This document shows, in pieces, positions 1 to 64,000 of a stretch of 64,000 nt of DNA (the stretch's first letter is position 1; the number at the start of each line of letters is the position of its first letter). The stretch is from Scenedesmus sp. PABB004. Lineage: Eukaryota. The notes below the pieces were generated by a model that did not search any database, was not told the origin of the DNA, and saw nothing but the letters and a program-made list of their open reading frames with translations. The stretch covers positions 62,001-126,000 of the forward strand of contig JABVCE010000017.1 in the NCBI GenBank assembly GCA_014905635.1. Reading direction: 5' to 3'. The translations under genes were made by a program, and so were the position numbers.

Positions 1-364
1 CTGCTGAGATGAGACCCCACCAGACTGTAATCTCTCTGACTCCGGTCAAATCCCGGTCCGCTCGAGCAGCGGCGCCGGCGGCGGGCTGCCAGGCGTCGGG
101 CGGCGGCCAGCCCGCGAGCTGCGGGCCGGCCGCGCGCCCCCACACGCCCGCTGCGGCGCGCTGACTCAGGCCCCTCCGCAATCGCTCAGGCCCAGCCGAA
201 GTCGGCTCCTGCCCCCCACGCCAGCCCCTGCCCCCCTAAACCAGCGCCGCCGAGGAAGGAAGGTGATGTAAAAAGAAGGGGGCGCGTCGCGGCGCCGGGC
301 GCGTGTGCGCCGTGGTGGCGACGCGCCGCCGTGGTGGCGGCGCGGTGCGATCCTAGAGACCCAC

Positions 365-436
365 CAACTGAGTGCTTTCAATTGAAAGCACTTGGTTGCA
401 ACCGAGTGCTTTCAAGTTGGCGCTGCCAACTTGAAG
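365..436. repeat. Chain of overlapping palindromes
   Basis: Perfect 22-bp palindrome AGTGCTTTCAATTGAAAGCACT, overlapped by TTGAAAGCACTTGGTTG/CAACCGAGTGCTTTCAA (1 mismatch), then TTCAAGTTGGC-gct-GCCAACTTGAA. Confidence 0.85.
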
Positions 437-457
437 CGTTGCTAGCTCGTGCTCCTG

Positions 458-846
458 CTATGCCGCGTCGGGCAGGAGGCCGCCCAGCGTGAACATGAGG
501 CCGAGCGCCTGCGGGGCGGCCGGGCCGGGCGGGCGGGGCGGGCGGGGCGGGTCGCGCACGGCGTGTGGCGGCGCCCGGGCCGTCGCCCCGCGCGCGCAGC
601 GGTCGACACCACAGGCGCGCCCCGCGCCGCGCCGCGCCGCGCCCCGCAGCGCCCGCGCCCCGCAGCGCCCGCGCCCGCGCCCGCGCCCGCGCCCTGCGCG
701 CCGCGCCGCGCCTGTGCGAGCAGGACTGAGAGCAGGGCGATTGGCGCGACGCGGCGCACCACCTTGCCCTCGCCCACGCCCTGCAGGTTGAGCAGCACCG
801 TGGCCGACTGCGGGGCGGGAGGGAGAGAGGGGTGCGGGCGTCGCAC

Positions 847-877
<31 letters not shown>

Positions 878-3727
878 ACGCGGCGGCGCGGGCGAGCCAG
901 GCGCGGGCCAGGGGGGCGAGCCCGTCAGCGCCGGCGCACCAGGATGTTTGAGAGGCAGAGCATCTTGCCGGCGCAGGAGCCGGCCACCTGCGCGCGGCGC
1001 GCGCGCCGCGTGTCGGCACAGGCGCGAGCGCGGGCCCCGCGGGCAACGCAGCCCCGTCCGCCCTCCCCCTGCTCGGCCGCGCGCGGGCCCACCTGCACCG
1101 CGAGAATGCCGCTGACGGGCACGCCCACCGCGGCGGCGGCGACCTGCGGCGCGCGGCCGGCGGCGCGGGTTCAGTGCTTGCCGCGTGCTGTGTGTGCCCT
1201 CACACGTTGAACCCCATGCCCTGCCTTTAAACAAGCCGAGCCCCATGCGCGCGCGCGCACGCCGCGCACCTTCTGCACGCCGCCGGTCATCATGTTGCCC
1301 GCGAGGACGCTGCCGCTCACAAACGACCCGAGCGCGCCGACAAAGCCCGACGCAGCGAGGAAGCCGCGCCCGAGCCAAGCACTGAGGTAGTAGCCGACCT
1401 GCCGGCGGGCGCAGGGTTTAGGGTTGAGGCGGGCGGGCAGGGTTTAGGGCGGGCGGGCGGGCGGGCGAGGGGCGCGGCGGCGGCCGCCGGCCGCGCCGGG
1501 GGCGGCCGGGAGCCGGCCGGCGCCCGCGGGCGCCGCGGCGCGCCGGGGCTGTGGCGGCGGGCGGTCGCACCAGATAGGCTGGCGAGCCGGTGCCGCCGGC
1601 CGAGGTGAGCTCGGACAGCACCATCGCGCCGAGCACCGCCGACGCGGCGCCTGCGGGCGGCGCGGCGCGGCGGGCGGCCGGGCTGAATTCTTTGCAGCCG
1701 TGCCACGCACAGCGTGGCGGCGGGGGCTTGCGCAAAGCAGGCATGCCGCGCCGAGGAGGGGGGCGGCGGCGGCGGCGGCGCCAGTCGCGCGCGCGGCGCG
1801 GCGCGGCGCGGCGCACCGCGCGTCTTGCGCCACGCGTGCGCAAAGGGCGTCGCCCAGCCGAGCCCCCCGGCCGCGAGGTCGCGGCGGTGGAGGGCGATCG
1901 TCGCGAGCGCGGCGGGCACAAAGGGCAGGAGGGCGGGGACGTACAGGGTCTGGTACTGCCAGTTAACGCCCTCGAGGCCGAGCACGCCGCGCAGCTGCAG
2001 CACGAGCGCGGCGCTCACGCGCAGCGTGCCGAGGCTGCCCAGGCGCACGGCCAGCGCGGGCGACGCGCTGCGGTCCGCGGGCCGCGGGGCGCGGGCGGGG
2101 CGGGGGCGGGCGGGGGTGGGCGGGGCGGGGCGGGGCGGGACGCAGCGCGGCGCGCGCGTCGCCCCCTGCTGCGCGTCGCGCCAGCGCGGCCACACGCGCG
2201 CGCACCTCTGCAGGGCAGCCTGGATGCGCAGCGCCGGGATGCGCGTCACCAGCAGCAGCAGCAGCGTGAGCCAGAGCGGGAGCGTGCGGCACAGCGCCTC
2301 GCCGAGCGCCGCGCCGGGCGGGCCGCCGCGGCCGGCGCGCCAGGGCGGGCAGCGCCAGCAGGCGCAGCAGCCGCAGCCGCGCCCGCCCTCGCCGCGCTCC
2401 AGGTCGGGCTGCGCCAGCTCCCCCTCCGCCTTGCGCAGAGGCGGCGGCGGCGGCGCCGCCAGCCCGCGCGCTGCCACGCGCTGGAGACGCCGCTCAGCGC
2501 GGCGTGGTGGATCGTCGCGCCGCTCAGCGCGGCGGTGAGCGCGCCCGCGTCTTCCCAGTGCTCGCAGCCCAGCGCGTCGCCGGCGGCGGCGGCCGCCGCC
2601 GCCGCGCCGGCGTCGCCCGGCGCGGACGCCGCCGCGGCGCGCGCCCAGTAGGAGGCCGGCGCGCTCACGGTCGCGAGGCTGCTGAGCGCGTCGACGACGT
2701 CGGCTGGCTCCGGCGCCGGCGCCGCCGCGGCGGGGCAGGGCCGCACGAGCACGACGGCGGCGTCGCTGCCCTCGCTGCTGCCCTCGCTCGCGCCCTCGCT
2801 GCCGTGGCCGCTGCCGCCGTCGGCGGCGGGCGCCGCGGCGGCGCGGGGGTGCCGCGCGCGCGCCGCCGCGAGCGCCGCGGCCGCGGCGGCGAGCTCGGTG
2901 TCGCGCGCCGCGCCGGCAGCCGCAAAGCTCGCCAGCAGCGCCGCGCGGCTGCCGGGCCTGCCGACCGCGGCCGCCAGCTGCGCCACGAGGCCGTCCAGGG
3001 CGCGCGCGCGCGGCGAGGCGGCGTCCTGCTTGTCGCCGGCGCGCGCCGCGGCGGGCCAGGGCTGCGCGCCGTGCGCAGCAGGGGCGCGGCGCGGCGGCAG
3101 GCCGACGTTAAAATAGATCAGCAGCGTGGTGCCGACGACGCCGGTGACGCCGCCTGCGGCGGGCGCGAATGGGCGCGTGGGCACGTGAACGGGCGCAGGC
3201 GGGCGGGCATGCGGCTGCGCGCGCGCGCGGCGGGCACGCCCCGTCGCGCGCGCGTCTATCGCAGAGGACGTGGCTCGGCCCTGAGCTCACCGAGGAGCAC
3301 CGGGAACTCAGCGTTGACCGCGGCGACCGCCGCGGTCGGCAGCACCGCGCTCGCGATGCTCAACACGACAAAGGCCCAGCCCGACGCGAGCGCGCGCCAG
3401 GGGACCAAGAAGGAGGCGGCCAGGGGCGCGATGACAAAGCTGGTCGCGCCGACGATGACCGCCGACTTGAGCCCGACCAACAGGATGGTCGCGTGGGAGA
3501 GGCCTGGGCGTCGGCCACGTGGGGGGGGGGGGGGGGGGCGAGAGGGCGGAGAGGGGCGGGGCGGGCGGGCGCGTGAGCGCGCGGCGCGCGGCGCGCGGGC
3601 GGGGGCGCGCGGGCGAGTGTGCGCGCGGGCGGGCGCGCGCGCGCACCGAGCGAGCCGAGGCCAAACCAGACCGCCATGCCGACGGAGCCGAGGTGGCTGG
3701 CCAGGGTGTTGAGCACTGCGCGCGCGC

Positions 3728-3764
<37 letters not shown>

Positions 3765-4679
3765 GGCGGCGGCAGCGGCGAGGCGGTCAGGTCAGCACGG
3801 AAGGGCAGCCGGCGCGGGCAGGGCCACCGCGCGCGGGCCGCGCCGCGGGCCGCGCCGCGGGCCACGCACCCAGCACGGCGAGCAGCGACCGCAGCGGGTC
3901 GTGCCCCAGGCTCGCCAGCATCGGCGCGGCGAGGGCGATGGGTGTGTTGAATCCGCCCACGCCTGCGAGGGGCGGCGCGGCAGGGGAGGGAGGGCCCGGG
4001 CGGGGCGGCGTGAGCCTCGGGCGCGGCCGCAGCGCGGGCACGCGAGGTGGCCCGCCGTGCGAGCAGCCCCGAGCAGACCCCGTGGCCGTCTCCTTGAACA
4101 TTTAAACACCAACTGAAGCAGTGAGTCACGGAGCCGCACCTGAGACCATGTACGCAAAGGCCCAGGCGATGAGGAAGACCTCTGCGAGCGGCTGCCCCGC
4201 CGACAGGGACTTGACCGCGGCCATCATCCACGGCAGGCACTGGCCGGCGGCGGGGGACACGGCAGGCGGCGGAGCGTCGGCGGCCGGGGCGCGGCCGCGG
4301 CCGCCGTGGGAGCCGCCCGCCGCCGCCCGCAGAGGGCGCGCGCGCGCGCGGGCCGACGCGCCGCGCGCCGCCGCCGCCGCACCGCAGTGTGGTGCATCGC
4401 TTCGAAAACCAAAATGGCGCAGTATATGACGCTCAGCGGCGTGGCGGCCTCGAGCAGGCCCTTGATCCCCGCGGCCGCGACGAGCAGCGGCGGCGACGCG
4501 AGCGCGACGAGCCGCACGGCCGCGAGCAGCGCGGCCGCGGCGGGCAGCGCCGTGCCGCTCGGCAGCGCCAGGCGACGCACGAGGCAGACCGCGAGCAGGA
4601 AGGCGACGGGGGCCAGGCAGAGCAGCACCGACGCGGCGGCGCCCCATGGCGTGGCGTCGGGGGGCGCCGCCGCCGGCAT
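458..4679 (-). CDS. L-lactate permease (LctP/GlcA family) transporter, multi-exon
   Basis: Hydrophobic exons join into LctP-like motifs: MPAAAPPDATPWGAAASVLLCLAPVAFLL..., VFLIAWAFAYMVS|GVGGFNTPIALAAPMLASLGHDPL (cf. bacterial EGAAGFGTP..AAPLL..LGF.P), LNTLASHLGSVGMAVWFG, AEFPVLLG, GSATTS, VAGSCAGKMLCLSNI, GEGKVVRR. Ends LGGLLPDAA* at 458. Confidence 0.8.
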
Positions 4680-5045
4680 CAGCGCGCGCGTCGCCTGCGT
4701 GGCGCGCGGCGGGCGGCGGCAGAGGTCGCGGGGGCCGCGCGGCTGCTCGTGCGCCCTGGCCGGGCTGTGGAACGGCTCAGGGGCCGGCGCACGGGCGCGC
4801 GGGCGGGCCGGGCGCTGGGCGAGCGCCTGCTGCCGCGCGCTGCAGACGTGTCGCGCCGCGTTCCGCAACCGCCGCGCCCGCCTGCCGTCCAACGCATCCG
4901 AAACGCCATGCTGAGCACCGAGGGCCGCGCACCATGCCGGCTCGGGCCCCAGCGGCGCTGCACGCGGCCGGGCGTGCGCGCTCCTAGCAGACGAGACGCC
5001 TGGCTGCCACGCCGGCTCTGGCAGCATTCACGCGCGCTGTGGGGT

Positions 5046-7942
5046 CTAGTGGTAGCCTGGGAGCACGCCGCACGCGTTGCTGGCGACGCCGGGACCGACC
5101 GCTGCAATCGCGACCCTGGCGCGCCTCGGCGGCCGCCTGCCGCAGCGTGCGCTGGCCACGGGAGCTTCAGCTGAGCTGTGGGTACCTCGTGCGTTGGTGA
5201 CGGCGGCTGCGGCGGCGCGAGCGGGCCGGGCGAAACACCCGCTGTTGCGGGTCTCGGGCGCGAGCAATCCCGGGGCGGGGCGGGCTGGGGGCGGTTCACG
5301 GCGTTGTTGGGTACGCGAAACTGGCTTCGGCGCCGGGCGGGCATCAATTTCGAAAGATTCCAGGTCACAGGCGGTCACAGAACCGCGCACGGTCAAACCC
5401 AGTCGCCGTTCGGCGCCCGCCGGCCAGCAGCCTCGGCAGCTGAGCCCGGCCAACCCCCGGGCACGCCCCAGCCCCTGTTGCAGCGTCACGCGCGCCGCTC
5501 CCGCTTCCGCGCGCCTGCAAGCGCCCTGGGCAGTCGCCGTGCCGCGCCCGCGTGCGCGCCTGCGGCGCCGCCTGATGCGCGCCGGGCGGCCGGCCGCGCA
5601 GCGCCTCATTCGCGCGCCCCGCCAGCGCTGCTGCTCCTCCCCGCTGCGCAGCGCGTCCCACTCAAACCACGGCACCACCACCAGCGCGTAGTCCCGCGCC
5701 GCCAGCGCCCGGTTCCTGCGCGCGCGGCGGCAGTGACGGCAGGCGGGCGGGCAGCGTGTGAGCGGGGCCTGCATGCCGGCGCGCGAGTGCGGGCTGGCCA
5801 GCGCAGCCCAGCCGCGGCAGCGCCCGCACCTGAACAGCGTCTCCCCCATGAGGCCGCGGCCGGGCGTCCTGAAGTGCGTGGGCCCGTCCGCCTCCACCGC
5901 CAGCCGCGCGCCGCCCGCCGTCGTGGCGGTGATGTCGACCAGGCAGGCGCCGTCCGGCGCCGCCAGCTGCTCCATCGCCGGCGGCGCCGCCCACTTCAGC
6001 GGCAGGCGCTGCAGCGCGGCAAACACCTCGCGCTGAAACCGGCTCGGCTGCTGCTTCTGCCTCGCCGCCAGCCCCGCCGCCCACGCCGCGCGGCAGGTCT
6101 GCAGCTGCTGCGGCGCCAGCGCGCGCCCCAGCCCCGGCCCCCCGCCGCCGCCCGGCAGCTGCAGGCCGCAGTCCGTCGCCCACAGCTGCACCTGGTGCAG
6201 CTGGCGCAGATTCTCAGGTGCCATGCGACCCCACTGCTCGCTGGCGGCGCGCGCCAGCACCGCCAGCTCGCCTGCGCACTGCTGCAGGTCCAGCACCGCC
6301 ACAGCCCAGCAGGTGTTGGCCAGATCCTGCCCTGACCAGCTGGCGCCCGCCTGCACCTGGGTCACCGCCCGCCGCAGCAGCGGGCCCAGCAGCCGCTCGT
6401 CCGCGTGGCCCAGCTGGGCGCAGGCCAGGGCAATGTTGGCAAAGGCTTGAGCGCTGCTGTCCGCCAGCAGCCGCTCCAGCTGAGCCGGCTGCTGCGCCAG
6501 TGCCGCGAGCAGCTGGGACGGCAGGTGGCGCAGCTGCCCACACGCCCACAGCGTGTTGGCCACATCCTGGGGCTTGGTCGTGCCCAGCTGGCGCTCCAGC
6601 GCTGCCAGCAGGTGCTCCAGCTGCGGCTGCGGCACCTCGCAGCCCATGGTGGCCACCGCCCACAGCGTGCTGGCCAACTCTTGGGGCTTGGCCGCGCCCG
6701 GCTGCCGCTCCAGCGCCGCCAGCAACTGCTCAAGCTGCCGCTGCGGCACTGCGCGGCCCATGCTCGCCACCGCCCACAGCACGTTGGACACAGCCTGGGG
6801 CGAGGCTGCACCCAGTTGCCGCTCCAGCGCCGCCAGCAGCTGCTCCAGCTGTGGCCGCGGCACTCCGCGGCCCATTTTGGCCACCGCCCACAGCGTGTTG
6901 GCCAGCTCTTGAGGCTTGGCTGCGCCCAGCTGGCGCTCCAGCGCTGCCAGCAGGTGCTCCAGATGTGCCTGCGGCACCTCGTAGCCCATGGTGGCCACCG
7001 CCCACAGCGAGTTGGCCAGCTCTTGAGGCTTGGCCACGCGCAGCTGCTGCTCCAGCACCGCCAGCAGCTGCTCCAGCTGCCGCTGCGGCACCTCACGACC
7101 CATTCGAGCCACCGCCCACAGCGTGTTGGCCACGTCCTGGGGCTTGATCGCGCCCAGCTGCCGCTCCAGCGCCGTCAGGAGCCGCTGCACGTCGCCCTGC
7201 TCCAGCGCCACGCCAGCCGTGGCCGCGCCGTGCGCTGCGCTGGCCAGGTCCTGGGCGTTGGCGCCGCGCAGCTGCTCAGGGGCCAGGAGCCGCGCCAGGC
7301 AGGTCCGGAGCAGCGGCCCGTCGTAGCCGCACACGCCGGCCGCCCACACCACGTTGGACAGCCCCCGGCAGTGACACGCCTGCAGGAGCGCCGGCTGCAG
7401 CAGCTGCTCCTCCACGCGCCGCAGCAGCTGCTGCGCCACGGCCCGGTCGCCGCTGGTGCGGATGACGCCGCGCCGCACCCACTGTCCCAGCTGCATGGCG
7501 GTCGCCGCCAGGTGGATGTGGTCGAGGCTGCCCGCGTGCTCCACCAGCTGCTGCAGCTCCGCGAGGGTGGCGGCTTCCTTCATGGCCGCCATGAGCGCGC
7601 CGCGGACCTGCGCAGGCCCCCGAGCACAGCGTCAGGGTCGGCACGCGCCGGCTGCCCCTGCGCACGACCACGCACACGCACCTGGCCGCCGGCGCCGGGC
7701 GCTGCTGCTCTGCGCCGCCAGTCCGGGCCGTCGTCCGGCGGCGCTGCCCCGCGCCGCCAGTCCGGGCAGTCGGCCCAGCCGTCCCGCGGCCAACCGCCCT
7801 CGTGCCGCGGCCCGCCCGACGCGAGACCGCCGCCGCGCCCGGGGTCGCCCGCGCCGCCACCGCTGCCGCCGTCGGTGGGAGCCCAACGCTGGGCCGGGGC
7901 CGGGTCGCCCCCTGGCGGAGCCTGCTCGGCGCGCCGCCACAT
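5046..7942 (-). CDS. Octotricopeptide-repeat (OPR) protein with C-terminal RAP domain, copy A
   Basis: Tandem 38-aa repeats (KPQELANTLWAVAxMG..VP..QLEQLLAALERQLG) and RAP motifs AVEADGPTHF and RNRALAARDYALVVVPWFEW. An upstream exon starting MWRRAEQ splices in frame. The true stop after the RAP domain is uncertain. Confidence 0.88.
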
Positions 7943-8134
7943 CGCACCGCCGCCCTGCGCCGCTGCTGGCTGCTGCTGCCGCCGCGCTCGCCGTGCCGCG
8001 CTGGCTCGGTGGCGCGCTGGAGCGGCGGGCGCGTGTGTGCGGTGTCGGAGGCGTTGGCGGAGGCGCCCCTGCAGGCGCAGCAGTCACAGAGCCGCGGTTC
8101 GACACGCGCGACGACCAGCGGTCTGCCGGCACGC
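5621..8134 (-). repeat. Inverted duplication 1, left arm (pairs with ~11973-14496)
   Basis: ORF translations are identical in the core (6218-7147 vs 12971-13900). Similarity extends through the introns and upstream sequence. Confidence 0.92.
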
Positions 8135-8402
8135 GCGCGCCGCTCCTCGCCAGGTGACACCGCTGCTGCTCGACCGCGGAGCCAGCTCGCACCAAGTGCT
8201 GCCCGCCAGAGCACGCGCCCGCGTTAGCATCAGCGAGCAAACCGCCCCCTCCTGTCGCGCTCGCCCGCCCGCGCGCCTCGGATCTGCTCTGTCCCGCTAG
8301 ATCTATCTCTCGGCCTCCCCCCGCGCCCGCGCGGCAGGCTCCCTGCACGCCGCGGCGCCGGCGGCAGGCGGCGTGATTGCCGCGCGCCCGCCCGCGGCGC
8401 GC

Positions 8403-8930
8403 ATGGAGGCGCTCCCGGGCCCCGCGGGCGGCGTGGAGCTGGCGGAGCGGCCGGCTGAGGCGGGCGAGGCAGGCAGCCCCGCCGCGGCGGCTCGCAAGCG
8501 CCAGGCGCTCGCCGCCGCTGCCGCTGCTGCCGGCGCCGGCGACGGCGGCGCGCCAGCCGCGGCCAACGGCGGCGCCGCCGCCGCGCCCGACGGCGACGCC
8601 GACGGCGACGCCGACGGCGCGGCCGCGCAACCTGCCAAGCGGCGGCGGTCGGCAGCGGGCAGCGGTGGGCAGCAGCGTCGCCACGGCTCGGACCACTCGC
8701 ACATTCGCCGCCACCACGCCGCGGACGACGACGGCGACGACGGCGCCGCCGGGGAGGAGGAGCAGCAGCAGCAGCAGCAGCAGCCGGGGCAGCCGGGTGG
8801 TGGCGGCGGCGGCGCGAACGGCCGCCCGGCGGCTGGGAGCAGCCCGGGCAAGCCGCGCGGCGGCCGCGGCGCGGCGGGCAAGCAGCAGCAGGAGCACCAG
8901 CAGCCAGACCAGCAGGAGCAGCAGCCAGAC

Positions 8931-8983
<53 letters not shown>

Positions 8984-9346
8984 CGGCAAGCGCGGCAAGC
9001 AGGTGCGCGGCGCGCGGCGGCCCCGCGCGCGGCGCCCGCCCCGCGCCGCCGCCGCCCCGCGCCCCCGCCGTCGCCGTCGCCGCCCCCCTCGCAAACGCCG
9101 CGCGCGTCGCCCGCGCGCCGCCGCGCGGGCGCCGCCGCCGCAGGCCAAGCAGCTGCTGAGCTTCACCGATGATGACATGCAGGCCGACGATGACGGCGGC
9201 GGCGGTGCCGCCGCGGCGGCGCCCGCGCCCGCCGACGTGCTCGCGGGCGAGCACGGCGGCGGCCTCGGCGCCGCCACGGCGGCGCGGTTCCGGCAGGACG
9301 CCAAGGCGGCCGCCGCGGCGCGCATCAGCTACCACAAGCCCCGCCC

Positions 9347-9381
<35 letters not shown>

Positions 9382-11787
9382 TGCTGGTGGACGACGACGC
9401 CGAGCCCGGCGGCGGCCTCGGCGCCGCCGCCGACCTCGGACAGATCCACTTTGGCTTTGCCTCGGTGCGCCGCCGCCGCCGCCGCGCCAGAGCCGCGGCG
9501 CCGCGGGGCGGCTGCGTCGCGCGGCCGCCGCGCGGGCGCGCGGGGGCCCTCGGCCGCGCCGGCGCGGCGCGCGTCACGCGCCCGCGCCGCCGCCCGCCCG
9601 CCCGCTGTGTGCCCCGCAGGCGCGCGGGCATCGGCCCTACATGGAGGACCGGCACACCATCATCGCAGCGCTAAACCCCGCGGCCGCGGCCGGCGCGGCG
9701 GCGGGCCTCGACGCGGCCGCGCGTGCGCCCGGCGGCGCCGAGGCCGCCGCCGCCGCGGCCGCCGCGGCCGCGGGCGCGGCGGCGTCGGGCCTGCACGCCG
9801 ACGGCGTGCCGCGCAGCTACGCTGCAATCTTCGACGGCCACAACGGCGCCGGCGCGGCGGAGACCGCGGGTCCGCGCGCGCGCCCCGCGCGGGGCGTTGC
9901 GGCGGCGGCGGGGTCCGAGCGCGCCCGCCGACGACGCCGCCCCGCCGCCGCCGCCGCCGACGCCGCCGCCGCGCCCGCCGCCGCGCCCTCTGCGCCCGCC
10001 GCGCCCGCCGCAGCGAGCAAGCTGCACCTGCTGCTCGCGGCGCACCCGGCGCTGCGGCAGTACCGGGGCGAGCACGGCCCGCCCGCGGCGGTGCGCGCGG
10101 AGGAGGCGGCGGTCGCGGGCGCGCTCAAGGCGGCGTTCCGGCAGGTGCGGCGGCGCGGTCTGTGTGGCGCGAGCTCTCTCTGCTTGTGCGGTTGGGCGGG
10201 GGCGTCGGGCGCGTCGGCCGCGGCGGCGGCGCCGTGGGGCTTGCGCTCGCCCCGCGCCCGCGCGCTCGCGGCTTGTGCCCGCGCCGCGCGTCGTCATGAG
10301 TCATCAACCAAACACCACGCCCCCCTCTCCCCTACCACCACGCACGCCCCCCGCCGCAGGTGGACGACGCCGTGCTGGCGACCGCGCGGCGCGACGGCAC
10401 GCGCGACGGCGCGACCGCGCTCGTGCTGCTGCGCCTCGGAGCGACGCTCTACGCCGCGCACGCGGGTGAGGGGCTTGCCCCTGCACAGCGCTTCATCGCG
10501 GGCTGTGTGCTTTGTTCGGCCGCAGCACGGCGCGCGGGCGCCTCGACCTCACGCCCGCGCCTGCCCGCCTCCCCACACACCTCAGGCGACAGCCGCGCGG
10601 TGCTGTGCCGCGACGGCGCCGCGCTGCGCCTGACGGAGGACCACAAGCCGCAGCTGCCGCTCGAAAAGGCCCGCATCGAGCAGGCCGGCGGCCGGGTGCG
10701 CGCGCGGCGGCGGCGGGGCGCTGCGACTCAGGGAGCAGGGCGGAGGGGGCCTAGGAGCAGGAGTTGAGCCGGCGCCGCGCGCGCGGCCGCTGCCGTCGAG
10801 CCGCCGCTTGAACCGCGCCGCGCGCCGCGCAGGTCGACTTCCAGCGCTGCTGGCGCGTCGTGGTCGAGCCACGCGACGGCCGGCCGGGCAGCGGCCTCGC
10901 CGTCAGCAGGTGCGGCGGCGCGGCACTCGCGCGGCGCGGGGCGCTCGCGCGAGCGCGGGCCAGGCGCGCGAGCCGACCAACCATCACGTTGTGACGCCCC
11001 GTGTGACTGTTACTAACGCGTTTCTAACGCGCCAGGTCCCTCGGCGACCTCGACTTCAAGGAGCCGGCGCGCTTTGTGGAGTGCGAGCCAGACGTGAGTG
11101 CGCTGTATTTGAATTCGAATTCAGGGGAGAGGGGGAGCTGGGCTGGCAGCAGGCGGCGCGGCGGCGCGCTTGCAGCAGGGGGGCTGCTGGGCGTCGGCGC
11201 TGCGCGCGCCACGCACGCACGCAACGCGCGCGCGCGCCCCGCCCCGTCGCGGCGCGGCGCAGGTGCGGCGCGTGGAGCTGCAGCCGGCGCGGGACGCGTT
11301 TGTAGTGCTGGCGAGCGACGGGCTGTGGGACGTGATGAGCGACACCGACGCCGTGTCGGTCGCGGCGGCCGCGTTCCAGGTGCGTGCGTGGGGTTTAGGG
11401 GCGGAGTGAAGCAATTGAGGGGCGCCGGGGCCGCGCGGCCGCGGCCGCAGCCGCGGGGCCTGCGCGCCGGCGGGGGCAGCGCGCCGGCGTGACGCGCCGT
11501 CGCCGCCGCCGCCGGCGCCGTGCGCGCAGGCGTTTGCGGCAGAGCAGCGCGGCAAGCTCGGCGGCGGCGGCGCGGCGCCGCCGCCCGGCAGCCCCGGCGC
11601 GGCAGGCGCGCGCTCGCCGCGGGGCGGCGGCGGCGGCGGGGCGCCGCCGCCCGCGGCGCTGCCGCCGGGGCTGCTCTTTGGAGAGCGCGCGGCCGCGGCG
11701 GCGGCGGAGGGCCTGCTGGGGGAGGCGATGCGGCGCGGCACGCTGGACAACGTGACGGTCGTGGTCATGCTGCTGCAGTGGGGCTGA
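8403..11787 (+). CDS. Protein phosphatase 2C (PPM family) with Q/G-rich N-terminal extension, multi-exon
   Basis: Motifs in order: [92 protein letters not shown] at 11785-11787. Confidence 0.93.
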
Positions 11788-11972
11788 TTGCGACAGCCAG
11801 GCGCGCGCACGTGCGCGCGTGAGAGAGCGAGAGAGCCGCACCGGCGCGGCGGCGGCCTGCAGGCGCCGCGCGCGAGCGGCGCGCGCCGGCGTGTAACTGG
11901 TGCGCGAGCGAGCGCGTGCGCAGTGCCAGGTGAGAGCGAGATCGAGCACCTGGGGGCCTGGCGAGGCGCGAG

Positions 11973-14496
11973 GCGTGCCGGCAGACCGCTGGTCGTCGCG
12001 CGCGTCGAACCGCGGCTCTGTGACTGCTGCGACTGCAGGGGCGCCTCCGCCAACGCCTCCGACACCGCACACACGCGCCCGCCGCTCCAGCTCGCCACCG
12101 CTCCAGCGCGGCACCTTGCAGCGCGGCACGGCGAGCGCGGCGGCACAGCAGCAGCAGCAGCGGCGGCGCGGTGCGATGTGGCGGCGCGCCGACCAGGCTC
12201 CACCAGGGGGCGACCCGGCCCCGGCCCATCGTTGGGCTCCCACCGACGGCGGCAGCGGTGGCGGCGCGGGCGACCCCGGGCGCGGCGGCGGTCTCGCGTC
12301 AGGCGGGCCGCGGCACGAGGGCGGTTGGCCGCGGGACGGCAGGGCCGACTGCCCGGACTGGCGGCGGGGGGCAGCGCCGCCGGACGACGGCTTGGACTGG
12401 CGGCGCAGAGCAGCAGCGCCTGGCGCCGGCGGCCAGGTGCGTGTGCGTGGTCGCGCGCAGGGGCAGCCGGCGCGTGCCGACCCTGACGCTGTGCTCGGCG
12501 GCCTGCGCAGGTCCGCGGCGCGCTCATGGCGGCCATGAAGGAAGCCGCCACCCTCGCGGAGCTGCAGCAGCTGGTGGAGCACGCGGGCAGCCTCGACCAC
12601 ATCCACCTGGCGGCGACCGCCACGCAGCTGGGCCAGTGGGTGCGGCGCGGCGTCATCCGCACCAGCGCCGACCAGGCCGCGGCGCAGCAGCTGCTGCGGC
12701 GCGTGGAGGAGCAGCTGCTGCAGCCGGCGCTCCTGCAGGCGTGCAACTGCCGGGGGCTGTCCAACGTGGTGTGGGCGGCCGGCGTGTGCGGCTACGACGG
12801 GCCGCTGCTCCGGACCTGCCTGGCGCGGCTCCTGGCCCCTGAGCAGCTGCGCGGCGCCAACGCCCAGGACCTGGCCAGCGCAGCGCACGGCGCGGCCACG
12901 GCTGGCGTGGCGCTGGAGCAGGGCGACGTGCAGCGGCTCCTGACGGCGCTGGAGCGGCAGCTGGGCGCGATCAAGCCCCAGGACGTGGCCAACACGCTGT
13001 GGGCGGTGGCTCGAATGGGTCGTGAGGTGCCGCAGCGGCAGCTGGAGCAGCTGCTGGCGGTGCTGGAGCAGCAGCTGCGCGTGGCCAAGCCTCAAGAGCT
13101 GGCCAACTCGCTGTGGGCGGTGGCCACCATGGGCTACGAGGTGCCGCAGGCACATCTGGAGCACCTGCTGGCAGCGCTGGAGCGCCAGCTGGGCGCAGCC
13201 AAGCCTCAAGAGCTGGCCAACACGCTGTGGGCGGTGGCCAAAATGGGCCGCGGAGTGCCGCGGCCACAGCTGGAGCAGCTGCTGGCGGCGCTGGAGCGGC
13301 AACTGGGTGCAGCCTCGCCCCAGGCTGTGTCCAACGTGCTGTGGGCGGTGGCGAGCATGGGCCGCGCAGTGCCGCAGCGGCAGCTTGAGCAGTTGCTGGC
13401 GGCGCTGGAGCGGCAGCCGGGCGCGGCCAAGCCCCAAGAGTTGGCCAGCACGCTGTGGGCGGTGGCCACCATGGGCTGCGAGGTGCCGCAGCCGCAGCTG
13501 GAGCACCTGCTGGCAGCGCTGGAGCGCCAGCTGGGCACGACCAAGCCCCAGGATGTGGCCAACACGCTGTGGGCGTGTGGGCAGCTGCGCCACCTGCCGT
13601 CCCAGCTGCTCGCGGCACTGGCGCAGCAGCCGGCTCAGCTGGAGCGGCTGCTGGCGGACAGCAGCGCTCAAGCCTTTGCCAACATTGCCCTGGCCTGCGC
13701 CCAGCTGGGCCACGCGGACGAGCGGCTGCTGGGCCCGCTGCTGCGGCGGGCGGTGACCCAGGTGCAGGCGGGCGCCAGCTGGTCAGGGCAGGATCTGGCC
13801 AACACCTGCTGGGCTGTGGCGGTGCTGGACCTGCAGCAGTGCGCAGGCGAGCTGGCGGTGCTGGCGCGCGCCGCCAGCGAGCAGTGGGGTCGCATGGCAC
13901 CTGAGAATCTGCGCCAGCTGCACCAGGTGCAGCTGTGGGCGACGGACTGCGGCCTGCATCTGCCGGGCGGCGGCGGGAGGCCGGGGCTGGCGAGCGCGCT
14001 GGCGCCGCAACAGCTGCAGGCCTGCCGCGCGGCGTGGGCGGCGGGGCTGGCGGCGAGGCAGAAGCAGCAGCCGAGCCGGTTTCAGCGCGAGGTGTTTGCC
14101 GCGCTGCAGCGCCTGCCGCTGAAGTGGGCGGCGCCGCCGGCGATGGAGCAGCTGGCGGCGCCGGACGGCGCCTGCCTGGTCGACATCACCGCCACGACGG
14201 CGAGCGGCGCGCGGCTGGCAGTGGAGGCGGACGGGCCCACGCACTTCAGGACGCCCGGCCGCGGCCTCATGGGGGAGACGCTGTTCAGGTGCGGGCGCTG
14301 CCGCGGCTGGGCTGCTCTGGCCAGCCCGCACTCGCGCGATTGCAAGCAGGCCCGCTCACACGCTGCCCGCCCGCCTGCCGTTGCTGCCGCCGCGCGCACA
14401 GGAACCGGGCTCTGGTGGCGCGGGGCTACGCGCTGGTGGTGGTGCCGTGGTTTGAGTGGGCAGAGCTGCGCAGCGGGGAGGAGCGGCAGCGCTGGC
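11973..14496 (+). repeat. Inverted duplication 1, right arm
   Basis: Reverse complement of ~5621-8134 with few differences, mostly near the ends. Confidence 0.92.
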
Positions 14497-14606
14497 TGGC
14501 GGGCCGCGTCGACGCGGCGCTGGCAGCGGTCGGCGTTCGGCCTCGAGGCGGCGTGCAAGCGGGAACGGCACGGCGACTGGGCGACAGCGACGCGGGCCGT
14601 TGGTGA
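12176..14606 (+). CDS. OPR-RAP protein, copy B
   Basis: Near-identical inverted copy of copy A. Exons ~12176-12436, 12511-14288 and 14401-14606 (RNRALVARGYALVVVPWFEW...). Confidence 0.9.
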
Positions 14607-14984
14607 ATGGCCACGGTCAACGGTGCCCGCCGAGGGCGCCGCCCCCGGCACGCAGCATGCCGCGCCGTGCTGAGCCTGTCCAAAGCCCGATAACGGCTCG
14701 CCGCTGCACCGCCGCTGCACGCCGCCAGCGGCCAGCCCGTGGTGCAGAGTACCCGTGGAACCGCCACCCGCTGGCGCTACCTGCCGCGGCAGCGCAGCCT
14801 CCCGCCGCTCGCCGCGTCTGCTGCTGCTCCGCCGCCCGCCGGCGCCGCGGGTGCCCGCCGACGCCAACGCCGCCACCGCCGCGGCCATCGCCGGCCCGAG
14901 GAACAGGCCGCGCGCCGGGCGTGGCTCCGGCGCGGGGGCGGCCCGCGGCGCGCCGGGGCGGCCGCCGGCGCGCGCCGCTGCCTC

Positions 14985-15435
14985 ATGTCGCTGGTCTACT
15001 CCCTGTACGTCGTCAACAAGAGCGGCGGCCTCATCTACAGCAAGGTGAGCGACGCGCGGCACCTCTCGCCCGCGCGATCGGTCTGCGGCCCCTCGCAGCA
15101 GGCTGGGCGCGCGGCGGCAGCGGCGCGCTGCCGCGGCGCCGGCGGCGATCGCAGGGCGTGCAGCTGCAGCACCTGAAGCTGCTGCAGCAGCTGAAGCAGC
15201 GGAATCAGCGTGCCGGGGACGGGGGTGCCGGCAGGCGCGGGCGTCGACCCGCCCGACCGCAGCCTGCGCCAACCGCTGGCGCTGCTGCTCCGTCCCGCCC
15301 GCCGCGGCCCGCAGGACTTTGAGCCCGCGGCGCGGCTGGACCTCAATGACACGCTGCGCCTGGCCAGCATTTGGTGCGCGCGCCACGCGCGCCGGCCCGC
15401 GCCTGGCTGGCGGGCGGCCGCGCGGACGGCGCAGC

Positions 15436-15476
<41 letters not shown>

Positions 15477-16452
15477 TCCGCACCGACGCGCCGCGCCGCG
15501 CGGCGTGCCGCAGGCACTCGCTGCACGCCATCGCGTCGCAGCTCTCGCCCGCGCCGGGGTGCTCCGGCATCGAGCTGCTGCAGGCGGAGACGTTTGACCT
15601 GCACTGCCTGCAGGCGCGGCGGCGCCCGCCGCGCCGCGCGCGCCGCACAGCGCTGCTGCCCGCCCGCGGCGCACGCGCCGCGGCCCCGCCGGGCCGCCGA
15701 CCCGCCGCCGTCGACGCGCCCCGCCTGGCCGCGCCGCGCCGCGCCTCGCAGAGCCCCACGGGGCTCAAGTTTCTGATGATGGTCGAGCCGCAGTGCCCCC
15801 AGGTCCCCGCGCTGCTCGGACGGTGCGGCGGGCGCGCGGGCGGCGGCGCCGGCGGCCGGGCCGCCGGCTGCCGGTCGCCGGCCAACAGCGCGGCGCTGCG
15901 TGACGCGCCCTCGCTCGCCCGCCCGCGCACGCACACGCACACACACACGCGCGCGCACACACGCACTCTCGTTCCCTTTCCCCCCCTCCCACATACCCGC
16001 CCACCCACCCACCCGCCCACCTACCTGCGCGCACAGCGTGTATGAGCTGTACAGTGACTACGTAATGAAAAACCCCTTCCACGAGGTGGAGCAGGTGCGC
16101 CACCCCTGAACCCTTGGGGCCACGCACGCACGCACCTACGACACGCGCGCCCGCCCGCCCGCCCGCGTTGAGGCGCCGCGCGCGCCGCCGCTGCGGACGC
16201 GACGCCGCGCTGCGCTGCGCCGCGCCGCGCCGCGCGCTCACCCGCCTCCTCCTCCCCCGCGCTGTGCCGCCCGCGCGCGCGGCGCCGCGCTGGGCGCGCG
16301 CTGCGGCGCTGCCGGGCGGGGTTTAGGTGATCAAGTGCGAGCGCTTTGACGCGGCGGTGGACCTTGCGGTGCGGCGCTACCCTCTCATGCTGCTCGCCAC
16401 GCCGCAGCAGGGGCCCGCCGCGCTCGGCCCGCTCGGCGGCGGCGCCGCCTGA
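14985..16452 (+). CDS. TRAPPC4: Trafficking protein particle complex subunit 4 (Trs23/synbindin), 6 exons
   Basis: [78 protein letters not shown]...|[27 protein letters not shown] is a typical TRAPPC4 sequence. Confidence 0.93.
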
Positions 16453-16599
16453 CGCGGCGGCGGCGGACGCAGCAGCGGCGGCGGGCGCGCCCTGCGGCTG
16501 GCTGGCGGGCTGCGCGCCGGCGCGCGGCCCTCCGAGGCGGGTCGGGGCCTGGTGCAACGCTGCCGGCAGTCTTCGCCACACTGTGGTCACACGGCCAAG

Positions 16600-18080
16600 T
16601 CAGCCCCGCCGCCCGTGGCGCCGTGCCCACGGGCTGGCTGCGTGGCCGGCGGCACACCCAGTGCAAATCAGCCACAGTCCGCACCAAATCACCGACCACC
16701 AGCAAGTCCAGCACCGGCAGCAAACCAAATCAGTGACGTCGGAACTGACAGCGCAGCTCCTGCAGGGTCAGCCGCCGCTCGCGCACGGCTGCGCTGCCAG
16801 CGCCCTGTGCGGGCTGGCTGCCGCGCGCGCCCGCCGAGATCCCTGCCACCGGCCCGTGCACAGCACGGTTGCGCGGCGAGCGCAGCCCCAGCCGCAGCAA
16901 CGCCGCAGGCTAGCGCCGAGCGGGGCGCTTGCCAGTGTTGATGTGCACCAGCATCTCCTTGCCGCGCTCACTCAGCTTGCAGCGCGGCCGCGGCAGGCGC
17001 AGCCCCGGGCGGTGCATGTGCTCCGGGTAGGCTTTCTTGTACTCCTCACAGCTGTGCACGCCATCATCTAAGCGACAGCGGCGGCGGCGGAGAGGCCGAC
17101 GTGAGCCGCGCAGCGTTGCACGCGTCGCTGCGCTGCAGCTGCTTCTGCTGCACCAGCGCTCGGGGCCCGCGTGGCTGCCGCAGCCAGAGCTCACCGTTGA
17201 AGTCCAGCTGGTCCAGCACCGCGCCCGCAAACGTGAAGCCAACAAAACCGCCGCCGCCATCGGTGCGGTCTCCCTCAAAGCCGCCGTCACAGAAGACCTG
17301 GCTCAGGACCTTGGCCAGCTCGCCCACCGAAACGCCAAGCACTTCATCCATGTCACCGCAGCCCGGGCTGGGCCCCGGCGCGGGCGACGGCGAGGGAGCA
17401 GGAGGGTGGTGCGGGTCACGAGGGTGGTACGGGTGGTGGGCAGGGACGGCAGATGAGGGTGTGGCATCGGGCGCCACAGCGTCGGACGAGCGCCGAGCGG
17501 TGGCGCCACACGGCGCGCAGCCGCCGGCGGTGTACCTGCGGTGGGCGTGGGCGCCGCGGCACGCGGGCGGCGGCGGCGGCGGCAATGGCACGGCTGAGCG
17601 CTGCGCGCGTGAAGCAGTGAGGCTGCCGCGCGCTCTGCGAGCCCTGTGCGTTCTGCCAGCCGCACTCACGCGTTGGTGCAAGAGGTGTCACAGGCGCCCG
17701 CGGCCCTGTGTGCGTGCAGCGGGCAGGCGGTGTGAGGCAGCTGCGTGCGCCGCAGCGAAGGCCCAGGGCTGCCTCTCCCCTTGCCGGCGGCCCAGCGCCC
17801 AGCGCGCCGCTCGCAAGTTGCAGCCGGGGTCAACGTTGTTCACGCATGAGGGCTTCCCCTGCGGCAGGGCGGGACGCGGGCGTCTCGGGCGCGCGCGCTG
17901 CCGCCCGGCTTGGTGGCGGGCTCGCTGGCCGTCGCGGCCTGGACTGCGTCGTGGTGGCAGCTCACCCCTGGGCCTGTCACAATCTTGTTGAGGGCGGTGC
18001 TATAACCCGTGTAAGAGCGGCCGCAGCTGCCGCACCTGCACACGCAGCGCACGGCGGCGGCAGCGGCGGCGGCGGCAGCG

Positions 18081-18160
<80 letters not shown>

Positions 18161-19563
18161 TCGCGCCCAAACCCGGCACGTGCGCGCCAGGCTGTGGCCA
18201 ACCGGCCGGCGCGGCTGCTGAGCGCAGCCCCACAGCAGCTCACGGGTTGCAGTTGGCGCCTTGGGTGAGGGCAGGGCGGCGAGGCCGGCAGTGAGAGGGC
18301 ACGCGCAGGGCAGCGGCCATGCCGCGGGGCGGCTCAGTGCTGCGAACTCACCTAGAATGTTGCAGTCTGGCGGCAGACCACACGCGTCAGGCGGGCGGGC
18401 AGGCGGGCGGACGGCACGTGAGTGGCGGACCGGCGGCCGGCTGACGGCCCAGCAGGCCGCGGCTCGCCGCCCCGTCAGATGTCTGCGCGCCAGCGCTCAC
18501 ACGCGCTGATCATGTTGGAGTGCCGCCCTCGAATGTAGCAGTCAGCATTCGACGAGCCGTCGCCTGCGAGAGCGGTTGTGTGTGGTGCGGGCGTCACTGC
18601 GGCGCCGGGCTCGGGGCGCGGCCAGACGCGGCGCACCTGCAAAGTCGTACTCGGTTGGGTCGCAGTTGTCGTAGTAAACTGTCCAGAGATAATACGTATG
18701 AAGCCAGGCGTCTTTGACATAACAGTAACGATCAGACTGGTCAGGGCAGACTGCCTTCAGGTTGAGCGCGCCCGCGCCGCGCAGCGCGACGGCGACCAGC
18801 GCGAGCAGCAGCAGCCAGCGGGTGCCGCCGCGGCGGGCGGCCTGGCGCGACGCCTGGGCCATGGCAGTGATGGCAGTGATCTGCGGATGCCGGGAGCAGC
18901 GCGGCCGGTAGCTCGGGGTGCCGCTCCGCGCGGCCAGGGCGGCCCGCAGCGCGGGCCATCCCGCGAGCTCCCACGCGCGCCGCTGACCTCGCGCGCGGTG
19001 CGGCGTGCCCACCCGACGGTCTGACGGGGCCTGTACAACAGCCGTGCGGCGTGCTGCGTGCTGCGGCGAGTCGGGGGCGCGGAGAGCGGGCGGGCGGGCG
19101 ATTGGGCGGCCTCCCGTGCGGGCTGGCGGAGCGCGGGGTGCTTTCGGAGGGCGGCGTGTGCTGTGTTTCAGAGCCTGGTGTGCACGTGGAGCGCGCCTGA
19201 ACGCGGGACCGCGGCCGCACCGCACAGGGCCTCACGCGCCGTCAGAGTGAACGCGGCGTCGCGCGACGCCGCGATACGCGCGCGTATCGCGGGGCGGCGC
19301 GGCGGGCGGCGGCGGGCGCGGCGGTTGCCCCCGCAGCGACGAGGTGTGTCGGAAGTCCCTGGGCGGTGCGGCGGCGGGCGGTCGCGGCGCCGCCAGGGGC
19401 GGGGTCGGGCAATCGCTGGTGCGCTCCAGCGTTTGGTGGCCGCTGCGGTGGGTTCACGCCTCCAGCGTCCCCTCCCAGTCCAGGACCATGCGCTGACCGC
19501 CCGCCTGCAGCTGCAGGCCACCCCCCGGGCCCAGCAGCCCCGAGCCCTCGCCGGCGACGCCGC
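16600..19563 (-). repeat. Inverted duplication 2, left arm (pairs with ~26953-29838)
   Basis: Matching ORF translations (17064-17681 vs 28808-29425; 18261-18509 vs 28013-28261). The (GGC)n tract differs in length between arms. Confidence 0.92.
16910..18862 (-). CDS. Secreted cysteine-rich protein with Pro/His linker and EF-hand-like loop, copy A (unknown function)
   Basis: Inverted near-identical copy of the model at 27660-29579. Confidence 0.7.
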
Positions 19564-19596
19564 CGCTCGGCAGCCGATGGCTGCCCACAGCTCGCG

Positions 19597-21470
19597 TCAG
19601 TCGGTGTGGTCGTGGTCATGCTGCCGCTGCGCCGCGAGCACGCCCGCCGGCAGCACGCACAGCTTGGCGCCGATGGGCAGGTGGTCCGAGGGGTGCCGGG
19701 CGTTGGGCAGGCCGACGCGGCTGTGCGGCAGCCGCCGGTCGGAGGCGTCGCCCTCGTCCAGCGGCCAGAGCAGCGCCACCACGCTCATCGTGGTGCTTAC
19801 GAATAGCCAGTCCAGGCACGACGACAGCGCGGGCACCTGGCCGCACGGGCAGCGAGGCGCGGCACGGACGGCGCGCGGTCAGCCGAGGCGCCCGGCAACG
19901 CGCCCCAGGTCGCGTGCTGCCCAGGCCCCCACCCGCTGGAGGCGCCTGCCCGCGCCCGGCCGCTGCACATGCGCGCGCCCGGCGCCACGCCCGGCCACGC
20001 ACCTTGCGAGTGAAGGGCAGCGGGTGCTGCGCGTAGGCGTCCGCCAGGAGGTACGGCTGCGTCGCGTCCTCGACGCCCTCCGGCAGCACCGCTGTCTGCG
20101 CGGCGACGGCGCGGGGCCGCGACACGGCGCGACGCAGGGACGACGCGGCGCCGTCAGCGGCCTTCGCCACCGCTCGCCGCCCGGGCGCGTGTGGCGGCAT
20201 AGACGCGCGCGGCGCGACGCGCGCACCGTCGGCAGGTGCCGCTCACAGTAGCCGGCCGGCAGCCAGCCCTGGCTCAGCAGCCGCCACACCGCCTCGCTGC
20301 GGCCAGAGTTGAGGTCGCCTGTGAACACGACGTGGCACTCGGATGGCGGCAGGCCCGCCGACTGCTGGTGCCGCGCGAGCGAGGCCAGGGCGCTGGCGGC
20401 GGCGAACGCGGGCGCGGGGCGGCGGGTCGGCCGCGCGGCGGCGCCGGCGGCGGCGCGAGCGCGCGGCGCCGCCCCGTCTGCGCCGCCGCCGCGCGGGCCC
20501 GCGCGCCCCGCCGCACCTGCGCGCCTGCGCGAGCCGCTCCGCCGGCTTGCGCGGGCTGCCCTCGAGGTGGCAGTTTGCCACGTAGATCACCTGGCTGGCG
20601 CCGCTGCTGTCGGTGAAGAGCAGCGCCGCGAGCAGCGTGCGGCTGCGCGCGTCACTCCACCAGAGCTGCAGCTTGGCGGCACGGTACAGGGTCAGGCAGA
20701 CCGCCTGGCGCGGGGCGGGGCGGCAGGCGCTGTGGGCAGCCCGTCCGTCGCGGGCGGCGCGCGCGGCGGGAGGCGCGGCAGCGGCAGCGCCTCGCCTGCT
20801 TGCCCTTGGCGTCCTGCTGCACCGCGGCATAGCCCGCCGCCGCCGCAAACTCGAGCCACTCGGGCAGCCTGCCGCGGCGGCGCGATCGGGCGGCCGCCGC
20901 CGTCAGAGGCTGCTTTGGGGGGCTGCCAGCTGCCAGCTGCCGGCTGCCGCGGCAGCTCGCGCGGCAGCCTGGCCTGTCCCTGCGCCGCCGCCGCAGCGCC
21001 GGCGCCGCCGCCGCGGCGCCCGCGCCGCGCTCACGCCAGGACGTCCACCTCCTGCAAGCACACGACGTCAGCCTGCCAGCTCAGAAGCTGCTCCTGCGGG
21101 GGCCGGCGGGCGCGTTGGCGCGTCGCGCCGCGCAGCGAGCTGCGGCGGGCCGCTGCTGCGCCGGCGCCGGTGCTCGACAGACCTGCAGCAGCGGCCAGCG
21201 GTAGGCCCGCCAGTCGAGCTGCTCCTCCGGCACGTACTCCCCGTGCTTGGCCGCAAAGCAGTCGGCCAGAACGTTGTAGGAGACGACGCTGAGCTCGTCC
21301 GCGGCGCCCGTCGTGGCGAGGCTGCCCCGCGGCGCGAGGAGCGCAGGCTCGCCGCCGCCAGCGGCGTCGTCGCCGCCGTCTGAACGCGCGAGCTTGTGAA
21401 TGAGGGCGCCCGCCGCGCCCAGCACCGCTGCGCCCAGGCCCAGGCCCAGCGGCAGCAGCTGCCGCGCCAT
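19597..21470 (-). CDS. CCR4/nocturnin/angel-like exonuclease-endonuclease-phosphatase (EEP) protein
   Basis: SVVSYNVLAD, LDW..RW.LL, ADVVCLQEVD, VANCHLEG.P, FTGDLNS, LDWLFV and LPNARHPSDHLPI are EEP/CCR4 catalytic motifs in order. There is a hydrophobic N-terminal segment. Confidence 0.88.
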
Positions 21471-21783
21471 CGCCGGCGCGCGGCGGCGGAGCGGTGCCGC
21501 CGCTGCCGCTGCTGCTGCTGTCGCTGCCCGCTCCTGGCGCCGCGCGCCGCTGCCGGCGAACAGCGCGAGCTGACGCGTGCGTGGGCGAGGCTGCTGCTGC
21601 TGCGAAAGGCCGCGGCGCAGCGGCGGCGCAGCGCAGCGGTTTCGCCCCGCGTGGTTCTGAGGAGGGCACGCCGCTCGCGGCCTCCCGACTACGTGCATCC
21701 GGCCTGCCGCTCGGCACCGCCTGGCGACACACGCGCGCGCAGCCGGGGCGTGTCGCTCGGCCGCGCGCTCGAGCAGCGGCGGC

Positions 21784-22744
21784 ATGGCAGAGGCCAAGAA
21801 GAAGGCGCGCAGGGGGCTTGATGGGACGCGGGGGGATCCGTTCGGGGGCCGGTCGCATGCGGCAAGGGGCGCCAGGAGCCGCCGGGGGCCGCGGCAGCCC
21901 GCGCCGGCGCCAGGGCGCGGGCGCGCTGACCGGCGCGCGCCGGCGCAGGTGCGGCCCGGCGCCATCGAGCTGCACCCGGACGAGGTCGCCCTGGTGGTGC
22001 ACTACGAGGTGCGCGCATGGCCGGCGGCTGCAGGCGCCGCGGCAGCGCTGGCGCGCAGCGCGACCGCACGGTCATGCCGCACGCCGCCGAGCAGGTGGTG
22101 CTGGCGCAGCCCGACGGCTCGCAGGCGCCAGTGAGCGGCAGCCACGGGACCAAGAAGTGAGCCGGCGCCGCCGCCGCGCGGCGGGCGAGCGGCGAGCGCG
22201 CACGCGCCGGCGCGTCGCGTGGGGCGAGCGCGGCGTGCCGACCCGCCGCTGCTCCGCGCACCGCGGTCCCGGTCGCGCGCAGAGTGACTGTGAAGAGCCT
22301 GAGCGAGCGCACCGACCTGGAGGCGCTGGCGGCAGAGGTGGTTGACCGCTGCAAGCTCATCCACCCATCAAAGGTGGGGCGACGGGCGGCGGGCGCTGGA
22401 CACCGCGGCGCCGAGCACGGCGCCGAGGGCGGCAGCAGTCGGCGGCACCCGCTGAGCCCAGCCGCCTCCCCGCCGCCGCTGCCACGCTGGTCATGCAGGC
22501 GGGGCTGGTGCAGGGGCTGCTGCAGCAGCTGCTGCGCCGCCACCTGCAGCAGCAGCAGCAGCAGCAGGTGCCGACCGTCAGCGGGCAGCACCAGCTGGAG
22601 CAGCAACAGGCCCCAGGGCAGCAGGCGCAGCCGGGAGCAGCTGCACACGCGCCCGCCGCCGCTGCGTCACTGCGGCCCGGCTCGGCAGCCCCACGACCTG
22701 GCTCAGGCCGGCCGGCATCGGCGCAGAGGCCGAGCAGCCGGGGT

Positions 22745-22778
<34 letters not shown>

Positions 22779-25700
22779 TGCTGGCAGGGTCTCCAGGCAG
22801 CTACACGCGGCGGCGACTGCCGCTGCAGGCCGACGACGACGAGGTGGCGGCCGCCGCGGCCGCTGCGCAGCTGACGCAGCGCGTGGTGGTGCAGGCGTCT
22901 GACATCTTTGAGGTTTGGCGCGGCGCGCCGGCTCGGGCGGCGCCGGCGTCGCAGCCGCTGCCGCCGCCGCCTGGGGCCGCCGCCTGAGGCCGCCGCCGCG
23001 CCCGCCCGGCGCGCCGCCGGCCAGGCGCTGCCGTCGCCGCCGCCGGCGTTCATCGAGGACCTGGACGCCCTCCTGGAGGGGCTGTACGATGATGCCATCG
23101 CAGCGCGCGCGGCGGCGGCGGGCGGCATCGCCGCGCTGTTCCGCGACGCGCGCAACCACGAGGCGTGCGCGGCGCGCGGGCGTGGCGCGGCAAGCTGGCG
23201 CGGTCGCGGGCGCGGGCCGAGGCGCCCCCGCCGCCGTGCCAGGTGCTGCTGGCGCGCGACAGCCTGCTGCCGACGCTCGCGCGGCTGCTGCGGGACGACG
23301 GGCTGCGCAGCCTGGACCTCGCGACCGCGCTGGCGGGCTGCTTCTTCGCCGCGTCCACCCACCGCCGCCTGCACCGCCAGCTGCTGGACAGCCAGGCGCG
23401 GGGCGGGCGGGCGCAGCGCACGCGGCGCGGGGCGCGTGGCGCGCGCGCAGGCGAGCAGTGCCAACCGAGCGCGCACGCAGGTGGGCACGCTGCTGATGGA
23501 CCTCGCGTCGCTGGAGCTGCTGCAGCGCGCGCCCGCGCGCGAGGCAGCCGAGGGCCCCGGCAGCACGCCTGGCGTGCTCGCGGCGCGCGCGGCCGCAGCG
23601 GCGGCAGCAGCGGCGCCGCCGCTGGGCGAGCGGTGCGCCGCCGCCGCCGCCGCCCCGCCGCCGCCGCCGCCTGGGGTGGCGAGTGACGGGCGCCGCCGAC
23701 CGCGGCGCAGGGAGCGGCGGCTGGCGGGCCTGGTGTGCCGGCAGGACCGCTTCCTGCACCTCGCCGTGGCCACGCTGGCCAACCTGGCCGAGGACCCCGC
23801 GGTCGCCCGCAAGATGCACAAGCGGGTGCGTGCGCCGCGGCCTGCCCCGGCCTGCCCCGGCGGCGGCGGCAGCGGCCGTCCGCCCCGTTTGACGCGCCCG
23901 CCGGCCGGCGGCTCGCAGGACGTCGTCGCGCTGCTCGCCGCGCTGCTGGGCCGGCCGCACGTGGAGCTGCTGTGCCTTGGCGTCACCTTCATGCGGCGGC
24001 TCTGCATCTATTCGGTGTGTGTCCGCCCCGAACGCAGGCTCTGGGCCTGCGGCGGCTGCACGCGCGCACCACGCGCCGCGCCTCCCCGTGCGCCGCGGCC
24101 CGCCCAGCGCGGCGCGGCCCCCACGCGTGCAGGAGGCCAAGGACCGCCTGGCATCGCTGCCGGGCGTGGTGCCCGCCCTCCTCGGCCTGCTCTCGCCGGG
24201 CTGCGGCGCGGAGCTCGCCGGCGGCGCGGCGCGGCTGCTGCACAACCTGTCGTTTGACGAGGCGCTGCGCTGCCAGATGGTCGCGGGCGGGCTGGTGCCG
24301 CTGGTGCGGCCCGTCCGGCGAGCGGGCGGGCAGCACGCCCGCGCCGCTCGCCTCGCCCTGAGCCGTCCGCGCCGCCGCGGCGCGCGCAGGCCGTGCCGCT
24401 GCTGGACAGCCCACACACCGCCCCCCTCGCGGCTGCGCTGCTCTACCAGGCGCGCTGCCGCGCAGCGCGCGTGCCTCGCGTCGCGCTCGCCGCCCGTCAG
24501 CCGCGCCGCCGCCGCGGCGCCGGCTGTAGCGCTGGCCGCCACGCCGCGCCGCGCTGGCCTCCCCGCCCTCCCTGCCCGCGCAGGCGTCGATCGACGACGG
24601 CGCCAAGGCTGCGTTTGTGTTCTGCCCCTCCGCGCTGCCGCGGCTCTACGGCAGCCTGCTGCGCGCGATGGGCGGCAGCCAAGCAGGCGGTGCGGGCGCG
24701 CTGCGTCCGGGGGGCTTGGCGGCTGGGGCCCCAGTGCAGGGCAGCTTGTGGGTGATGGCCGCGGCGGTCAGCTGCCCCGCCCGGCGCGCGCGCAGGCCCA
24801 GGCTCCGGCGGCGGCGGCGGCGGCGACGCGGCGTTCGCGGGCTTTGCCGGCGCGCTCAGCGGCGGCGGCGGGGGCGGCTGCGACCTGCGCAGCGTGCCTG
24901 AGCTCATTGCCCTGGCGGTCAACCTGGGGCACAGCCAGCGCACGGCAGAGGCGCGCGGAAGTGGCGCGCGCGCAGCGCGGCGCGCGGGCGGCCGGCCGGG
25001 CGGCCCGCAGACGCGCGGCGCGCTGGCGCTGCCGCCGCCCCGCGCCGCAGTGGTTCTGTGCCGGTGAGCGCCTGGAGCGGCTGCTGCGCCGCTGCCTCGC
25101 GTCGGGCGACGAGCTGGGCTGGAAGCTGGTGCGCAACCTGGTGGCGGCGGGCGGCGAGGACGCCGCCGCGCGCGTGCTGGGGCAGGCGGGCGACATGATG
25201 GCGCTGCTGCAGGCGCGTGCGGCGCGGGGAGGGCAGGCAACGGCGGTGCGGCTGCCGCCGTGGCGGCGGTGGTGCTGCGTGAGCAACGGACCGCCGCTGC
25301 AGGACCCTGCCGTCGGGCCGGAGCTGTTCCTGGAGGTGCTGGGCGTGCTGGCAGCCGCCTGCGACGCGCTCAGCAACGCGCCGGCGCGTGGCGGCGACGG
25401 TGGCGAGGGCGGAGGCAGCGCGCTGGGACGGCTGCTGGACCCGGAGCCCGTGACAGCGCTGCTGCAGGGCTGCCTCCGGCCAGGTGGGACGCAGCGCGGC
25501 GCAGCGCAATGCAACGCAGCGCAGCGCGGCGCGGCGCGGCGCGGCTGGCCGTTGACCGGGCGGGTGCCGGGTCAGGCCTGAACCGTCAGCCTGACTCGAC
25601 CCACACCCCCCTGGCCATGCAGGCGCGCTGGAGGACGACGCGCTGCTGGAGGCGGTGGTGCTGCTGGGGGCGCTCGCGGGAACGCCCGAGTTTGACGGAG

Positions 25701-27074
25701 CCCTCGCCGCGAGCGGCCTGGTGCGCGGCGCGGCGGGGCGCGGCCGGGCCGCCGGCTGCTGCCACGCGCGGCGCTCTGCTTTTCGCACGCCAACGCGCAC
25801 CGCAACGCTCGTGCGCGCCGCCGCGGCTGCTGCCGCCGCTGCAGCTCGCGGCGCTGGTGGGGCTGGTCGCTGACAAGCGGGCGGACAATGAGTTTGTGCT
25901 GCAGGTGCGTGGCGATGCAGGGCCGGGGCAGGCAGAGCTCAGGGCAGGGCTGGGGGCTCCCCCCTCTGCGCACGGCCGCGTGGCCTCGTCGCCCGCGCGG
26001 CAGCTGCCTCGCGCGCTGCTGGCGGCGCTCACTGCCGGCGCCGCGCACTGCAGGCGTGCTGGGCGTTTGGGCGCTGCCTCATGCAGCCCGCAGCGGCGCA
26101 GGCGCTGCTGGCCCACCCGCAGGTCCGTGCGCGCGAGCCAAGGGAGGGGGGGGGGCTGTTTGCGTGCGGGACGCGCCGGCGGGCGGCGCGGGACCCCGGC
26201 GGCGCTTTTTTGGCGCTCGCGCGGCCGCGGCGCTCAGGGACCTGCCCCTGCGTGCCGGGTGTTCCGGCGCAGGTGGTGCCGTACCTTATTGACCTGCTGC
26301 AGGACAGCTGCCCGCCCGTGCGCCGCCTCGTGGGCGCGTGCCTCGACGCAGCGATGGACGCCAGCGAGGCGCTCGCGGGTGCGCGGCGGGCGGGGCAGGG
26401 CGCCGCCCGCCGCTGCGGCGCCGCAGCCGCCGCCGGGGCGCCGCGCGCGTGGCGGGGCGGGGGCGGGGACGCCCGGTCGCCCGCTGGGCGGCAGGCCAGC
26501 CAGGGCGGCGTGCTGTGCTGCGCCGCGCGCAGGCACCATTCGGAGCCTGAAGTTTGAGGCGCACAACCAGGACTGGCTGGCGCTGGCGGGGCCGCAGGCC
26601 TCGGCTCTCATGGCTGCAGCTGCAGCCGCAGCCGCGGCGGCCGGGCACGCGTGCGACGCGACGGCGCCGGCAGCGGGACTGGGCAGGTGCGCTTGCGCTC
26701 CGTGCGTGCCGCGCGCGGCAAGGCCCCAGAGCGGCTGCCCGACCAGTGCTGCGGCCTCTGCGCGCACGCGCAGGGCGCCTGGAGGCGAGGGGTTGCAGCG
26801 CGGAGCCGCGCCTGGCAGCCTGGCGGCCGGCGTGACAGGCGCGGCGCAGAGGATGTGGGGCGGCGCCGGCGACGGCACGGAGGACGCTGCTGGCATGCAG
26901 TGGCTTCCGAGCGGCGCGGGCGGCGGCGACGACGGCGGCAGCCTGGGCGGCGACGCCTGGGGGCGCGGCGTCGCCGGCGAGGGCTCAGGGCTGCTGGGCC
27001 CAGGGGGTGGCCTGCAGCTGCAGGCGGGCGGCCAGCGCGTGGTGTTGGGCTGGGAGGGGATGCTGGAGGCGTGA
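21784..27074 (+). CDS. KAP3: Kinesin-associated protein 3 (kinesin-II accessory subunit, FLA3/KIFAP3 homologue), multi-exon
   Basis: KKK|VRPGAIELHPDEVALVVHYE, K|VTVKSLSERTDLEALAAEVVDRCKLIHPSK, DLDALLEGLYDD, LARLLRDD, LANLAED....RKMHKR, TFMRRLCIY, RLLHNLSFD..LR..MV..GLVP, DNEFVLQ, YLIDLLQD, IRSLKFEAHNQDWL. Confidence 0.88.
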
Positions 27075-28361
27075 ACCCACCGCAGCGGCCGGCCGCGCAC
27101 CACCGCAGCGTTCGCCCGACCCCGCCCCTGGCGGTGCCACGACCGCCCGCCGCCGCAGCGCCCAGGGGCTTCCGACACGCCTCGTCGCTGCGGGGGCAAC
27201 CGCCGCGCCCGCCGCCGCGCGCCGCGCCGCCCCGCGATACGCGCGCGTATCGCGGCGTCGCGCGACGCCGCGTTCACACTGACGGCGCGTGAGGCCCTGT
27301 GCGGTGCGGCCGCGGTCCCGCGTTCAGGCGCGCTCCACGTGCACACCAGGCTCTGAAACACAGCACGCCGCCCTCCGAAAGCACCCCGCGCTCCGCCAGC
27401 CCGCACGGGAGGCCGCCCAATCGCCCGCCCGCCCGCTCTCCGCGCCCCCGACTCGCCGCAGCACGCAGCACGCCGCACGGCTGTTGTACAGGCCCCGTCA
27501 GACCGTCGGGTGGGCACGCCGCACCGCGCGCGAGGTCAGCGGCGCGCGTGGGAGCTCGCGGGATGGCCCGCGCTGCGGGCCGCCCTGGCCGCGCGGAGCG
27601 GCACCCCGAGCTACCGGCCGCGCTGCTCCCGGCATCCGCAGATCACTGCCATCACTGCCATGGCCCAGGCGTCGCGCCAGGCCGCCCGCCGCGGCGGCAC
27701 CCGCTGGCTGCTGCTGCTCGCGCTGGTCGCCGTCGCGCTGCGCGGCGCGGGCGCGCTCAACCTGAAGGCAGTCTGCCCTGACCAGTCTGATCGTTACTGT
27801 TATGGCAAAGACGCCTGGTTTCATACGTATTATCTCTGGACAGTTTACTACGACAACTGCGACCCAACCGAGTACGACTTTGCAGGTGCGCCGCGTCTGG
27901 CCGCGCCCCGAGCCCGGCGCCGCAGTGACGCCCGCACCACACACAACCGCTCTCGCAGGCGACGGCTCGTCGATTGCTGACTGCTACATTCGAGGGCGGC
28001 ACTCCAACATGATCAGCGCGTGTGAGCGCTGGCGCGCAGACATCTGACGGGGCGGCGAGCCGCGGCCTGCTGGGCCGTCAGCCGGCCGCCGGTCCGCCAC
28101 TCACGTGCCGTCCGCCCGCCTGCCCGCCCGCCTGACGCGTGTGGTCTGCCGCCAGACTGCAACATTCTAGGTGAGTTCGCAGCACTGAGCCGCCCCGCGG
28201 CATGGCCGCTGCCCTGCGCGTGCCCTCTCACTGCCGGCCTCGCCGCCCTGCCCTCACCCAAGGCGCCAACTGCAACCCGTGAGCTGCTGTGGGGCTGCGC
28301 TCAGCAGCCGCGCCGGCCGGTTGGCCACAGCCTGGCGCGCACGTGCCGGGTTTGGGCGCGA

Positions 28362-28423
<62 letters not shown>

Positions 28424-29838
28424 CGCTGCCGCCGCCGTGCGCTGCGTGTGCAGGTGCGGCAGCTGCGGCCGCTCTTACACGGGTTATAGCACCGCCCTCA
28501 ACAAGATTGTGACAGGCCCAGGGGTGAGCTGCCACCACGACGCAGTCCAGGCCGCGACGGCCAGCGAGCCCGCCACCAAGCCGGGCGGCAGCGCGCGCGC
28601 CCGAGACGCCCGCGTCCCGCCCTGCCGCAGGGGAAGCCCTCATGCGTGAACAACGTTGACCCCGGCTGCAACTTGCGAGCGGCGCGCTGGGCGCTGGGCC
28701 GCCGGCAAGGGGAGAGGCAGCCCTGGGCCTTCGCTGCGGCGCACGCAGCTGCCTCACACCGCCTGCCCGCTGCACGCACACAGGGCCGCGGGCGCCTGTG
28801 ACACCTCTTGCACCAACGCGTGAGTGCGGCTGGCAGAACGCACAGGGCTCGCAGAGCGCGCGGCAGCCTCACTGCTTCACGCGCGCAGCGCTCAGCCGTG
28901 CCATTGCCGCCGCCGCCGCCGCCCGCGTGCCGCGGCGCCCACGCCCACCGCAGGTACACCGCCGGCGGCTGCGCGCCGTGTGGCGCCACCGCTCGGCGCT
29001 CGTCCGACGCGGTGGCGCCCGATGCCACACCCTCATCTGCCGTCCCTGCCCACCACCCGTACCACCCTCGTGACCCGCACCACCCTCCTGCTCCCTCGCC
29101 GTCGCCCGCGCCGGGGCCCAGCCCGGGCTGCGGTGACATGGATGAAGTGCTTGGCGTTTCGGTGGGCGAGCTGGCCAAGGTCCTGAGCCAGGTCTTCTGT
29201 GACGGCGGCTTTGAGGGAGACCGCACCGATGGCGGCGGCGGTTTTGTTGGCTTCACGTTTGCGGGCGCGGTGCTGGACCAGCTGGACTTCAACGGTGAGC
29301 TCTGGCTGCGGCAGCCACGCGGGCCCCAAGCGCTGGTGCAGCAGCAGCAGCTGCAGCGCAGCGACGCGTGCAACGCTGCGCGGCTCACGTCGGCCTCTCC
29401 GCCGCCGCCGCTGTCGCTTAGATGATGGCGTGCACAGCTGTGAGGAGTACAAGAAAGCCTACCCGGAGCACATGCACCGCCCGGGGCTGCGCCTGCCGCG
29501 GCCGCGCTGCAAGCTGAGTGAGCGCGGCAAGGAGATGCTGGTGCACATCAACACTGGCAAGCGCCCCGCTCGTCGGTAGCCTGCGGCGCTGCTGCGGCGG
29601 GGGGGGGGGGGTGCTCGCCACGCAGCCGTGCTGTGCACGGGCCGGTGGCATGGGTCTCGGCGGGCGCGCACGGCAGCTGACCCTGCAGGAGCTGCGTCAG
29701 TTCCCCCGACACTGATTTGGTTTGCTGCCGGTTTTGGACTTGCTGGTGGTCGGTGGTTTGGTGCGGACTGTGGCTGATTTGCACTGGGTGGCCACGCAGC
29801 CAGCCCGTGGGCACGGCGCCGCGGGCGGCGGGGGCTGC
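26953..29838 (+). repeat. Inverted duplication 2, right arm
   Basis: Reverse complement of ~16600-19563. Begins inside the last KAP3 exon. Confidence 0.92.
27660..29579 (+). CDS. Secreted cysteine-rich protein with Pro/His linker and EF-hand-like loop, copy B (unknown function)
   Basis: Signal peptide (RWLLLLALVAVALRGAGA) and nine exons that join in phase, including micro-exons 28156-28170 and 28263-28278. Product reads ...NMISAYCNILGANCNPCGSCGRSY...SCVNNVDPGCNLAAGACDTSCTNAYTAGGCAPCG...LDQLDFNDDGVHSCEEY... Confidence 0.72.
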
Positions 29839-30086
29839 TGTCGGCCGCGAAGGCGCCGCGGGGCGGCAGGAGCACTGTGAACGCATGCCGGTGGCGAGGA
29901 CGCCGCCGTGAACGGTGGGCTGGGTGGGGCTGTGACGTTTCACACACCACCAAGCGCTCCGCGAGCCAACACGCGACGGCGGCGCGTAGTTCCGTCGGCC
30001 GCCGCGCACGCACACTCGGCGTCCCTCGCCAGCAGCCCTGCGCCGCGCTCTCCCCGCGCCCGGCGTCGCAGCAGCCGGCGGCCAGC

Positions 30087-31309
30087 CTAGTCCTGCTTGG
30101 TGGTCGCGTGCGGCCGCGCCGCCGCCGCCGCCATCAGGTTTTCGAGCTTGCTCGTGGCCTGCGCGTTGAGCTCGGCGCGCAGCCGCGCGAGTGCCGCGCG
30201 CCGCGCCGCGAGGCCCGGCGCGGCGTCAGGCGCGGACAGGCGCGCCATCGCAGCGAGCTCCGCCCACGCGCCGGGCGGCCGCTGCGCGGCGGGCGCCGCC
30301 TCCTCGTCCTGCGGCGGCGCGCGCGCACGGGGGCAGCGCCGGCGCGTCGGGCGCGCGCGCTGCGTCCCGCCGGCGCCGGCACCACGAACAAACAAACCAC
30401 GCGCCGCGCGCGCCGCGCCGTGCGCCGTGCGCCGTGCGCCGTGCGCGTGCGCCGTGCGCCGCACGCGCCGCGCACCAGCAGGACCACGTGCTCCTCGCCG
30501 AACGCGGCGTAGACCTGCAGGAAGCGGCGCGGCACGAGCAGCGGCGCACCCGCCGCCACGCTCGCGAGCACGCTGGAGCTGATCTTGGTGTCCAGGTAGC
30601 CGCCGCTCGCGTTGAACAGGGGCAGCAGCGCCACGCTCCTGCGCGGGGCCAAGGGGGCGGCCAGGCGGGCAGGTGCGCGGCGGCGGGCGGGCCGGGTCGA
30701 CGGGCGCGCCCCGCCGGCGCACGCGCCCGCGGCCCCAACCACACCCACCCACCCACTCACGCCCTCCCTATTTCAAAAGCCCCGCCCGCACCTGCAGAGT
30801 GTGTCGTAGTACTCCCGATAGGGCAGGCCCCGGTACAGGGCCACCCAGGGGCGCAGCTCGGGCGGCAGGCCCAGCGCGGCGGGGCGGCCCGAGCCGAGCA
30901 GGTTGATGCGCGGCAGCTGCGCCCCGCCCGCGGCGACGCTGCTGCGGGCGCCGCCTCTGCGCCGGTGCGCAGCGCGCGCGGCGCGGCGCCGCCCCAGCCG
31001 GCGCGCGCGGCGTGCAGCCAGGCCAGGCTGCTGCTGCTCGCGCTGCCGGCGCTGGCGCTGCTGCTCGCGTTGGCGGCAAGAAGCCCAGCAGCAGCGCTGC
31101 TGCTGCCTGGCGGCACGGCGCGCCGCAGCGCGCGCCGGTGCTGCGCGCGCGCGCGCCGCCGCGCCGCGCCGCCGAGGCCCAGCCGCAGGCCGCCGCCGTC
31201 CGCCTCCCAGCCGGCCGCGCCCCTCGCCGCCGCCGCTGCCTGCTGCTGCCGCCGCTGCTGCGGCTCACGCCACGGCCCGCCGCCGCGCTCCCGCAGGCGC
31301 CGCGCCGGT

Positions 31310-31345
<36 letters not shown>

Positions 31346-34215
31346 AGCGCGCCGCGCATCGCTGCCCACAGCGAGTCGTAGTTGCGCCGCGACGCCTCAA
31401 ACCTGCGTGCGGCGGCGGCGGCGGCGGGCGCACATCACGCCTCGGCCGCGCGCGCGCGCGCCGACGCCGCGCCGCGCGCCGCGCGCCCTGCGGCGCACGC
31501 ACTTGCCCTGCACCGCGAAGCCCTCCCAGCAGTCGTTGGCGCAGGGCGCCGGCGCGGTGGGCATGAGCCAGGCGACGCTGTGCATCGCCATGCGCGCGCG
31601 CACGCGCTCCGCAACGTGCGCGCTCAGCGCCGCGACGCCGACCAGGGGGTGCATGTTAATGATGTACTGCAGACGGCTGCGGCGCGGCGCGGCGGCGGCG
31701 GTGGGGCGACGGCGGGGACGCGGCGGTGGCGGGGTTCAGGGTTTGAGCGGCGGGGACGCGGCGGCGCTCAGCAGGTGGCGGCGCCCGTGCGCGCCGCGCC
31801 GGCGCCTCTCCCCTCCGTCCTCCTCCCTCCTCCGCCCACCCACACCCACACAAGCACACCCACACCCACACAAGCACACCCACACCCACACAAGCACACC
31901 CACACAGCCCAGACCCACCCACACCCACAGCCCACGCGCCTGAGCTCCATCTCTGGCTCGTGGATGAGCACGACCACCATGCGGGGCGTCGCGCGGCGGA
32001 TGAAGTCGCGGTAGTAGTCGATGCTGAACTCGGGGCTCACAAACACTGGTGTTATGTTATTTTGTCATACGACAATGTGACAGTGTTTGAATGATGTCAT
32101 GTGACACACGTGACGGGTGCGTTGGCGAGGGCGGCGGCGGGCGGCAGCGTGAGCGTGGCGGGGGGAGAGAGGGGGGGAGGGGGGGGGGGGGGGGGGGGCG
32201 GACGGGGCCGGGCCCCGCAGCGCGGCGCGGCGCGGCGCGGCGCGGCGCGCGGGCGAGGTGGAGGGCTCACGCGCGACGTCGGTCTGGGCGATGGCTGGCT
32301 TGTAGTACGCGTCGCGCAGCGCCGCGCCTGACGGGCGGGCGGGCGAGCTCGTGTGGGCGGCGGGGGCGCGCGCAAGGCAGGACGCGGGGCAGCTTGCGGC
32401 GGGCGGGCGGCGTGTGCGGCGCGCACCGGGGAGGGTGTCACGGATGTACTGCAGCAGCCCGAAGCCCGCGCCGCCGCCGCCCGGCTTGAACAGCGAGTCA
32501 TGCAGATACACCTGCACGTGTGTGGCCGCGGCGGCGGGCGCAGGCGCATGGGCGGCACGCGGCGGACGCACGTGCGCGGCGCGCGGGGGGCGCGCGTGCG
32601 CGGGCGCGCGGCGGGCGCGCGCGTGCGCGGCACGCACCGTGAGCCGCTCGCTGTGCCGCTGCAGCGCCGCGAGGAGGCCCAGCGTCACCTGCGGCGGCGG
32701 TGGCGGCGGGCCGGTGTGCCGGGGCGCGCGGCGCGGTGTGCACGCGCCCGCCCAGGCGAGCCCGCCCGCCTGGGCCCCCCCTGGTGCCGAGCCCCCCTGC
32801 CCGCCCCCGGCCCCAGGTCGCACCTCGTGGTGAAACTCCACGTCATTCACGAGAGCGATGCGCAGCCCCGCGACGACCTCAGACGGCGGGGCCACGCCCG
32901 CCCGCGCGCCAGCCGCCGGCGGCGCGGCCGTCGCCGGCGCGGCGGCGGCGGCGGCCGCCGCGGGGCCACGTGCGGGCCGTCGTACGCGCCCGCGCCGCTG
33001 GCAGCGGCAGCGGCGGCGGCGCGGGCGCGGTCGGCACGGGCGCCGCGGGGCCGCCCCCGGCTGCGGGCGCCGGCCCCGCCGCCTCAGCCGCTGCACCTGC
33101 TGCGGGCGCCGGCCCCGCCGCCGCGCCCGCCGCGCCCGCGGCGCCGGCGGCGCCGGGCTCGGGCACGGGCGGCACGCGCGCCGCCTGCTCGCCGTCCGCC
33201 GCCGCCGCGGGGTCGTAATACGCCTCCCACCCCTCCTCGGCCGCCGCGGCCGCGCCCGCCGCGGGGACGGGCGCGGCGCCGCCGGCGCCCTCCTGCTTGC
33301 TGCCGGACGGCCGCGCCGCGGCGGCGTCGAGCGCGGCGTCGTCGTCCCCCGGCGGCGCGGCGTCGGCGTCGTAATACCCGGCGTCCCCCAGCGCAAAGCC
33401 GTCCACGTCCCTCGCGGAGCGGCGGCGCCCGCCTGCTGCTGCCGCAGGCGCCGCCGCGCGCGCCGGCCCGCCGCCGCCGCGTCGCGCGCGGCCTCCGCGT
33501 CGGCCTCCGCCCACGGCAGCGCGCGCTCGGGCGGGATGCAGCGCCCGGGCGCCGTCGCCGCCGCCGCAGCGGGCTGCGCCGCCGCCGCCGCCGCGGGCGC
33601 CGCCGCCGGGGCGTCGCCCTCGTGCTTTGCTGCCGTGACGGCGGCCTTGGCGGCGGCGTAGTTGCGGGGCAGCGGCTCAAAGCGCTGCCAGTCAATGGCG
33701 TCAAAGTCGACCACCTCCACCTCCCAGCTGTGCTTTGCCGCGGCGCCGCTGGCGCCGGGCCGGCTGCGGCGGCGTCGCGCAGCCACAACGCGACGCCGCC
33801 GGCGGCGCCGGCGCCGCCCCCGAGCAGGCTGGACCGGCGCAGCCACGCCAGCGGCGCCGAGAGCAGCAGCAGCACCAGCAGCAGCGCGCACACGCACGCC
33901 GCCTGGCGCCGCCCGAGCGGGCCGAGCCAGCTCGCGGGGTGGCCCTTGAGGCCACGGGCGCCGCCGCCCAGCAGGCCGCCGCACCAGCCCCCTGCGGCGC
34001 CGGCGGCGCCCTTCGGCCCCGCCCCCCCCGCGCACCGGGCTGGCGAGGCTGACCGCGACGCTCGCGCCCGCCGCGCTCACGGCGGCGCCGCCGCGCACGG
34101 GGCTCGCGCCGCCCGCGGTCGCCCGGCTCGCCGCCGCCTGCTGGCGGTGCGTGGCCGTCTTGGGCGCAGCCGCGCCGCCGTGGCTCACGGCCGCGTCGTC
34201 CCGCGCGCCGCTCAT
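30087..34215 (-). CDS. Putative membrane-anchored glycosyltransferase (GT-B-like), multi-exon; start uncertain
   Basis: TM-like CALLLVLLLLSAPLAWL and a low-complexity stem, then IALVNDVEFHHE|V, VFVSPE, VVVLIHEP, GFAVQG|.FEASRRNY, INLLGSG, LPYREYYDTL, LLPLFNASGGYLDTKISSSV, GAPLLVP. The N-terminal part needs a frameshift or extra intron. Confidence 0.55.
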
Positions 34216-34557
34216 CGGCGGCCGGGACGGGGGTCACACACACAGCCGGGCCGGCCGGGTCAGCGCCGCCGCCGAGCCATGGCGTCGGCGCCGGCACGGC
34301 CCGTGCGCGCCGGCTGCTGCCGCCGCCGCTGCTGCCCTCCTGCGAGCGCGCGGGACGGGCGGCGCGGTCGGCGCGGCCGGCGCGGCGCGGCCCCAGGCCT
34401 GCCCGCGTCGCCGCAGCGCGCCGGGCGGGGCCGCCACGGCAGGGCGGGGCCGGGCCGGCGCGGCGGCGGTTGGGCCGCCGCCGCTGCTGCTGCGCGGCCG
34501 CGCCGCCAGCAGGGGGCACCTGGGGACCGAGGCCGCCTGACCCCGCGTCAGGCGCGG

Positions 34558-34928
34558 GGACGCTGGGGCTGCAGCGGGCGGCAGACGGGCGCGGGGGATC
34601 GCCTGGGCGCGGGCAGCAGCTGCCTGGCCTTGATGCCGGGCCTGTGCGGCGCGGTGCTGCTCGGTCGATGCCCAGGGCGCGGTCAGGGCGTGCTGAGTCG
34701 CGTGCGGAGCGTGTTTTGCGGGCCGGGAGCATCGCGGGCCGCGCCTGCGCGTGACAGCAGCAGCAAAACCGCTTCTGACAGGCGCCTGCTCGCTGCCCCG
34801 CGAGCCACGCCCCCCAGGCGCCGCAATCCGCCGTCCAGCCGGTCACGCGGCACGCTCTGGGCAGCGCCCGGGGCCCCCGCGGCAAGCGGCGAGTAGTAAA
34901 CGGCGCCAGCAGCGCCGCGGGGCTGAGC
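34558..34928 (+). repeat. Direct repeat copy 1 (~370 bp)
   Basis: GGACGCTGGGGCTGCAGCGGGC...GGCAAGCGGCGAG is near-identical to 39154-39539. Confidence 0.9.
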
Positions 34929-37900
34929 CGCGGCGGGGGCGGCGGCGGACTGCTGCTGTCTGCTTGCCCGTGCTGGTTGCTGAGGGGTGAGGCCAGCGGC
35001 TGGAGAGAGCAGCCGCGCCGCAGTCGAAGCCGCGACGACCCGCGCACGCGCCCGCGAAAGCTGGTCACAAGCAGGCAGGTACAAGCAGCGCCGCAGTGCA
35101 GGCCTGGTGTCAGAGGTGCCCCCCCCCCCTCCCCCTCCCGCCGTCCCACGCGGCCGGCCCGGCGCAGCGCCGCCACCGGGCTGCGGCGCCTGCGAACTGG
35201 GCCCCTACGCCTGGCCGCCTCGCTGCCGCCGCCGTCGCCGCCGGCCTCGCGGGCCTCGCGGGCCTCGAGTGCCTCGCGGAGCATCTTGTTGTTCTTGCGC
35301 CGCCTAGCGCGCTTCTGGGTGCGCTTTGGGTCGGCGCGGCGGCGCTTCTGCGACTTGCTGAGGCTGGGCGGCGGCGCGGCGGGCCCGCGCTCCGGCGCGG
35401 CGGGCGCGGGCTTGACCTGGGGCTCGGCCGTGGGCTCGTCACTGCCGTGCTCCGGCGGCGCGCCTGCGCGCGGCGCGCGTGCGGGTGTGCAGGGGTGCGG
35501 CGGTGAGAGCGCGGAGACCGCCGCGCCGCCCGCACCGGGCGCGCCGCCGCCCGCCCTTCCGCCGCGCCGCCGGCCGCTGTCGTCGCGCGTCGCACCCGCG
35601 GCCGCGAGCCGCGCCTCCATGCGCCCGCTTCGGCGAGCAGGGCGGCGGCGTGCGCACGGAGCGCGTGCGCGGCGAGCAGGGCGGTGGCGCGCGTGGCCTC
35701 CAGCCGCGCCACCTCAGCGCCCCAGCCCAGCGGAGCGGTCGAGCGCGCCGCCGGCTGGGGCGCCGCGTGGTGGCGCGTGGCGAGGCCGCCGCCCTGCCGG
35801 GCGCCGCCGGTGGCCTGCGGCGGTGGGTCGGGCGCGCCCGGGCGGCCGTCCAGCAAGCCGCGACGCGCGCGCGCAGCGGGCGGCGCCGTGGCGCGCGCCG
35901 CGGCGCCGACCGCGACGGCGGCCCGCCCGGGGCTGTCCTGCTGCGGGCGCGCACGCCAGATCGCGCCACGGCCGCGCACCTGGGCGCCCAGGCCCCGGCC
36001 CAGCGGAGCGCTCGCGCGCGGCGCGGCCATCTCCTCGCCGCTGTGGCCGCTCGCTCGCTCCACCGCCCGCGCGACGCGCTGGTCAGGTGCCGGGCGGGTG
36101 TAGGAGGTGACGGCGACTCGAGGAGCGAGGCGCGCTGGCCCCTGCGTGAGCGGGGCGGCGGCGGCGTGCCGGGGGCTGCTGCTGCGCGCGCCGCTTTGTG
36201 CAGCGCCCGGCCGGCGGGCTGCTTGCTGCGTCGTGACAAAGTCGGGCACGTTTCAGAGCGCTGGCGCCATCGGGCTGGAGGCCGGCACGGCGCGCGGGCG
36301 GCGGCAGCATATTAAACCGCCGCCGCGCAAGGGTACTCGGCGCGGCCCCCAGCGCTGCTGCTGCTTGCGCGCGCAGTACGTGTTGAGCACCGACCCCCGA
36401 CGATGGTCGACGAGCTACTGCGCGCTCAAGCAGCAGCACCCCCCAGGTCATCGCTGCTTGCCGTCGCAGCGGGCGCCAGCTCCTCAGCACGCTCCGCGCG
36501 CTGCAGCAGGCGCGCACGCGCGCCGCTCAGCTGGCCGCGCACGCCGCGTGGCACCAGCGCCGCCATGTCCTCTGCCCTCTGCCTCGAGGATCCTCGAGCA
36601 GCACGACGAGCCAGGAGGACAGGGAGTGGGCACGGCGCCGCCGGGCGCCGGCGTGGGGGCGGCGAGCCCAGCCGCGCCGCGCCCGCAGCGCGGCCCGCGC
36701 GCCGAGGCTCGACCGTGGGCGGATCGGCGGGCAGGGCCTCGACGGTTCGAGGCACGGATCACGCCGATCTGCCCGCGGCCGAGGGTCGACCAGCGCCGAC
36801 CGCGCCGGCCCCTGTGCTGCCGCGGGCGGCGCGGGCGGGGCGGCGCGCCGGTGAGGCGTCCGCGGCGGGCGCACGTCGCGCGGCGCGCGCCCAGGCGGCG
36901 GCGGGGGCGGGCACGCGCGCGCGCACGCACCCGGTGACGGCGGGCCGTGGCCGTGGTCGTGCGGCGCGTGTGTGGGTGGTGGGCACGACGAGCTCGCCGC
37001 CCGCGGTCAGCACAGCCGTGAGGCAAGAGCCTGACAACCAGCTGACCGCGAGCGGCGAGTCCCTCGGCTTGGGCACCCACGCGGCAGCAGGAGCCGGTGC
37101 AGCCGAGGCAGGCCCGCCGACACCCCCGCGCAGGCCAGCTGCTCGAGCGAAGCTCCCGCACATGGCGTCGCCATCGCTGCAGCAGCTGGCCTGCGCGCGG
37201 GGGGCCGGCGCCGACCAGGCGGCCCTCCGCCGCCGCGGCGCTGTCCAGCGCGTCAACGCGGGAGGTGCATGTCGACGTGCCTGAACAGCGTCGCGGCGGC
37301 GGCGGGGCCGGCGGTGACCAGGCAGCCCGGCAGGCACGCGGCTCTCCCCGCCTGCGTCCGCGCGGCGCGGCGCGGCGTGCACGAGGCCCTGCCCTGCGGC
37401 GGCGCGCGGGGCTGCGCCGGCCGCGCGCCTCACCCGCGGCAGCGCGCAGCCTGTCCGCGCGCGCCGCCGGCCGGCCGCGCTCCGCCGCCGGCCGCGTGCG
37501 CGTGCAGCGCCGTGCGTCGTGCCCGCGCCCGCGCCTAATCGTGCGGCAGCTCGCTCAGCTGGTTGCGCGCGACCAGAGCCGAATCGCCCACTTCCAGCTG
37601 AGCGAGCTGCTGCGCGCCCTGTTCTGCTCCCCAGCCACCGCCGAGCATGGCGCCGCCGGATGGGATGACCAGCCCCCACTCAGTCGCGCTGGCTGTTCAT
37701 CTTGTCCGGCGGCACCATGGATGGGGCGGCGCCGGCCGGCCGTCCCAGTCTGCCGGCGCACGCTGACCAGCGGCGCCGCGCTGCTCGATCCAGGGCCGCC
37801 GCGCCGCCACCGGCACAGCCTCGTCCCAGCTGCCCGGCGCCTGAAAGGCGGCGGTCAGCTCAAGGGACAACCGGCGACGTTCCAGGCGCCGGGCAGCCAT

Positions 37901-39153
37901 GGGACGAGGCTGGGGCGAGGGCGCCTGATCAGAGTGAGACCCGCCCCTGAGCGCAGCCCGCCCGCCCGCCCGCCCCGTGCGCGCCGCCCGCGCCGCGCAG
38001 CGCCGCGCGCCGCGCCGCGCCCCCCGCCCCGTGCCTCACCGTTCACCGCGGCGCGTCGTCCCCGCTGCCTGGAAGTCCGGTCCGAACAAGTCGAGCGCCC
38101 TCTCAACCGTCACCATCAGGACGGCGCTGAACTCCCTCGGACCGCGACTTCCAGGGCAGCAGGGGACGACGCGCAGGCGGCGGCGGCGGCGCACGCGGCG
38201 CTGTGCGCCGGCGCCGGCACGAGTCACTGGCCGTGCATGGTCGTTTGTGGGCGAGCCCGCCGGGCAGAGACCTGCGCCGGCGACGGCGCACAGCGCACAG
38301 CGCCGCGCCCGCGCGCCGCCGCCGGCGCGCCGCCGCCCGTACGCGCCGCGCCGCGTCGCGCCACGCCGCGCCCGCACCCGCGCCGCACACCAGGACCGGT
38401 GGCGCCCCGGACGGGATCAGCGTGCGCCGGCGCACGCGCGACTCACCGTCGCTGCAGGAGTGCGTCGATGAGCGCGGGGGCCGGGGTCGCTCCTGAACGC
38501 ACTCACGCAGGGACGGCGAGTCGCGCAGGCGCCGCAGCGCCGCGCCCGTGCGCCGCCAGCGCGCGCTCGCGCACCGCCCGTGGGGCCCGTGAGCAGGAGC
38601 TGCCGGTACGATCAGCGGTGCCGGCTGATCCTGCTGACGGGCCCCGCGCGGCGCATGCGTGCGGCTGCCGCAGCTGCAGCTGGCGGACCGCGCGGCGCGC
38701 GCGCGAGAGTTCAGCGTGTTCCTGACGGTGGCGCCCTGGTCGTCGCAGCCAAGAACACGCTGAATGCTCTCGGACCGCGACTTCCAGGGCAGCGGGACGG
38801 CGAAGACGCGGCGGCGGCGCTTGGGCGCGGGCGCTGTGCGCCGGCGCCGGCGCGAGTCGCTGGCCGTGCATGCTCGGCCCCTTGGGAGACGCCGGCCAGT
38901 GACCTGCGCCGGCGCCGGCGCGCGCCCAGCCAAATGCAGCGGCGCGCGCAGCAGCGGCGGCCGCGCGCCGCGCGGCGCGCGGCCGCCGCGGTGGCCCGTG
39001 CGGACGCAGCGCATCCGCGGAGCGCGCGCTGCCGCCCCCGCTGCGGCGGCCCGAGCGCCACGCGCGCGCCGCCGCCGCGCGCCGCGCTGTCGGCGAGGTC
39101 ATCGCCTTGGCCTGCGCGAGGCTGCGAGGGCGCCAGACCAGAGTTACGCCAGT

Positions 39154-39539
39154 GGACGCTGGGGCTGCAGCGGGCCGCAGACGGGCGCGGGGGATCGCCT
39201 GGGCGAGGGCAGCAGCTGCCTGGCCTTGATGCCGGGCCTGTGCGGCGCGGTGCTGCTCGGTCGATGCCCAGGGCGCGGTCAGGGCGTGCTGAGTCGCGTG
39301 CGGAGCGTGTTTTGCGGGCCGGGAGCATCGCGGGCCGCGCCTGCGCGACAGCAGCAGCAAAACCGCTTCTGACAGGCGCCTGCTCGCTGCCCCGCGAGCC
39401 ACGCCCCCCAGGCGCCGCAATCCGCCGTCCAGCCGGTCACGTGGCACGCTCTGGGCAGCGCCCGGGGCCCCCGCGGCAAGCGGCGAGCAGCAAACGGCAG
39501 CACTCGCGGCACCAGCAGCGCCATGCGGCCCGGCTGAGC
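39154..39539 (+). repeat. Direct repeat copy 2
   Basis: Same orientation as 34558-34928. Ends just before the ATG of the GT32 gene. Confidence 0.9.
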
Positions 39540-39567
39540 GAGACCGGAGCCGCAGGACGGTCTGACA

Positions 39568-40186
39568 TGCAGCGCCGGGCGCGCGGGCGGACAGGTGCGC
39601 CGCGCCGGCGGGGGCCGGCGCCGCCGCGCCGCCGCCGCCGCCGCCGCTCCGCGGCACCGGCCGCCGCTCCGCCCCCGACGCAGCGCGCGCCTCCGCTCCC
39701 CTCCCCGCGCCCAGACGCGGTTGGCGGCGGCTGCGCCGCGCCGCAGCGCCGGCGGCGGCGGCACGCGGCCTCGGCGGCGGCGCCCCGCGCGGCGTGGCTG
39801 GCCTGCCTGCTGCTCGCGCAGCAGGGCCTGGCGGCCGCGGTGGCCGGCGGCGCGCCGGGCGCCGGCGCCGGCTGGCAGCAGCTGCGCGCGCTCGCTGAGC
39901 CGGCGGAGCCGATGGCCGGCGGGGCGCTGGCGGCGGCGGCGCCGCCGCCCCCGCAGCCGGCTGCGGTCGGCGGCGGCGCCCCGGAGCAGCCGGCGCAGCA
40001 GCTGCAGCAGCAGGACCAGCACCTGGCGGGCTGGCAAGTGCTGCGGGACGCGACGCGGGAGCGGCGGCGCCAGTTCCAGGCCGAGCGGGCGCTCGCGTGG
40101 GCTGCGCAGCAGCAGCACGCGGCGGCGCTGCAGCAGCAGCACGAGCAGCTGCAGCAGCAGCAGGCGGCGCAGCAGCAGGCGTCGGC

Positions 40187-40221
<35 letters not shown>

Positions 40222-43200
40222 GGCCGGCGCCGGCGGGCGGCGCAGCCGGCGGCGACCTCGCCACCGCCGTGGCAGCCGCAGCACAGTTTGCTGCCGCCCC
40301 GGCGGAGGAGCAGCGGGCCGGCGGCGCGGCGGCCGCCGCGGCACGGGTCCCAGCGGCCGCCAACGAGGCGCTGGCTGTGGGGGCGCCGGCAGCGGACGGA
40401 GCAGCAGCAGCAGGAGCAGCAGGAGCAGGAGTCGCAGTCGCAGGCGAAGCAGGGGCAGACCCATCATCAGGGGCGGCAGCTGGGGTAGCAGCAGCAGCGG
40501 CGGGGCCAGCAGCAGCGGCAGCAAGAGCAGGAGCAGAACAGGCAGAGGCAGCAGAGGCAGCGGATGCATCGTATGATGCCTACGCAGACAACCCCCGCCG
40601 CGAGGTGGCGCAGCTGCCGCAGCAGCCCGACGGCGCCGCGGCGGCTGCGGGGGAGCCGCAGCAGCACCAGCAGCAGCACCAGCAGCAGCTGGAGCAGCAG
40701 CTGCCGGCCCTGACCGCCGAGCTCGCCGCGGACGTGGCGGCTGCCGGCACCGCGGCGGCAGAGCCCGCCGCCGCCGACGCTGCGGCAGGGGCGACCGGCA
40801 GCGCCGCAGCAGCCGCGGCCGGCGGCGGCGGCGCGGCGGCGGCGGAGGGCGTTGCGCCGGGCGGCAGCGCGCCCGCGGCCGGCAGCGTGGCGGCCGGCGG
40901 CGGCGTGGCGGCCGTGGGGCCACCTGCCGCGTGGCAGCCGCGCGTGCTGGACGCGCCCGTTCCCAAGTGGCCGCGCCGTGAGCGGCCGCGCCGCGGCGAG
41001 CGCGTCGCGCTCGCGCGCGCACGGCCCGCCGTTTCACCCCCCCCCCCCCCACACACACACACACACCATGCACGCGGACACACACGCCCCCCGCGCCCCC
41101 GCCGCCGCCGCTGCCACCACCCCCGTGTCCGCCGCAGTTTACTCCACGATGGCGCCGCCCGCGCCAACGCTGCCGCGCGAGGACCGCGCCGCGGCGGCGT
41201 CCGCGCTCATCGCGGCGGCCGCGGCCGCACGCAGCCCGCAGGGCATCAGCAGCGCCGGCATCCCGGGCTTGAGCCTCGAGGACAAGCTGCTGCTCGCGCG
41301 CCTGCTCGGCCACGTGAGCGACGCGCAGGGTTGAAGGGCTGTCGGTTGAGGGCCTAAACCCCGCACCGCCGCCGCGGCGTCTCCGCCTCCCCCCCCCCCC
41401 AAACACACACACACGCCCGCGCCCGGCGTCGGCGCCTTACCCCGCCGCCGCACTGCCCTGCCCTGCCCCGCCCCGCCCGTCTCTCTGGCTCTCTCCCTCC
41501 TCTCCGCCCCGCAGGAGATTCGCGGCGCCTTTGACGAGGCGGGGCGGCTCGACCCCGCCAGCCAGGCCTACTGGGACAGGCTGGAGGCCCAGCTCGAGCA
41601 GCACACGCCCGTCAAGCACGTGAGGCCTGAGAACGCCCGCACGCGCCGCACCGCTGCTGCCGCCGCCGTCGGCGCCGCCGCACCGCCGCCGCGCGCTGCG
41701 CCGCGCTGCTGGCGCCGAGCGCGCGGCGGCGCGCCCGGCGCTGCCCCCGCGCGCTGCCCTCAACCTCGCTGCCCCGCCCCCGACTGCCCTAAACCCAACC
41801 CACCCTCAACCCAACCGACCCTAAACCCTACCCCCGCCCAGATGTTTGAGTCGATCTGGTACAAGTGCAGCAAGCTCAACGCCGACCTGCTCTCCCGCGC
41901 CGCGTCGCCGTACGACATGGAGGTTGAGGCGCTGCACCACATCCTCGCCTGGCTCGGTGAGCCCGGGGGGGGGGGGGGAGCGCGGCGGCGCGGCGGTGGC
42001 GGCGGGGCGGCGGCGGCGCGGGGCGACGGCGGTCGTGCTTGGGGGCTGCAGTGTTTGAGGTGTTGAGGCTGCCTTCGGGGCGAGGAGGGCTGCGGCCAGG
42101 CGGGCGCGCCGCGCCGCGGCCCGGCGGCGGCGGCGGCGGCGCCGACCGCGCGGCGCGCGCGCGCAGGCCTGCGGGAGAGCCAGCTGCCGCGCCCCGGCGA
42201 GGCGGCGAGCTTTGACGAGCTGCTGTCGCTCCTGGCCGGCATCAACGCGACGGCGCGCCTCGTGAGCGACCCGGTGCCCTTCCTCGCGACCACCACCGCA
42301 CCGCTCGACCGGTGCGCGGCGCGCGCACGCGGCTCGGCTCGGCTGGCCGCGCGGGGCGGCGCGGGGCTGGGCTGGCTGTGGGCGGCGCGGCGCACGGCTG
42401 GGCTGGCCCCGCGGCTGGGCTGGGCTGGGCTGGCCGCACCGCAACGCGCGCGCGCGCCGCGCCTGGGCTGGGCTGGCCTGGGCTGGCCCGCGCCGCGCGC
42501 CGCGCGCCGCGCGCCCCGCAGCGAGCCCGCGCGCCCGCCGCCGCCCATGCGCACACGCGCACACGCCCCCCCCCCTCCCCACCCCACCCACCCCACCCAC
42601 CCACCCACCCACACCCACACACACACACACGCAGCAACGGGCTGCCCCTGCTGATCCACATGACCTTCAAGGACAAGGGCGCCTTTGCGCGGCACCACCT
42701 GCTGAGCCTCGCCTCCTGGGCGCGGGAGAACCCCGACCACGCGATATTGATGTACGACGACGCAGACCTGGAGGCGTACCTGCGGTGAGGGACGGGGGCT
42801 TTGGGGGGGCAGGGTTTAGGGGTTATGATGTTGAGGGTTGAGGGGGCTGTTGAGGGTGGAGGGGCTGAGGGATCGGGGGTTGCGGGTGGCTCAGGGGTGT
42901 GAAGGTGGTCAGGCACGGCGCAGCGGGGCGGGCGGGGCCGCGGCCGCGAGGGAGGGCCGGCGGCGCGTGGTGGGGGCTGCTGCCGCGCGCGCTGCGCGCG
43001 GCCCTCCCTCTCCTTCGCCCCGCGCTGCCGCTGGCCCCCTCCCCCCCTCCCTCCCCCACCCACCCACACATCGCCCCGCCGCCGCGCAGCGCGCACGACC
43101 CGGGCGTGCTGCCGACGTACGCGCGGCTCAAGACGGCGGTGGAGCGCAGCGACCTCTGGCGCTACGTGGTCATGTGCCGCACCGGCGGCGTCTACACAGA

Positions 43201-44724
43201 CGCTGACACGCTCTGCGTGCGGCCCATACAGGCGCGCGGCGCGCGGCGCGCGGGGGGGGGGGGGGTGTGGCGACGCGGTCGCCGGCGCGCCGCGGCGCAG
43301 CCGCGGACGCCCTCCCACCAGCGCCCTCCCGCTCGTGCCGCGGGCTGCGCAAGACGCACCCTCGACCCCCCCCCCCCTTCCCCCTCCCTGTTGAACCCCG
43401 CTCCTAGACCAACTGAACCCCGCCCCCCTTTCAAACCCCCGCCCCCCCCCCCTCCCTAAACCCCGCCCCCAGGAGTGGAACGCCGAGAACCACAACGACG
43501 CGTCGGCGCTGTTTGGCGTGGAGGACGTCTTCCGCCGCGACCCCCGCCAGGCGGGCAGCAGCGGCTGGGGCGTGTCGGGCGGGCGCTTCGGCGTGCAGTT
43601 TGAGCAGTGGACGCTCGCGGGCGCGCCGGCGCACCCCGTGTACTGCGCGGGCCAGAGTTCATTAGGTGGGCGTGTGTGGGGGGGGGGGGGGGCGTGGTGG
43701 CGCGTGCGGGGAGCGCACGGCAGGGGCGCGCAGCAGGGGGCGCCGGGGCCGCAGGGGCCGCGGCCGCGCCGCGCCGGCCCGCACCCGCACGCCGCCCGCG
43801 CCGCACGCCGCCCGCGCCGCGCCCACCGCGCCGCCCACCGCGCGCCCACCGCGCCGGCCGCCGGCGCCCGCCGCGCCGCCGCGCAGCCGGCGCATGCGCG
43901 AGGAGGCGGGCGGCGCGCGCCGGGCGGGGGGCGTGAGGGGGAGAACTGGGGCATCCTCCACCGCACGGGGCCGCACGTGTGGACGGACAGCGTGCTCGCG
44001 TGGATGCACGGCCAGGGCATCGGCTTCCACGAGGCGCTCGTGCCAGGTGGCCGCGCGCGCGCCGGGGGGGGAGGCGCGGGGCGGGGGCAGGGGGGGGGGG
44101 GATCGCTCTCAGGGGGTAGGAGAGAGAGAGAGCCTCTCAGGGGGAAGGGGGTCAGCGGCGGGCGGACGGGGGGTGGAGGGCGAGCGGGTCAGGCCAGGCA
44201 GCCGCGTCGGGGGCGGGGGGCGTGCGGGCGCGCCGCCGTGCCGCTGACGCGCCGCGCCGCCGCCGCGCCGCCGCCGCCGCCGCCAAAACCCCGCTGCGCC
44301 ACCAGGCGGGCGCCTGGTCGCCAACAGCACGCGCATCCTGCCGGGCGAGACCTTTGGCTGCGCGCGCCACTTTTTCAGCCCCGCCGCGCGCCTGGAGGAG
44401 GTGTATGCGATGCACATGTTCAGGCGCGCGCGCGCCGCGGCGGCGGCGGCGCTCAGCGCGCGCGGGGCGCGGCGGCCGCCGCCGCCGTCGCTGCCAGGCC
44501 GGGCAGCGCAGCGCGGCGCAGCGCAGAGGGGTCGGCGGAGCTGCGCGCGCGCGCGTGTGTGCTCGCGCGCCGACCGCCGCCGCCGCCCCGCGCCGCGCCG
44601 CGCCGCGCGCGCGCGCGGCCCGCGCAGGGGCGTGTGGCGGAAGCGCCTCGACTCGGGCGGGCAGCCGCCCGAGGAGGCGGAGGAGGCCCGCCACATGCTC
44701 TCGGCAGCGCGCACGGGGTTTTGA
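39568..44724 (+). CDS. GT32 (OCH1-like, DXD sugar-binding) glycosyltransferase with long N-terminal extension
   Basis: LPLLIHMTFK, SWARENPDH....YDDAD...YL, VERSDLWRYVVMCRTGGVYTDADT.CVRPI.EW, FEQWTLA.AP.HPV, ILHRTGPHVWTD, MHMF.G.W. N-terminal hydrophobic AAWLACLLLA. Confidence 0.85.
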
Positions 44725-45157
44725 CCGGCGGCGGGGCGCGCGGCGCTGGCCGGGGCGCAGCGTTGGAAACGCGTGCGGCGCGTGGCCGGGCGAGACCGGC
44801 GCACACCGCCGCGCGCCGGGGCAGACCTCGGGATGGCGCCCCGCGCAGCCCGGTGCCCGCGCTCGGCCGCCGCGCGGGGCAGCCAGGCGGCGGCAGCGGC
44901 GGTTGCACGACTGCCGCCCCACGCGCCACGGCGCAGCCCCAGCCCGCGGCGCGCGTCATGACGCGGCCCGGTCGTCTGGGGGCAGAAGACCGCGCCGCGG
45001 GAGCGGCCAGGGGCCCGAGCCCGCGCGCGCCGCCGCCGGCGGCAGCGCCGCTCTGGCGCGGCCCCGCGCCCGCAGCGCACCAGCCGCCCCCAGCAGCGGC
45101 GCAGGCCGGCTCGGCGCAGTGGGGCCAAAACGGCGCGATTCGGGCAAAAAAGCAACT

Positions 45158-45239
45158 CGCACTGAGCAGGATTCGAACCTGCGCGGGCGAAGCCCACAAG
45201 ATTTCGAGTCTTGCCCGTTAACCACTCCGGCATCAGTGC
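45158..45239 (-). tRNA. tRNA-Ser(CGA), intronless, long variable arm
   Basis: GCACTGA TGCCGGAGTGGTTAACGGG CAAGA CT-CGA-AA TCTTG TGGGCTTCGCCCGC GCAGG TTCGAAT CCTGC TCAGTGC G. All stems pair, and a T6 Pol III terminator lies at ~45146-45151. Confidence 0.96.
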
Positions 45240-45354
45240 CCGAGCAAACGGCGACATTTGGTGGCCAGCACTACATATATGAACTAAGAAAATCAAATAT
45301 GGCGAATAATATATTTAATAAAGATAATATATATTAAATATGATAAATATCATT

Positions 45355-46332
45355 CAACATGCGATCCCGCTTGCGGGCTGCTCGGCTGGTCGCACTTGCG
45401 TGTGGCGCGTGGTGTGCCTGGCCGCGCTCGCGGCCATGGACACCGGCCGGCGCGCCGCCAACCTCGCGGCCCTCCAGGCCAAGAGGGAGGCGGACGCCCG
45501 GACGGCCGCGCATGCCCGGCGTGCTGAGCGCGCCGCGGCTGCGGGCCAGCGCCTCATCTCCAGCTTGCTGCCCGCTGCGCCTCCCCCCGAGGCGCAGCAG
45601 CAGCCACAAGCGGCGGTGGCCGAGCGCGAGCGCGCGCAGCGGCTGCAGCAGGCCCAGCAAGCGGCGTGGCGTCGTTCTGAGCCTGGCTGGCAGACTTTGT
45701 TGCGTGCCGCGCGGCCCCGCGACAGTGGTCTGCGCAGGTCCCTGCGCAGCACCCCTTCCTCTGCACCGTGCCGGACGACGCCGACCCACGGGCGGCGCCG
45801 CGCATCTGCTTGCAGGCCGGTGCATGAGGCTCTTTGTGTGTGTGCGGGCGTGTGTGTTTGGTGCTGCCCCGCTGACAATTATGTAGGCCGGTGTGTGTGG
45901 AGTCCCGGGGCACCGCCGGGATGGGCGTGCGTGCGACCGGGGTGGGGGGAGAAGGCGGCGTCGGTCGCGGGGGGCAGCGGCGGGGCGGGGGGCGCGCTGG
46001 GGTTGTTCCAAGTGCTGTTGTTGGTTACACGGCGGGGCCAAGTGCGTTGTTGTTGTTGGTTACACGGCGGGGCCCGGTACGCTCCGGGCGGTTGAGCATC
46101 CCACTTTGGAACGCCTGGCGGGCCTGACCAACTCCCTCCCCGCCACCGCACGTGTCAGTGTCCTCCAAGTGCGTGTTGGTGGTTACACGGCGGGGCCCGG
46201 TACGCTCCGGGCGGTTGAGCGTCCCACTTCGGAACGCCTGGCGGGCCTGACCAACTCTCTCCCCGCCACCGCACGTGTCAGTGTCCTCCTAGTGCGACCA
46301 ACAGAGCAGCCCGCAAACGGGATCGCATGCTG
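45355..46332. mobile_element. Putative non-autonomous TIR DNA transposon with subterminal tandem repeats
   Basis: Left end CATGCGATCCCGCTTGCGGGCTGCTCGGCTGGTCGCACT vs right end AGTGCGACCAACAGAGCAGCCCGCAAACGGGATCGCATG: 39-bp inverted repeat with 3 mismatches. Two ~127-bp tandem units at 46038-46290. No TSD seen. Confidence 0.6.
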
Positions 46333-49300
46333 GCAAGCCGGCGCAGAGCGTGTAGCGAGCATGGCGCGGCCTAGGTGCGCGCAACTCACCAGCAAACCCA
46401 CCTGCACGCCGCCCGCTGGTCTCGATCGCGCGCCGCCGCGCGCGCCAGCCGGGGGCCGTCCTCTCCACGCGGGCGACGGCGCGGGCGCGTGCCGGGCGCG
46501 TGCGCCGGAGCTGCGGCGCCGGCCGCGGGCCCCGCGCGCGCGCGGCGCGGCGGCCCGGCACGGCGGCGCGCGCCGCCGGCGGTGCCCGGCGGGCCTGCGC
46601 GTGGCAGCGCGCTGAGCGGCAGCGGGGGCCGTCCTCTCCACGCGGGCGACGGCGCGGGCGCGTGCCGGGCGCGTGCGCCGGAGCTGCGGCGCCGGCCGCG
46701 GGCCCGCGCGGCGCGCGGCGCGGCGGCCCGGCACGGCGGCGCGCGCCGCCGGCGCTGCCCGGCGGGCCTGCGCGTGGCAGCGCGCCGAGCGGCAGCGGGG
46801 GCCGTCCTCTCCACGCGGGCGACGGCGCGGGCGCGTGCCGGGCGCGTGCGCCGGAGCTGCGGCGCGGCCGCGGGCCCGGCGCGCGCGGCGCGGCGGCCGG
46901 CACGGCGGCGCGCGCCGCCGGCGCTGCCCGGCGGGCCTGCGCGTGGCAGCGCGCCGAGCGGCAGCGGGGCCGTCCTCTCCACGCGGGCGACGGCGCGGGC
47001 GCGTGCCGGGCGCGTGCGCCGGAGCTGCGGCGCCGGCCGCGGGCCCGCGCGCGCGCGGCGCGGCGGCCCGGCACGGCGGCGCGCGCCGCCGGCGGTGCCC
47101 GGCGGGCCTGCGCGTGGCAGCGCGCCGAGCGGCAGCGGGGGCCGTCCTGTCCACGCGGGCGACGGCGCGGGCGCGTGCCGGGCGCGTGCGCCGGAGCTGC
47201 GGCGCCGGCCGCGGGCCGCGCGCGCGCGCGGCGGCGGCCCGGCACGGCGGCGCGCGCCGCCGGCGGTGCCCGGCGGGCCTGCGCGTGGCAGCGCGCCGAG
47301 CGGCAGCGGGGGCCGTCCTCTCCACGCGGGCGACGGCGCGGGCGCGTGCCGGGCGCGTGCGCCGGAGCTGCGGCGCCGGCCGCGGGCCCCGCGCGCGCGG
47401 CGCGGCGGCCCGGCACGGCGGCGCGCGCCGCCGGCGGTGCCCGGCGGGCCTGCGCGTGGCAGCGCGCCGAGCGGCAGCGGGGGCCGTCCTCTCCACGCGG
47501 GCGACGGCGCGGGCGCGTGCCGGGCGCGTGCGCCGGAGCTGCGGCGCCGGCCGCGGGCCCGCGCGGCGCGCGGCGCGGCGGCCCGGCACGGCGGCGCGCG
47601 CCGCCGGCGGTGCCGGCGGGCCTGCGCGTGGCAGCGCGCCGAGCGGCAGCGGGGGCCGTCCTCTCACGCGGGCGACGGCGCGGCGCGGTGCCGGGCGCGT
47701 GCGCCGGAGCTGCGGGCGCCGGCCGGGCCCGCGCGCGCGCGGCGCGGCGGCCCGGCACGGCGGCGCGCGCCGCCGGCGGTGCCCGGCGGGCCTGCGCGTG
47801 GCAGCGCGCCGAGCGGCAGCGGGGGCCGTCCTCTCCACGCGGGCGACGGCGCGGGCGCGTGCCGGGCGCGTGCGCCGGAGCTGCGGCGCCGGCCGCGGGC
47901 CCGCGCGCGCGCGGCGCGGCGGCCCGCACGGCGGCCGCGCGCCGCCGGCGGTGCCCGGCGGGCCTGCGCGTGGCAGCGCGCTGAGCGGCAGCGGGGGCCG
48001 TCCTCTCCACGCGGGCGACGGCGCGGGCGCGTGCCGGGCGCGTGCGCCGGAGCTGCGGCGCCGCCGCGGGCCCGCGCGCGCGCGCGGCGCGGCGGCCCGG
48101 CACGGCGGCGCGCGCCGCCGGCGGTGCCCGGCGGGCTGCGCGTGGCAGCGCGCCGAGCGGCAGCGGGGGCCGTCCTGTCCACGCGGGCGACGGCGCGGGC
48201 GCGTGCCGGGCGCGTGCGCCGGAGCTGCGGCGCCGGCCGCGGGCCCGGCGCGCGCGGCGCGGCGGCCGGCACGGCGGCGCGCGCCGCCGGCGGTGCCCGG
48301 CGGGCCTGCGCGTGGCAGCGCGCTGAGCGGCAGCGGGGCCGTCCTCTCCACGCGGGCGACGGCGCGGGCGCGTGCCGGGCGCGTGCGCCGGAGCTGCGGC
48401 GCCGGCCGCGGGCCCGCGCGCCGCGCGGCGCGGCGGCCCGGCACGGCGGCGCGCGCGCGCCGGCGGTGCCCGGCGGGCCTGCGCGTGGCAGCGCGCCGAG
48501 CGGCAGCGGGGCCGTCCTGTCCACGCGGGCGACGGCGCGGGCGCGTGCCGGGCGCGTGCGCCGGAGCTGCGGCGCCGGCCGCGGGCCCGCGCGCGCGGCG
48601 GCGCGGCGGCCCAGGCACGGCGGCGCGCGCCGCCGGCGGTGCCCGGCGGGCCTGCGCGTGGCAGCCGCTGAGCGGCAGCGGGGGCCGTCCTCTCCACGCG
48701 GGCGCGACGGCGCGGGCGCGTGCCGGGCGCGCGTGCGCCGGCTGCGGCGCGCGGCCGGGGCCCGCGCGCGCGCGGCGCGGCGGCCCCGGCACGGCGGCGC
48801 GCCCGCCGGCGGTGCCCGGCGGGCCTGCGCGTGGCAGCGCGCTGAGCGGCAGCGGGGGCCGTCCTCTCCACGCGGCGACGGCGCGGGCGCGTGCCGGGCG
48901 CGTGCGCCGGAGCTGCGGCGCGGCCGCGGGCCCGCGCGCGCGCGGCGCGGCGGCCCAGCACGGCGGCGCGCGCCGCCGGCGGTGCCCGGCGGGCCTGCGC
49001 GTGGCAGCGCGCTGAGCGGCAGCGGGGGCCGTCCTCTCCACGCGGGCGACGGCGCGGGCGCGTGCCGGGCGCGTGCGCCGGAGCTGCGGCGCCGGCCGCG
49101 GGCCCGCGCGCGCGCGGGCGCGCGGCCCGGCACGGCGGCGCGCGCCGCCGGCGCGGTGCCCGGCGGGCCTGCGCGTGGCAGCGCGCTGAGCGGCAGCGGG
49201 GCCGTCCTCTCCACGCGGGCGACGGCGCGGGCGCGTGCCGGGCGCGTGCGCCGGAGCTGCGGCGCCGGCCGCGGGGCCCGCGCGCGCGCGGCGCGGCGGC

Positions 49301-52300
49301 CCAGCACGGCGGCGCGCGCCGCCGGCGGTGCCCGGCGGGCCTCGCGTGGCAGCGCGCCGAGCGGCAGCGGGGGCCGTCCTCTCCACGCGGGGCGACGGCG
49401 CGGCGCCGTGCCGGGCGCGTGCGCCGGAGCTGCGGCGCCGGCCGCGGGCCGCGCGCGCGCGGCGCGGCGGCGGCCCAGCACGGCGGCGCGCGCCGCCGGC
49501 GGTGCCCGGCGGGCTGCGCGTGGCAGCGCGCTGAGCGGCAGCGGGGGCCGTCCTCTCCACGCGGCGACGGCGCGGGCGCGTGCGGGCGCGTGCGCCGGAG
49601 CTGCGGCGCCGGCCGCGGGCCCGCGCGCGCGCGCGCGGCGGCGGCCCAGCACGGCGGCGCGCGCCGCCGGCGGTGCCCGGCGGGCCTGCGCGTGGCAGCG
49701 CGCTGAGCGGCAGCGGGGGCCGTCCTCTCCACGCGGGCGACGGCGCGGGCGCGTGCCGGGCGGTGCGCCGGAGCTGCGGCGCCGGCCGCGGGCCCGCGCG
49801 CGCGCGGCGCGGCGGCCCGGCACGGCGGCGCGCGCCGCCGGCGGTGCCCGGCGGGCCTGCGCGTGGCAGCGCGCTGAGCGGCAGCGGGGGCCGTCCTCTC
49901 CACGCGGGCGACGGCGCGGGCGCGTGCCGGGCGCGTGCGCCGGAGCTGCGGCGCCGGCCGCGGGCCCCGCGCGCGCGGCGCGGCGGCCCAGCACGGCGGC
50001 GCGCGCCGCCGGCGGTGCCCGGCGGGCCTGCGCGTGGCAGCGCGCTGAGCGGCAGCGGGGGCCGTCCTCTCCACGCGGGCGACGGCGCGGGCGCGTGCCG
50101 GGCGCGTGCGCCGGAGCTGCGGCGCCGGCCGCGGGCCCGCGCGCGCGCGCGCGGCGGCCCAGCACGGCGGCGCGCGCCGCCGGGTGCCGGCGGGCCTGCG
50201 CGTGGCAGCGCGCTGAGCGGCAGCGGGGGCCGTCCTCTCCACGCGGGCGACGGCGCGGGCGCGTGCCGGGCGCGTGCGCCGGAGCTGCGGCGCCGGCCGC
50301 GGGCCCGCGCGCGCGCGGCGCGGCGGCCCAGCACGGCGGCGCGCGCCGCCGGCGGTGCCCGGCGGGCCTGCGCGTGGCAGCGCGCTGAGCGGCAGCGGGG
50401 GCCGTCCTCTCCACGCGGGCGACGGCGCGGGGCGCGTGCCGGGCGCGTGCGCCGGAGCTGCGGCGCCGGCCGCGGCCCGCGCGCGCGCGGCGCGGCGGCC
50501 CGGCACGGCGGCGCGCGCCGCCGGCGGTGCCCGGCGGGCCTGCGCGTGGCAGCGCGCTGAGCGGCAGCGGGGGCCGTCCTCTCCACGCGGGCGACGGCGC
50601 GGGCGCGTGCCGGGGCGCGTGCGCCGGAGCTGCGGCGCCGGCCGCGGGCCCGCGGCGCGCGGCGCGGCGGCCCAGCACGGCGGCGCGCGCCGCCGGCGGT
50701 GCCCGGCGGGCCTGCGCGTGGCAGCGCGCTGAGCGGCAGCGGGGGCCGTCCTCTCCACGCGGGCGACGGCGCGGGCGCGTGCCGGGCGCGTGCGCCGGAG
50801 CTGCGGCGCCGGCCGCGGCCCGCGCGCGCGCGGCGCGGCGGCCCGGCACGGCGGCGCGCGCCGCCGGCGGTGCCCGGCGGGCCTGCGCGTGGCAGCGCGC
50901 TGAGCGGCAGCGGGGGCCGTCCTCTCCACGCGGGCGACGGCGCGGGCGCGTGCCGGGCGCGTGCGCCGGAGCTGCGGCGCCGGCCGCGGGCCCGCGCGCG
51001 CGCGGCGCGGCGGCCCAGCACGCGGCGGCGCGCGCCGGCGGTGCCCGGCGGGCCTGCGCGTGGCAGCGCGCTGAGCGGCAGCGGGGGCCGTCCTCTCCAC
51101 GCGGGCGACGGCGCGGGCGCGTGCCGGGCGCGTGCGCCGGAGCTGCGGCGCCGGCCGCGGGCCCGCGCGCGCGCGCGGCGGCGGCGGCCCGGCACGGCGG
51201 CGCGCGCCGCCGGCGGTGCCCGGCGGGCCTGCGCGTGGCAGCGCGCTGAGCGGCAGCGGGGGCCGTCCTCTCCACGCGGGCGACGGCGCGGGCGCGTGCC
51301 GGGCGCGTGCGCCGGAGCTGCGGCGCCGGCCGCGGGCCGCGCGCGCGCGGCGGCGCGGCGGCCCGGCACGGCGGCGCGCGCCGCCGGCGGTGCCGGCGGG
51401 CCTGCGCGTGGCAGCGCGCTGAGCGGCAGCGGGGGCCGTCCTCTCCACGCGGGCGACGGCGCGGGCGCGTGCCGGGCGCGTGCGCCGGAGCTGCGGCGCG
51501 GCCGCGGGCCCGCGCGCGCGCGGCGCGGCGGCCCAGCACGGCGGCGCGCGCCGCCGGCGGTGCCCGGCGGGCCTGCGCGTGGCAGCGCGCTGAGCGGCAG
51601 CGGGGGCCGTCCTCTCCACGCGGGCGACGGCGCGGGCGCGTGCCGGCGCGTGCGCCGGAGCTGCGGCGCCGGCCGCGGGCCGCGCGCGCGCGGCGCGGCG
51701 GCCCAGCACGGCGGCGCGCGCCGCCGGCGGTGCCCGGCGGGCCTGCGCGTGGCAGCGCGCTGAGCGGCAGCGGGGGCCGTCCTCTCCACGCGGCGACGGC
51801 GCGGGCGCGTGCCGGGCGCGTGCGCCGGAGCTGCGGCGCCGGCCGCGGGCCCGCGCGCGCGCGGCGCGGCGGCCCGGCACGGCGGCGCGCGCCGCGGCGG
51901 TGCCCGGCGGGCCTGCGCGTGGCAGCGCGCTGAGCGGCAGCGGGGGCCGTCCTCTCCACGCGGGCGACGGCGCGGGCGCGTGCCGGGCGCGTGCGCCGGA
52001 GCTGCGGCGCCGGCCGCGGGCCCGCGCGCGCGCGCGGCGGCGGCCCGCGGCACGGCGGCGCGCGCCGCCGGCGGTGCCCGGCGGGCCTGCGCGTGGCAGC
52101 GCGCTGAGCGGCAGCGGGGGCCGTCCTCTCCACGCGGGCGACGGCGCGGGCGCGTGCCGGGCGCGTGCGCCGGAGCTGCGGCGCCGGCCGGGGCCCGCGC
52201 GCGGCGGCGCGGCGGCCCGGCACGGCGGCGCGCGCCGCCGGCGGTGCCCGGCGGGCCTGCGCGTGGCAGCGCGCTGAGCGGCAGCGGGGGCCGTCCTCTC

Positions 52301-55300
52301 CACGCGGGCGACGGCGCGGGCGCGTGCCGGGCGCGTGCGCCGGAGCTGCGGCGCCGGCCGCGGGCCCCCGCGCGCGCGCGGCGCGGCGGCCCGGCACGGC
52401 GGCGCGCGCCGCCGGCGGTGCCCGGCGGGCCTGCGCGTGGCAGCGCGCTGAGCGGCAGCGGGGGCCGTCCTCTCCACGCGGGCGACGGCGCGGGCGCGTG
52501 CCGGGCGCGTGCGCCGGAGCTGCGGCGCGGCCGCGGGCCCGCGCGCGCGCGGCGCGGCGGCCCAGCACGGCGGCGCGCCCGCCGGCGGTGCCCGGCGGGC
52601 CTGCGCGTGGCAGCGCGCTGAGCGGCAGCGGGGGCCGTCCTCTCCACGCGGGCGACGGCGCGGGCGCGTGCCGGCGCGTGCGCCGGAGCTGCGGCGCCGG
52701 CCGCGGCCCGGCGCCGCGGCGGCGCGGCGGCCCAGCACGGCGGCGCGCGCGCCGCCGGCGGTGCCCGGCGGGCCTGCGCGTGGCAGCAGCGCGCTGAGCG
52801 GCAGCGGGGGCCGTCCTCTCCACGCGGGCGACGGCGCGGGCGCGTGCCGGGCGCGTGCGCCGGAGCTGCGGCGCCGGCCGCGGGCCCGCGCGCGCGCGGC
52901 GCGGCGGCCCAGCACGGCGGCGCGCGCCGCCGCGGTGCCCGGCGGGCCTGCGCGTGGCAGCGCGCTGAGCGGCAGCGGGGGCCGTCCTCTCCACGCGGGC
53001 GACGGCGCGGGCGCGTGCCGGCGCGTGCGCCGGAGCTGCGGCGCGGCCGCGGGCCCGCGCGCGCGCGGCGCGGCGGCCCGGCACGGCGGCGCGCGCCGCC
53101 GGCGGTGCCCGGCGGGCCTGCGCGTGGCAGCGCGCTGAGCGGCAGCGGGGGCCGTCCTCTCCACGCGGGCGACGGCGCGGGCGCGTGCCGGGCGCGTGCG
53201 CCGGAGCTGCGGCGCCGGCCGCGGGCCGCGCGCGCGCGGCGCGCGGCGGCCCAGCACGGCGGCGCGCGCCGCCGGCGGTGCCCGGCGGGCCTGCGCGTGG
53301 CAGCGCGCTGAGCGGCAGCGGGGGCCGTCCTCTCCACGCGGGCGACGGCGCGGGGCGCGCCGGGCGCGTGCGCCGGAGCTGCGGCGCCGGCCGCGGGCCC
53401 GCGCGCGCGCGCGGCGCGGCGGCCCAGCACGGCGGCGCGCGCCGCCGGCGGTGCCCGGCGGGCCTGCGCGTGGCAGCGCGCTGAGCGGCAGCGGGGGCCG
53501 TCCTCTCCACGCGGGCGACGGCGCGGGCGCGTGCCGGGCGCGTGCGCCGGAGCTGCGGCGCCGGCCGCGGGCCGCGGCGCGCGCGGCGCGGCGGCCCAGC
53601 ACGGCGGCGCGCGCCGCGCGCCGCCGGCGGTGCCCGGCGGGCCTGCGCGTGCAGCGCGCTGAGCGCAGCGGGGGCCGTCCTCTCCACGCGGGCGACGGCG
53701 CGGGCGCGTGCGGGCGCGTGCGCCGGAGCTGCGGCGCCGGCCGCGGCCCGCGCGCGCGGGCGCGGCGGCCCGGCACGGCGCGCGCGCCGCCGGCGGTGCC
53801 CGGCGGGCCTGCGCGTGGCAGCGCGCTGAGCGGCAGCGGGGGCCGTCCTCTCCACGCGGGCGACGGCGCGGGCGCGTGCCGGGCGCGTGCGCCGGAGCTG
53901 CGGCGCCGGCCGCGGGCCCGCGCGCGCGCGGCGCGGCGGCCCAGCACGGCGGCGCGCGCCGCCGGCGGTGCCCGGCGGGCCTGCGCGTGGCAGCGCGCTG
54001 AGCGGCAGCGGGGGCCGTCCTCTCCACGCGGGCGACGGCGCGGGCGCGTGCCGGGCGCGTGCGCCGGAGCTGCGGCGCCGGCCGCGGGCCCGCGCGCGCG
54101 GGCGGCGGCCCAGGCACGGCGGCGCGCGCCGCCGGCGGTGCCCGGCGGGCCTGCGCGTGGCAGCGCGCTGAGCGGCAGCGGGGCCGTCCTCTCCACGCGG
54201 GCGACGGCGCGGGCGCGTGCCGGGCGCGTGCGCCGGAGCTGCGGCGCCGGCCGCGGGCCCGCGCGCGCGCGGCGCGGCGGCCCAGCACGGCGGCGCGCGC
54301 CGCCGGCGGTGCCCGGCGGGCCTGCGCGTGGCAGCGCGCTGAGCGGCAGCGGGGGCCGTCCTCTCCACGCGGGCGACGGCGCGGGCGCGTGCCGGGCGCG
54401 TGCGCCGGAGCTGCGGCGCCGGCGGCCCGCGCGCGCGCGGCGCGGCGGCCAGCACGGCGGCGCGCGCCGCCGGCGGTGCCCGGCGGGCCTGCGCGTGGCA
54501 GCGCGCTGACGGCAGCGGGGCCGTCCTCTCCACGCGGGCGACGGCGCGGGCGCGTGCCGGCGCGTGCGCGGAGCTGCGGCGCCGGCCGCGGGCCCGCGCG
54601 CGCGCGGCGCGGCGGCCCAGCACGGCGGCGCGCGCCGCCGGCGGTGCCCGGCGGGCCTGCGCGTGGCAGCGCGCTGAGCGGCAGCGGGGGCCGTCCTCTC
54701 CACGCGGGCGACGGCGCCGGGCGCGTGCCGGGCGCGTGCGCCGGAGCTGCGGCGCCGGCCGCGGGCCCGCGCGCCGCGCGGCGCGGCGGCCCGCACGGCG
54801 GCGCGCGCCGCCGGCGGTGCCCGGCGGGCCTGCGCGTGGCAGCGCGCTGAGCGGCAGCGGGGGCCGTCCTCTCCACGCGGGCGACGGCGCGGGGCGCGTG
54901 CCGGGCGCGTGCGCCGGAGCTGCGGCGCCGGCCGCGGGCCCGCGCGCGCCGGCGCGGCGGCCGCACGGCGGCGCGCGCCGCCGGCGGTGCCCGGCGGGCC
55001 TGCGCGTGGCAGCGCGCTGAGCGGCAGCGGGGGCCGTCCTCTCCACGCGGGCGACGGCGCGGGCGCGTGCCGGGCGCGTGCGCCGGAGCTGCGGCGCCGC
55101 CGCGGGCCCGCGCGCGCGCGGCGCGGCGGCCAGCACGGCGGCGCGCGCGCCGCCGGCGGTGCCCGGCGGGCCTGCGCGTGGCAGCGCGCTGAGCGGCAGC
55201 GGGGGCCGTCCTCTCCACGCGGGCGACGGCGCGGGCGCGTGCCGGGCGCGTGCGCCGGAGCTGCGGCGCCGGCCGCGGGCCCGGCGCGCGCGGCGCGGCG

Positions 55301-56222
55301 GCCCACACGGCGGCGCGCGCCGCGGCGTGCCCGGCGGGCCTGGCGCGTGCAGCGGCGCTGAGCGGCAGCGGGGGCCGTCCTCTCCACGCGGGCGACGGCG
55401 CGGGCGCGTGCCGGGCGCGTGCGCCGGAGCTGCGGCGCCGGCCGCGGGCCCGCGCGCGCGCGGCGCGGCGGCCCAGCACGGCGGCGCGCGCCGCCGGCGG
55501 TGCCCGGCGGGCCTGCGCGTGGCAGCGCGCTGAGCGGCAGCGGGGGCCGTCCTCTCCACGCGGGCGACGGCGCGGGCGCGTGCCGGGCGCGTGCGCCGGA
55601 GCTGCGGCGCCGGCCGCGGGCCCGCCGCGCGCGCGGCGCGGCGGCCCGGCACGGCGGCGCGCGCCGCCGGCGGTGCCCGGCGGGCCTGCGCGTGGCAGCG
55701 CCTGAGCGGCAGCGGGGGCCGTCCTCTCCACGCGGGCGACGGCGCGGGCGCGTGCCGGGCGCGTGCGCCGGAGCTGCGGCGCCGGCCGCGGGCCCCGCGC
55801 GCGCGCGGCGCGGCGGCCCAGCACGGCGGCGCGCGCCGCCGGCGGTGCCCGGCGGGCCTGCGCGTGGCAGCGCGCCGAGCGGCAGCGGGGGCCGTCCTCT
55901 CCACGCGGGCGACGGCGCGGGCGCGTGCCGGGCGCGTGCGCCGGAGCTGCGGCGCCGGCCGCGGGCCCGCGCGCCGCGCGGCGCGGCGGCCCGGCACGGC
56001 GGCGCGCGCCGCCGGCGGTGCCCGGCGGGCCTGCGCGTGGCAGCGCGCTGAGCGGGCAGCGGGGGCCGTCCTCTCCACGCGGGCGACGGCGCGGGCGCGT
56101 GCCGGGCGCGTGCGCCGGAGCTGCGGCGCCGGCCGCGGGCCCGCGCGCGCGCGGCGCGGCGGCCCGGCACGGCGGCGCGCGCCGCCGGCGGTGCCCGGCG
56201 GGCCTGCGCGTGGCAGCGCGCT

Positions 56223-56294
56223 TTCAATGGGCTGCCCCTGGGCCTCGGTCCTTGTCTGGTCACCCGTTGTAACAAAAAAAAAAAAAAAAAAAAA
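56223..56294 (+). mobile_element. Ultra-short LINE 3'-end insertion with poly(A)
   Basis: Last ~50 nt of the LINE plus A21. TSD AGCGCGCT. Confidence 0.9.
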
Positions 56295-56380
56295 GCGCGC
56301 TGAGCGGCAGCGGGGGCCGTCCTCTCCACGCGGGCGACGGCGCGGGCGCGTGCCGGGCGCGTGCGCCGGAGCTTCGGCGC

Positions 56381-56455
56381 TTTTTTCAGTGGGCTGCCCC
56401 TGGGCCTCGGTCCTTGTTTGGTCACCCATTGTAACAAAAAAAAAAAAAAAAAAAA
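56381..56455 (+). mobile_element. Ultra-short LINE 3'-end insertion with poly(A)
   Basis: Last ~55 nt plus A20. TSD AGCT(T/G)CGGCGC. Confidence 0.9.
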
Positions 56456-57091
56456 GCTGCGGCGCCGGCCGCGGGCCCGCGCGCGCGCGGCGCGGCGGCC
56501 CAGCACGGCGGCGCGCGCCGCCGGCGGTGCCCGGCGGGCCTGCGCGTGGCAGCGCGCTGAGCGGCAGCGGGGCCGTCCTCTCCACGCGGGGCGACGGCGC
56601 GGGCGCGTGCCGGGCGCGTGCGCCGGAGCTGCGGCGGCCGCGGGCCGCGCGCGCGCGGCGCGGCGCCCGGCACGGCGGCGCGCGCCGCCGGCGGTGCCGG
56701 CGGGCCTGCGCGTGGCAGCGCGCTGAGCGGCAGCGGGGGCCGTCCTCTCCACGCGGGCGACGGCGCGGGCGCGTGCCGGGCGCGTGCGCCGGAGCTGCGG
56801 CGCCGGCCGCGGGCCCGCGCGCGCGCGGCGCGGCGGCCCGGCACGGCGGCGCGCGCCGCCGCGGTGCCCGGCGGGCCTGCGCGTGGCAGCGCGCTGAGCG
56901 GCAGCGGGGGCCGTCCTCTCCACGCGGGCGACGGCGCGCGGGCGCGTGCCGGGCGCGTGCGCCGGAGCTGCGGCGCCGGCCGCGGCCCGCGCCGCGCGCG
57001 GCGCGGCGGCCCAGCACGGCGGCGCGCCGCCGCCGGCGGTGCCCGGCGGGCCTGCGCGTGGCAGCGCGCTGAGCGGCAGCGGGGGCCGTCC

Positions 57092-60000
57092 AGCAGGCGG
57101 ACGCTCTGGAGGCGGTATGGGAAGAGTGCGGCGAGGGGCCCAGCCGCTGGTTCCACCGCCTGGGCCGCGCGCCGGGCGGCGCGCAGCAATTTCACGCGCT
57201 CGCCCGCCCGGGCCAGCCCGCCGTGCCGCTTACCTCCAGGGCAGGCGTCCAGGAGGGCGGCCGCATCATCGCCGACTTCTTCGACGCGGACGTGCCGGGC
57301 GGCATGTTCGGCGTCCGGCACCGACCGACCGCCAGCAGCAGGACTGCATGCTGGACGCGCTGGACCGGCAGCTCTCGGCAGCCGAGCAGCGGGCCTGCCG
57401 CGGGCAGGACCCCGTGGGGCTGCTCACGTTCGCCGAGGCGGCGGCGGCGCTGGACAGCCTGCCGCGCGGCGCGGCGCCGGGCAGCGACGGCCTCACCTGC
57501 GAGGCCTACGCGGCCCTGTGGGAGGTGCTGGGCGAGCCGCTCGTCCAAGCCTTCAACTATCACTACCTCAACCAGGCCGCCGGCGCGCCGCAGCTCGCGG
57601 CGACGCAGCGGCTCGGGCTCATCACGCTGATCCACAAGGGCGGCCAGCCGCGCGAGGCGGTCAGCAGCTACCGCCCCATCACGCTGCTCAACGCAGACAC
57701 CAAGATCGCAGCCAAGGCCATCGTGCAGCGGCTCGCGCCCGCGCTCGGCTCCATCGTCGACGGCACGCAGACGGCGTTTGTGCCGGGCCGGGACATCGCC
57801 GACAACGTGCTCATGCACCTGGAGGCGATCGACCACGCGCGCGAGACGCGCGCGCCGGGCTGCCTGCTGTTCCTCGACTTCGCCAAGGCCTACGACCGCC
57901 TCGACCGCGGCTGGCTGTTCAGGTGCCTCGCGCGCATGGGCCTGCCCGACGCAACCACGCGCTGGGTCCGCCTGCTGCTCGCAGGCACGCGGCGCGCGCG
58001 TCGCCTTCAACGGCGGCCATGTCAGCCGCGAGTTCAGCGTGGCGTCGGGCTGCGCGCAGGGCAGCCCGCTCAGCCCGCTGCTGTATGTGCTGGCGGCGCA
58101 GCCGCTGGCGGCCATGTGCCGGCGCGTGCAGCGGCAGCCCGGTTTTGCCAGCCTGCGCTGCCCGGCGGCGCAGGGCCGGCGCCCTGCTGCCACCAGCACG
58201 CAGACGACACCACCCTGCACGCAGCGTCAGTGGAGAGCGCCAAGCGGCTGCTGGACGGCGCCGTCGCGCCGTTCTGCCTGGCCAGCGGCGCGCAGCTCAA
58301 CCTGGCCAAGTGCAAGGGCATGCTGCTGGGCAACCACCCGGCGCTGCAGCTGCAGCCGGATGGCAGCGGGCAGCTGGTCGAGTGCAGCACGGGCGTGTGC
58401 TTCCCGGACACAGAGCAGGCGCCGATCAGGCACCTGGGCGTGCTGCTCTCTGCCACCGGCGTCGAGCGGCACGCGGCGCAGCTTTACCGCGAGCGGCTGC
58501 GCACCATCACCTGCCGCATCGCGCACTGGTCGCGGTACGCGCTCACGCGCGCCGGGCCGCCGGCACGTTGCGCGCCAGGTGCTCGCGGCCTGCGTGGGCT
58601 GGCACGCGCAGTTTGTGCCGGTGCCGGCCGACCTCCTGCGCCTCATCCAGCGGCGCGTCACCGCCTACATCGTCGGCAACTGGTGCATCCGCGAGAGCGA
58701 CAACCGCATTATCAGGCAGGTTCCGCGGGCGGCCATCGCGTGCCTGCCCGCGAGCATGGGCGGCGAGGCGCAGGTCGACGTCGCGGCCTTCACCACGGCA
58801 ATGCTGGCCAAGACGGCCGCCAGGCTGCTGCACCCGGTGGGGGCGGCCTGGAAGCCACCCGCGGCGGCGCGCTTCGCGCGCGCGTTGCCTGGCCGGGGCA
58901 CCGCCGCCCTCGTGCAGGGCACCGCGCTGGAGCTGCGGGCGCAGCTGCCGTGGCGGTGGGGCGCGATCGCCTGCGCGTTTGCGGCTCTCGGCGTGCACCG
59001 GGTGATCCCCCACGGCAGCATGACCGTGGAGCAGATCAGGGTTGAGGCCCTGGTGGGCAACTGCAGCGTCGGCGCGGCCCTGGGCGGCGCGCGCATCGCG
59101 TCGCTCGAGGACCTGCCCGCGGAGCTGCGCAGCGACAGCCTCGGGCAGGCGGCGCCGCGCCTGCCGTGGCGGCCGCCGCCGACGGCGTCGTCATGCCGGG
59201 TGAGTGGCAGCAGGCACTCGCGCGCAGCGGGCCGAGCGCGCCGGGTTGGCAGGCGCTGCGGCCCAGCGCGGCGCCGCCGTCGCCGGGCGGCGGCGTGGTG
59301 CAGCAGCCCCAGCAGCCGCTGGCGGCGCTGCCGGTGGAGCAGCCGCCGCAGCCGCCGCCGCCGCCGCCGCCCGCCGTGCGGTGGGTACGGCGGTGGGCGC
59401 TGGGCGCGGCAGCGGCGAGCTTCTTTTTTTTTTTTTTTTTGTTACAATGGGTGACTAGACAAGGACCGAGCCCAGGGCGGCGAGCTTCTTCGAGGTGGGG
59501 CCTGACAGCAGGCTCCGCACGCCGAGCCCCGCCCGAGATAGTCGCGGCGGGGGGTGGGAGGACTGCTGCGTGGTGGACGCGGCGCAGGCGCCGCGGCCAG
59601 CGGCGGGCGCGCAGCGCGCGGCGGCCGGAGCGCCCGGGCAGCGGCGCCGGCGGAGCAGCCGGAGATGCACAGCAGGGCGCGGCGATGGTGCCTCGTGGGC
59701 TTCTGGCCTGACGTCCGCGTCGACCCCTCCGTGTGGGGGCTTGGGCACGCGGCCACGGTCATGCAGTTTACGGTGCGCGGCGCGACCCTGCGGCTGCTGC
59801 AGCTGCGCTGCGCGCGCGAGGTCACGCCGGCAGGGGGCTGGACGCCCGGCGTTGGCTGCGTGCCGGGCCTCTGGCGCGCCGGCTACGGCCAGGCCTGCCC
59901 GGCCAGCGCCATCGCGCGGCGGGAGGCGGGCCAGAAGCGCAGCTGGGCGGAGCGGCAGCGAGCCGAGACGCCAGACCCGGAGCCTGGGCTGCCGGCGTGG

Positions 60001-60969
60001 CAGAAAGTCTCGCCCCCGCGGCGCCACGTCATGGAGCGCGTCGGGCCGGCGGCGGCCGCTGCCGCCGCGGCGCGGCGCGAGGAGCATGAGCAGCGGCGGG
60101 AGCAGCAGCTGGAGTAGCGCAGGACCCTGGTTCAGGAGCCGGCGGCCAACGACCTCGTCGACCCGCTCACTGGTGCGACTGCGCCGCGCGCGCCGGCGAG
60201 CGCGCGGAGCCGCCCGCCTGGGTCGCCTGCTACGCGCGCGCGCAGCAGGCGCGCATGCCGCGCGCCCTGCGACACTTTGGCTGGAGCCTGCTGCACGGCG
60301 GGGTGCGCGTCAGCGGCGACAGGGTCTTCTCTTACCAGCGCGCGGCGCCGGAGCTGGCGGAGCTGGCGTGCCCGCACCCGCTCTGCCGCGCGCAGCAGCA
60401 GCCGCCGCTGGAGACGCTCGGCCACGTCCTCGGCGGATGCCCCGTGGCGGCGGCGGTGCTGCAGTGGTTTGCTCACCTCTGGGCGCGGCTGCAGCCGGGC
60501 TTCCCGCGCGCCGCGCCCCGCCCAGGGTGATGCTGGCGGACGACTTTGCCAGGTCGGGCGTCGCGCCGGAGCTGCAGCAGCTCTGGACGCACCTCCGCCT
60601 GCTGCTGCTGCGCGCCCTGCCTGCGCCGCGCGCGCGCGGCACGGCGGCGGCCAGCCCGGGCACGCGCCTGTGGCGGCGATTCGCATCTTCGTGTACTCGG
60701 TGCGCGACGCAGTCGTGCTGGATTGGCGTAAGGCAGCGATGGACGTGCGCGCGCTGGCGGGCGTGCCGCGCTCCTGGCTGTCGGGCTCCGGCAAGGAGCT
60801 CACTCGGGCAGATTTCGAACGCCGGTGGTGCCACCGAGGGGTCATCGCGCGCACGGGCCAGCACGGGGGCCGCTTCACAATGGAGTTCCGGCTCACCGCA
60901 GCGGGCGTGCGGGCTGCCGGCGCTGCCGGCGCCGGCGCGGCGCTGGCCCCGCCGGCGGCGCAGGACCCC

Positions 60970-61003
<34 letters not shown>

Positions 61004-61736
61004 AGCGCGGCGGCTAGCTGCAGGGGCCGGGGGGTCCGCGGCCGGGCTTGCTGCGACCCCGGCTGGCTGCGTGTCGCGCCTCTTCTGCAGCGTGCAAGGT
61101 TGGGCGGTGTCCGCCCGTGCCGCGGGGCTGGTGTCTGCGTGTTGGCGTCGCGCGGCGAGGGGGCTGCTGCCGATGGGGCCGGCCCCTGGCACCGCCGGCG
61201 TGTTTGGCGGCTGCACGCGCTCCGTGCGCGGCGGCTTGGCGTGCTGCCTGCCCGGTGGGGCGGCTTTCTCATCGGTGCGCGGCTTTCTCAGGGGTTTTTG
61301 CAGCAAAGCCAACTGTTGCCCCCTGGTGTGTGCGTGTGTCGTCGCGCGGCGCGGGGGCTGATGCCGCTGAGGCCGGCCCCTGCCGCCGCCAGCGTGGATG
61401 GCGTTTGCGCGTGATCTCTGCGCGGAGGCTTGGGGCCGGTGCACCTCGCTGCACCGATGCCCGGTGCGGCTCGCCGCACCGGAAGGGGGGTGTGCGGCCT
61501 GATTTGCTGCTGCCCCTTTGATTGCGGGGCATCACCTGGTCTCCTTGGGCGCCCGTTGGGCGTTGGCCTCTGGCTGTGCCGTTGGGTGATGTGTGTGCCC
61601 CCTCTCGGGGGGCGCCGGGGCGCGGTTTTTCACGAGGGGTTGCTGCGCTCTTCCCGTTGGAGCTTTTTTCAATGGGCTGCCCCTGGGCCTCGGTCCTTGT
61701 CTGGTCACCCATTGTAAAAAAAAAAAAAAAAAAAAA
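57092..61736 (+). mobile_element. 5'-truncated L1-clade non-LTR retrotransposon (RT + C-terminal zinc finger, frameshifted), 3'UTR and poly(A)
   Basis: WEECGEGPSRWFHR, APGSDGL, ITLIHKG..YRPITLLNADTKI, QTAFVPGRDIADN, LDFAKAYDRL, GCAQGSPLSPLLY, QHADDTT, LNLAKC, RHLGV, WSLLHG, CPHPLC..ETLGHVLGGCP. Stop at 61017, then TGT+A21 tail. No endonuclease or ORF1 present. Confidence 0.93.
59424..59476 (-). mobile_element. Antisense ultra-short LINE tail nested in the LINE
   Basis: T17-GTTACAATGGGTGAC... TSD GCGGCGAGCTTCTT. Confidence 0.9.
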
Positions 61737-61761
61737 GCGCGCTGAGCGGCAGCGGGGGCCG

Positions 61762-61827
61762 TTTTTTTTTTTTTTTTGTTACAATGGGTGACCAGACAAG
61801 GACCGAGGCCCAGGGGCAGCCCACTGA
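61762..61827 (-). mobile_element. Antisense ultra-short LINE tail in satellite
   Basis: Poly(T)-GTTACAATGGG...CCCACTGA. TSD AGCGGGGGCCGT. Confidence 0.9.
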
Positions 61828-62540
61828 AGCGGGGGCCGTCCTCTCCACGCGGGCGACGGCGCGGGCGCGTGCCGGGCGCGTGCGCCGGAGCTGCGGCGCC
61901 GGCCGCGGGCCCGCGCGCGCGCGCGCGCGGCGGCCCGGCACGGCGGCGCGCGCCGCCGGCGGTGCCCGGCGGGCCTGCGCGTGGCAGCGCGCTGAGCGGC
62001 AGCGGGGGCCGTCCTCTCCACGCGGGCGACGGCGCGGGCGCGTGCCGGGCGCGTGCGCCGGAGCTGCGGCGCGGCCGCGGGCCGCGCGCGCGCGCGGCGC
62101 GGCGGCCCGGCACGGCGCGCCGGCGGCGCGCGCCGCCGCGTGCGGCGGGCCTGCGCGTGGCAGCGCGCTGAGCGGCAGCGGGGGCCGTCCTCTCCACGCG
62201 GGCGACGGCGCGGGCGCGTGCCGGGCGCGTGCGCCGGAGCTGCGGCGCCGGCCGCGGGCCCGCGCGCGCGCGGCGCGCGGCGGCCCGGCACGGCGGCGCG
62301 CGCCGCCGGCGGTGCCCGGCGGGCCTGCGCGTGGCAGCGCGCTGAGCGGCAGCGGGGGCCGTCCTCTCCACGCGGGCGACGGCGCGGGCGCGTGCCGGGC
62401 GCGTGCGCCGGAGCTGCGGCGCCGGCCGCGGGCCCGCGCGCGCGCGGCGCGGCGGCCCGGCACGGCGGCGCGCGCCGCCGGCGGTGCCCGGCGGGCCTGC
62501 GCGTGGCAGCGCGCTGAGCGGCAGCGGGGGCCGTCCTCTC
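61828..62540. repeat. Continuation of the 172-bp satellite (~4 monomers)
   Basis: Same monomer and orientation as 46451-57091. Confidence 0.97.
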
Positions 62541-63441
62541 TTTTTTTTTTTTTTTTTTTGTTACAATGGGTGACCAGACAAGGACCGCGCTGGAGCTGCG
62601 GGCGCAGCTGCCGTGGCGGTGGGGCGCGATCGCCTGCGCGTTTGCGGCTCTCGGCGTGCACCGGGTGATCCCCCACGGCAGCATGACCGTGGAGCAGATC
62701 AGGGTGGAGGCCCTGGTTTTTTTTTGGTTTTTTTTTGTTACAACGGGTGACCAGACAAGGACCGAGGCCCAGGGGCAGCCCAAGGACCGAGGCCCTGGTG
62801 GGCAACTGCAGCGTCGGCGCGGCCCTGGGCGGCGCGCGCATCGCGTCGCTCGAGGACCTGCCCGCGGAGCTGCGCAGCGACAGCCTCGGGCAGGCGGCGC
62901 CGCGCCTGCCGTGGCGGCCGGCCGCCGACGGCGTCGTCATGCCGGGTGAGTGGCAGCAGGCACTCCGCGCGCAGCGGGCCGAGCGCGCCGGGTTGGCAGG
63001 CGCTGGGCCCAGCGCGGCGCCGCCGTCGCCGGGCGGCGGCGTGGTGCAGCAGCCCAGCAGCCGCTGGCGGCGCTGCCGGTGGAGCAGCCGCCGCAGCCCG
63101 CCGCCGCCGCCGCCCGCCGTGCGGTGGGTACGGCGGTGGGCGCTGGGCGCGGGCAGCGGCGAGCTTCTCAAGGTGGGCCTGACAGCAGGCTCCGCACCGC
63201 CGAGCCCCCGCCCGAGATAGTCGCGGCGGGGGGGTGGGAGGACTGCTGCGTGGTGGACGCGGCAGGCGCCGCGGCCAGCGGGCGGGCGCGCAGCGCGCGG
63301 CGGCCGGAGCGCCCGGGGCAGCGGCGCCGGCGGAGCAGCCGGAGATGCACAGCAGGGCGCGGCGATGGTGCCTCGTGGGCTTCTGGCCTGACGTCCGCGT
63401 CGACCCCTCCGTGTGGGGGTTTGGGCACGCGGCCACGGTCA
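62541..63441. mobile_element. Antisense LINE tail (62541-62587) fused to a sense internal LINE fragment (matches ~58921-59761)
   Basis: T19-GTTACAATGGGTGACCAGACAAGG-ACCG-CGCTGGAGCTG... The fragment lacks the 59424 insertion, so it is an independent copy. Confidence 0.88.
62717..62788 (-). mobile_element. Antisense ultra-short LINE tail nested in the second LINE fragment
   Basis: Interrupted poly(T) plus tail. TSD GAGGCCCTGGT. Confidence 0.88.
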
Positions 63442-64000
63442 TTTTGTTTTTTTTTTTATGTTACAATGGGTGACCAGACAAAGACCGAGGCCCAGGGGCA
63501 GCCCACTGAAAAAAACTCCAACGGGAAGAGCGCAGCAACCCCTCGTGAAAAACCGCGCCCCGGCGCCCCCCGAGAGGGGGCCCACACATCACCCAACGGC
63601 ACAGCCAGAGGCCAACGCCCAACGGGCGCCCAAGGAGACCAGGTGATGCCCCGCAATCAAAGGGGCAGCAGCAGATCAGGCCGCACACCCCCCTTCCGGT
63701 ACGGCGAGCCGCACCGGGCATCGGTGCAGCGAGGTGCACCGGCTCCAAGCCTCCGCGCAGAGATCACGCGCAAACGCCATCCACGCTGGCGGCGGCAGGG
63801 GCCGGCCTCAGCGGCATCAGCCCCCGCGCCGCGCGACGACACACGCACACACCAGGGGGCAGCAGTTGGCTTTGCTGCAAAAACCCCTGAGAAAGCCGCG
63901 CACCGACGAGAAAGCCGCCCCACCGGGCAGGCAGCACGCCAAGCCCGCCGCGCACGGAGCGCGTGCAGCCGCCAACACGCCGGCCGGCGCCAGGGGCCGG
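63442..64000 (-). mobile_element. Antisense LINE copy (3'UTR) running off the window end
   Basis: Reverse complement of ~61180-61715 preceded by degenerate poly(T). Confidence 0.92.

Follow-up and report, generated by a model that had tools for sequence, protein, structure and literature searches.

The stretch of DNA analysed here, hereafter the window, comprises 64,000 nucleotides of a 795,618-bp contig of Scenedesmus sp. PABB004. The genome of this alga has been described as 39.8 Mb in 77 contigs, with 78.5% GC, 7,092 genes and 1.31% repeats (PMC12571836, Table 1), and its gene density is about one gene per 5.6 kb. A coding signal, genes with a FAST_1 domain and a tRNA gene occur in the left part of the window, which extends over 46 kb or more. 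The period-3 coding signal is last seen at 43.2–44.1 kb, and the tRNA gene, a tRNA-Ser, lies at 45158–45239. When the 66 long ORFs between position 1 and 46.6 kb were compared with Pfam, only two FAST_1 genes scored above the cut-off, together with one sub-threshold KAP match, so that the gene content of this flank is poorly defined. An exact look-up of 10 ATG-to-stop ORFs of the left flank in the protein collection searched returned none. The flank also contains two inverted repeats that are 99% identical. The first 600 bases of the window are unique sequence, and no telomere-repeat array was found in the window, in which a search allowing up to two mismatches gave only three isolated 14-mers.

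To the right of the tRNA gene, the character of the DNA changes. Tandem Repeats Finder (TRF) detected a main satellite array (Table 1) of 57.0 copies at period 171 (96% matches, score 17924), and two further pieces, of which the last ends at 62540. The GC content is 0.90 over 48–56 kb, compared with 0.73–0.82 in the remaining window. From 45 monomers excised between a fixed anchor, a consensus of 172 bp was derived, with 90.1% GC and only 7 A and 10 T. The monomers diverge from it by a mean of 1.7 substitutions (about 1%) and 2.3 indel columns, and the anchor-to-anchor spacing is 166–176 bp. This is the structure expected of a centromeric satellite, i.e. a homogeneous tandem array with a monomer of roughly nucleosome size (172 bp, 57 copies).

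The units at the left edge of the array, at about 46.4–48.9 kb, form a subtype recognizable from their variant pattern. No strict higher-order repeat was found in the satellite, as two variant positions occur in blocks and in mixture without a strict period, and neither dyad symmetry nor hairpins are in excess in the monomer (z = +1.85; 195 of 200 shuffles fold equally well or better). A BLASTN search with a satellite dimer against the rest of the window revealed no source of the satellite in the LINE or in the flanks, but only compositional GC-rich matches, the longer of which (about 85–150 bp) reach at most 74–77% identity. In scans of JGI metagenomes, neither the satellite core nor the 3' end of the LINE described below gave any match. 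Among 31 PABB004-linked proteins scanned, the satellite was found outside the window only in the gene model P0130, located on the same contig beyond the LINE cluster; because the monomer contains no ATG, gene models would seldom take in the satellite, and its absence from the other proteins carries little weight either way. A 54-residue tandem repeat of P0255, a protein encoded on another contig, was considered as a possible copy of this satellite, and was rejected because it had no match in the window with standard statistics.

Table 1. Features of the satellite and LINE island in the window (TSD, target-site duplication).
Feature	Position	Strand	Description	Evidence
Main satellite array	46442..56222		Head-to-tail, single orientation, 171-172 bp monomer	TRF, spacing, consensus
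LINE insertion A	56223..56294	+	Last ~51 bp + A21; TSD GCGCGCT (7-8 bp)	
Satellite piece between insertions A and B	56295..56380			
LINE insertion B	56381..56454	+	3' end + poly(A); TSD 11 bp, 1 mismatch	
Satellite	56455..57091		3.7 copies	TRF
4.6-kb LINE copy	57092..61737	+	5'-truncated; TSD 27-28 bp of satellite	Pfam RVT_1, PDB match
LINE insertion C	59425..59479	-	3' end nested in 4.6-kb copy; TSD 10-13 bp	
Satellite, 25 bp	61738..61762		Right-hand TSD copy of 4.6-kb LINE	
LINE insertion D	61763..61827	-	3' end + poly(T); TSD 12 bp	
Satellite	61828..62541		4.1 copies; orientation as main array	TRF
LINE insertion E	62542..62588	-	47 bp of 3' end + poly(T)	
Second LINE copy, internal fragment	62584..63442	+	Corresponds to 58921-59762 of 4.6-kb copy, 96-99% identity	BLASTN
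LINE insertion F	62719..62790	-	3' end nested in second copy; TSD 10-11 bp	
LINE insertion G	63443..64000	-	Poly(T) + 3' UTR, 97% identical to 4.6-kb copy; nested in second copy	

The right end of the visible satellite is interrupted by copies of a LINE. These were located with a motif of 27 bases taken from its 3' end, allowing up to three mismatches and using 100 shuffles as a control. Eight matches were found in the window, all within 56247–63486 and each with at most one mismatch (shuffles, 0.00). Each of the eight 3' ends adjoins a poly(A) or poly(T) run, and all eight copies are 5'-truncated, with a visible span in the window from 47 bp to 4.6 kb. In positions 1–46400, BLASTN with the 4.6-kb copy gave only five weak low-complexity matches of no more than 117 bp. 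The copies in the window share 94–99% DNA identity (BLASTN), which, together with their long intact poly(A) tails, indicates that the insertions are young. Target-site duplications (7–28 bp) accompany six of the eight; none is visible at insertion E, the 5' side of which adjoins another LINE fragment, and insertion G extends past the end of the window. Six different target sites were found among the seven readable insertions, only insertion A and the 4.6-kb copy sharing one. The duplicated target can begin with A in seven of the eight cases, and this fits priming by poly(A) where the nicked strand has one of its few T residues. Three insertions (C, F and G) lie inside other LINE copies, the second copy being broken up by F and G. 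A junction of poly(A) followed by LINE is also present in the gene model P0131, on another contig.

The 4.6-kb copy contains a reverse transcriptase (RT) domain, a C-terminal Cys/His motif, a 3' UTR of about 0.7 kb and a poly(A) tail; it lacks an endonuclease, and its frame breaks near 57995 and 58190. This copy underlies the NCBI gene model P0001, which is 100% identical to it. The RVT_1 domain was recognized by Pfam in the window copy (E = 3.6e-20) and in full-length relatives (1.6e-27 to 5.7e-28). The best PDB match of the LINE is human L1 ORF2p (E = 4.4e-23, or 5.4e-14 for the window copy), followed by R2 (4.2e-9); since L1 and R2 are the only families among the PDB matches, these values do not separate L1 from Tx1, RTE or other clades. 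An APE endonuclease N-terminal to the RT is absent from the truncated window copies and present in copies of the same family on other contigs: Exo_endo_phos was found in the full-length copy P0255 (29.2 bits, cut-off 24.5), and the endonuclease region of P0124 aligns to the PF03372 domain of P0005. The family thus combines a non-LTR RT, an APE and the marks of target-primed reverse transcription (poly(A), 5' truncation, TSDs) that define the APE-type L1 superfamily, and, judged by its sequence, the LINE is L1-like. The best Chlamydomonas reinhardtii proteins are P0087 and P0091, with 41–42% identity over a 211-residue RT query region; for P0091, identity is 33% over the APE–RT alignment. Look-up of the LINE protein in the ESM Atlas returned only generic APE+RT clusters that were of no taxonomic use.

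Tx1-group LINEs also combine APE and RT and insert into repeated DNA. They are target-specific, and a Tx1-type element would be expected to use one defined target; this possibility was discarded in view of the six different sites mentioned above, the insertions sharing only the A at the start of the TSD. It should be noted that the NCBI name 'transposon TX1 protein' is an automatic label and not a phylogenetic placement.

These data agree with much of the initial annotation, which had been made from the letters of the window. It had described a satellite of about 172 bp invaded by one LINE family of the L1 type, with at least eight poly(A)-tailed insertions in the last 8 kb and none before, and had pointed to the self-nesting of Zepp. 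All eight insertions indeed fall between 56.2 and 64 kb, their 3' ends belong to the same family with L1-type features, the RVT_1 domain, the APE of the relatives and the best solved match bear out the L1 assignment, and nesting is seen in three cases.

Information on the DNA to the right of the window comes from P0130 (HT031_004825), the accession directly following P0001. This gene model encodes, in order, a UDPGP domain, a 2OG-Fe(II) oxygenase, about 160 residues of satellite read in frames of the reverse strand (residues 850–1010, with 154 8-mers in common) and a LINE RT. The host parts of P0130 (UDPGP and 2OG oxygenase) are absent from the window, and insertion G is probably its LINE part. 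The succession from host genes to satellite to LINE implies that the island is bounded by genes on both sides. The statement that genes stop at about 45 kb therefore holds only roughly for the left side, as far as the coding signal and the tRNA-Ser gene are concerned, and not beyond the window, where genes resume. Likewise, the suggestion that LINE density rises towards a core on the right had to be abandoned, as the next gene model already returns to host genes and leaves no room for a large core. The island would end roughly 4–6 kb past the window, i.e. at about 68–70 kb in window coordinates. The window thus appears to contain the left two-thirds of a small, gene-bounded island that starts at 46.4 kb and is at least 22 kb long, at most 15 gene models away from the contig start. 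Both P0001 and P0130 are artefacts of the public annotation, in which LINE or satellite DNA has been translated as host protein.

The distribution of the LINE in the rest of the genome was evaluated by a census of annotated gene models from three length-limited protein searches, to which short unannotated LINE fragments are invisible and which is incomplete (5 of the 20 members of one cluster are missing among the models listed). LINE gene models were found on at least 12 of the 77 contigs, and LINE or Copia models on at least 17. On all eight contigs with two or more listed transposable element (TE) models, their accessions lie within five of each other, which suggests one island per contig. 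Even dispersal of the LINE had been named by the initial annotation as an argument against a centromere; among the listed gene models (12 contigs), the LINE instead forms one tight group per contig. A complete Ty1/Copia element, P0242, adjoins the LINE on six contigs, while no Copia was found within the window. Locus tags run in contig-size order in seven of seven cases. On this basis, the island of the 4.85 Mb contig (HT031_000361 to about 363, of about 865 expected genes) is internal, about 2 Mb from either end, and that of an 843,176-bp contig is at most 16 gene models from the contig end. An attempt to derive contig boundaries from accession arithmetic was dropped, because the numbers did not follow a contiguous-block model.

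In our opinion, the best reading of the locus is that the satellite and LINE island is the candidate centromere of this chromosome, a proposal that we consider evenly poised between right and wrong. The base layer is the homogeneous 172-bp, 90% GC satellite, into which target-primed reverse transcription has placed at least eight copies of a young L1-type LINE. Every chromosome would carry one such island, being or marking its regional centromere, with the satellite as substrate. The LINE may have built up there by homing, either to the chromatin of the centromere or to copies of itself; alternatively, or in addition, insertions elsewhere may have been purged from the gene-dense genome. The wider proposition, that the islands are functional centromeres on a 172-bp, 90% GC satellite, inhabited by a young, homing Zepp-style L1 and a Copia partner, is in our view rather unlikely. 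Against a centromere, it must be said that the monomer has no dyad excess and the array no strict higher-order repeat, that the satellite has been found on this contig only (in the window and the 31 proteins scanned), and that islands as close to contig ends as the two mentioned above (≤15 and ≤16 gene models) are unexpected for randomly placed centromeres.

The strongest competing explanation, somewhat doubtful but to be taken seriously, is that the island is an ordinary heterochromatic array serving as a non-centromeric safe haven for TEs that are purged elsewhere, the centromere lying in another place or being of another type, e.g. a short non-repetitive region. With about one gene per 5.6 kb and 1.31% repeats, such a genome would offer few tolerated landing sites, and a LINE with no strict sequence target (six sites among seven readable) would persist only there. 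There are precedents: the 184-bp array on chromosome 11 of Chlamydomonas is a large, nucleosome-sized satellite reported as non-centromeric in a 2025 CENH3 preprint, and Auxenochlorella, another streamlined genome, is described without repeat-rich centromere candidates (PMC12636532). The restriction of the satellite to this contig in the 31 proteins scanned would also fit. On the other hand, selection alone would not yield exactly one island per contig, while a single tight TE group is seen on all eight multi-model contigs, as in the centromere calls of Coccomyxa and Chlamydomonas; moreover, the insertions are young and nevertheless all lie within the island.

That the island is a subtelomeric repeat domain, comparable with the Zepp cluster of Chlorella vulgaris or the Sultan arrays of Chlamydomonas, appears improbable. 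Zepp is said to have been first described in a telomeric region of Chlorella. Higashiyama et al. (1997) are cited by Craig et al. for the nesting mechanism. The positions of the islands of the 795,618-bp and 843,176-bp contigs, close to contig ends, would agree with this view. A subtelomeric domain should lie next to a telomere array, and ordinary genes should be absent on its distal side. Instead, the window has no telomere array and begins with unique sequence, the left side has coding DNA with FAST_1 genes and the tRNA-Ser gene, the right side has UDPGP and 2OG oxygenase genes, the TE cluster of the largest contig is internal, and multi-model contigs have one cluster rather than two terminal ones; the subtelomeric alternative of the initial annotation was consequently set aside. 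Even less credible is an assembly artefact, i.e. a collapsed or chimeric repeat region of a long-read assembly. In its favour, the monomers differ mainly by 1-bp indels (2.3 columns per 172 bp), as is usual in long reads before polishing, noise of this kind may also account for the LINE frame breaks, and the left flank holds the two 99%-identical inverted repeats. Mis-joins, however, would not be expected to produce matching TSDs at six of eight insertions and an unbroken satellite phase; unique genes flank the island on both sides, and an element of the same structure recurs on 12 contigs.

The candidate centromere is of interest in view of what is known of this group. The characterized green-algal centromeres (Chlamydomonas, Coccomyxa, Chlorella and Chromochloris) are described as TE islands that measure tens to hundreds of kb (PMC8226300, PMC11005252, PMC12636532, PMC9940879), and tandem satellites as absent from those of Chlorella and minor in most of those of Chlamydomonas. 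Craig et al. recommended searching new contiguous chlorophyte assemblies for Zepp-like clusters as centromere markers. PABB004 is such a case, with the satellite as substrate and both L1 and Copia in the islands. Should CENH3 map here, the result would bear on whether satellites arrive early or late in centromere evolution, would mean that a centromere is possible on 90% GC DNA, and would offer chromosome engineers very small candidate centromeres in a group of algae with industrial relevance. Should it not, the islands would still illustrate cleanly how a streamlined genome can restrict its retrotransposons to a safe haven. If the wider proposition were true, these would be the first green-algal centromeres described as built on a satellite, and on one unusually GC-rich for a centromeric satellite; they would link the centromere types of Chlamydomonas (L1) and Chromochloris (Copia), and, at about 25 kb, would be small enough to be tested as components of artificial algal chromosomes.

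Outside the algae, Chang et al. (2019) are said to have described in Drosophila melanogaster centromere islands rich in one non-LTR retroelement and embedded in satellite arrays, which reportedly differ from the present island in their Jockey-clade LINE, simple AT-rich satellites and megabase scale. Among green algae, each chromosome of Coccomyxa and Chlamydomonas has its centromere marked by a single cluster of Zepp or ZeppL (PMC8226300). ZeppL-1_cRei of C. reinhardtii (Craig et al., 2021, 2023; Liu et al., 2025) is likewise an APE+RT L1-type LINE, kept off the chromosome arms in one cluster per chromosome, a distribution with which the present one is comparable from annotated models only. 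As here, ZeppL clusters consist of nested, 5'-truncated copies along with other TEs. They span 51–320 kb, against at least 22 kb in PABB004, and ZeppL makes up about 60% of them with satellite as a minor part, whereas here satellite accounts for about half of the visible island, with the LINE inside it. CENH3 binding is established at the Chlamydomonas clusters, whereas the present island is a candidate proposed from its sequence. The gene ids of P0087 and P0091, the best C. reinhardtii matches, were found in none of the publications searched for a link to ZeppL. According to the v6 genome paper (PMC9940879), satellites flank the ZeppL clusters on some Chlamydomonas chromosomes, so that the architecture, which the initial annotation had thought possibly undescribed, is not wholly so.

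Zepp of Coccomyxa subellipsoidea C-169 (Blanc et al., 2012; Higashiyama et al., 1997; both via PMC8226300) also inhabits a compact genome, in one small cluster per chromosome, and its self-nesting creates arrays rich in 3' ends (PMC8226300). No satellite substrate is reported for it in PMC8226300, and its host belongs to a different class, the Trebouxiophyceae. Closer to PABB004 is Chromochloris zofingiensis, of the same order (Sphaeropleales), the centromeres of which are rich in, and marked by, Copia elements (Roth et al., 2017); the Copia-rich centromeres of Chromochloris and Chlorella are reported without tandem satellites (Roth et al., 2017; Wang et al., 2024). For Chlorella, a dip in methylation within an otherwise methylated island has also been reported. 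With the Copia element P0242 beside the LINE on six contigs, the PABB004 islands unite both TE types known from algal centromeres.

The satellite of about 172 bp described in the initial annotation was recovered in the window by Tandem Repeats Finder as a main array (period 171, 57.0 copies, 96% matches, score 17924) and two further pieces, listed in the table below with the other features. A consensus built from 45 cleanly delimited, aligned units was 172 bp long with 90.1% GC (7 A and 10 T), and GC content reached 0.90 over 48-56 kb, against 0.73-0.82 for the remaining window. A fixed 14-base anchor had 60 plus-strand matches in 46451-64000, mostly at a spacing of 166-176 bp, and a single minus-strand match, at the distant position 2466; the units therefore share one orientation. 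Averaged over the 45 monomers, divergence from the consensus was 1.7 substitutions and 2.3 indel columns per unit. The frequent 1-bp indels between monomers look like long-read assembly noise, so that the actual homogeneity of the satellite is probably higher. Across 46442-57091, single-base indels are the main monomer variation, suggesting an unpolished long-read assembly.

Immediately outside the left edge of the array, two copies of a 123-bp unit (95% identity) are directly preceded by repeats of a shorter, related motif, and the sole Rfam/ARAGORN match in the window, a tRNA-Ser gene, lies 1.2 kb from the edge. Further left are two inverted repeats. In both arms of the first lies a FAST_1-domain gene that contains tandem repeats of 114 bp (38 residues), comparable to octotricopeptide-repeat proteins; the structure arose by a recent inverted duplication of the gene or else reflects a fold-back in the assembly. 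The second was returned as two pairs adjoining each other, each 99% complementary, and its long ORFs gave no Pfam domain.

Features of the window (TSD, target-site duplication)
Feature	Position	Strand	Host	Details
Inverted repeat, 2186 nt	5765-7950 and 12168-14353			arms 99% complementary, 4.2 kb apart
Inverted repeat, about 2.3 kb	16886-19158 and 27364-29603			8-10 kb between arms
tRNA-Ser (anticodon CGA)	45158-45239	-		
123-bp unit, two copies	46051-46296			
Main satellite array	46442-56222			
Edge subtype of satellite	46.4-48.9 kb			leftmost units, about a dozen
Insertion A	56223-56294	+	satellite	TSD 7-8 bp
Insertion B	56381-56454	+	satellite	TSD 11 bp, 1 mismatch
Satellite, further piece	56455-57091			
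4.6-kb LINE copy	57092-61737	+	satellite	TSD 27-28 bp
Insertion C	59425-59479	-	4.6-kb copy	TSD 10-13 bp
112-bp direct repeat	61128-61239 and 61323-61433		LINE 3' UTR	82% identity
Insertion D	61763-61827	-	satellite	TSD 12 bp
Satellite, further piece	61828-62540			
Insertion E	62542-62588	-	satellite/second-copy junction	no TSD seen
Second LINE copy (internal fragment)	62584-63442			
Insertion F	62719-62790	-	second LINE copy	TSD 10-11 bp
Insertion G	63443 onward	-	second LINE copy	other end off window

Copies of the LINE were located by a 27-base 3'-end motif, with up to 3 mismatches permitted. There were eight matches, all within 56247-63486 and with at most one mismatch each, and 0.00 in shuffled sequence; a homopolymer of A or T, about 16-23 bases long, adjoins each match. 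This bears out the count of at least eight poly(A)-tailed copies of one family in the last 8 kb. Their absence from the preceding part of the window also held, as the motif had no match there and just five weak low-complexity matches appeared when the longest copy was compared with 1-46400 by BLASTN. Identity among the copies inside the window is 94-99% (BLASTN). TSDs were seen on 6 of the 8 insertions, and after removal of one duplication copy the satellite phase is unbroken across them, which indicates insertion into a pre-existing array. A single target sequence was ruled out, since the insertions lie at differing sites. In 7 of 8, A is possible as the first base of the duplicated target (on the element's sense strand), far above chance for such GC-rich DNA, which fits poly(A) priming at a T in the nicked strand. 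The need for an A at the target, in a monomer with only 17 A/T positions, would account for insertion A and the 4.6-kb copy sharing one site.

The 4.6-kb copy encodes a reverse transcriptase (RT; Pfam RVT_1, E 3.6e-20) and, as read from its translation, a C-terminal Cys/His motif; it lacks the endonuclease through 5' truncation. The frame is broken near 57995 and near 58190, possibly by assembly noise, as copies on other contigs read through. Protein searches retrieved near-identical NCBI proteins named 'transposon TX1 protein [Scenedesmus sp. PABB004]'. One of them, P0001, is 100% identical to the window copy and is the gene model made from it, an artefact that splices over the frame breaks and the nested insertion. 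Longer copies elsewhere in the genome (P0124, P0250 and P0255; LINE part up to about 2300 residues) reveal the complete architecture. A long N-terminal region without a Pfam match comes first, then an apurinic-type endonuclease (APE; seen as PF03372 at 29.2 bits in P0255 and through alignment with a relative that bears PF03372), the RT and the Cys/His tail. The best PDB match of the LINE protein was human L1 ORF2p (E 4.4e-23), with R2 proteins far weaker (4.2e-9), and the window copy likewise placed L1 ORF2p ahead of R2. Of the proposed L1-clade assignment, what stands is that the element is an L1-type LINE with APE and RT; L1 proper and Tx1 are not separable by PDB matches, whose LINEs are L1 and R2 only. 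The direct repeat of its 3' UTR is visible in insertion G too.

The island was further expected to grow denser in LINEs toward a core to the right of the window, and this is contradicted by P0130 (HT031_004825), whose accession directly follows that of P0001 on the same contig. It is an artefact gene model in which two host genes, with a UTP-glucose-1-phosphate uridylyltransferase domain (residues 26-437) and a 2OG-Fe(II) oxygenase domain (745-857), are fused first to about 160 residues that translate the satellite in its reverse-strand frames (residues 850-1010, with 154 8-mers in common) and then to LINE RT (1107-1376). Because nothing in the window matches its first ~890 residues, which precede the satellite-derived part, the model must sit immediately beyond the right end, encoded on the minus strand; this fits the minus-oriented insertion G and gives the right-hand satellite the orientation that it has in the window. 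Should G be the LINE part of P0130, its 5' end would lie near 67.8 kb, with satellite and then ordinary genes beyond. The island would thus be at least 22 kb long, reaching from about 46.4 kb to 68-70 kb, with a central LINE cluster and satellite on either flank. The 39.8 Mb assembly of Scenedesmus sp. PABB004 (77 contigs, N50 1.3 Mb, 7,092 genes, 78.5% GC) has 1.31% repeats (PMC12571836, Table 1), so that a repeat island exceeding 20 kb is conspicuous there.

The distribution census used annotated proteins as a proxy, namely gene models within the searched length ranges, short unannotated fragments falling outside; 15 of the 20 members of one protein cluster were listed, and all figures hold among the models listed. 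LINE-bearing models occur on at least 12 contigs (4,853,734; 1,269,045; 1,005,304; 843,176; 795,618, the window's own; 784,350; 504,318; 304,485; 87,414; 38,216; 19,129 and 10,967 bp). Copia models, sharing an NCBI name and a 90% cluster, adjoin the LINE on 6 contigs and occur without it on 5 more, giving at least 17 contigs with either element; four of these sequences were read directly, the others assigned by name and cluster membership. P0242 is a complete Ty1/Copia polyprotein (gag, integrase and RVT_2 domains). The Ty1/Copia element beside the LINE on those 6 contigs, elsewhere in the genome (P0240-P0255), is complete and highly conserved; in P0255 a tandem repeat comes after the Copia C-terminus, and this repeat, whose period is about 54 residues, bears no relation to the 172-bp satellite. 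In all eight contigs with two or more listed models, the accessions lie within 5 of each other, pointing to one tight cluster per contig. Locus tags increase with decreasing contig size (7/7 cases) and are therefore numbered contig by contig. On the 4.85 Mb contig, where average density predicts some 865 genes, the cluster at HT031_000361 to about 363 lies deep inside.

As to structure, the evidence is good that a young L1-type LINE has colonised a satellite array by target-primed reverse transcription, and that the island is one of many single TE islands. That it is also a centromere is the leading reading, at about even odds. This reading draws on the single island of each contig with several listed TE models, on the internal island of the largest contig and on the close match to the features behind algal centromere calls: those of Coccomyxa and Chlamydomonas were called from such one-cluster-per-chromosome features (PMC8226300, section 10), the latter call being later backed by CENH3 data (2025 preprint). 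Caution is advised by several findings: the satellite has come to light on this contig alone, two of the islands are close to contig ends, and in the monomer there is neither an excess of dyad symmetry nor, with its two truly polymorphic positions followed, a strict higher-order period, the array interior being a mixture of two variants. The same preprint describes huge non-centromeric satellites of similar unit length in Chlamydomonas. A non-centromeric, safe-haven island is less probable than a centromere here but plausible. A subtelomere is improbable, although the island lies at most 15 gene models from the contig start (HT031_004808 being on the next-larger contig, the first tag of the window's contig falls between 4809 and 4825); the first 600 bases of the window are unique sequence free of telomere repeats. 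That the island is an assembly artefact is very improbable, given an array whose phase survives the insertions, even with noisy single bases.

Among papers mentioning strain PABB004 in their full text, none was found with the strain in its title, and for Scenedesmus/Tetradesmus centromeres we found just a passing figure-legend mention (S. obliquus UTEX 3031). The best Chlamydomonas matches to the LINE were P0087 and P0091 (41-42% identity over a 211-residue RT query region; 33% for P0091 across the APE-RT alignment). P0091, on an unplaced 55-kb scaffold, begins with translated poly(A) and continues with internal sequence of the element, which hints at a nested copy of ZeppL, the Zepp-like LINE of Chlamydomonas centromeres. 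For green algae, TE-island centromeres with Zepp-like L1 clusters are well documented, and in Chlamydomonas some ZeppL clusters are known to have satellites next to them (PMC9940879). What would be new is the satellite as main substrate, with its 90% GC, the pairing of L1 with Copia in a member of Sphaeropleales, and an island as small as this one; the Copia partner of the LINE echoes Chromochloris and Chlorella (PMC11005252).

Follow-up and report, generated by a model that had tools for sequence, protein, structure and literature searches.

Short 3' tails of a Zepp-like LINE in Scenedesmus satellite clusters and a truncation hotspot 48-51 nt from the element's 3' end

Insertions of a LINE carried by the genome of the chlorophyte Scenedesmus sp. 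PABB004 stop with a sharp excess 48-51 nt from the 3' end of their parent element. We regard this truncation hotspot as very probably real; it rests on few events. The short tails that carry it are 5'-truncated products of an autonomous, poly(A)-tailed, Zepp-like LINE of the L1 type, made by ordinary target-primed reverse transcription; the LINE inserts into a 172-bp satellite and into copies of itself, and we put the probability of this reading at roughly 0.9. An element of this kind is already known; we found no comparable hotspot in the literature searched, which comprised titles and the openings of abstracts, with the original Zepp description and the ZeppL supplement outside its scope.

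Results and Discussion

Short LINE tails in the window

The window is a 64,000-nt stretch of contig JABVCE010000017.1 (positions 62,001 to 126,000 of the forward strand; this contig is C10 below), and its features are listed in Table 1 by their position within it. A 27-nt pattern of the LINE tail matched the window eight times at three mismatches or fewer, against no match in 100 shuffles. Six of the eight sites are the tails named in the original prediction, whose A tails measure 17-22 nt; the other two terminate long copies (61717 on the plus strand and 63461 on the minus strand). All six tails had been taken for ultra-short insertions of 25-55 nt. Five of them are stand-alone insertions, with LINE parts of 51, 56, 36, 50 and 45 nt and thus a true range of 36-56 nt in the window, but the tail at 62541 turned out to be the 3' stub of a 5.3-kb composite.

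The five target site duplications (TSDs), predicted at 8-14 bp, are all present, but they measure 6-8, 10-11 (with one mismatch), 12-14, 11-12 and 10-11 bp, so that the range is 6-14 bp and the first has six unambiguous bases. Each length is given as a range because of A/T ambiguity or microhomology at the ends. The TSDs, the A tails, the occurrence of both orientations and the distinct target sites bear out a target-primed origin. The claim that three of the tails truncate at nearly the same point was also upheld, since those of 51, 56 and 50 nt end at or just beyond the TTTTTTCA run. Short insertion 6 has at its 5' junction some 6 nt that were copied a second time from the LINE tail.

The left flank of the tail at 62541, GGCCGTCCTCTC (62529-62540), is found again at G000:C10:129818-129829, beyond the 5.3-kb composite and outside the window. 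Because this sequence recurs where the minus-strand copy rejoins the satellite, the tail is the end of the composite. The composite could be the outcome of 3' transduction or of nested insertion combined with recombination; neither a second copy of its junctions nor a source locus was found in 717 kb on 25 contigs.

Table 1. Features of the LINE and the satellite in the window
Feature	Position in window	Strand	Description
172-bp satellite array, ~90% GC, ~60 copies	46442..57091	.	From TRF and composition; target of insertions 1 and 2 and of the long copy
Short insertion 1	56222..56294	+	Last 51 nt of the LINE (56222-56272) + 22-nt C/A tail; target 172-bp satellite
Insertion 1 TSD	56215-56222 and 56294-56301		(A)GCGCGC(T); 6 unambiguous bases only
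Short insertion 2	56379..56455	+	Last 56 nt (56379-56434; 2-nt microhomology) + 21-nt tail; target satellite
Insertion 2 TSD	56370-56380 and 56455-56465		10-11 bp, one mismatch
5'-truncated 4.6-kb parent copy	57091..61736	+	RT and C-terminal part of ORF2, frameshifts
Short insertion 3	59424..59477	-	Last 36 nt (59442-59477) + 18-nt tail; antisense in ORF2 of the long copy
Insertion 3 TSD	59412-59423 and 59477-59488		GCGGCGAGCTTC(TT)
Shared 3' end of all copies	61663..61717	+	U6-7 run 61664-61669, predicted stem, TGTAA
Short insertion 4	61762..61828	-	Last 50 nt (61779-61828) + 17-nt tail; target satellite
Insertion 4 TSD	61751-61761 and 61828-61838		AGCGGGGGCCG(T)
Four more satellite units	61828..62540	.	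Between insertion 4 and the 62541 tail
27-nt tail (62561-62587) + 20-nt A tract	62541..62587	-	3' stub of the 5.3-kb composite
Internal ORF2 fragment of the LINE, 855 bp	62587..63441	+	Part of the composite
Short insertion 6	62717..62788	-	Last 45 nt (62738-62782) + interrupted 21-nt tail; within plus-strand LINE fragment
Insertion 6 TSD	62707-62716 and 62789-62798		GAGGCCCTGG(T)
3' end of 4.3-kb LINE copy	63442..64000	-	Runs on to G000:C10:129821

The source element

The source of the tails is an autonomous L1-type LINE of about 8.5 kb in a GC-rich chlorophyte. Its long copy in the window has a 3' UTR from about 61018, TGTAA at 61713-61717, an A19 tail and an apparent TSD of 26-27 bp in the satellite; it gives a Pfam RVT_1 match and is 96% identical to intact ORF2 over 221 aa. 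Copies on other contigs reach about 3.9 kb further 5', which yields the full length (C70). ORF2 is intact in two copies (1670-1671 aa). The 1670-aa protein matches Exo_endo_phos (E 2.8e-7) and RVT_1 (E 5.8e-28) in Pfam, with the endonuclease N-terminal and of the APE type, and its C-terminal CCHC motif (C1460, C1465, H1478, C1483) is invariant across 18 aligned relatives. No RNase H domain was detected in the domain search of ORF2. Judged by its sequence, the element has the makeup of the L1 clade, namely a predicted APE endonuclease and RT, a CCHC motif, and TSDs with an A tail. Near-identical proteins carry a Scenedesmus label, and homologues are named TX1-like or LINE-1 ORF2 by their sources. 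Among other genera, the closest named RT relatives belong to Coccomyxa (L1 ORF2 proteins, 42-54% identical); among the matches listed for ORF2, none is named Zepp.

The element ends in TGTAA(C) followed by the A tract, so that the signal stands 0-1 nt before the tail. UGUAA is described as the chlorophyte poly(A) signal, peaking 17 nt ahead of the cleavage site (PMC1868727), and in 12 metagenomic relatives the spacing from UGUAA to the tail is 6-19 nt. The A tails are also narrow in length, with a median of 21 nt and 45 of 50 within 14-25. Narrow tails and an abutting TGTAA could reflect either a priming ruler or the handling of homopolymers in assembly.

Distribution of truncation lengths

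Truncation lengths were compiled over 717 kb on 25 contigs, which hold 140 LINE 3' ends. TSD-bounded insertions were removed iteratively; 65 ends had a TSD, and the 75 without a detectable one, which are interrupted, lie at contig edges or have target deletions, were set aside. Dropping 13 segmental or tandem duplicates and two tandem copies left 50 independent insertions of 7-5211 nt, with matched flanks of 7-25 bp. Because the aligner had mis-scored a family polymorphism and a 1-nt deletion, we adjusted three lengths manually (44 to 51, 45 to 48 and 45 to 49). Without this correction, 48-51 nt contains six insertions and 43-51 nt still contains 11.

Abundant short 3' ends are expected for Zepp-like LINEs, and 18 of the 50 insertions are 60 nt or shorter. 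Within this short class, 11 insertions measure 43-51 nt and nine of them 48-51 nt, with none at 52-55 nt. Per base at risk, truncation occurs at a rate of 0.056 for 48-51 nt versus 0.003-0.009 in the bins 7-42, 43-47, 52-59 and 60-100, which places the hotspot 6- to 19-fold above the flanking bins. Outside the window's contig, seven of 44 insertions end at 48-51 nt. A smooth distribution across the genome, which the original prediction had named as the result that would speak against it, is thus not what we observed. The nine peak events lie at nine different target sites on seven contigs, and we therefore rejected the re-copying of one short insertion together with its satellite flank as their origin.

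The peak could also be a small-sample or curation effect on a smooth, steep distribution, or a product of indel errors in a long-read assembly. The set holds only 50 events after 75 of 140 ends were set aside and three lengths hand-corrected, and a TSD inside a tandem satellite can be placed only modulo the monomer. In an unanchored 4-nt scan outside C10, P was 0.00015-0.005 under four smooth nulls and 0.043 under a log-uniform null; in a 9-nt scan it was 0.001-0.22, where 0.22 belongs to the log-uniform null. Against this explanation, the 48-56 nt interval was named beforehand and holds on other contigs: outside C10 it contains seven of 44 insertions where 1.1 are expected (P = 8e-5, log-uniform), and seven of the 18 insertions shorter than 100 nt (P = 9e-4, uniform). 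The peak events differ in target, and assembly errors would not be expected to yield precise LINE ends with TSDs on both strands. A LINE-satellite junction is also present in an unrelated freshwater metagenome (X2, below). We consider a fluctuation or an artifact improbable.

Two short insertions on C28, found later by eye, measure 42 and about 56-57 nt and lie outside the peak. Separately, a possible weaker cluster of 5' ends appears at 150-159 nt (C3:924491, C63, C77:10784, C23:441759 and C31:284392), and two of these are TSD-bounded.

What sets the position of the hotspot

Peak junctions have a mean microhomology of 1.0 nt (n = 9) versus 2.8 nt for the others (n = 39; P = 0.02), in a comparison that omits two complex junctions. 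Microhomology was rejected as the cause of the peak, and the low value is what would be expected if the template, not the target, fixes the truncation position.

The template offers a matching landmark. A predicted terminal stem, in which CA(A/G)UGGG at 61670-61676 pairs with CCC(A/G)UUG at 61708-61714, makes a stem-loop of the last 48 nt, with its 5' base exactly at -48 and the U6-7 run directly upstream. Among 97 copies, the recurrent stem polymorphisms at -46, -9 and -7 keep the pairing through G-U, and those at -35, -17 and -12 fall in unpaired positions. Three out of three wobble-compatible transitions would occur by chance about one time in eight, by our estimate. Variants that break pairs occur at four stem positions, in one or two of the 97 copies each, and no two-sided compensatory change was found among these copies. 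The last 60 nt without the A tail fold no better than shuffles (z -0.1); values of z -1.7 to -2.9 came from windows that included poly(A), and we discarded them as support for the stem. The terminal stems of relatives varied, with z from -2.2 to +1.7 in 12 tails. The structured 3' element of the original prediction agrees with where the peak lies, at the base of the stem, but the structural evidence for it is weak.

Our preferred model, to which we give about even odds, is that ORF2p binds the predicted stem-loop from -48 to -4 and that the hotspot marks the edge of its footprint. The stem itself could not simply block the RT at -48, because its 3' arm would already have been copied by then. 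With ORF2p holding the stem-loop, the upstream RNA may be cleaved or degraded as far as the single-stranded U run before it is copied, and the RT would then run off the end of a protected piece of about 70 nt. Alternatively, the complex may release once the RT has copied the last base of the held element. The short cDNA would then be joined at the second nick with little microhomology. For R2, a working model outlined in PMC11331408 holds that templates may be 5'-truncated ahead of cDNA synthesis. A bolder extension, which we find quite doubtful, is that LINE RNA of any subfamily would yield an ORF2p-protected RNA of about 70 nt (terminal stem-loop and oligo-A) that is itself a competent template and hence a minimal retrotransposition unit. 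Inserted in either orientation, such units would scatter compact UGUAA signals through the centromeric satellite, and these could bring satellite transcripts to an end.

A strong RT stop, also raised in the original prediction, would place the cause in the U run rather than in a bound element. A plain stop at U runs is weakened by two other U5 runs, at -92..-88 and -423..-419, which have 0 of 28 and 0 of 17 truncations, though both are shorter than U6-7. In a fuller version, the RT pauses or falls off on full-length RNA in the U6-7 run ahead of a hairpin at -71 to -55, and the A-rich cDNA end, which cannot pair with a target of 90% GC, loses all but 0-3 A before it is joined. Hybrids of rU and dA are weak, and seven of the nine peak junctions contain 1-3 T of the U run. 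A few other ends lie just beyond the run (56 and 59), and just upstream the hairpin is predicted with 5 bp and a common C/T polymorphism at -55 that is wobble-compatible; low junction microhomology is also consistent with pausing. However, none of the 50 ends falls at 52-55, where the hybrid would be weakest. We see pausing as tenable, with the odds clearly against it.

In a third scenario, the new cDNA end at -48 complements its own start, snaps back and ends synthesis. The boundary of complementarity is identical (-48 to -50), snap-back junctions are described for R2 (PMC11331408), and a head-to-head tail palindrome of 44+44 nt lies at G000:C6:3699-3777. Yet each G-U pair in the RNA becomes a C-A mismatch in the cDNA, and the mismatch-free (A/A) haplotype makes up only two of eight typed peak copies, much as in long copies, where it accounts for 15 of the 70 that carry one of the four main haplotypes. 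A 7-bp hairpin should also not displace a 50-bp GC-rich hybrid, and ORF2 gave no match to an RNase H domain. Fold-back is therefore very improbable in our judgment.

The C6 region itself (G000:C6:3699-3815, L040) holds degenerate tail palindromes, the 44+44-nt one around GGGCAGCCC and a 16-nt one, which have no A tracts and lie outside the satellite.

The original prediction had further offered a tiny non-autonomous RNA, that is, a headless SINE with one or a few master loci, mobilised in trans. Lengths near 50 nt do recur, and a Chlamydomonas SINE with the 3' end of L1-1_CR is known (PMC3472496). But all four main 3' haplotypes occur among the 13 copies of 40-60 nt, in a ratio similar to that of long copies (3/3/2/2 in ten fully typed short copies versus 26/16/15/13 in long copies). 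Their 5' ends vary base by base and carry no flank along, and the TSD directly adjoins LINE sequence, with neither a Pol III-derived SINE head nor a master locus of its own in evidence. Shared haplotypes and ragged, headless 5' ends make a separate tiny master RNA extremely unlikely, and this idea is largely refuted.

At G000:C11:6345-6814 (L047 6328-6833), a 47-nt minus-strand tail and a 423-nt plus-strand tail stand head to head, each with an A tract, and take the place of about 10-12 bp from an older copy; no TSD is present. The arrangement looks like both nicks primed separate RNAs.

Satellite clusters and likely centromeres

Across the 40-Mb genome, the 26-nt tail pattern matches exactly at 109 places. 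LINE matches lie on 27 of 80 contigs, in a single region per contig, though most of these are contigs and not whole chromosomes. C1, which carries telomere repeats at either end, has a single LINE cluster in its interior. Telomere repeats occur at 0 of 24 cluster-side contig ends versus 5 of 12 far ends, and the clusters are therefore interior assembly breaks. The 171-172 bp satellite is present in 23 of 25 genome segments scanned, with subtype A on C1 and C10 and subtype B elsewhere, 77-80% alike over about 100 bp. The 50 independent insertions target satellite (23), the LINE itself (20), or other or mixed sequence (7), and 69 of the 140 LINE 3' ends are adjoined by LINE sequence. Short insertions were in places later amplified along with the satellite (five copies on C63). 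From this layout, the LINE-satellite clusters are probably centromeres, and the 172-bp repeat is a candidate centromeric satellite. This wider setting had escaped the original prediction. Green-algal centromeres are described as transposon-built, with two Chlorella genomes lacking a satellite (PMC11005252).

Several sites recur. Satellite B received five insertions of differing lengths at position ~6 on the minus strand (C11, C21, C31, C36 and C56), and position 164 of satellite A is common to two window insertions. These repeated sites reflect a target preference of the endonuclease. Insertions of 7 and 10 nt with an A tail and TSDs of 8-12 bp were seen at G000:C63:7569-14522 and C31:284232. 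Both are antisense at nearly the same site (~-150) of another copy, no more than 20 nt from the 5' junction of that host copy, and the C63 insertion pair was amplified fivefold within the satellite. A (GATAA)n/(GATAAA)n repeat ending in GATAGTTACACCA stands at LINE junctions (G000:C8:901711, C10:125461-126400, C24:18099 and C44:26979) and probably derives from the tail of a different retroelement within these clusters. Elsewhere in the window, 6533-7275 and 12932-13580 hold two arrays in opposite orientation, each with a period of 114 bp (38 codons), which we take to be OPR-like.

Metagenomes and relatives

Four metagenome runs include contigs with the LINE 3' UTR, in most cases at 95% identity or higher. 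A loose end at 61155 on a freshwater contig (X2) agrees with the C1 satellite subtype for 29 nt, as compared by eye, and LINE-satellite junctions therefore occur in wild populations. Contigs X1 and X2 both stop at 61662; we rejected these stops as evidence of truncation since they coincide with a common C/T polymorphism at 61663. The metagenome scan returned no stretch with the exact tail. Relatives were found at 79 loci, and the 12 tails examined are each single in their own locus and hence give no length distribution.

Comparison with known systems

Zepp and ZeppL are described as more than 8 kb at full length, with one cluster per chromosome that is nested and made mostly of 3' ends with frequent 5' truncation (PMC8226300, PMC3446292, bioRxiv 2025.03.28.645958), and ZeppL is reported to associate with CENH3 (bioRxiv 2025.03.28.645958). 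In the table of PMC3472496, L1-1_CR/ZeppL-1_cRei of Chlamydomonas reinhardtii and Zepp of Coccomyxa subellipsoidea C-169 are the only poly(A)-tailed green-algal L1 families. By description and layout, the Scenedesmus LINE behaves like Zepp: it shares the L1-type ORF2, the poly(A) tail, the length above 8 kb, the self-nesting, and one cluster per contig. In contrast to those accounts of Zepp and ZeppL, which mention neither a satellite target nor a single-base truncation hotspot, 23 of its 50 insertions lie in a 172-bp satellite, at preferred positions.

For UnaL2, ZfL2 and SART1, a terminal stem-loop in the last 50-80 nt is the proposed recognition element of the RT (PMC5135761, PMC3472496). 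The roughly 80 nt of 3' end shared by L1-1_CR and SINEX-3_CR are taken as stringent 3' recognition (PMC3472496), which has been demonstrated for other LINEs (PMC5135761). The Scenedesmus LINE resembles such stringent LINEs in its predicted terminal stem-loop within the last 50 nt. Their stems are described as backed by experiments, compensatory changes or a SINE partner, whereas here the backing is a truncation footprint and one-sided wobble.

Mammalian L1 makes TSDs of about 7-15 bp, has its A tail directly after the poly(A) signal, shows microhomology or extra bases at 5' junctions, and forms twin-priming-like and transduction-like composites. The Scenedesmus LINE shares all of these features. 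It is unlike mammalian L1 in its TGTAA signal, its short and uniform tails (median 21 nt), its GC-rich satellite targets, and the 18 of 50 insertions that are 60 nt or less.

Significance

The cause of 5' truncation in non-LTR retrotransposons is debated, with RT fall-off, template decay and host repair as candidates. A natural hotspot four bases wide, bordering a putative 3' recognition element, is a direct test of these causes, and it may reveal in vivo the smallest RNA on which an L1-type ORF2p depends. Should the peak fade as data accumulate, what is left is an ordinary Zepp-like cluster. The likely centromeres of this alga would consist of a 172-bp satellite and a Zepp-like LINE, in contrast to the satellite-free, transposon-built centromeres described in green algae.
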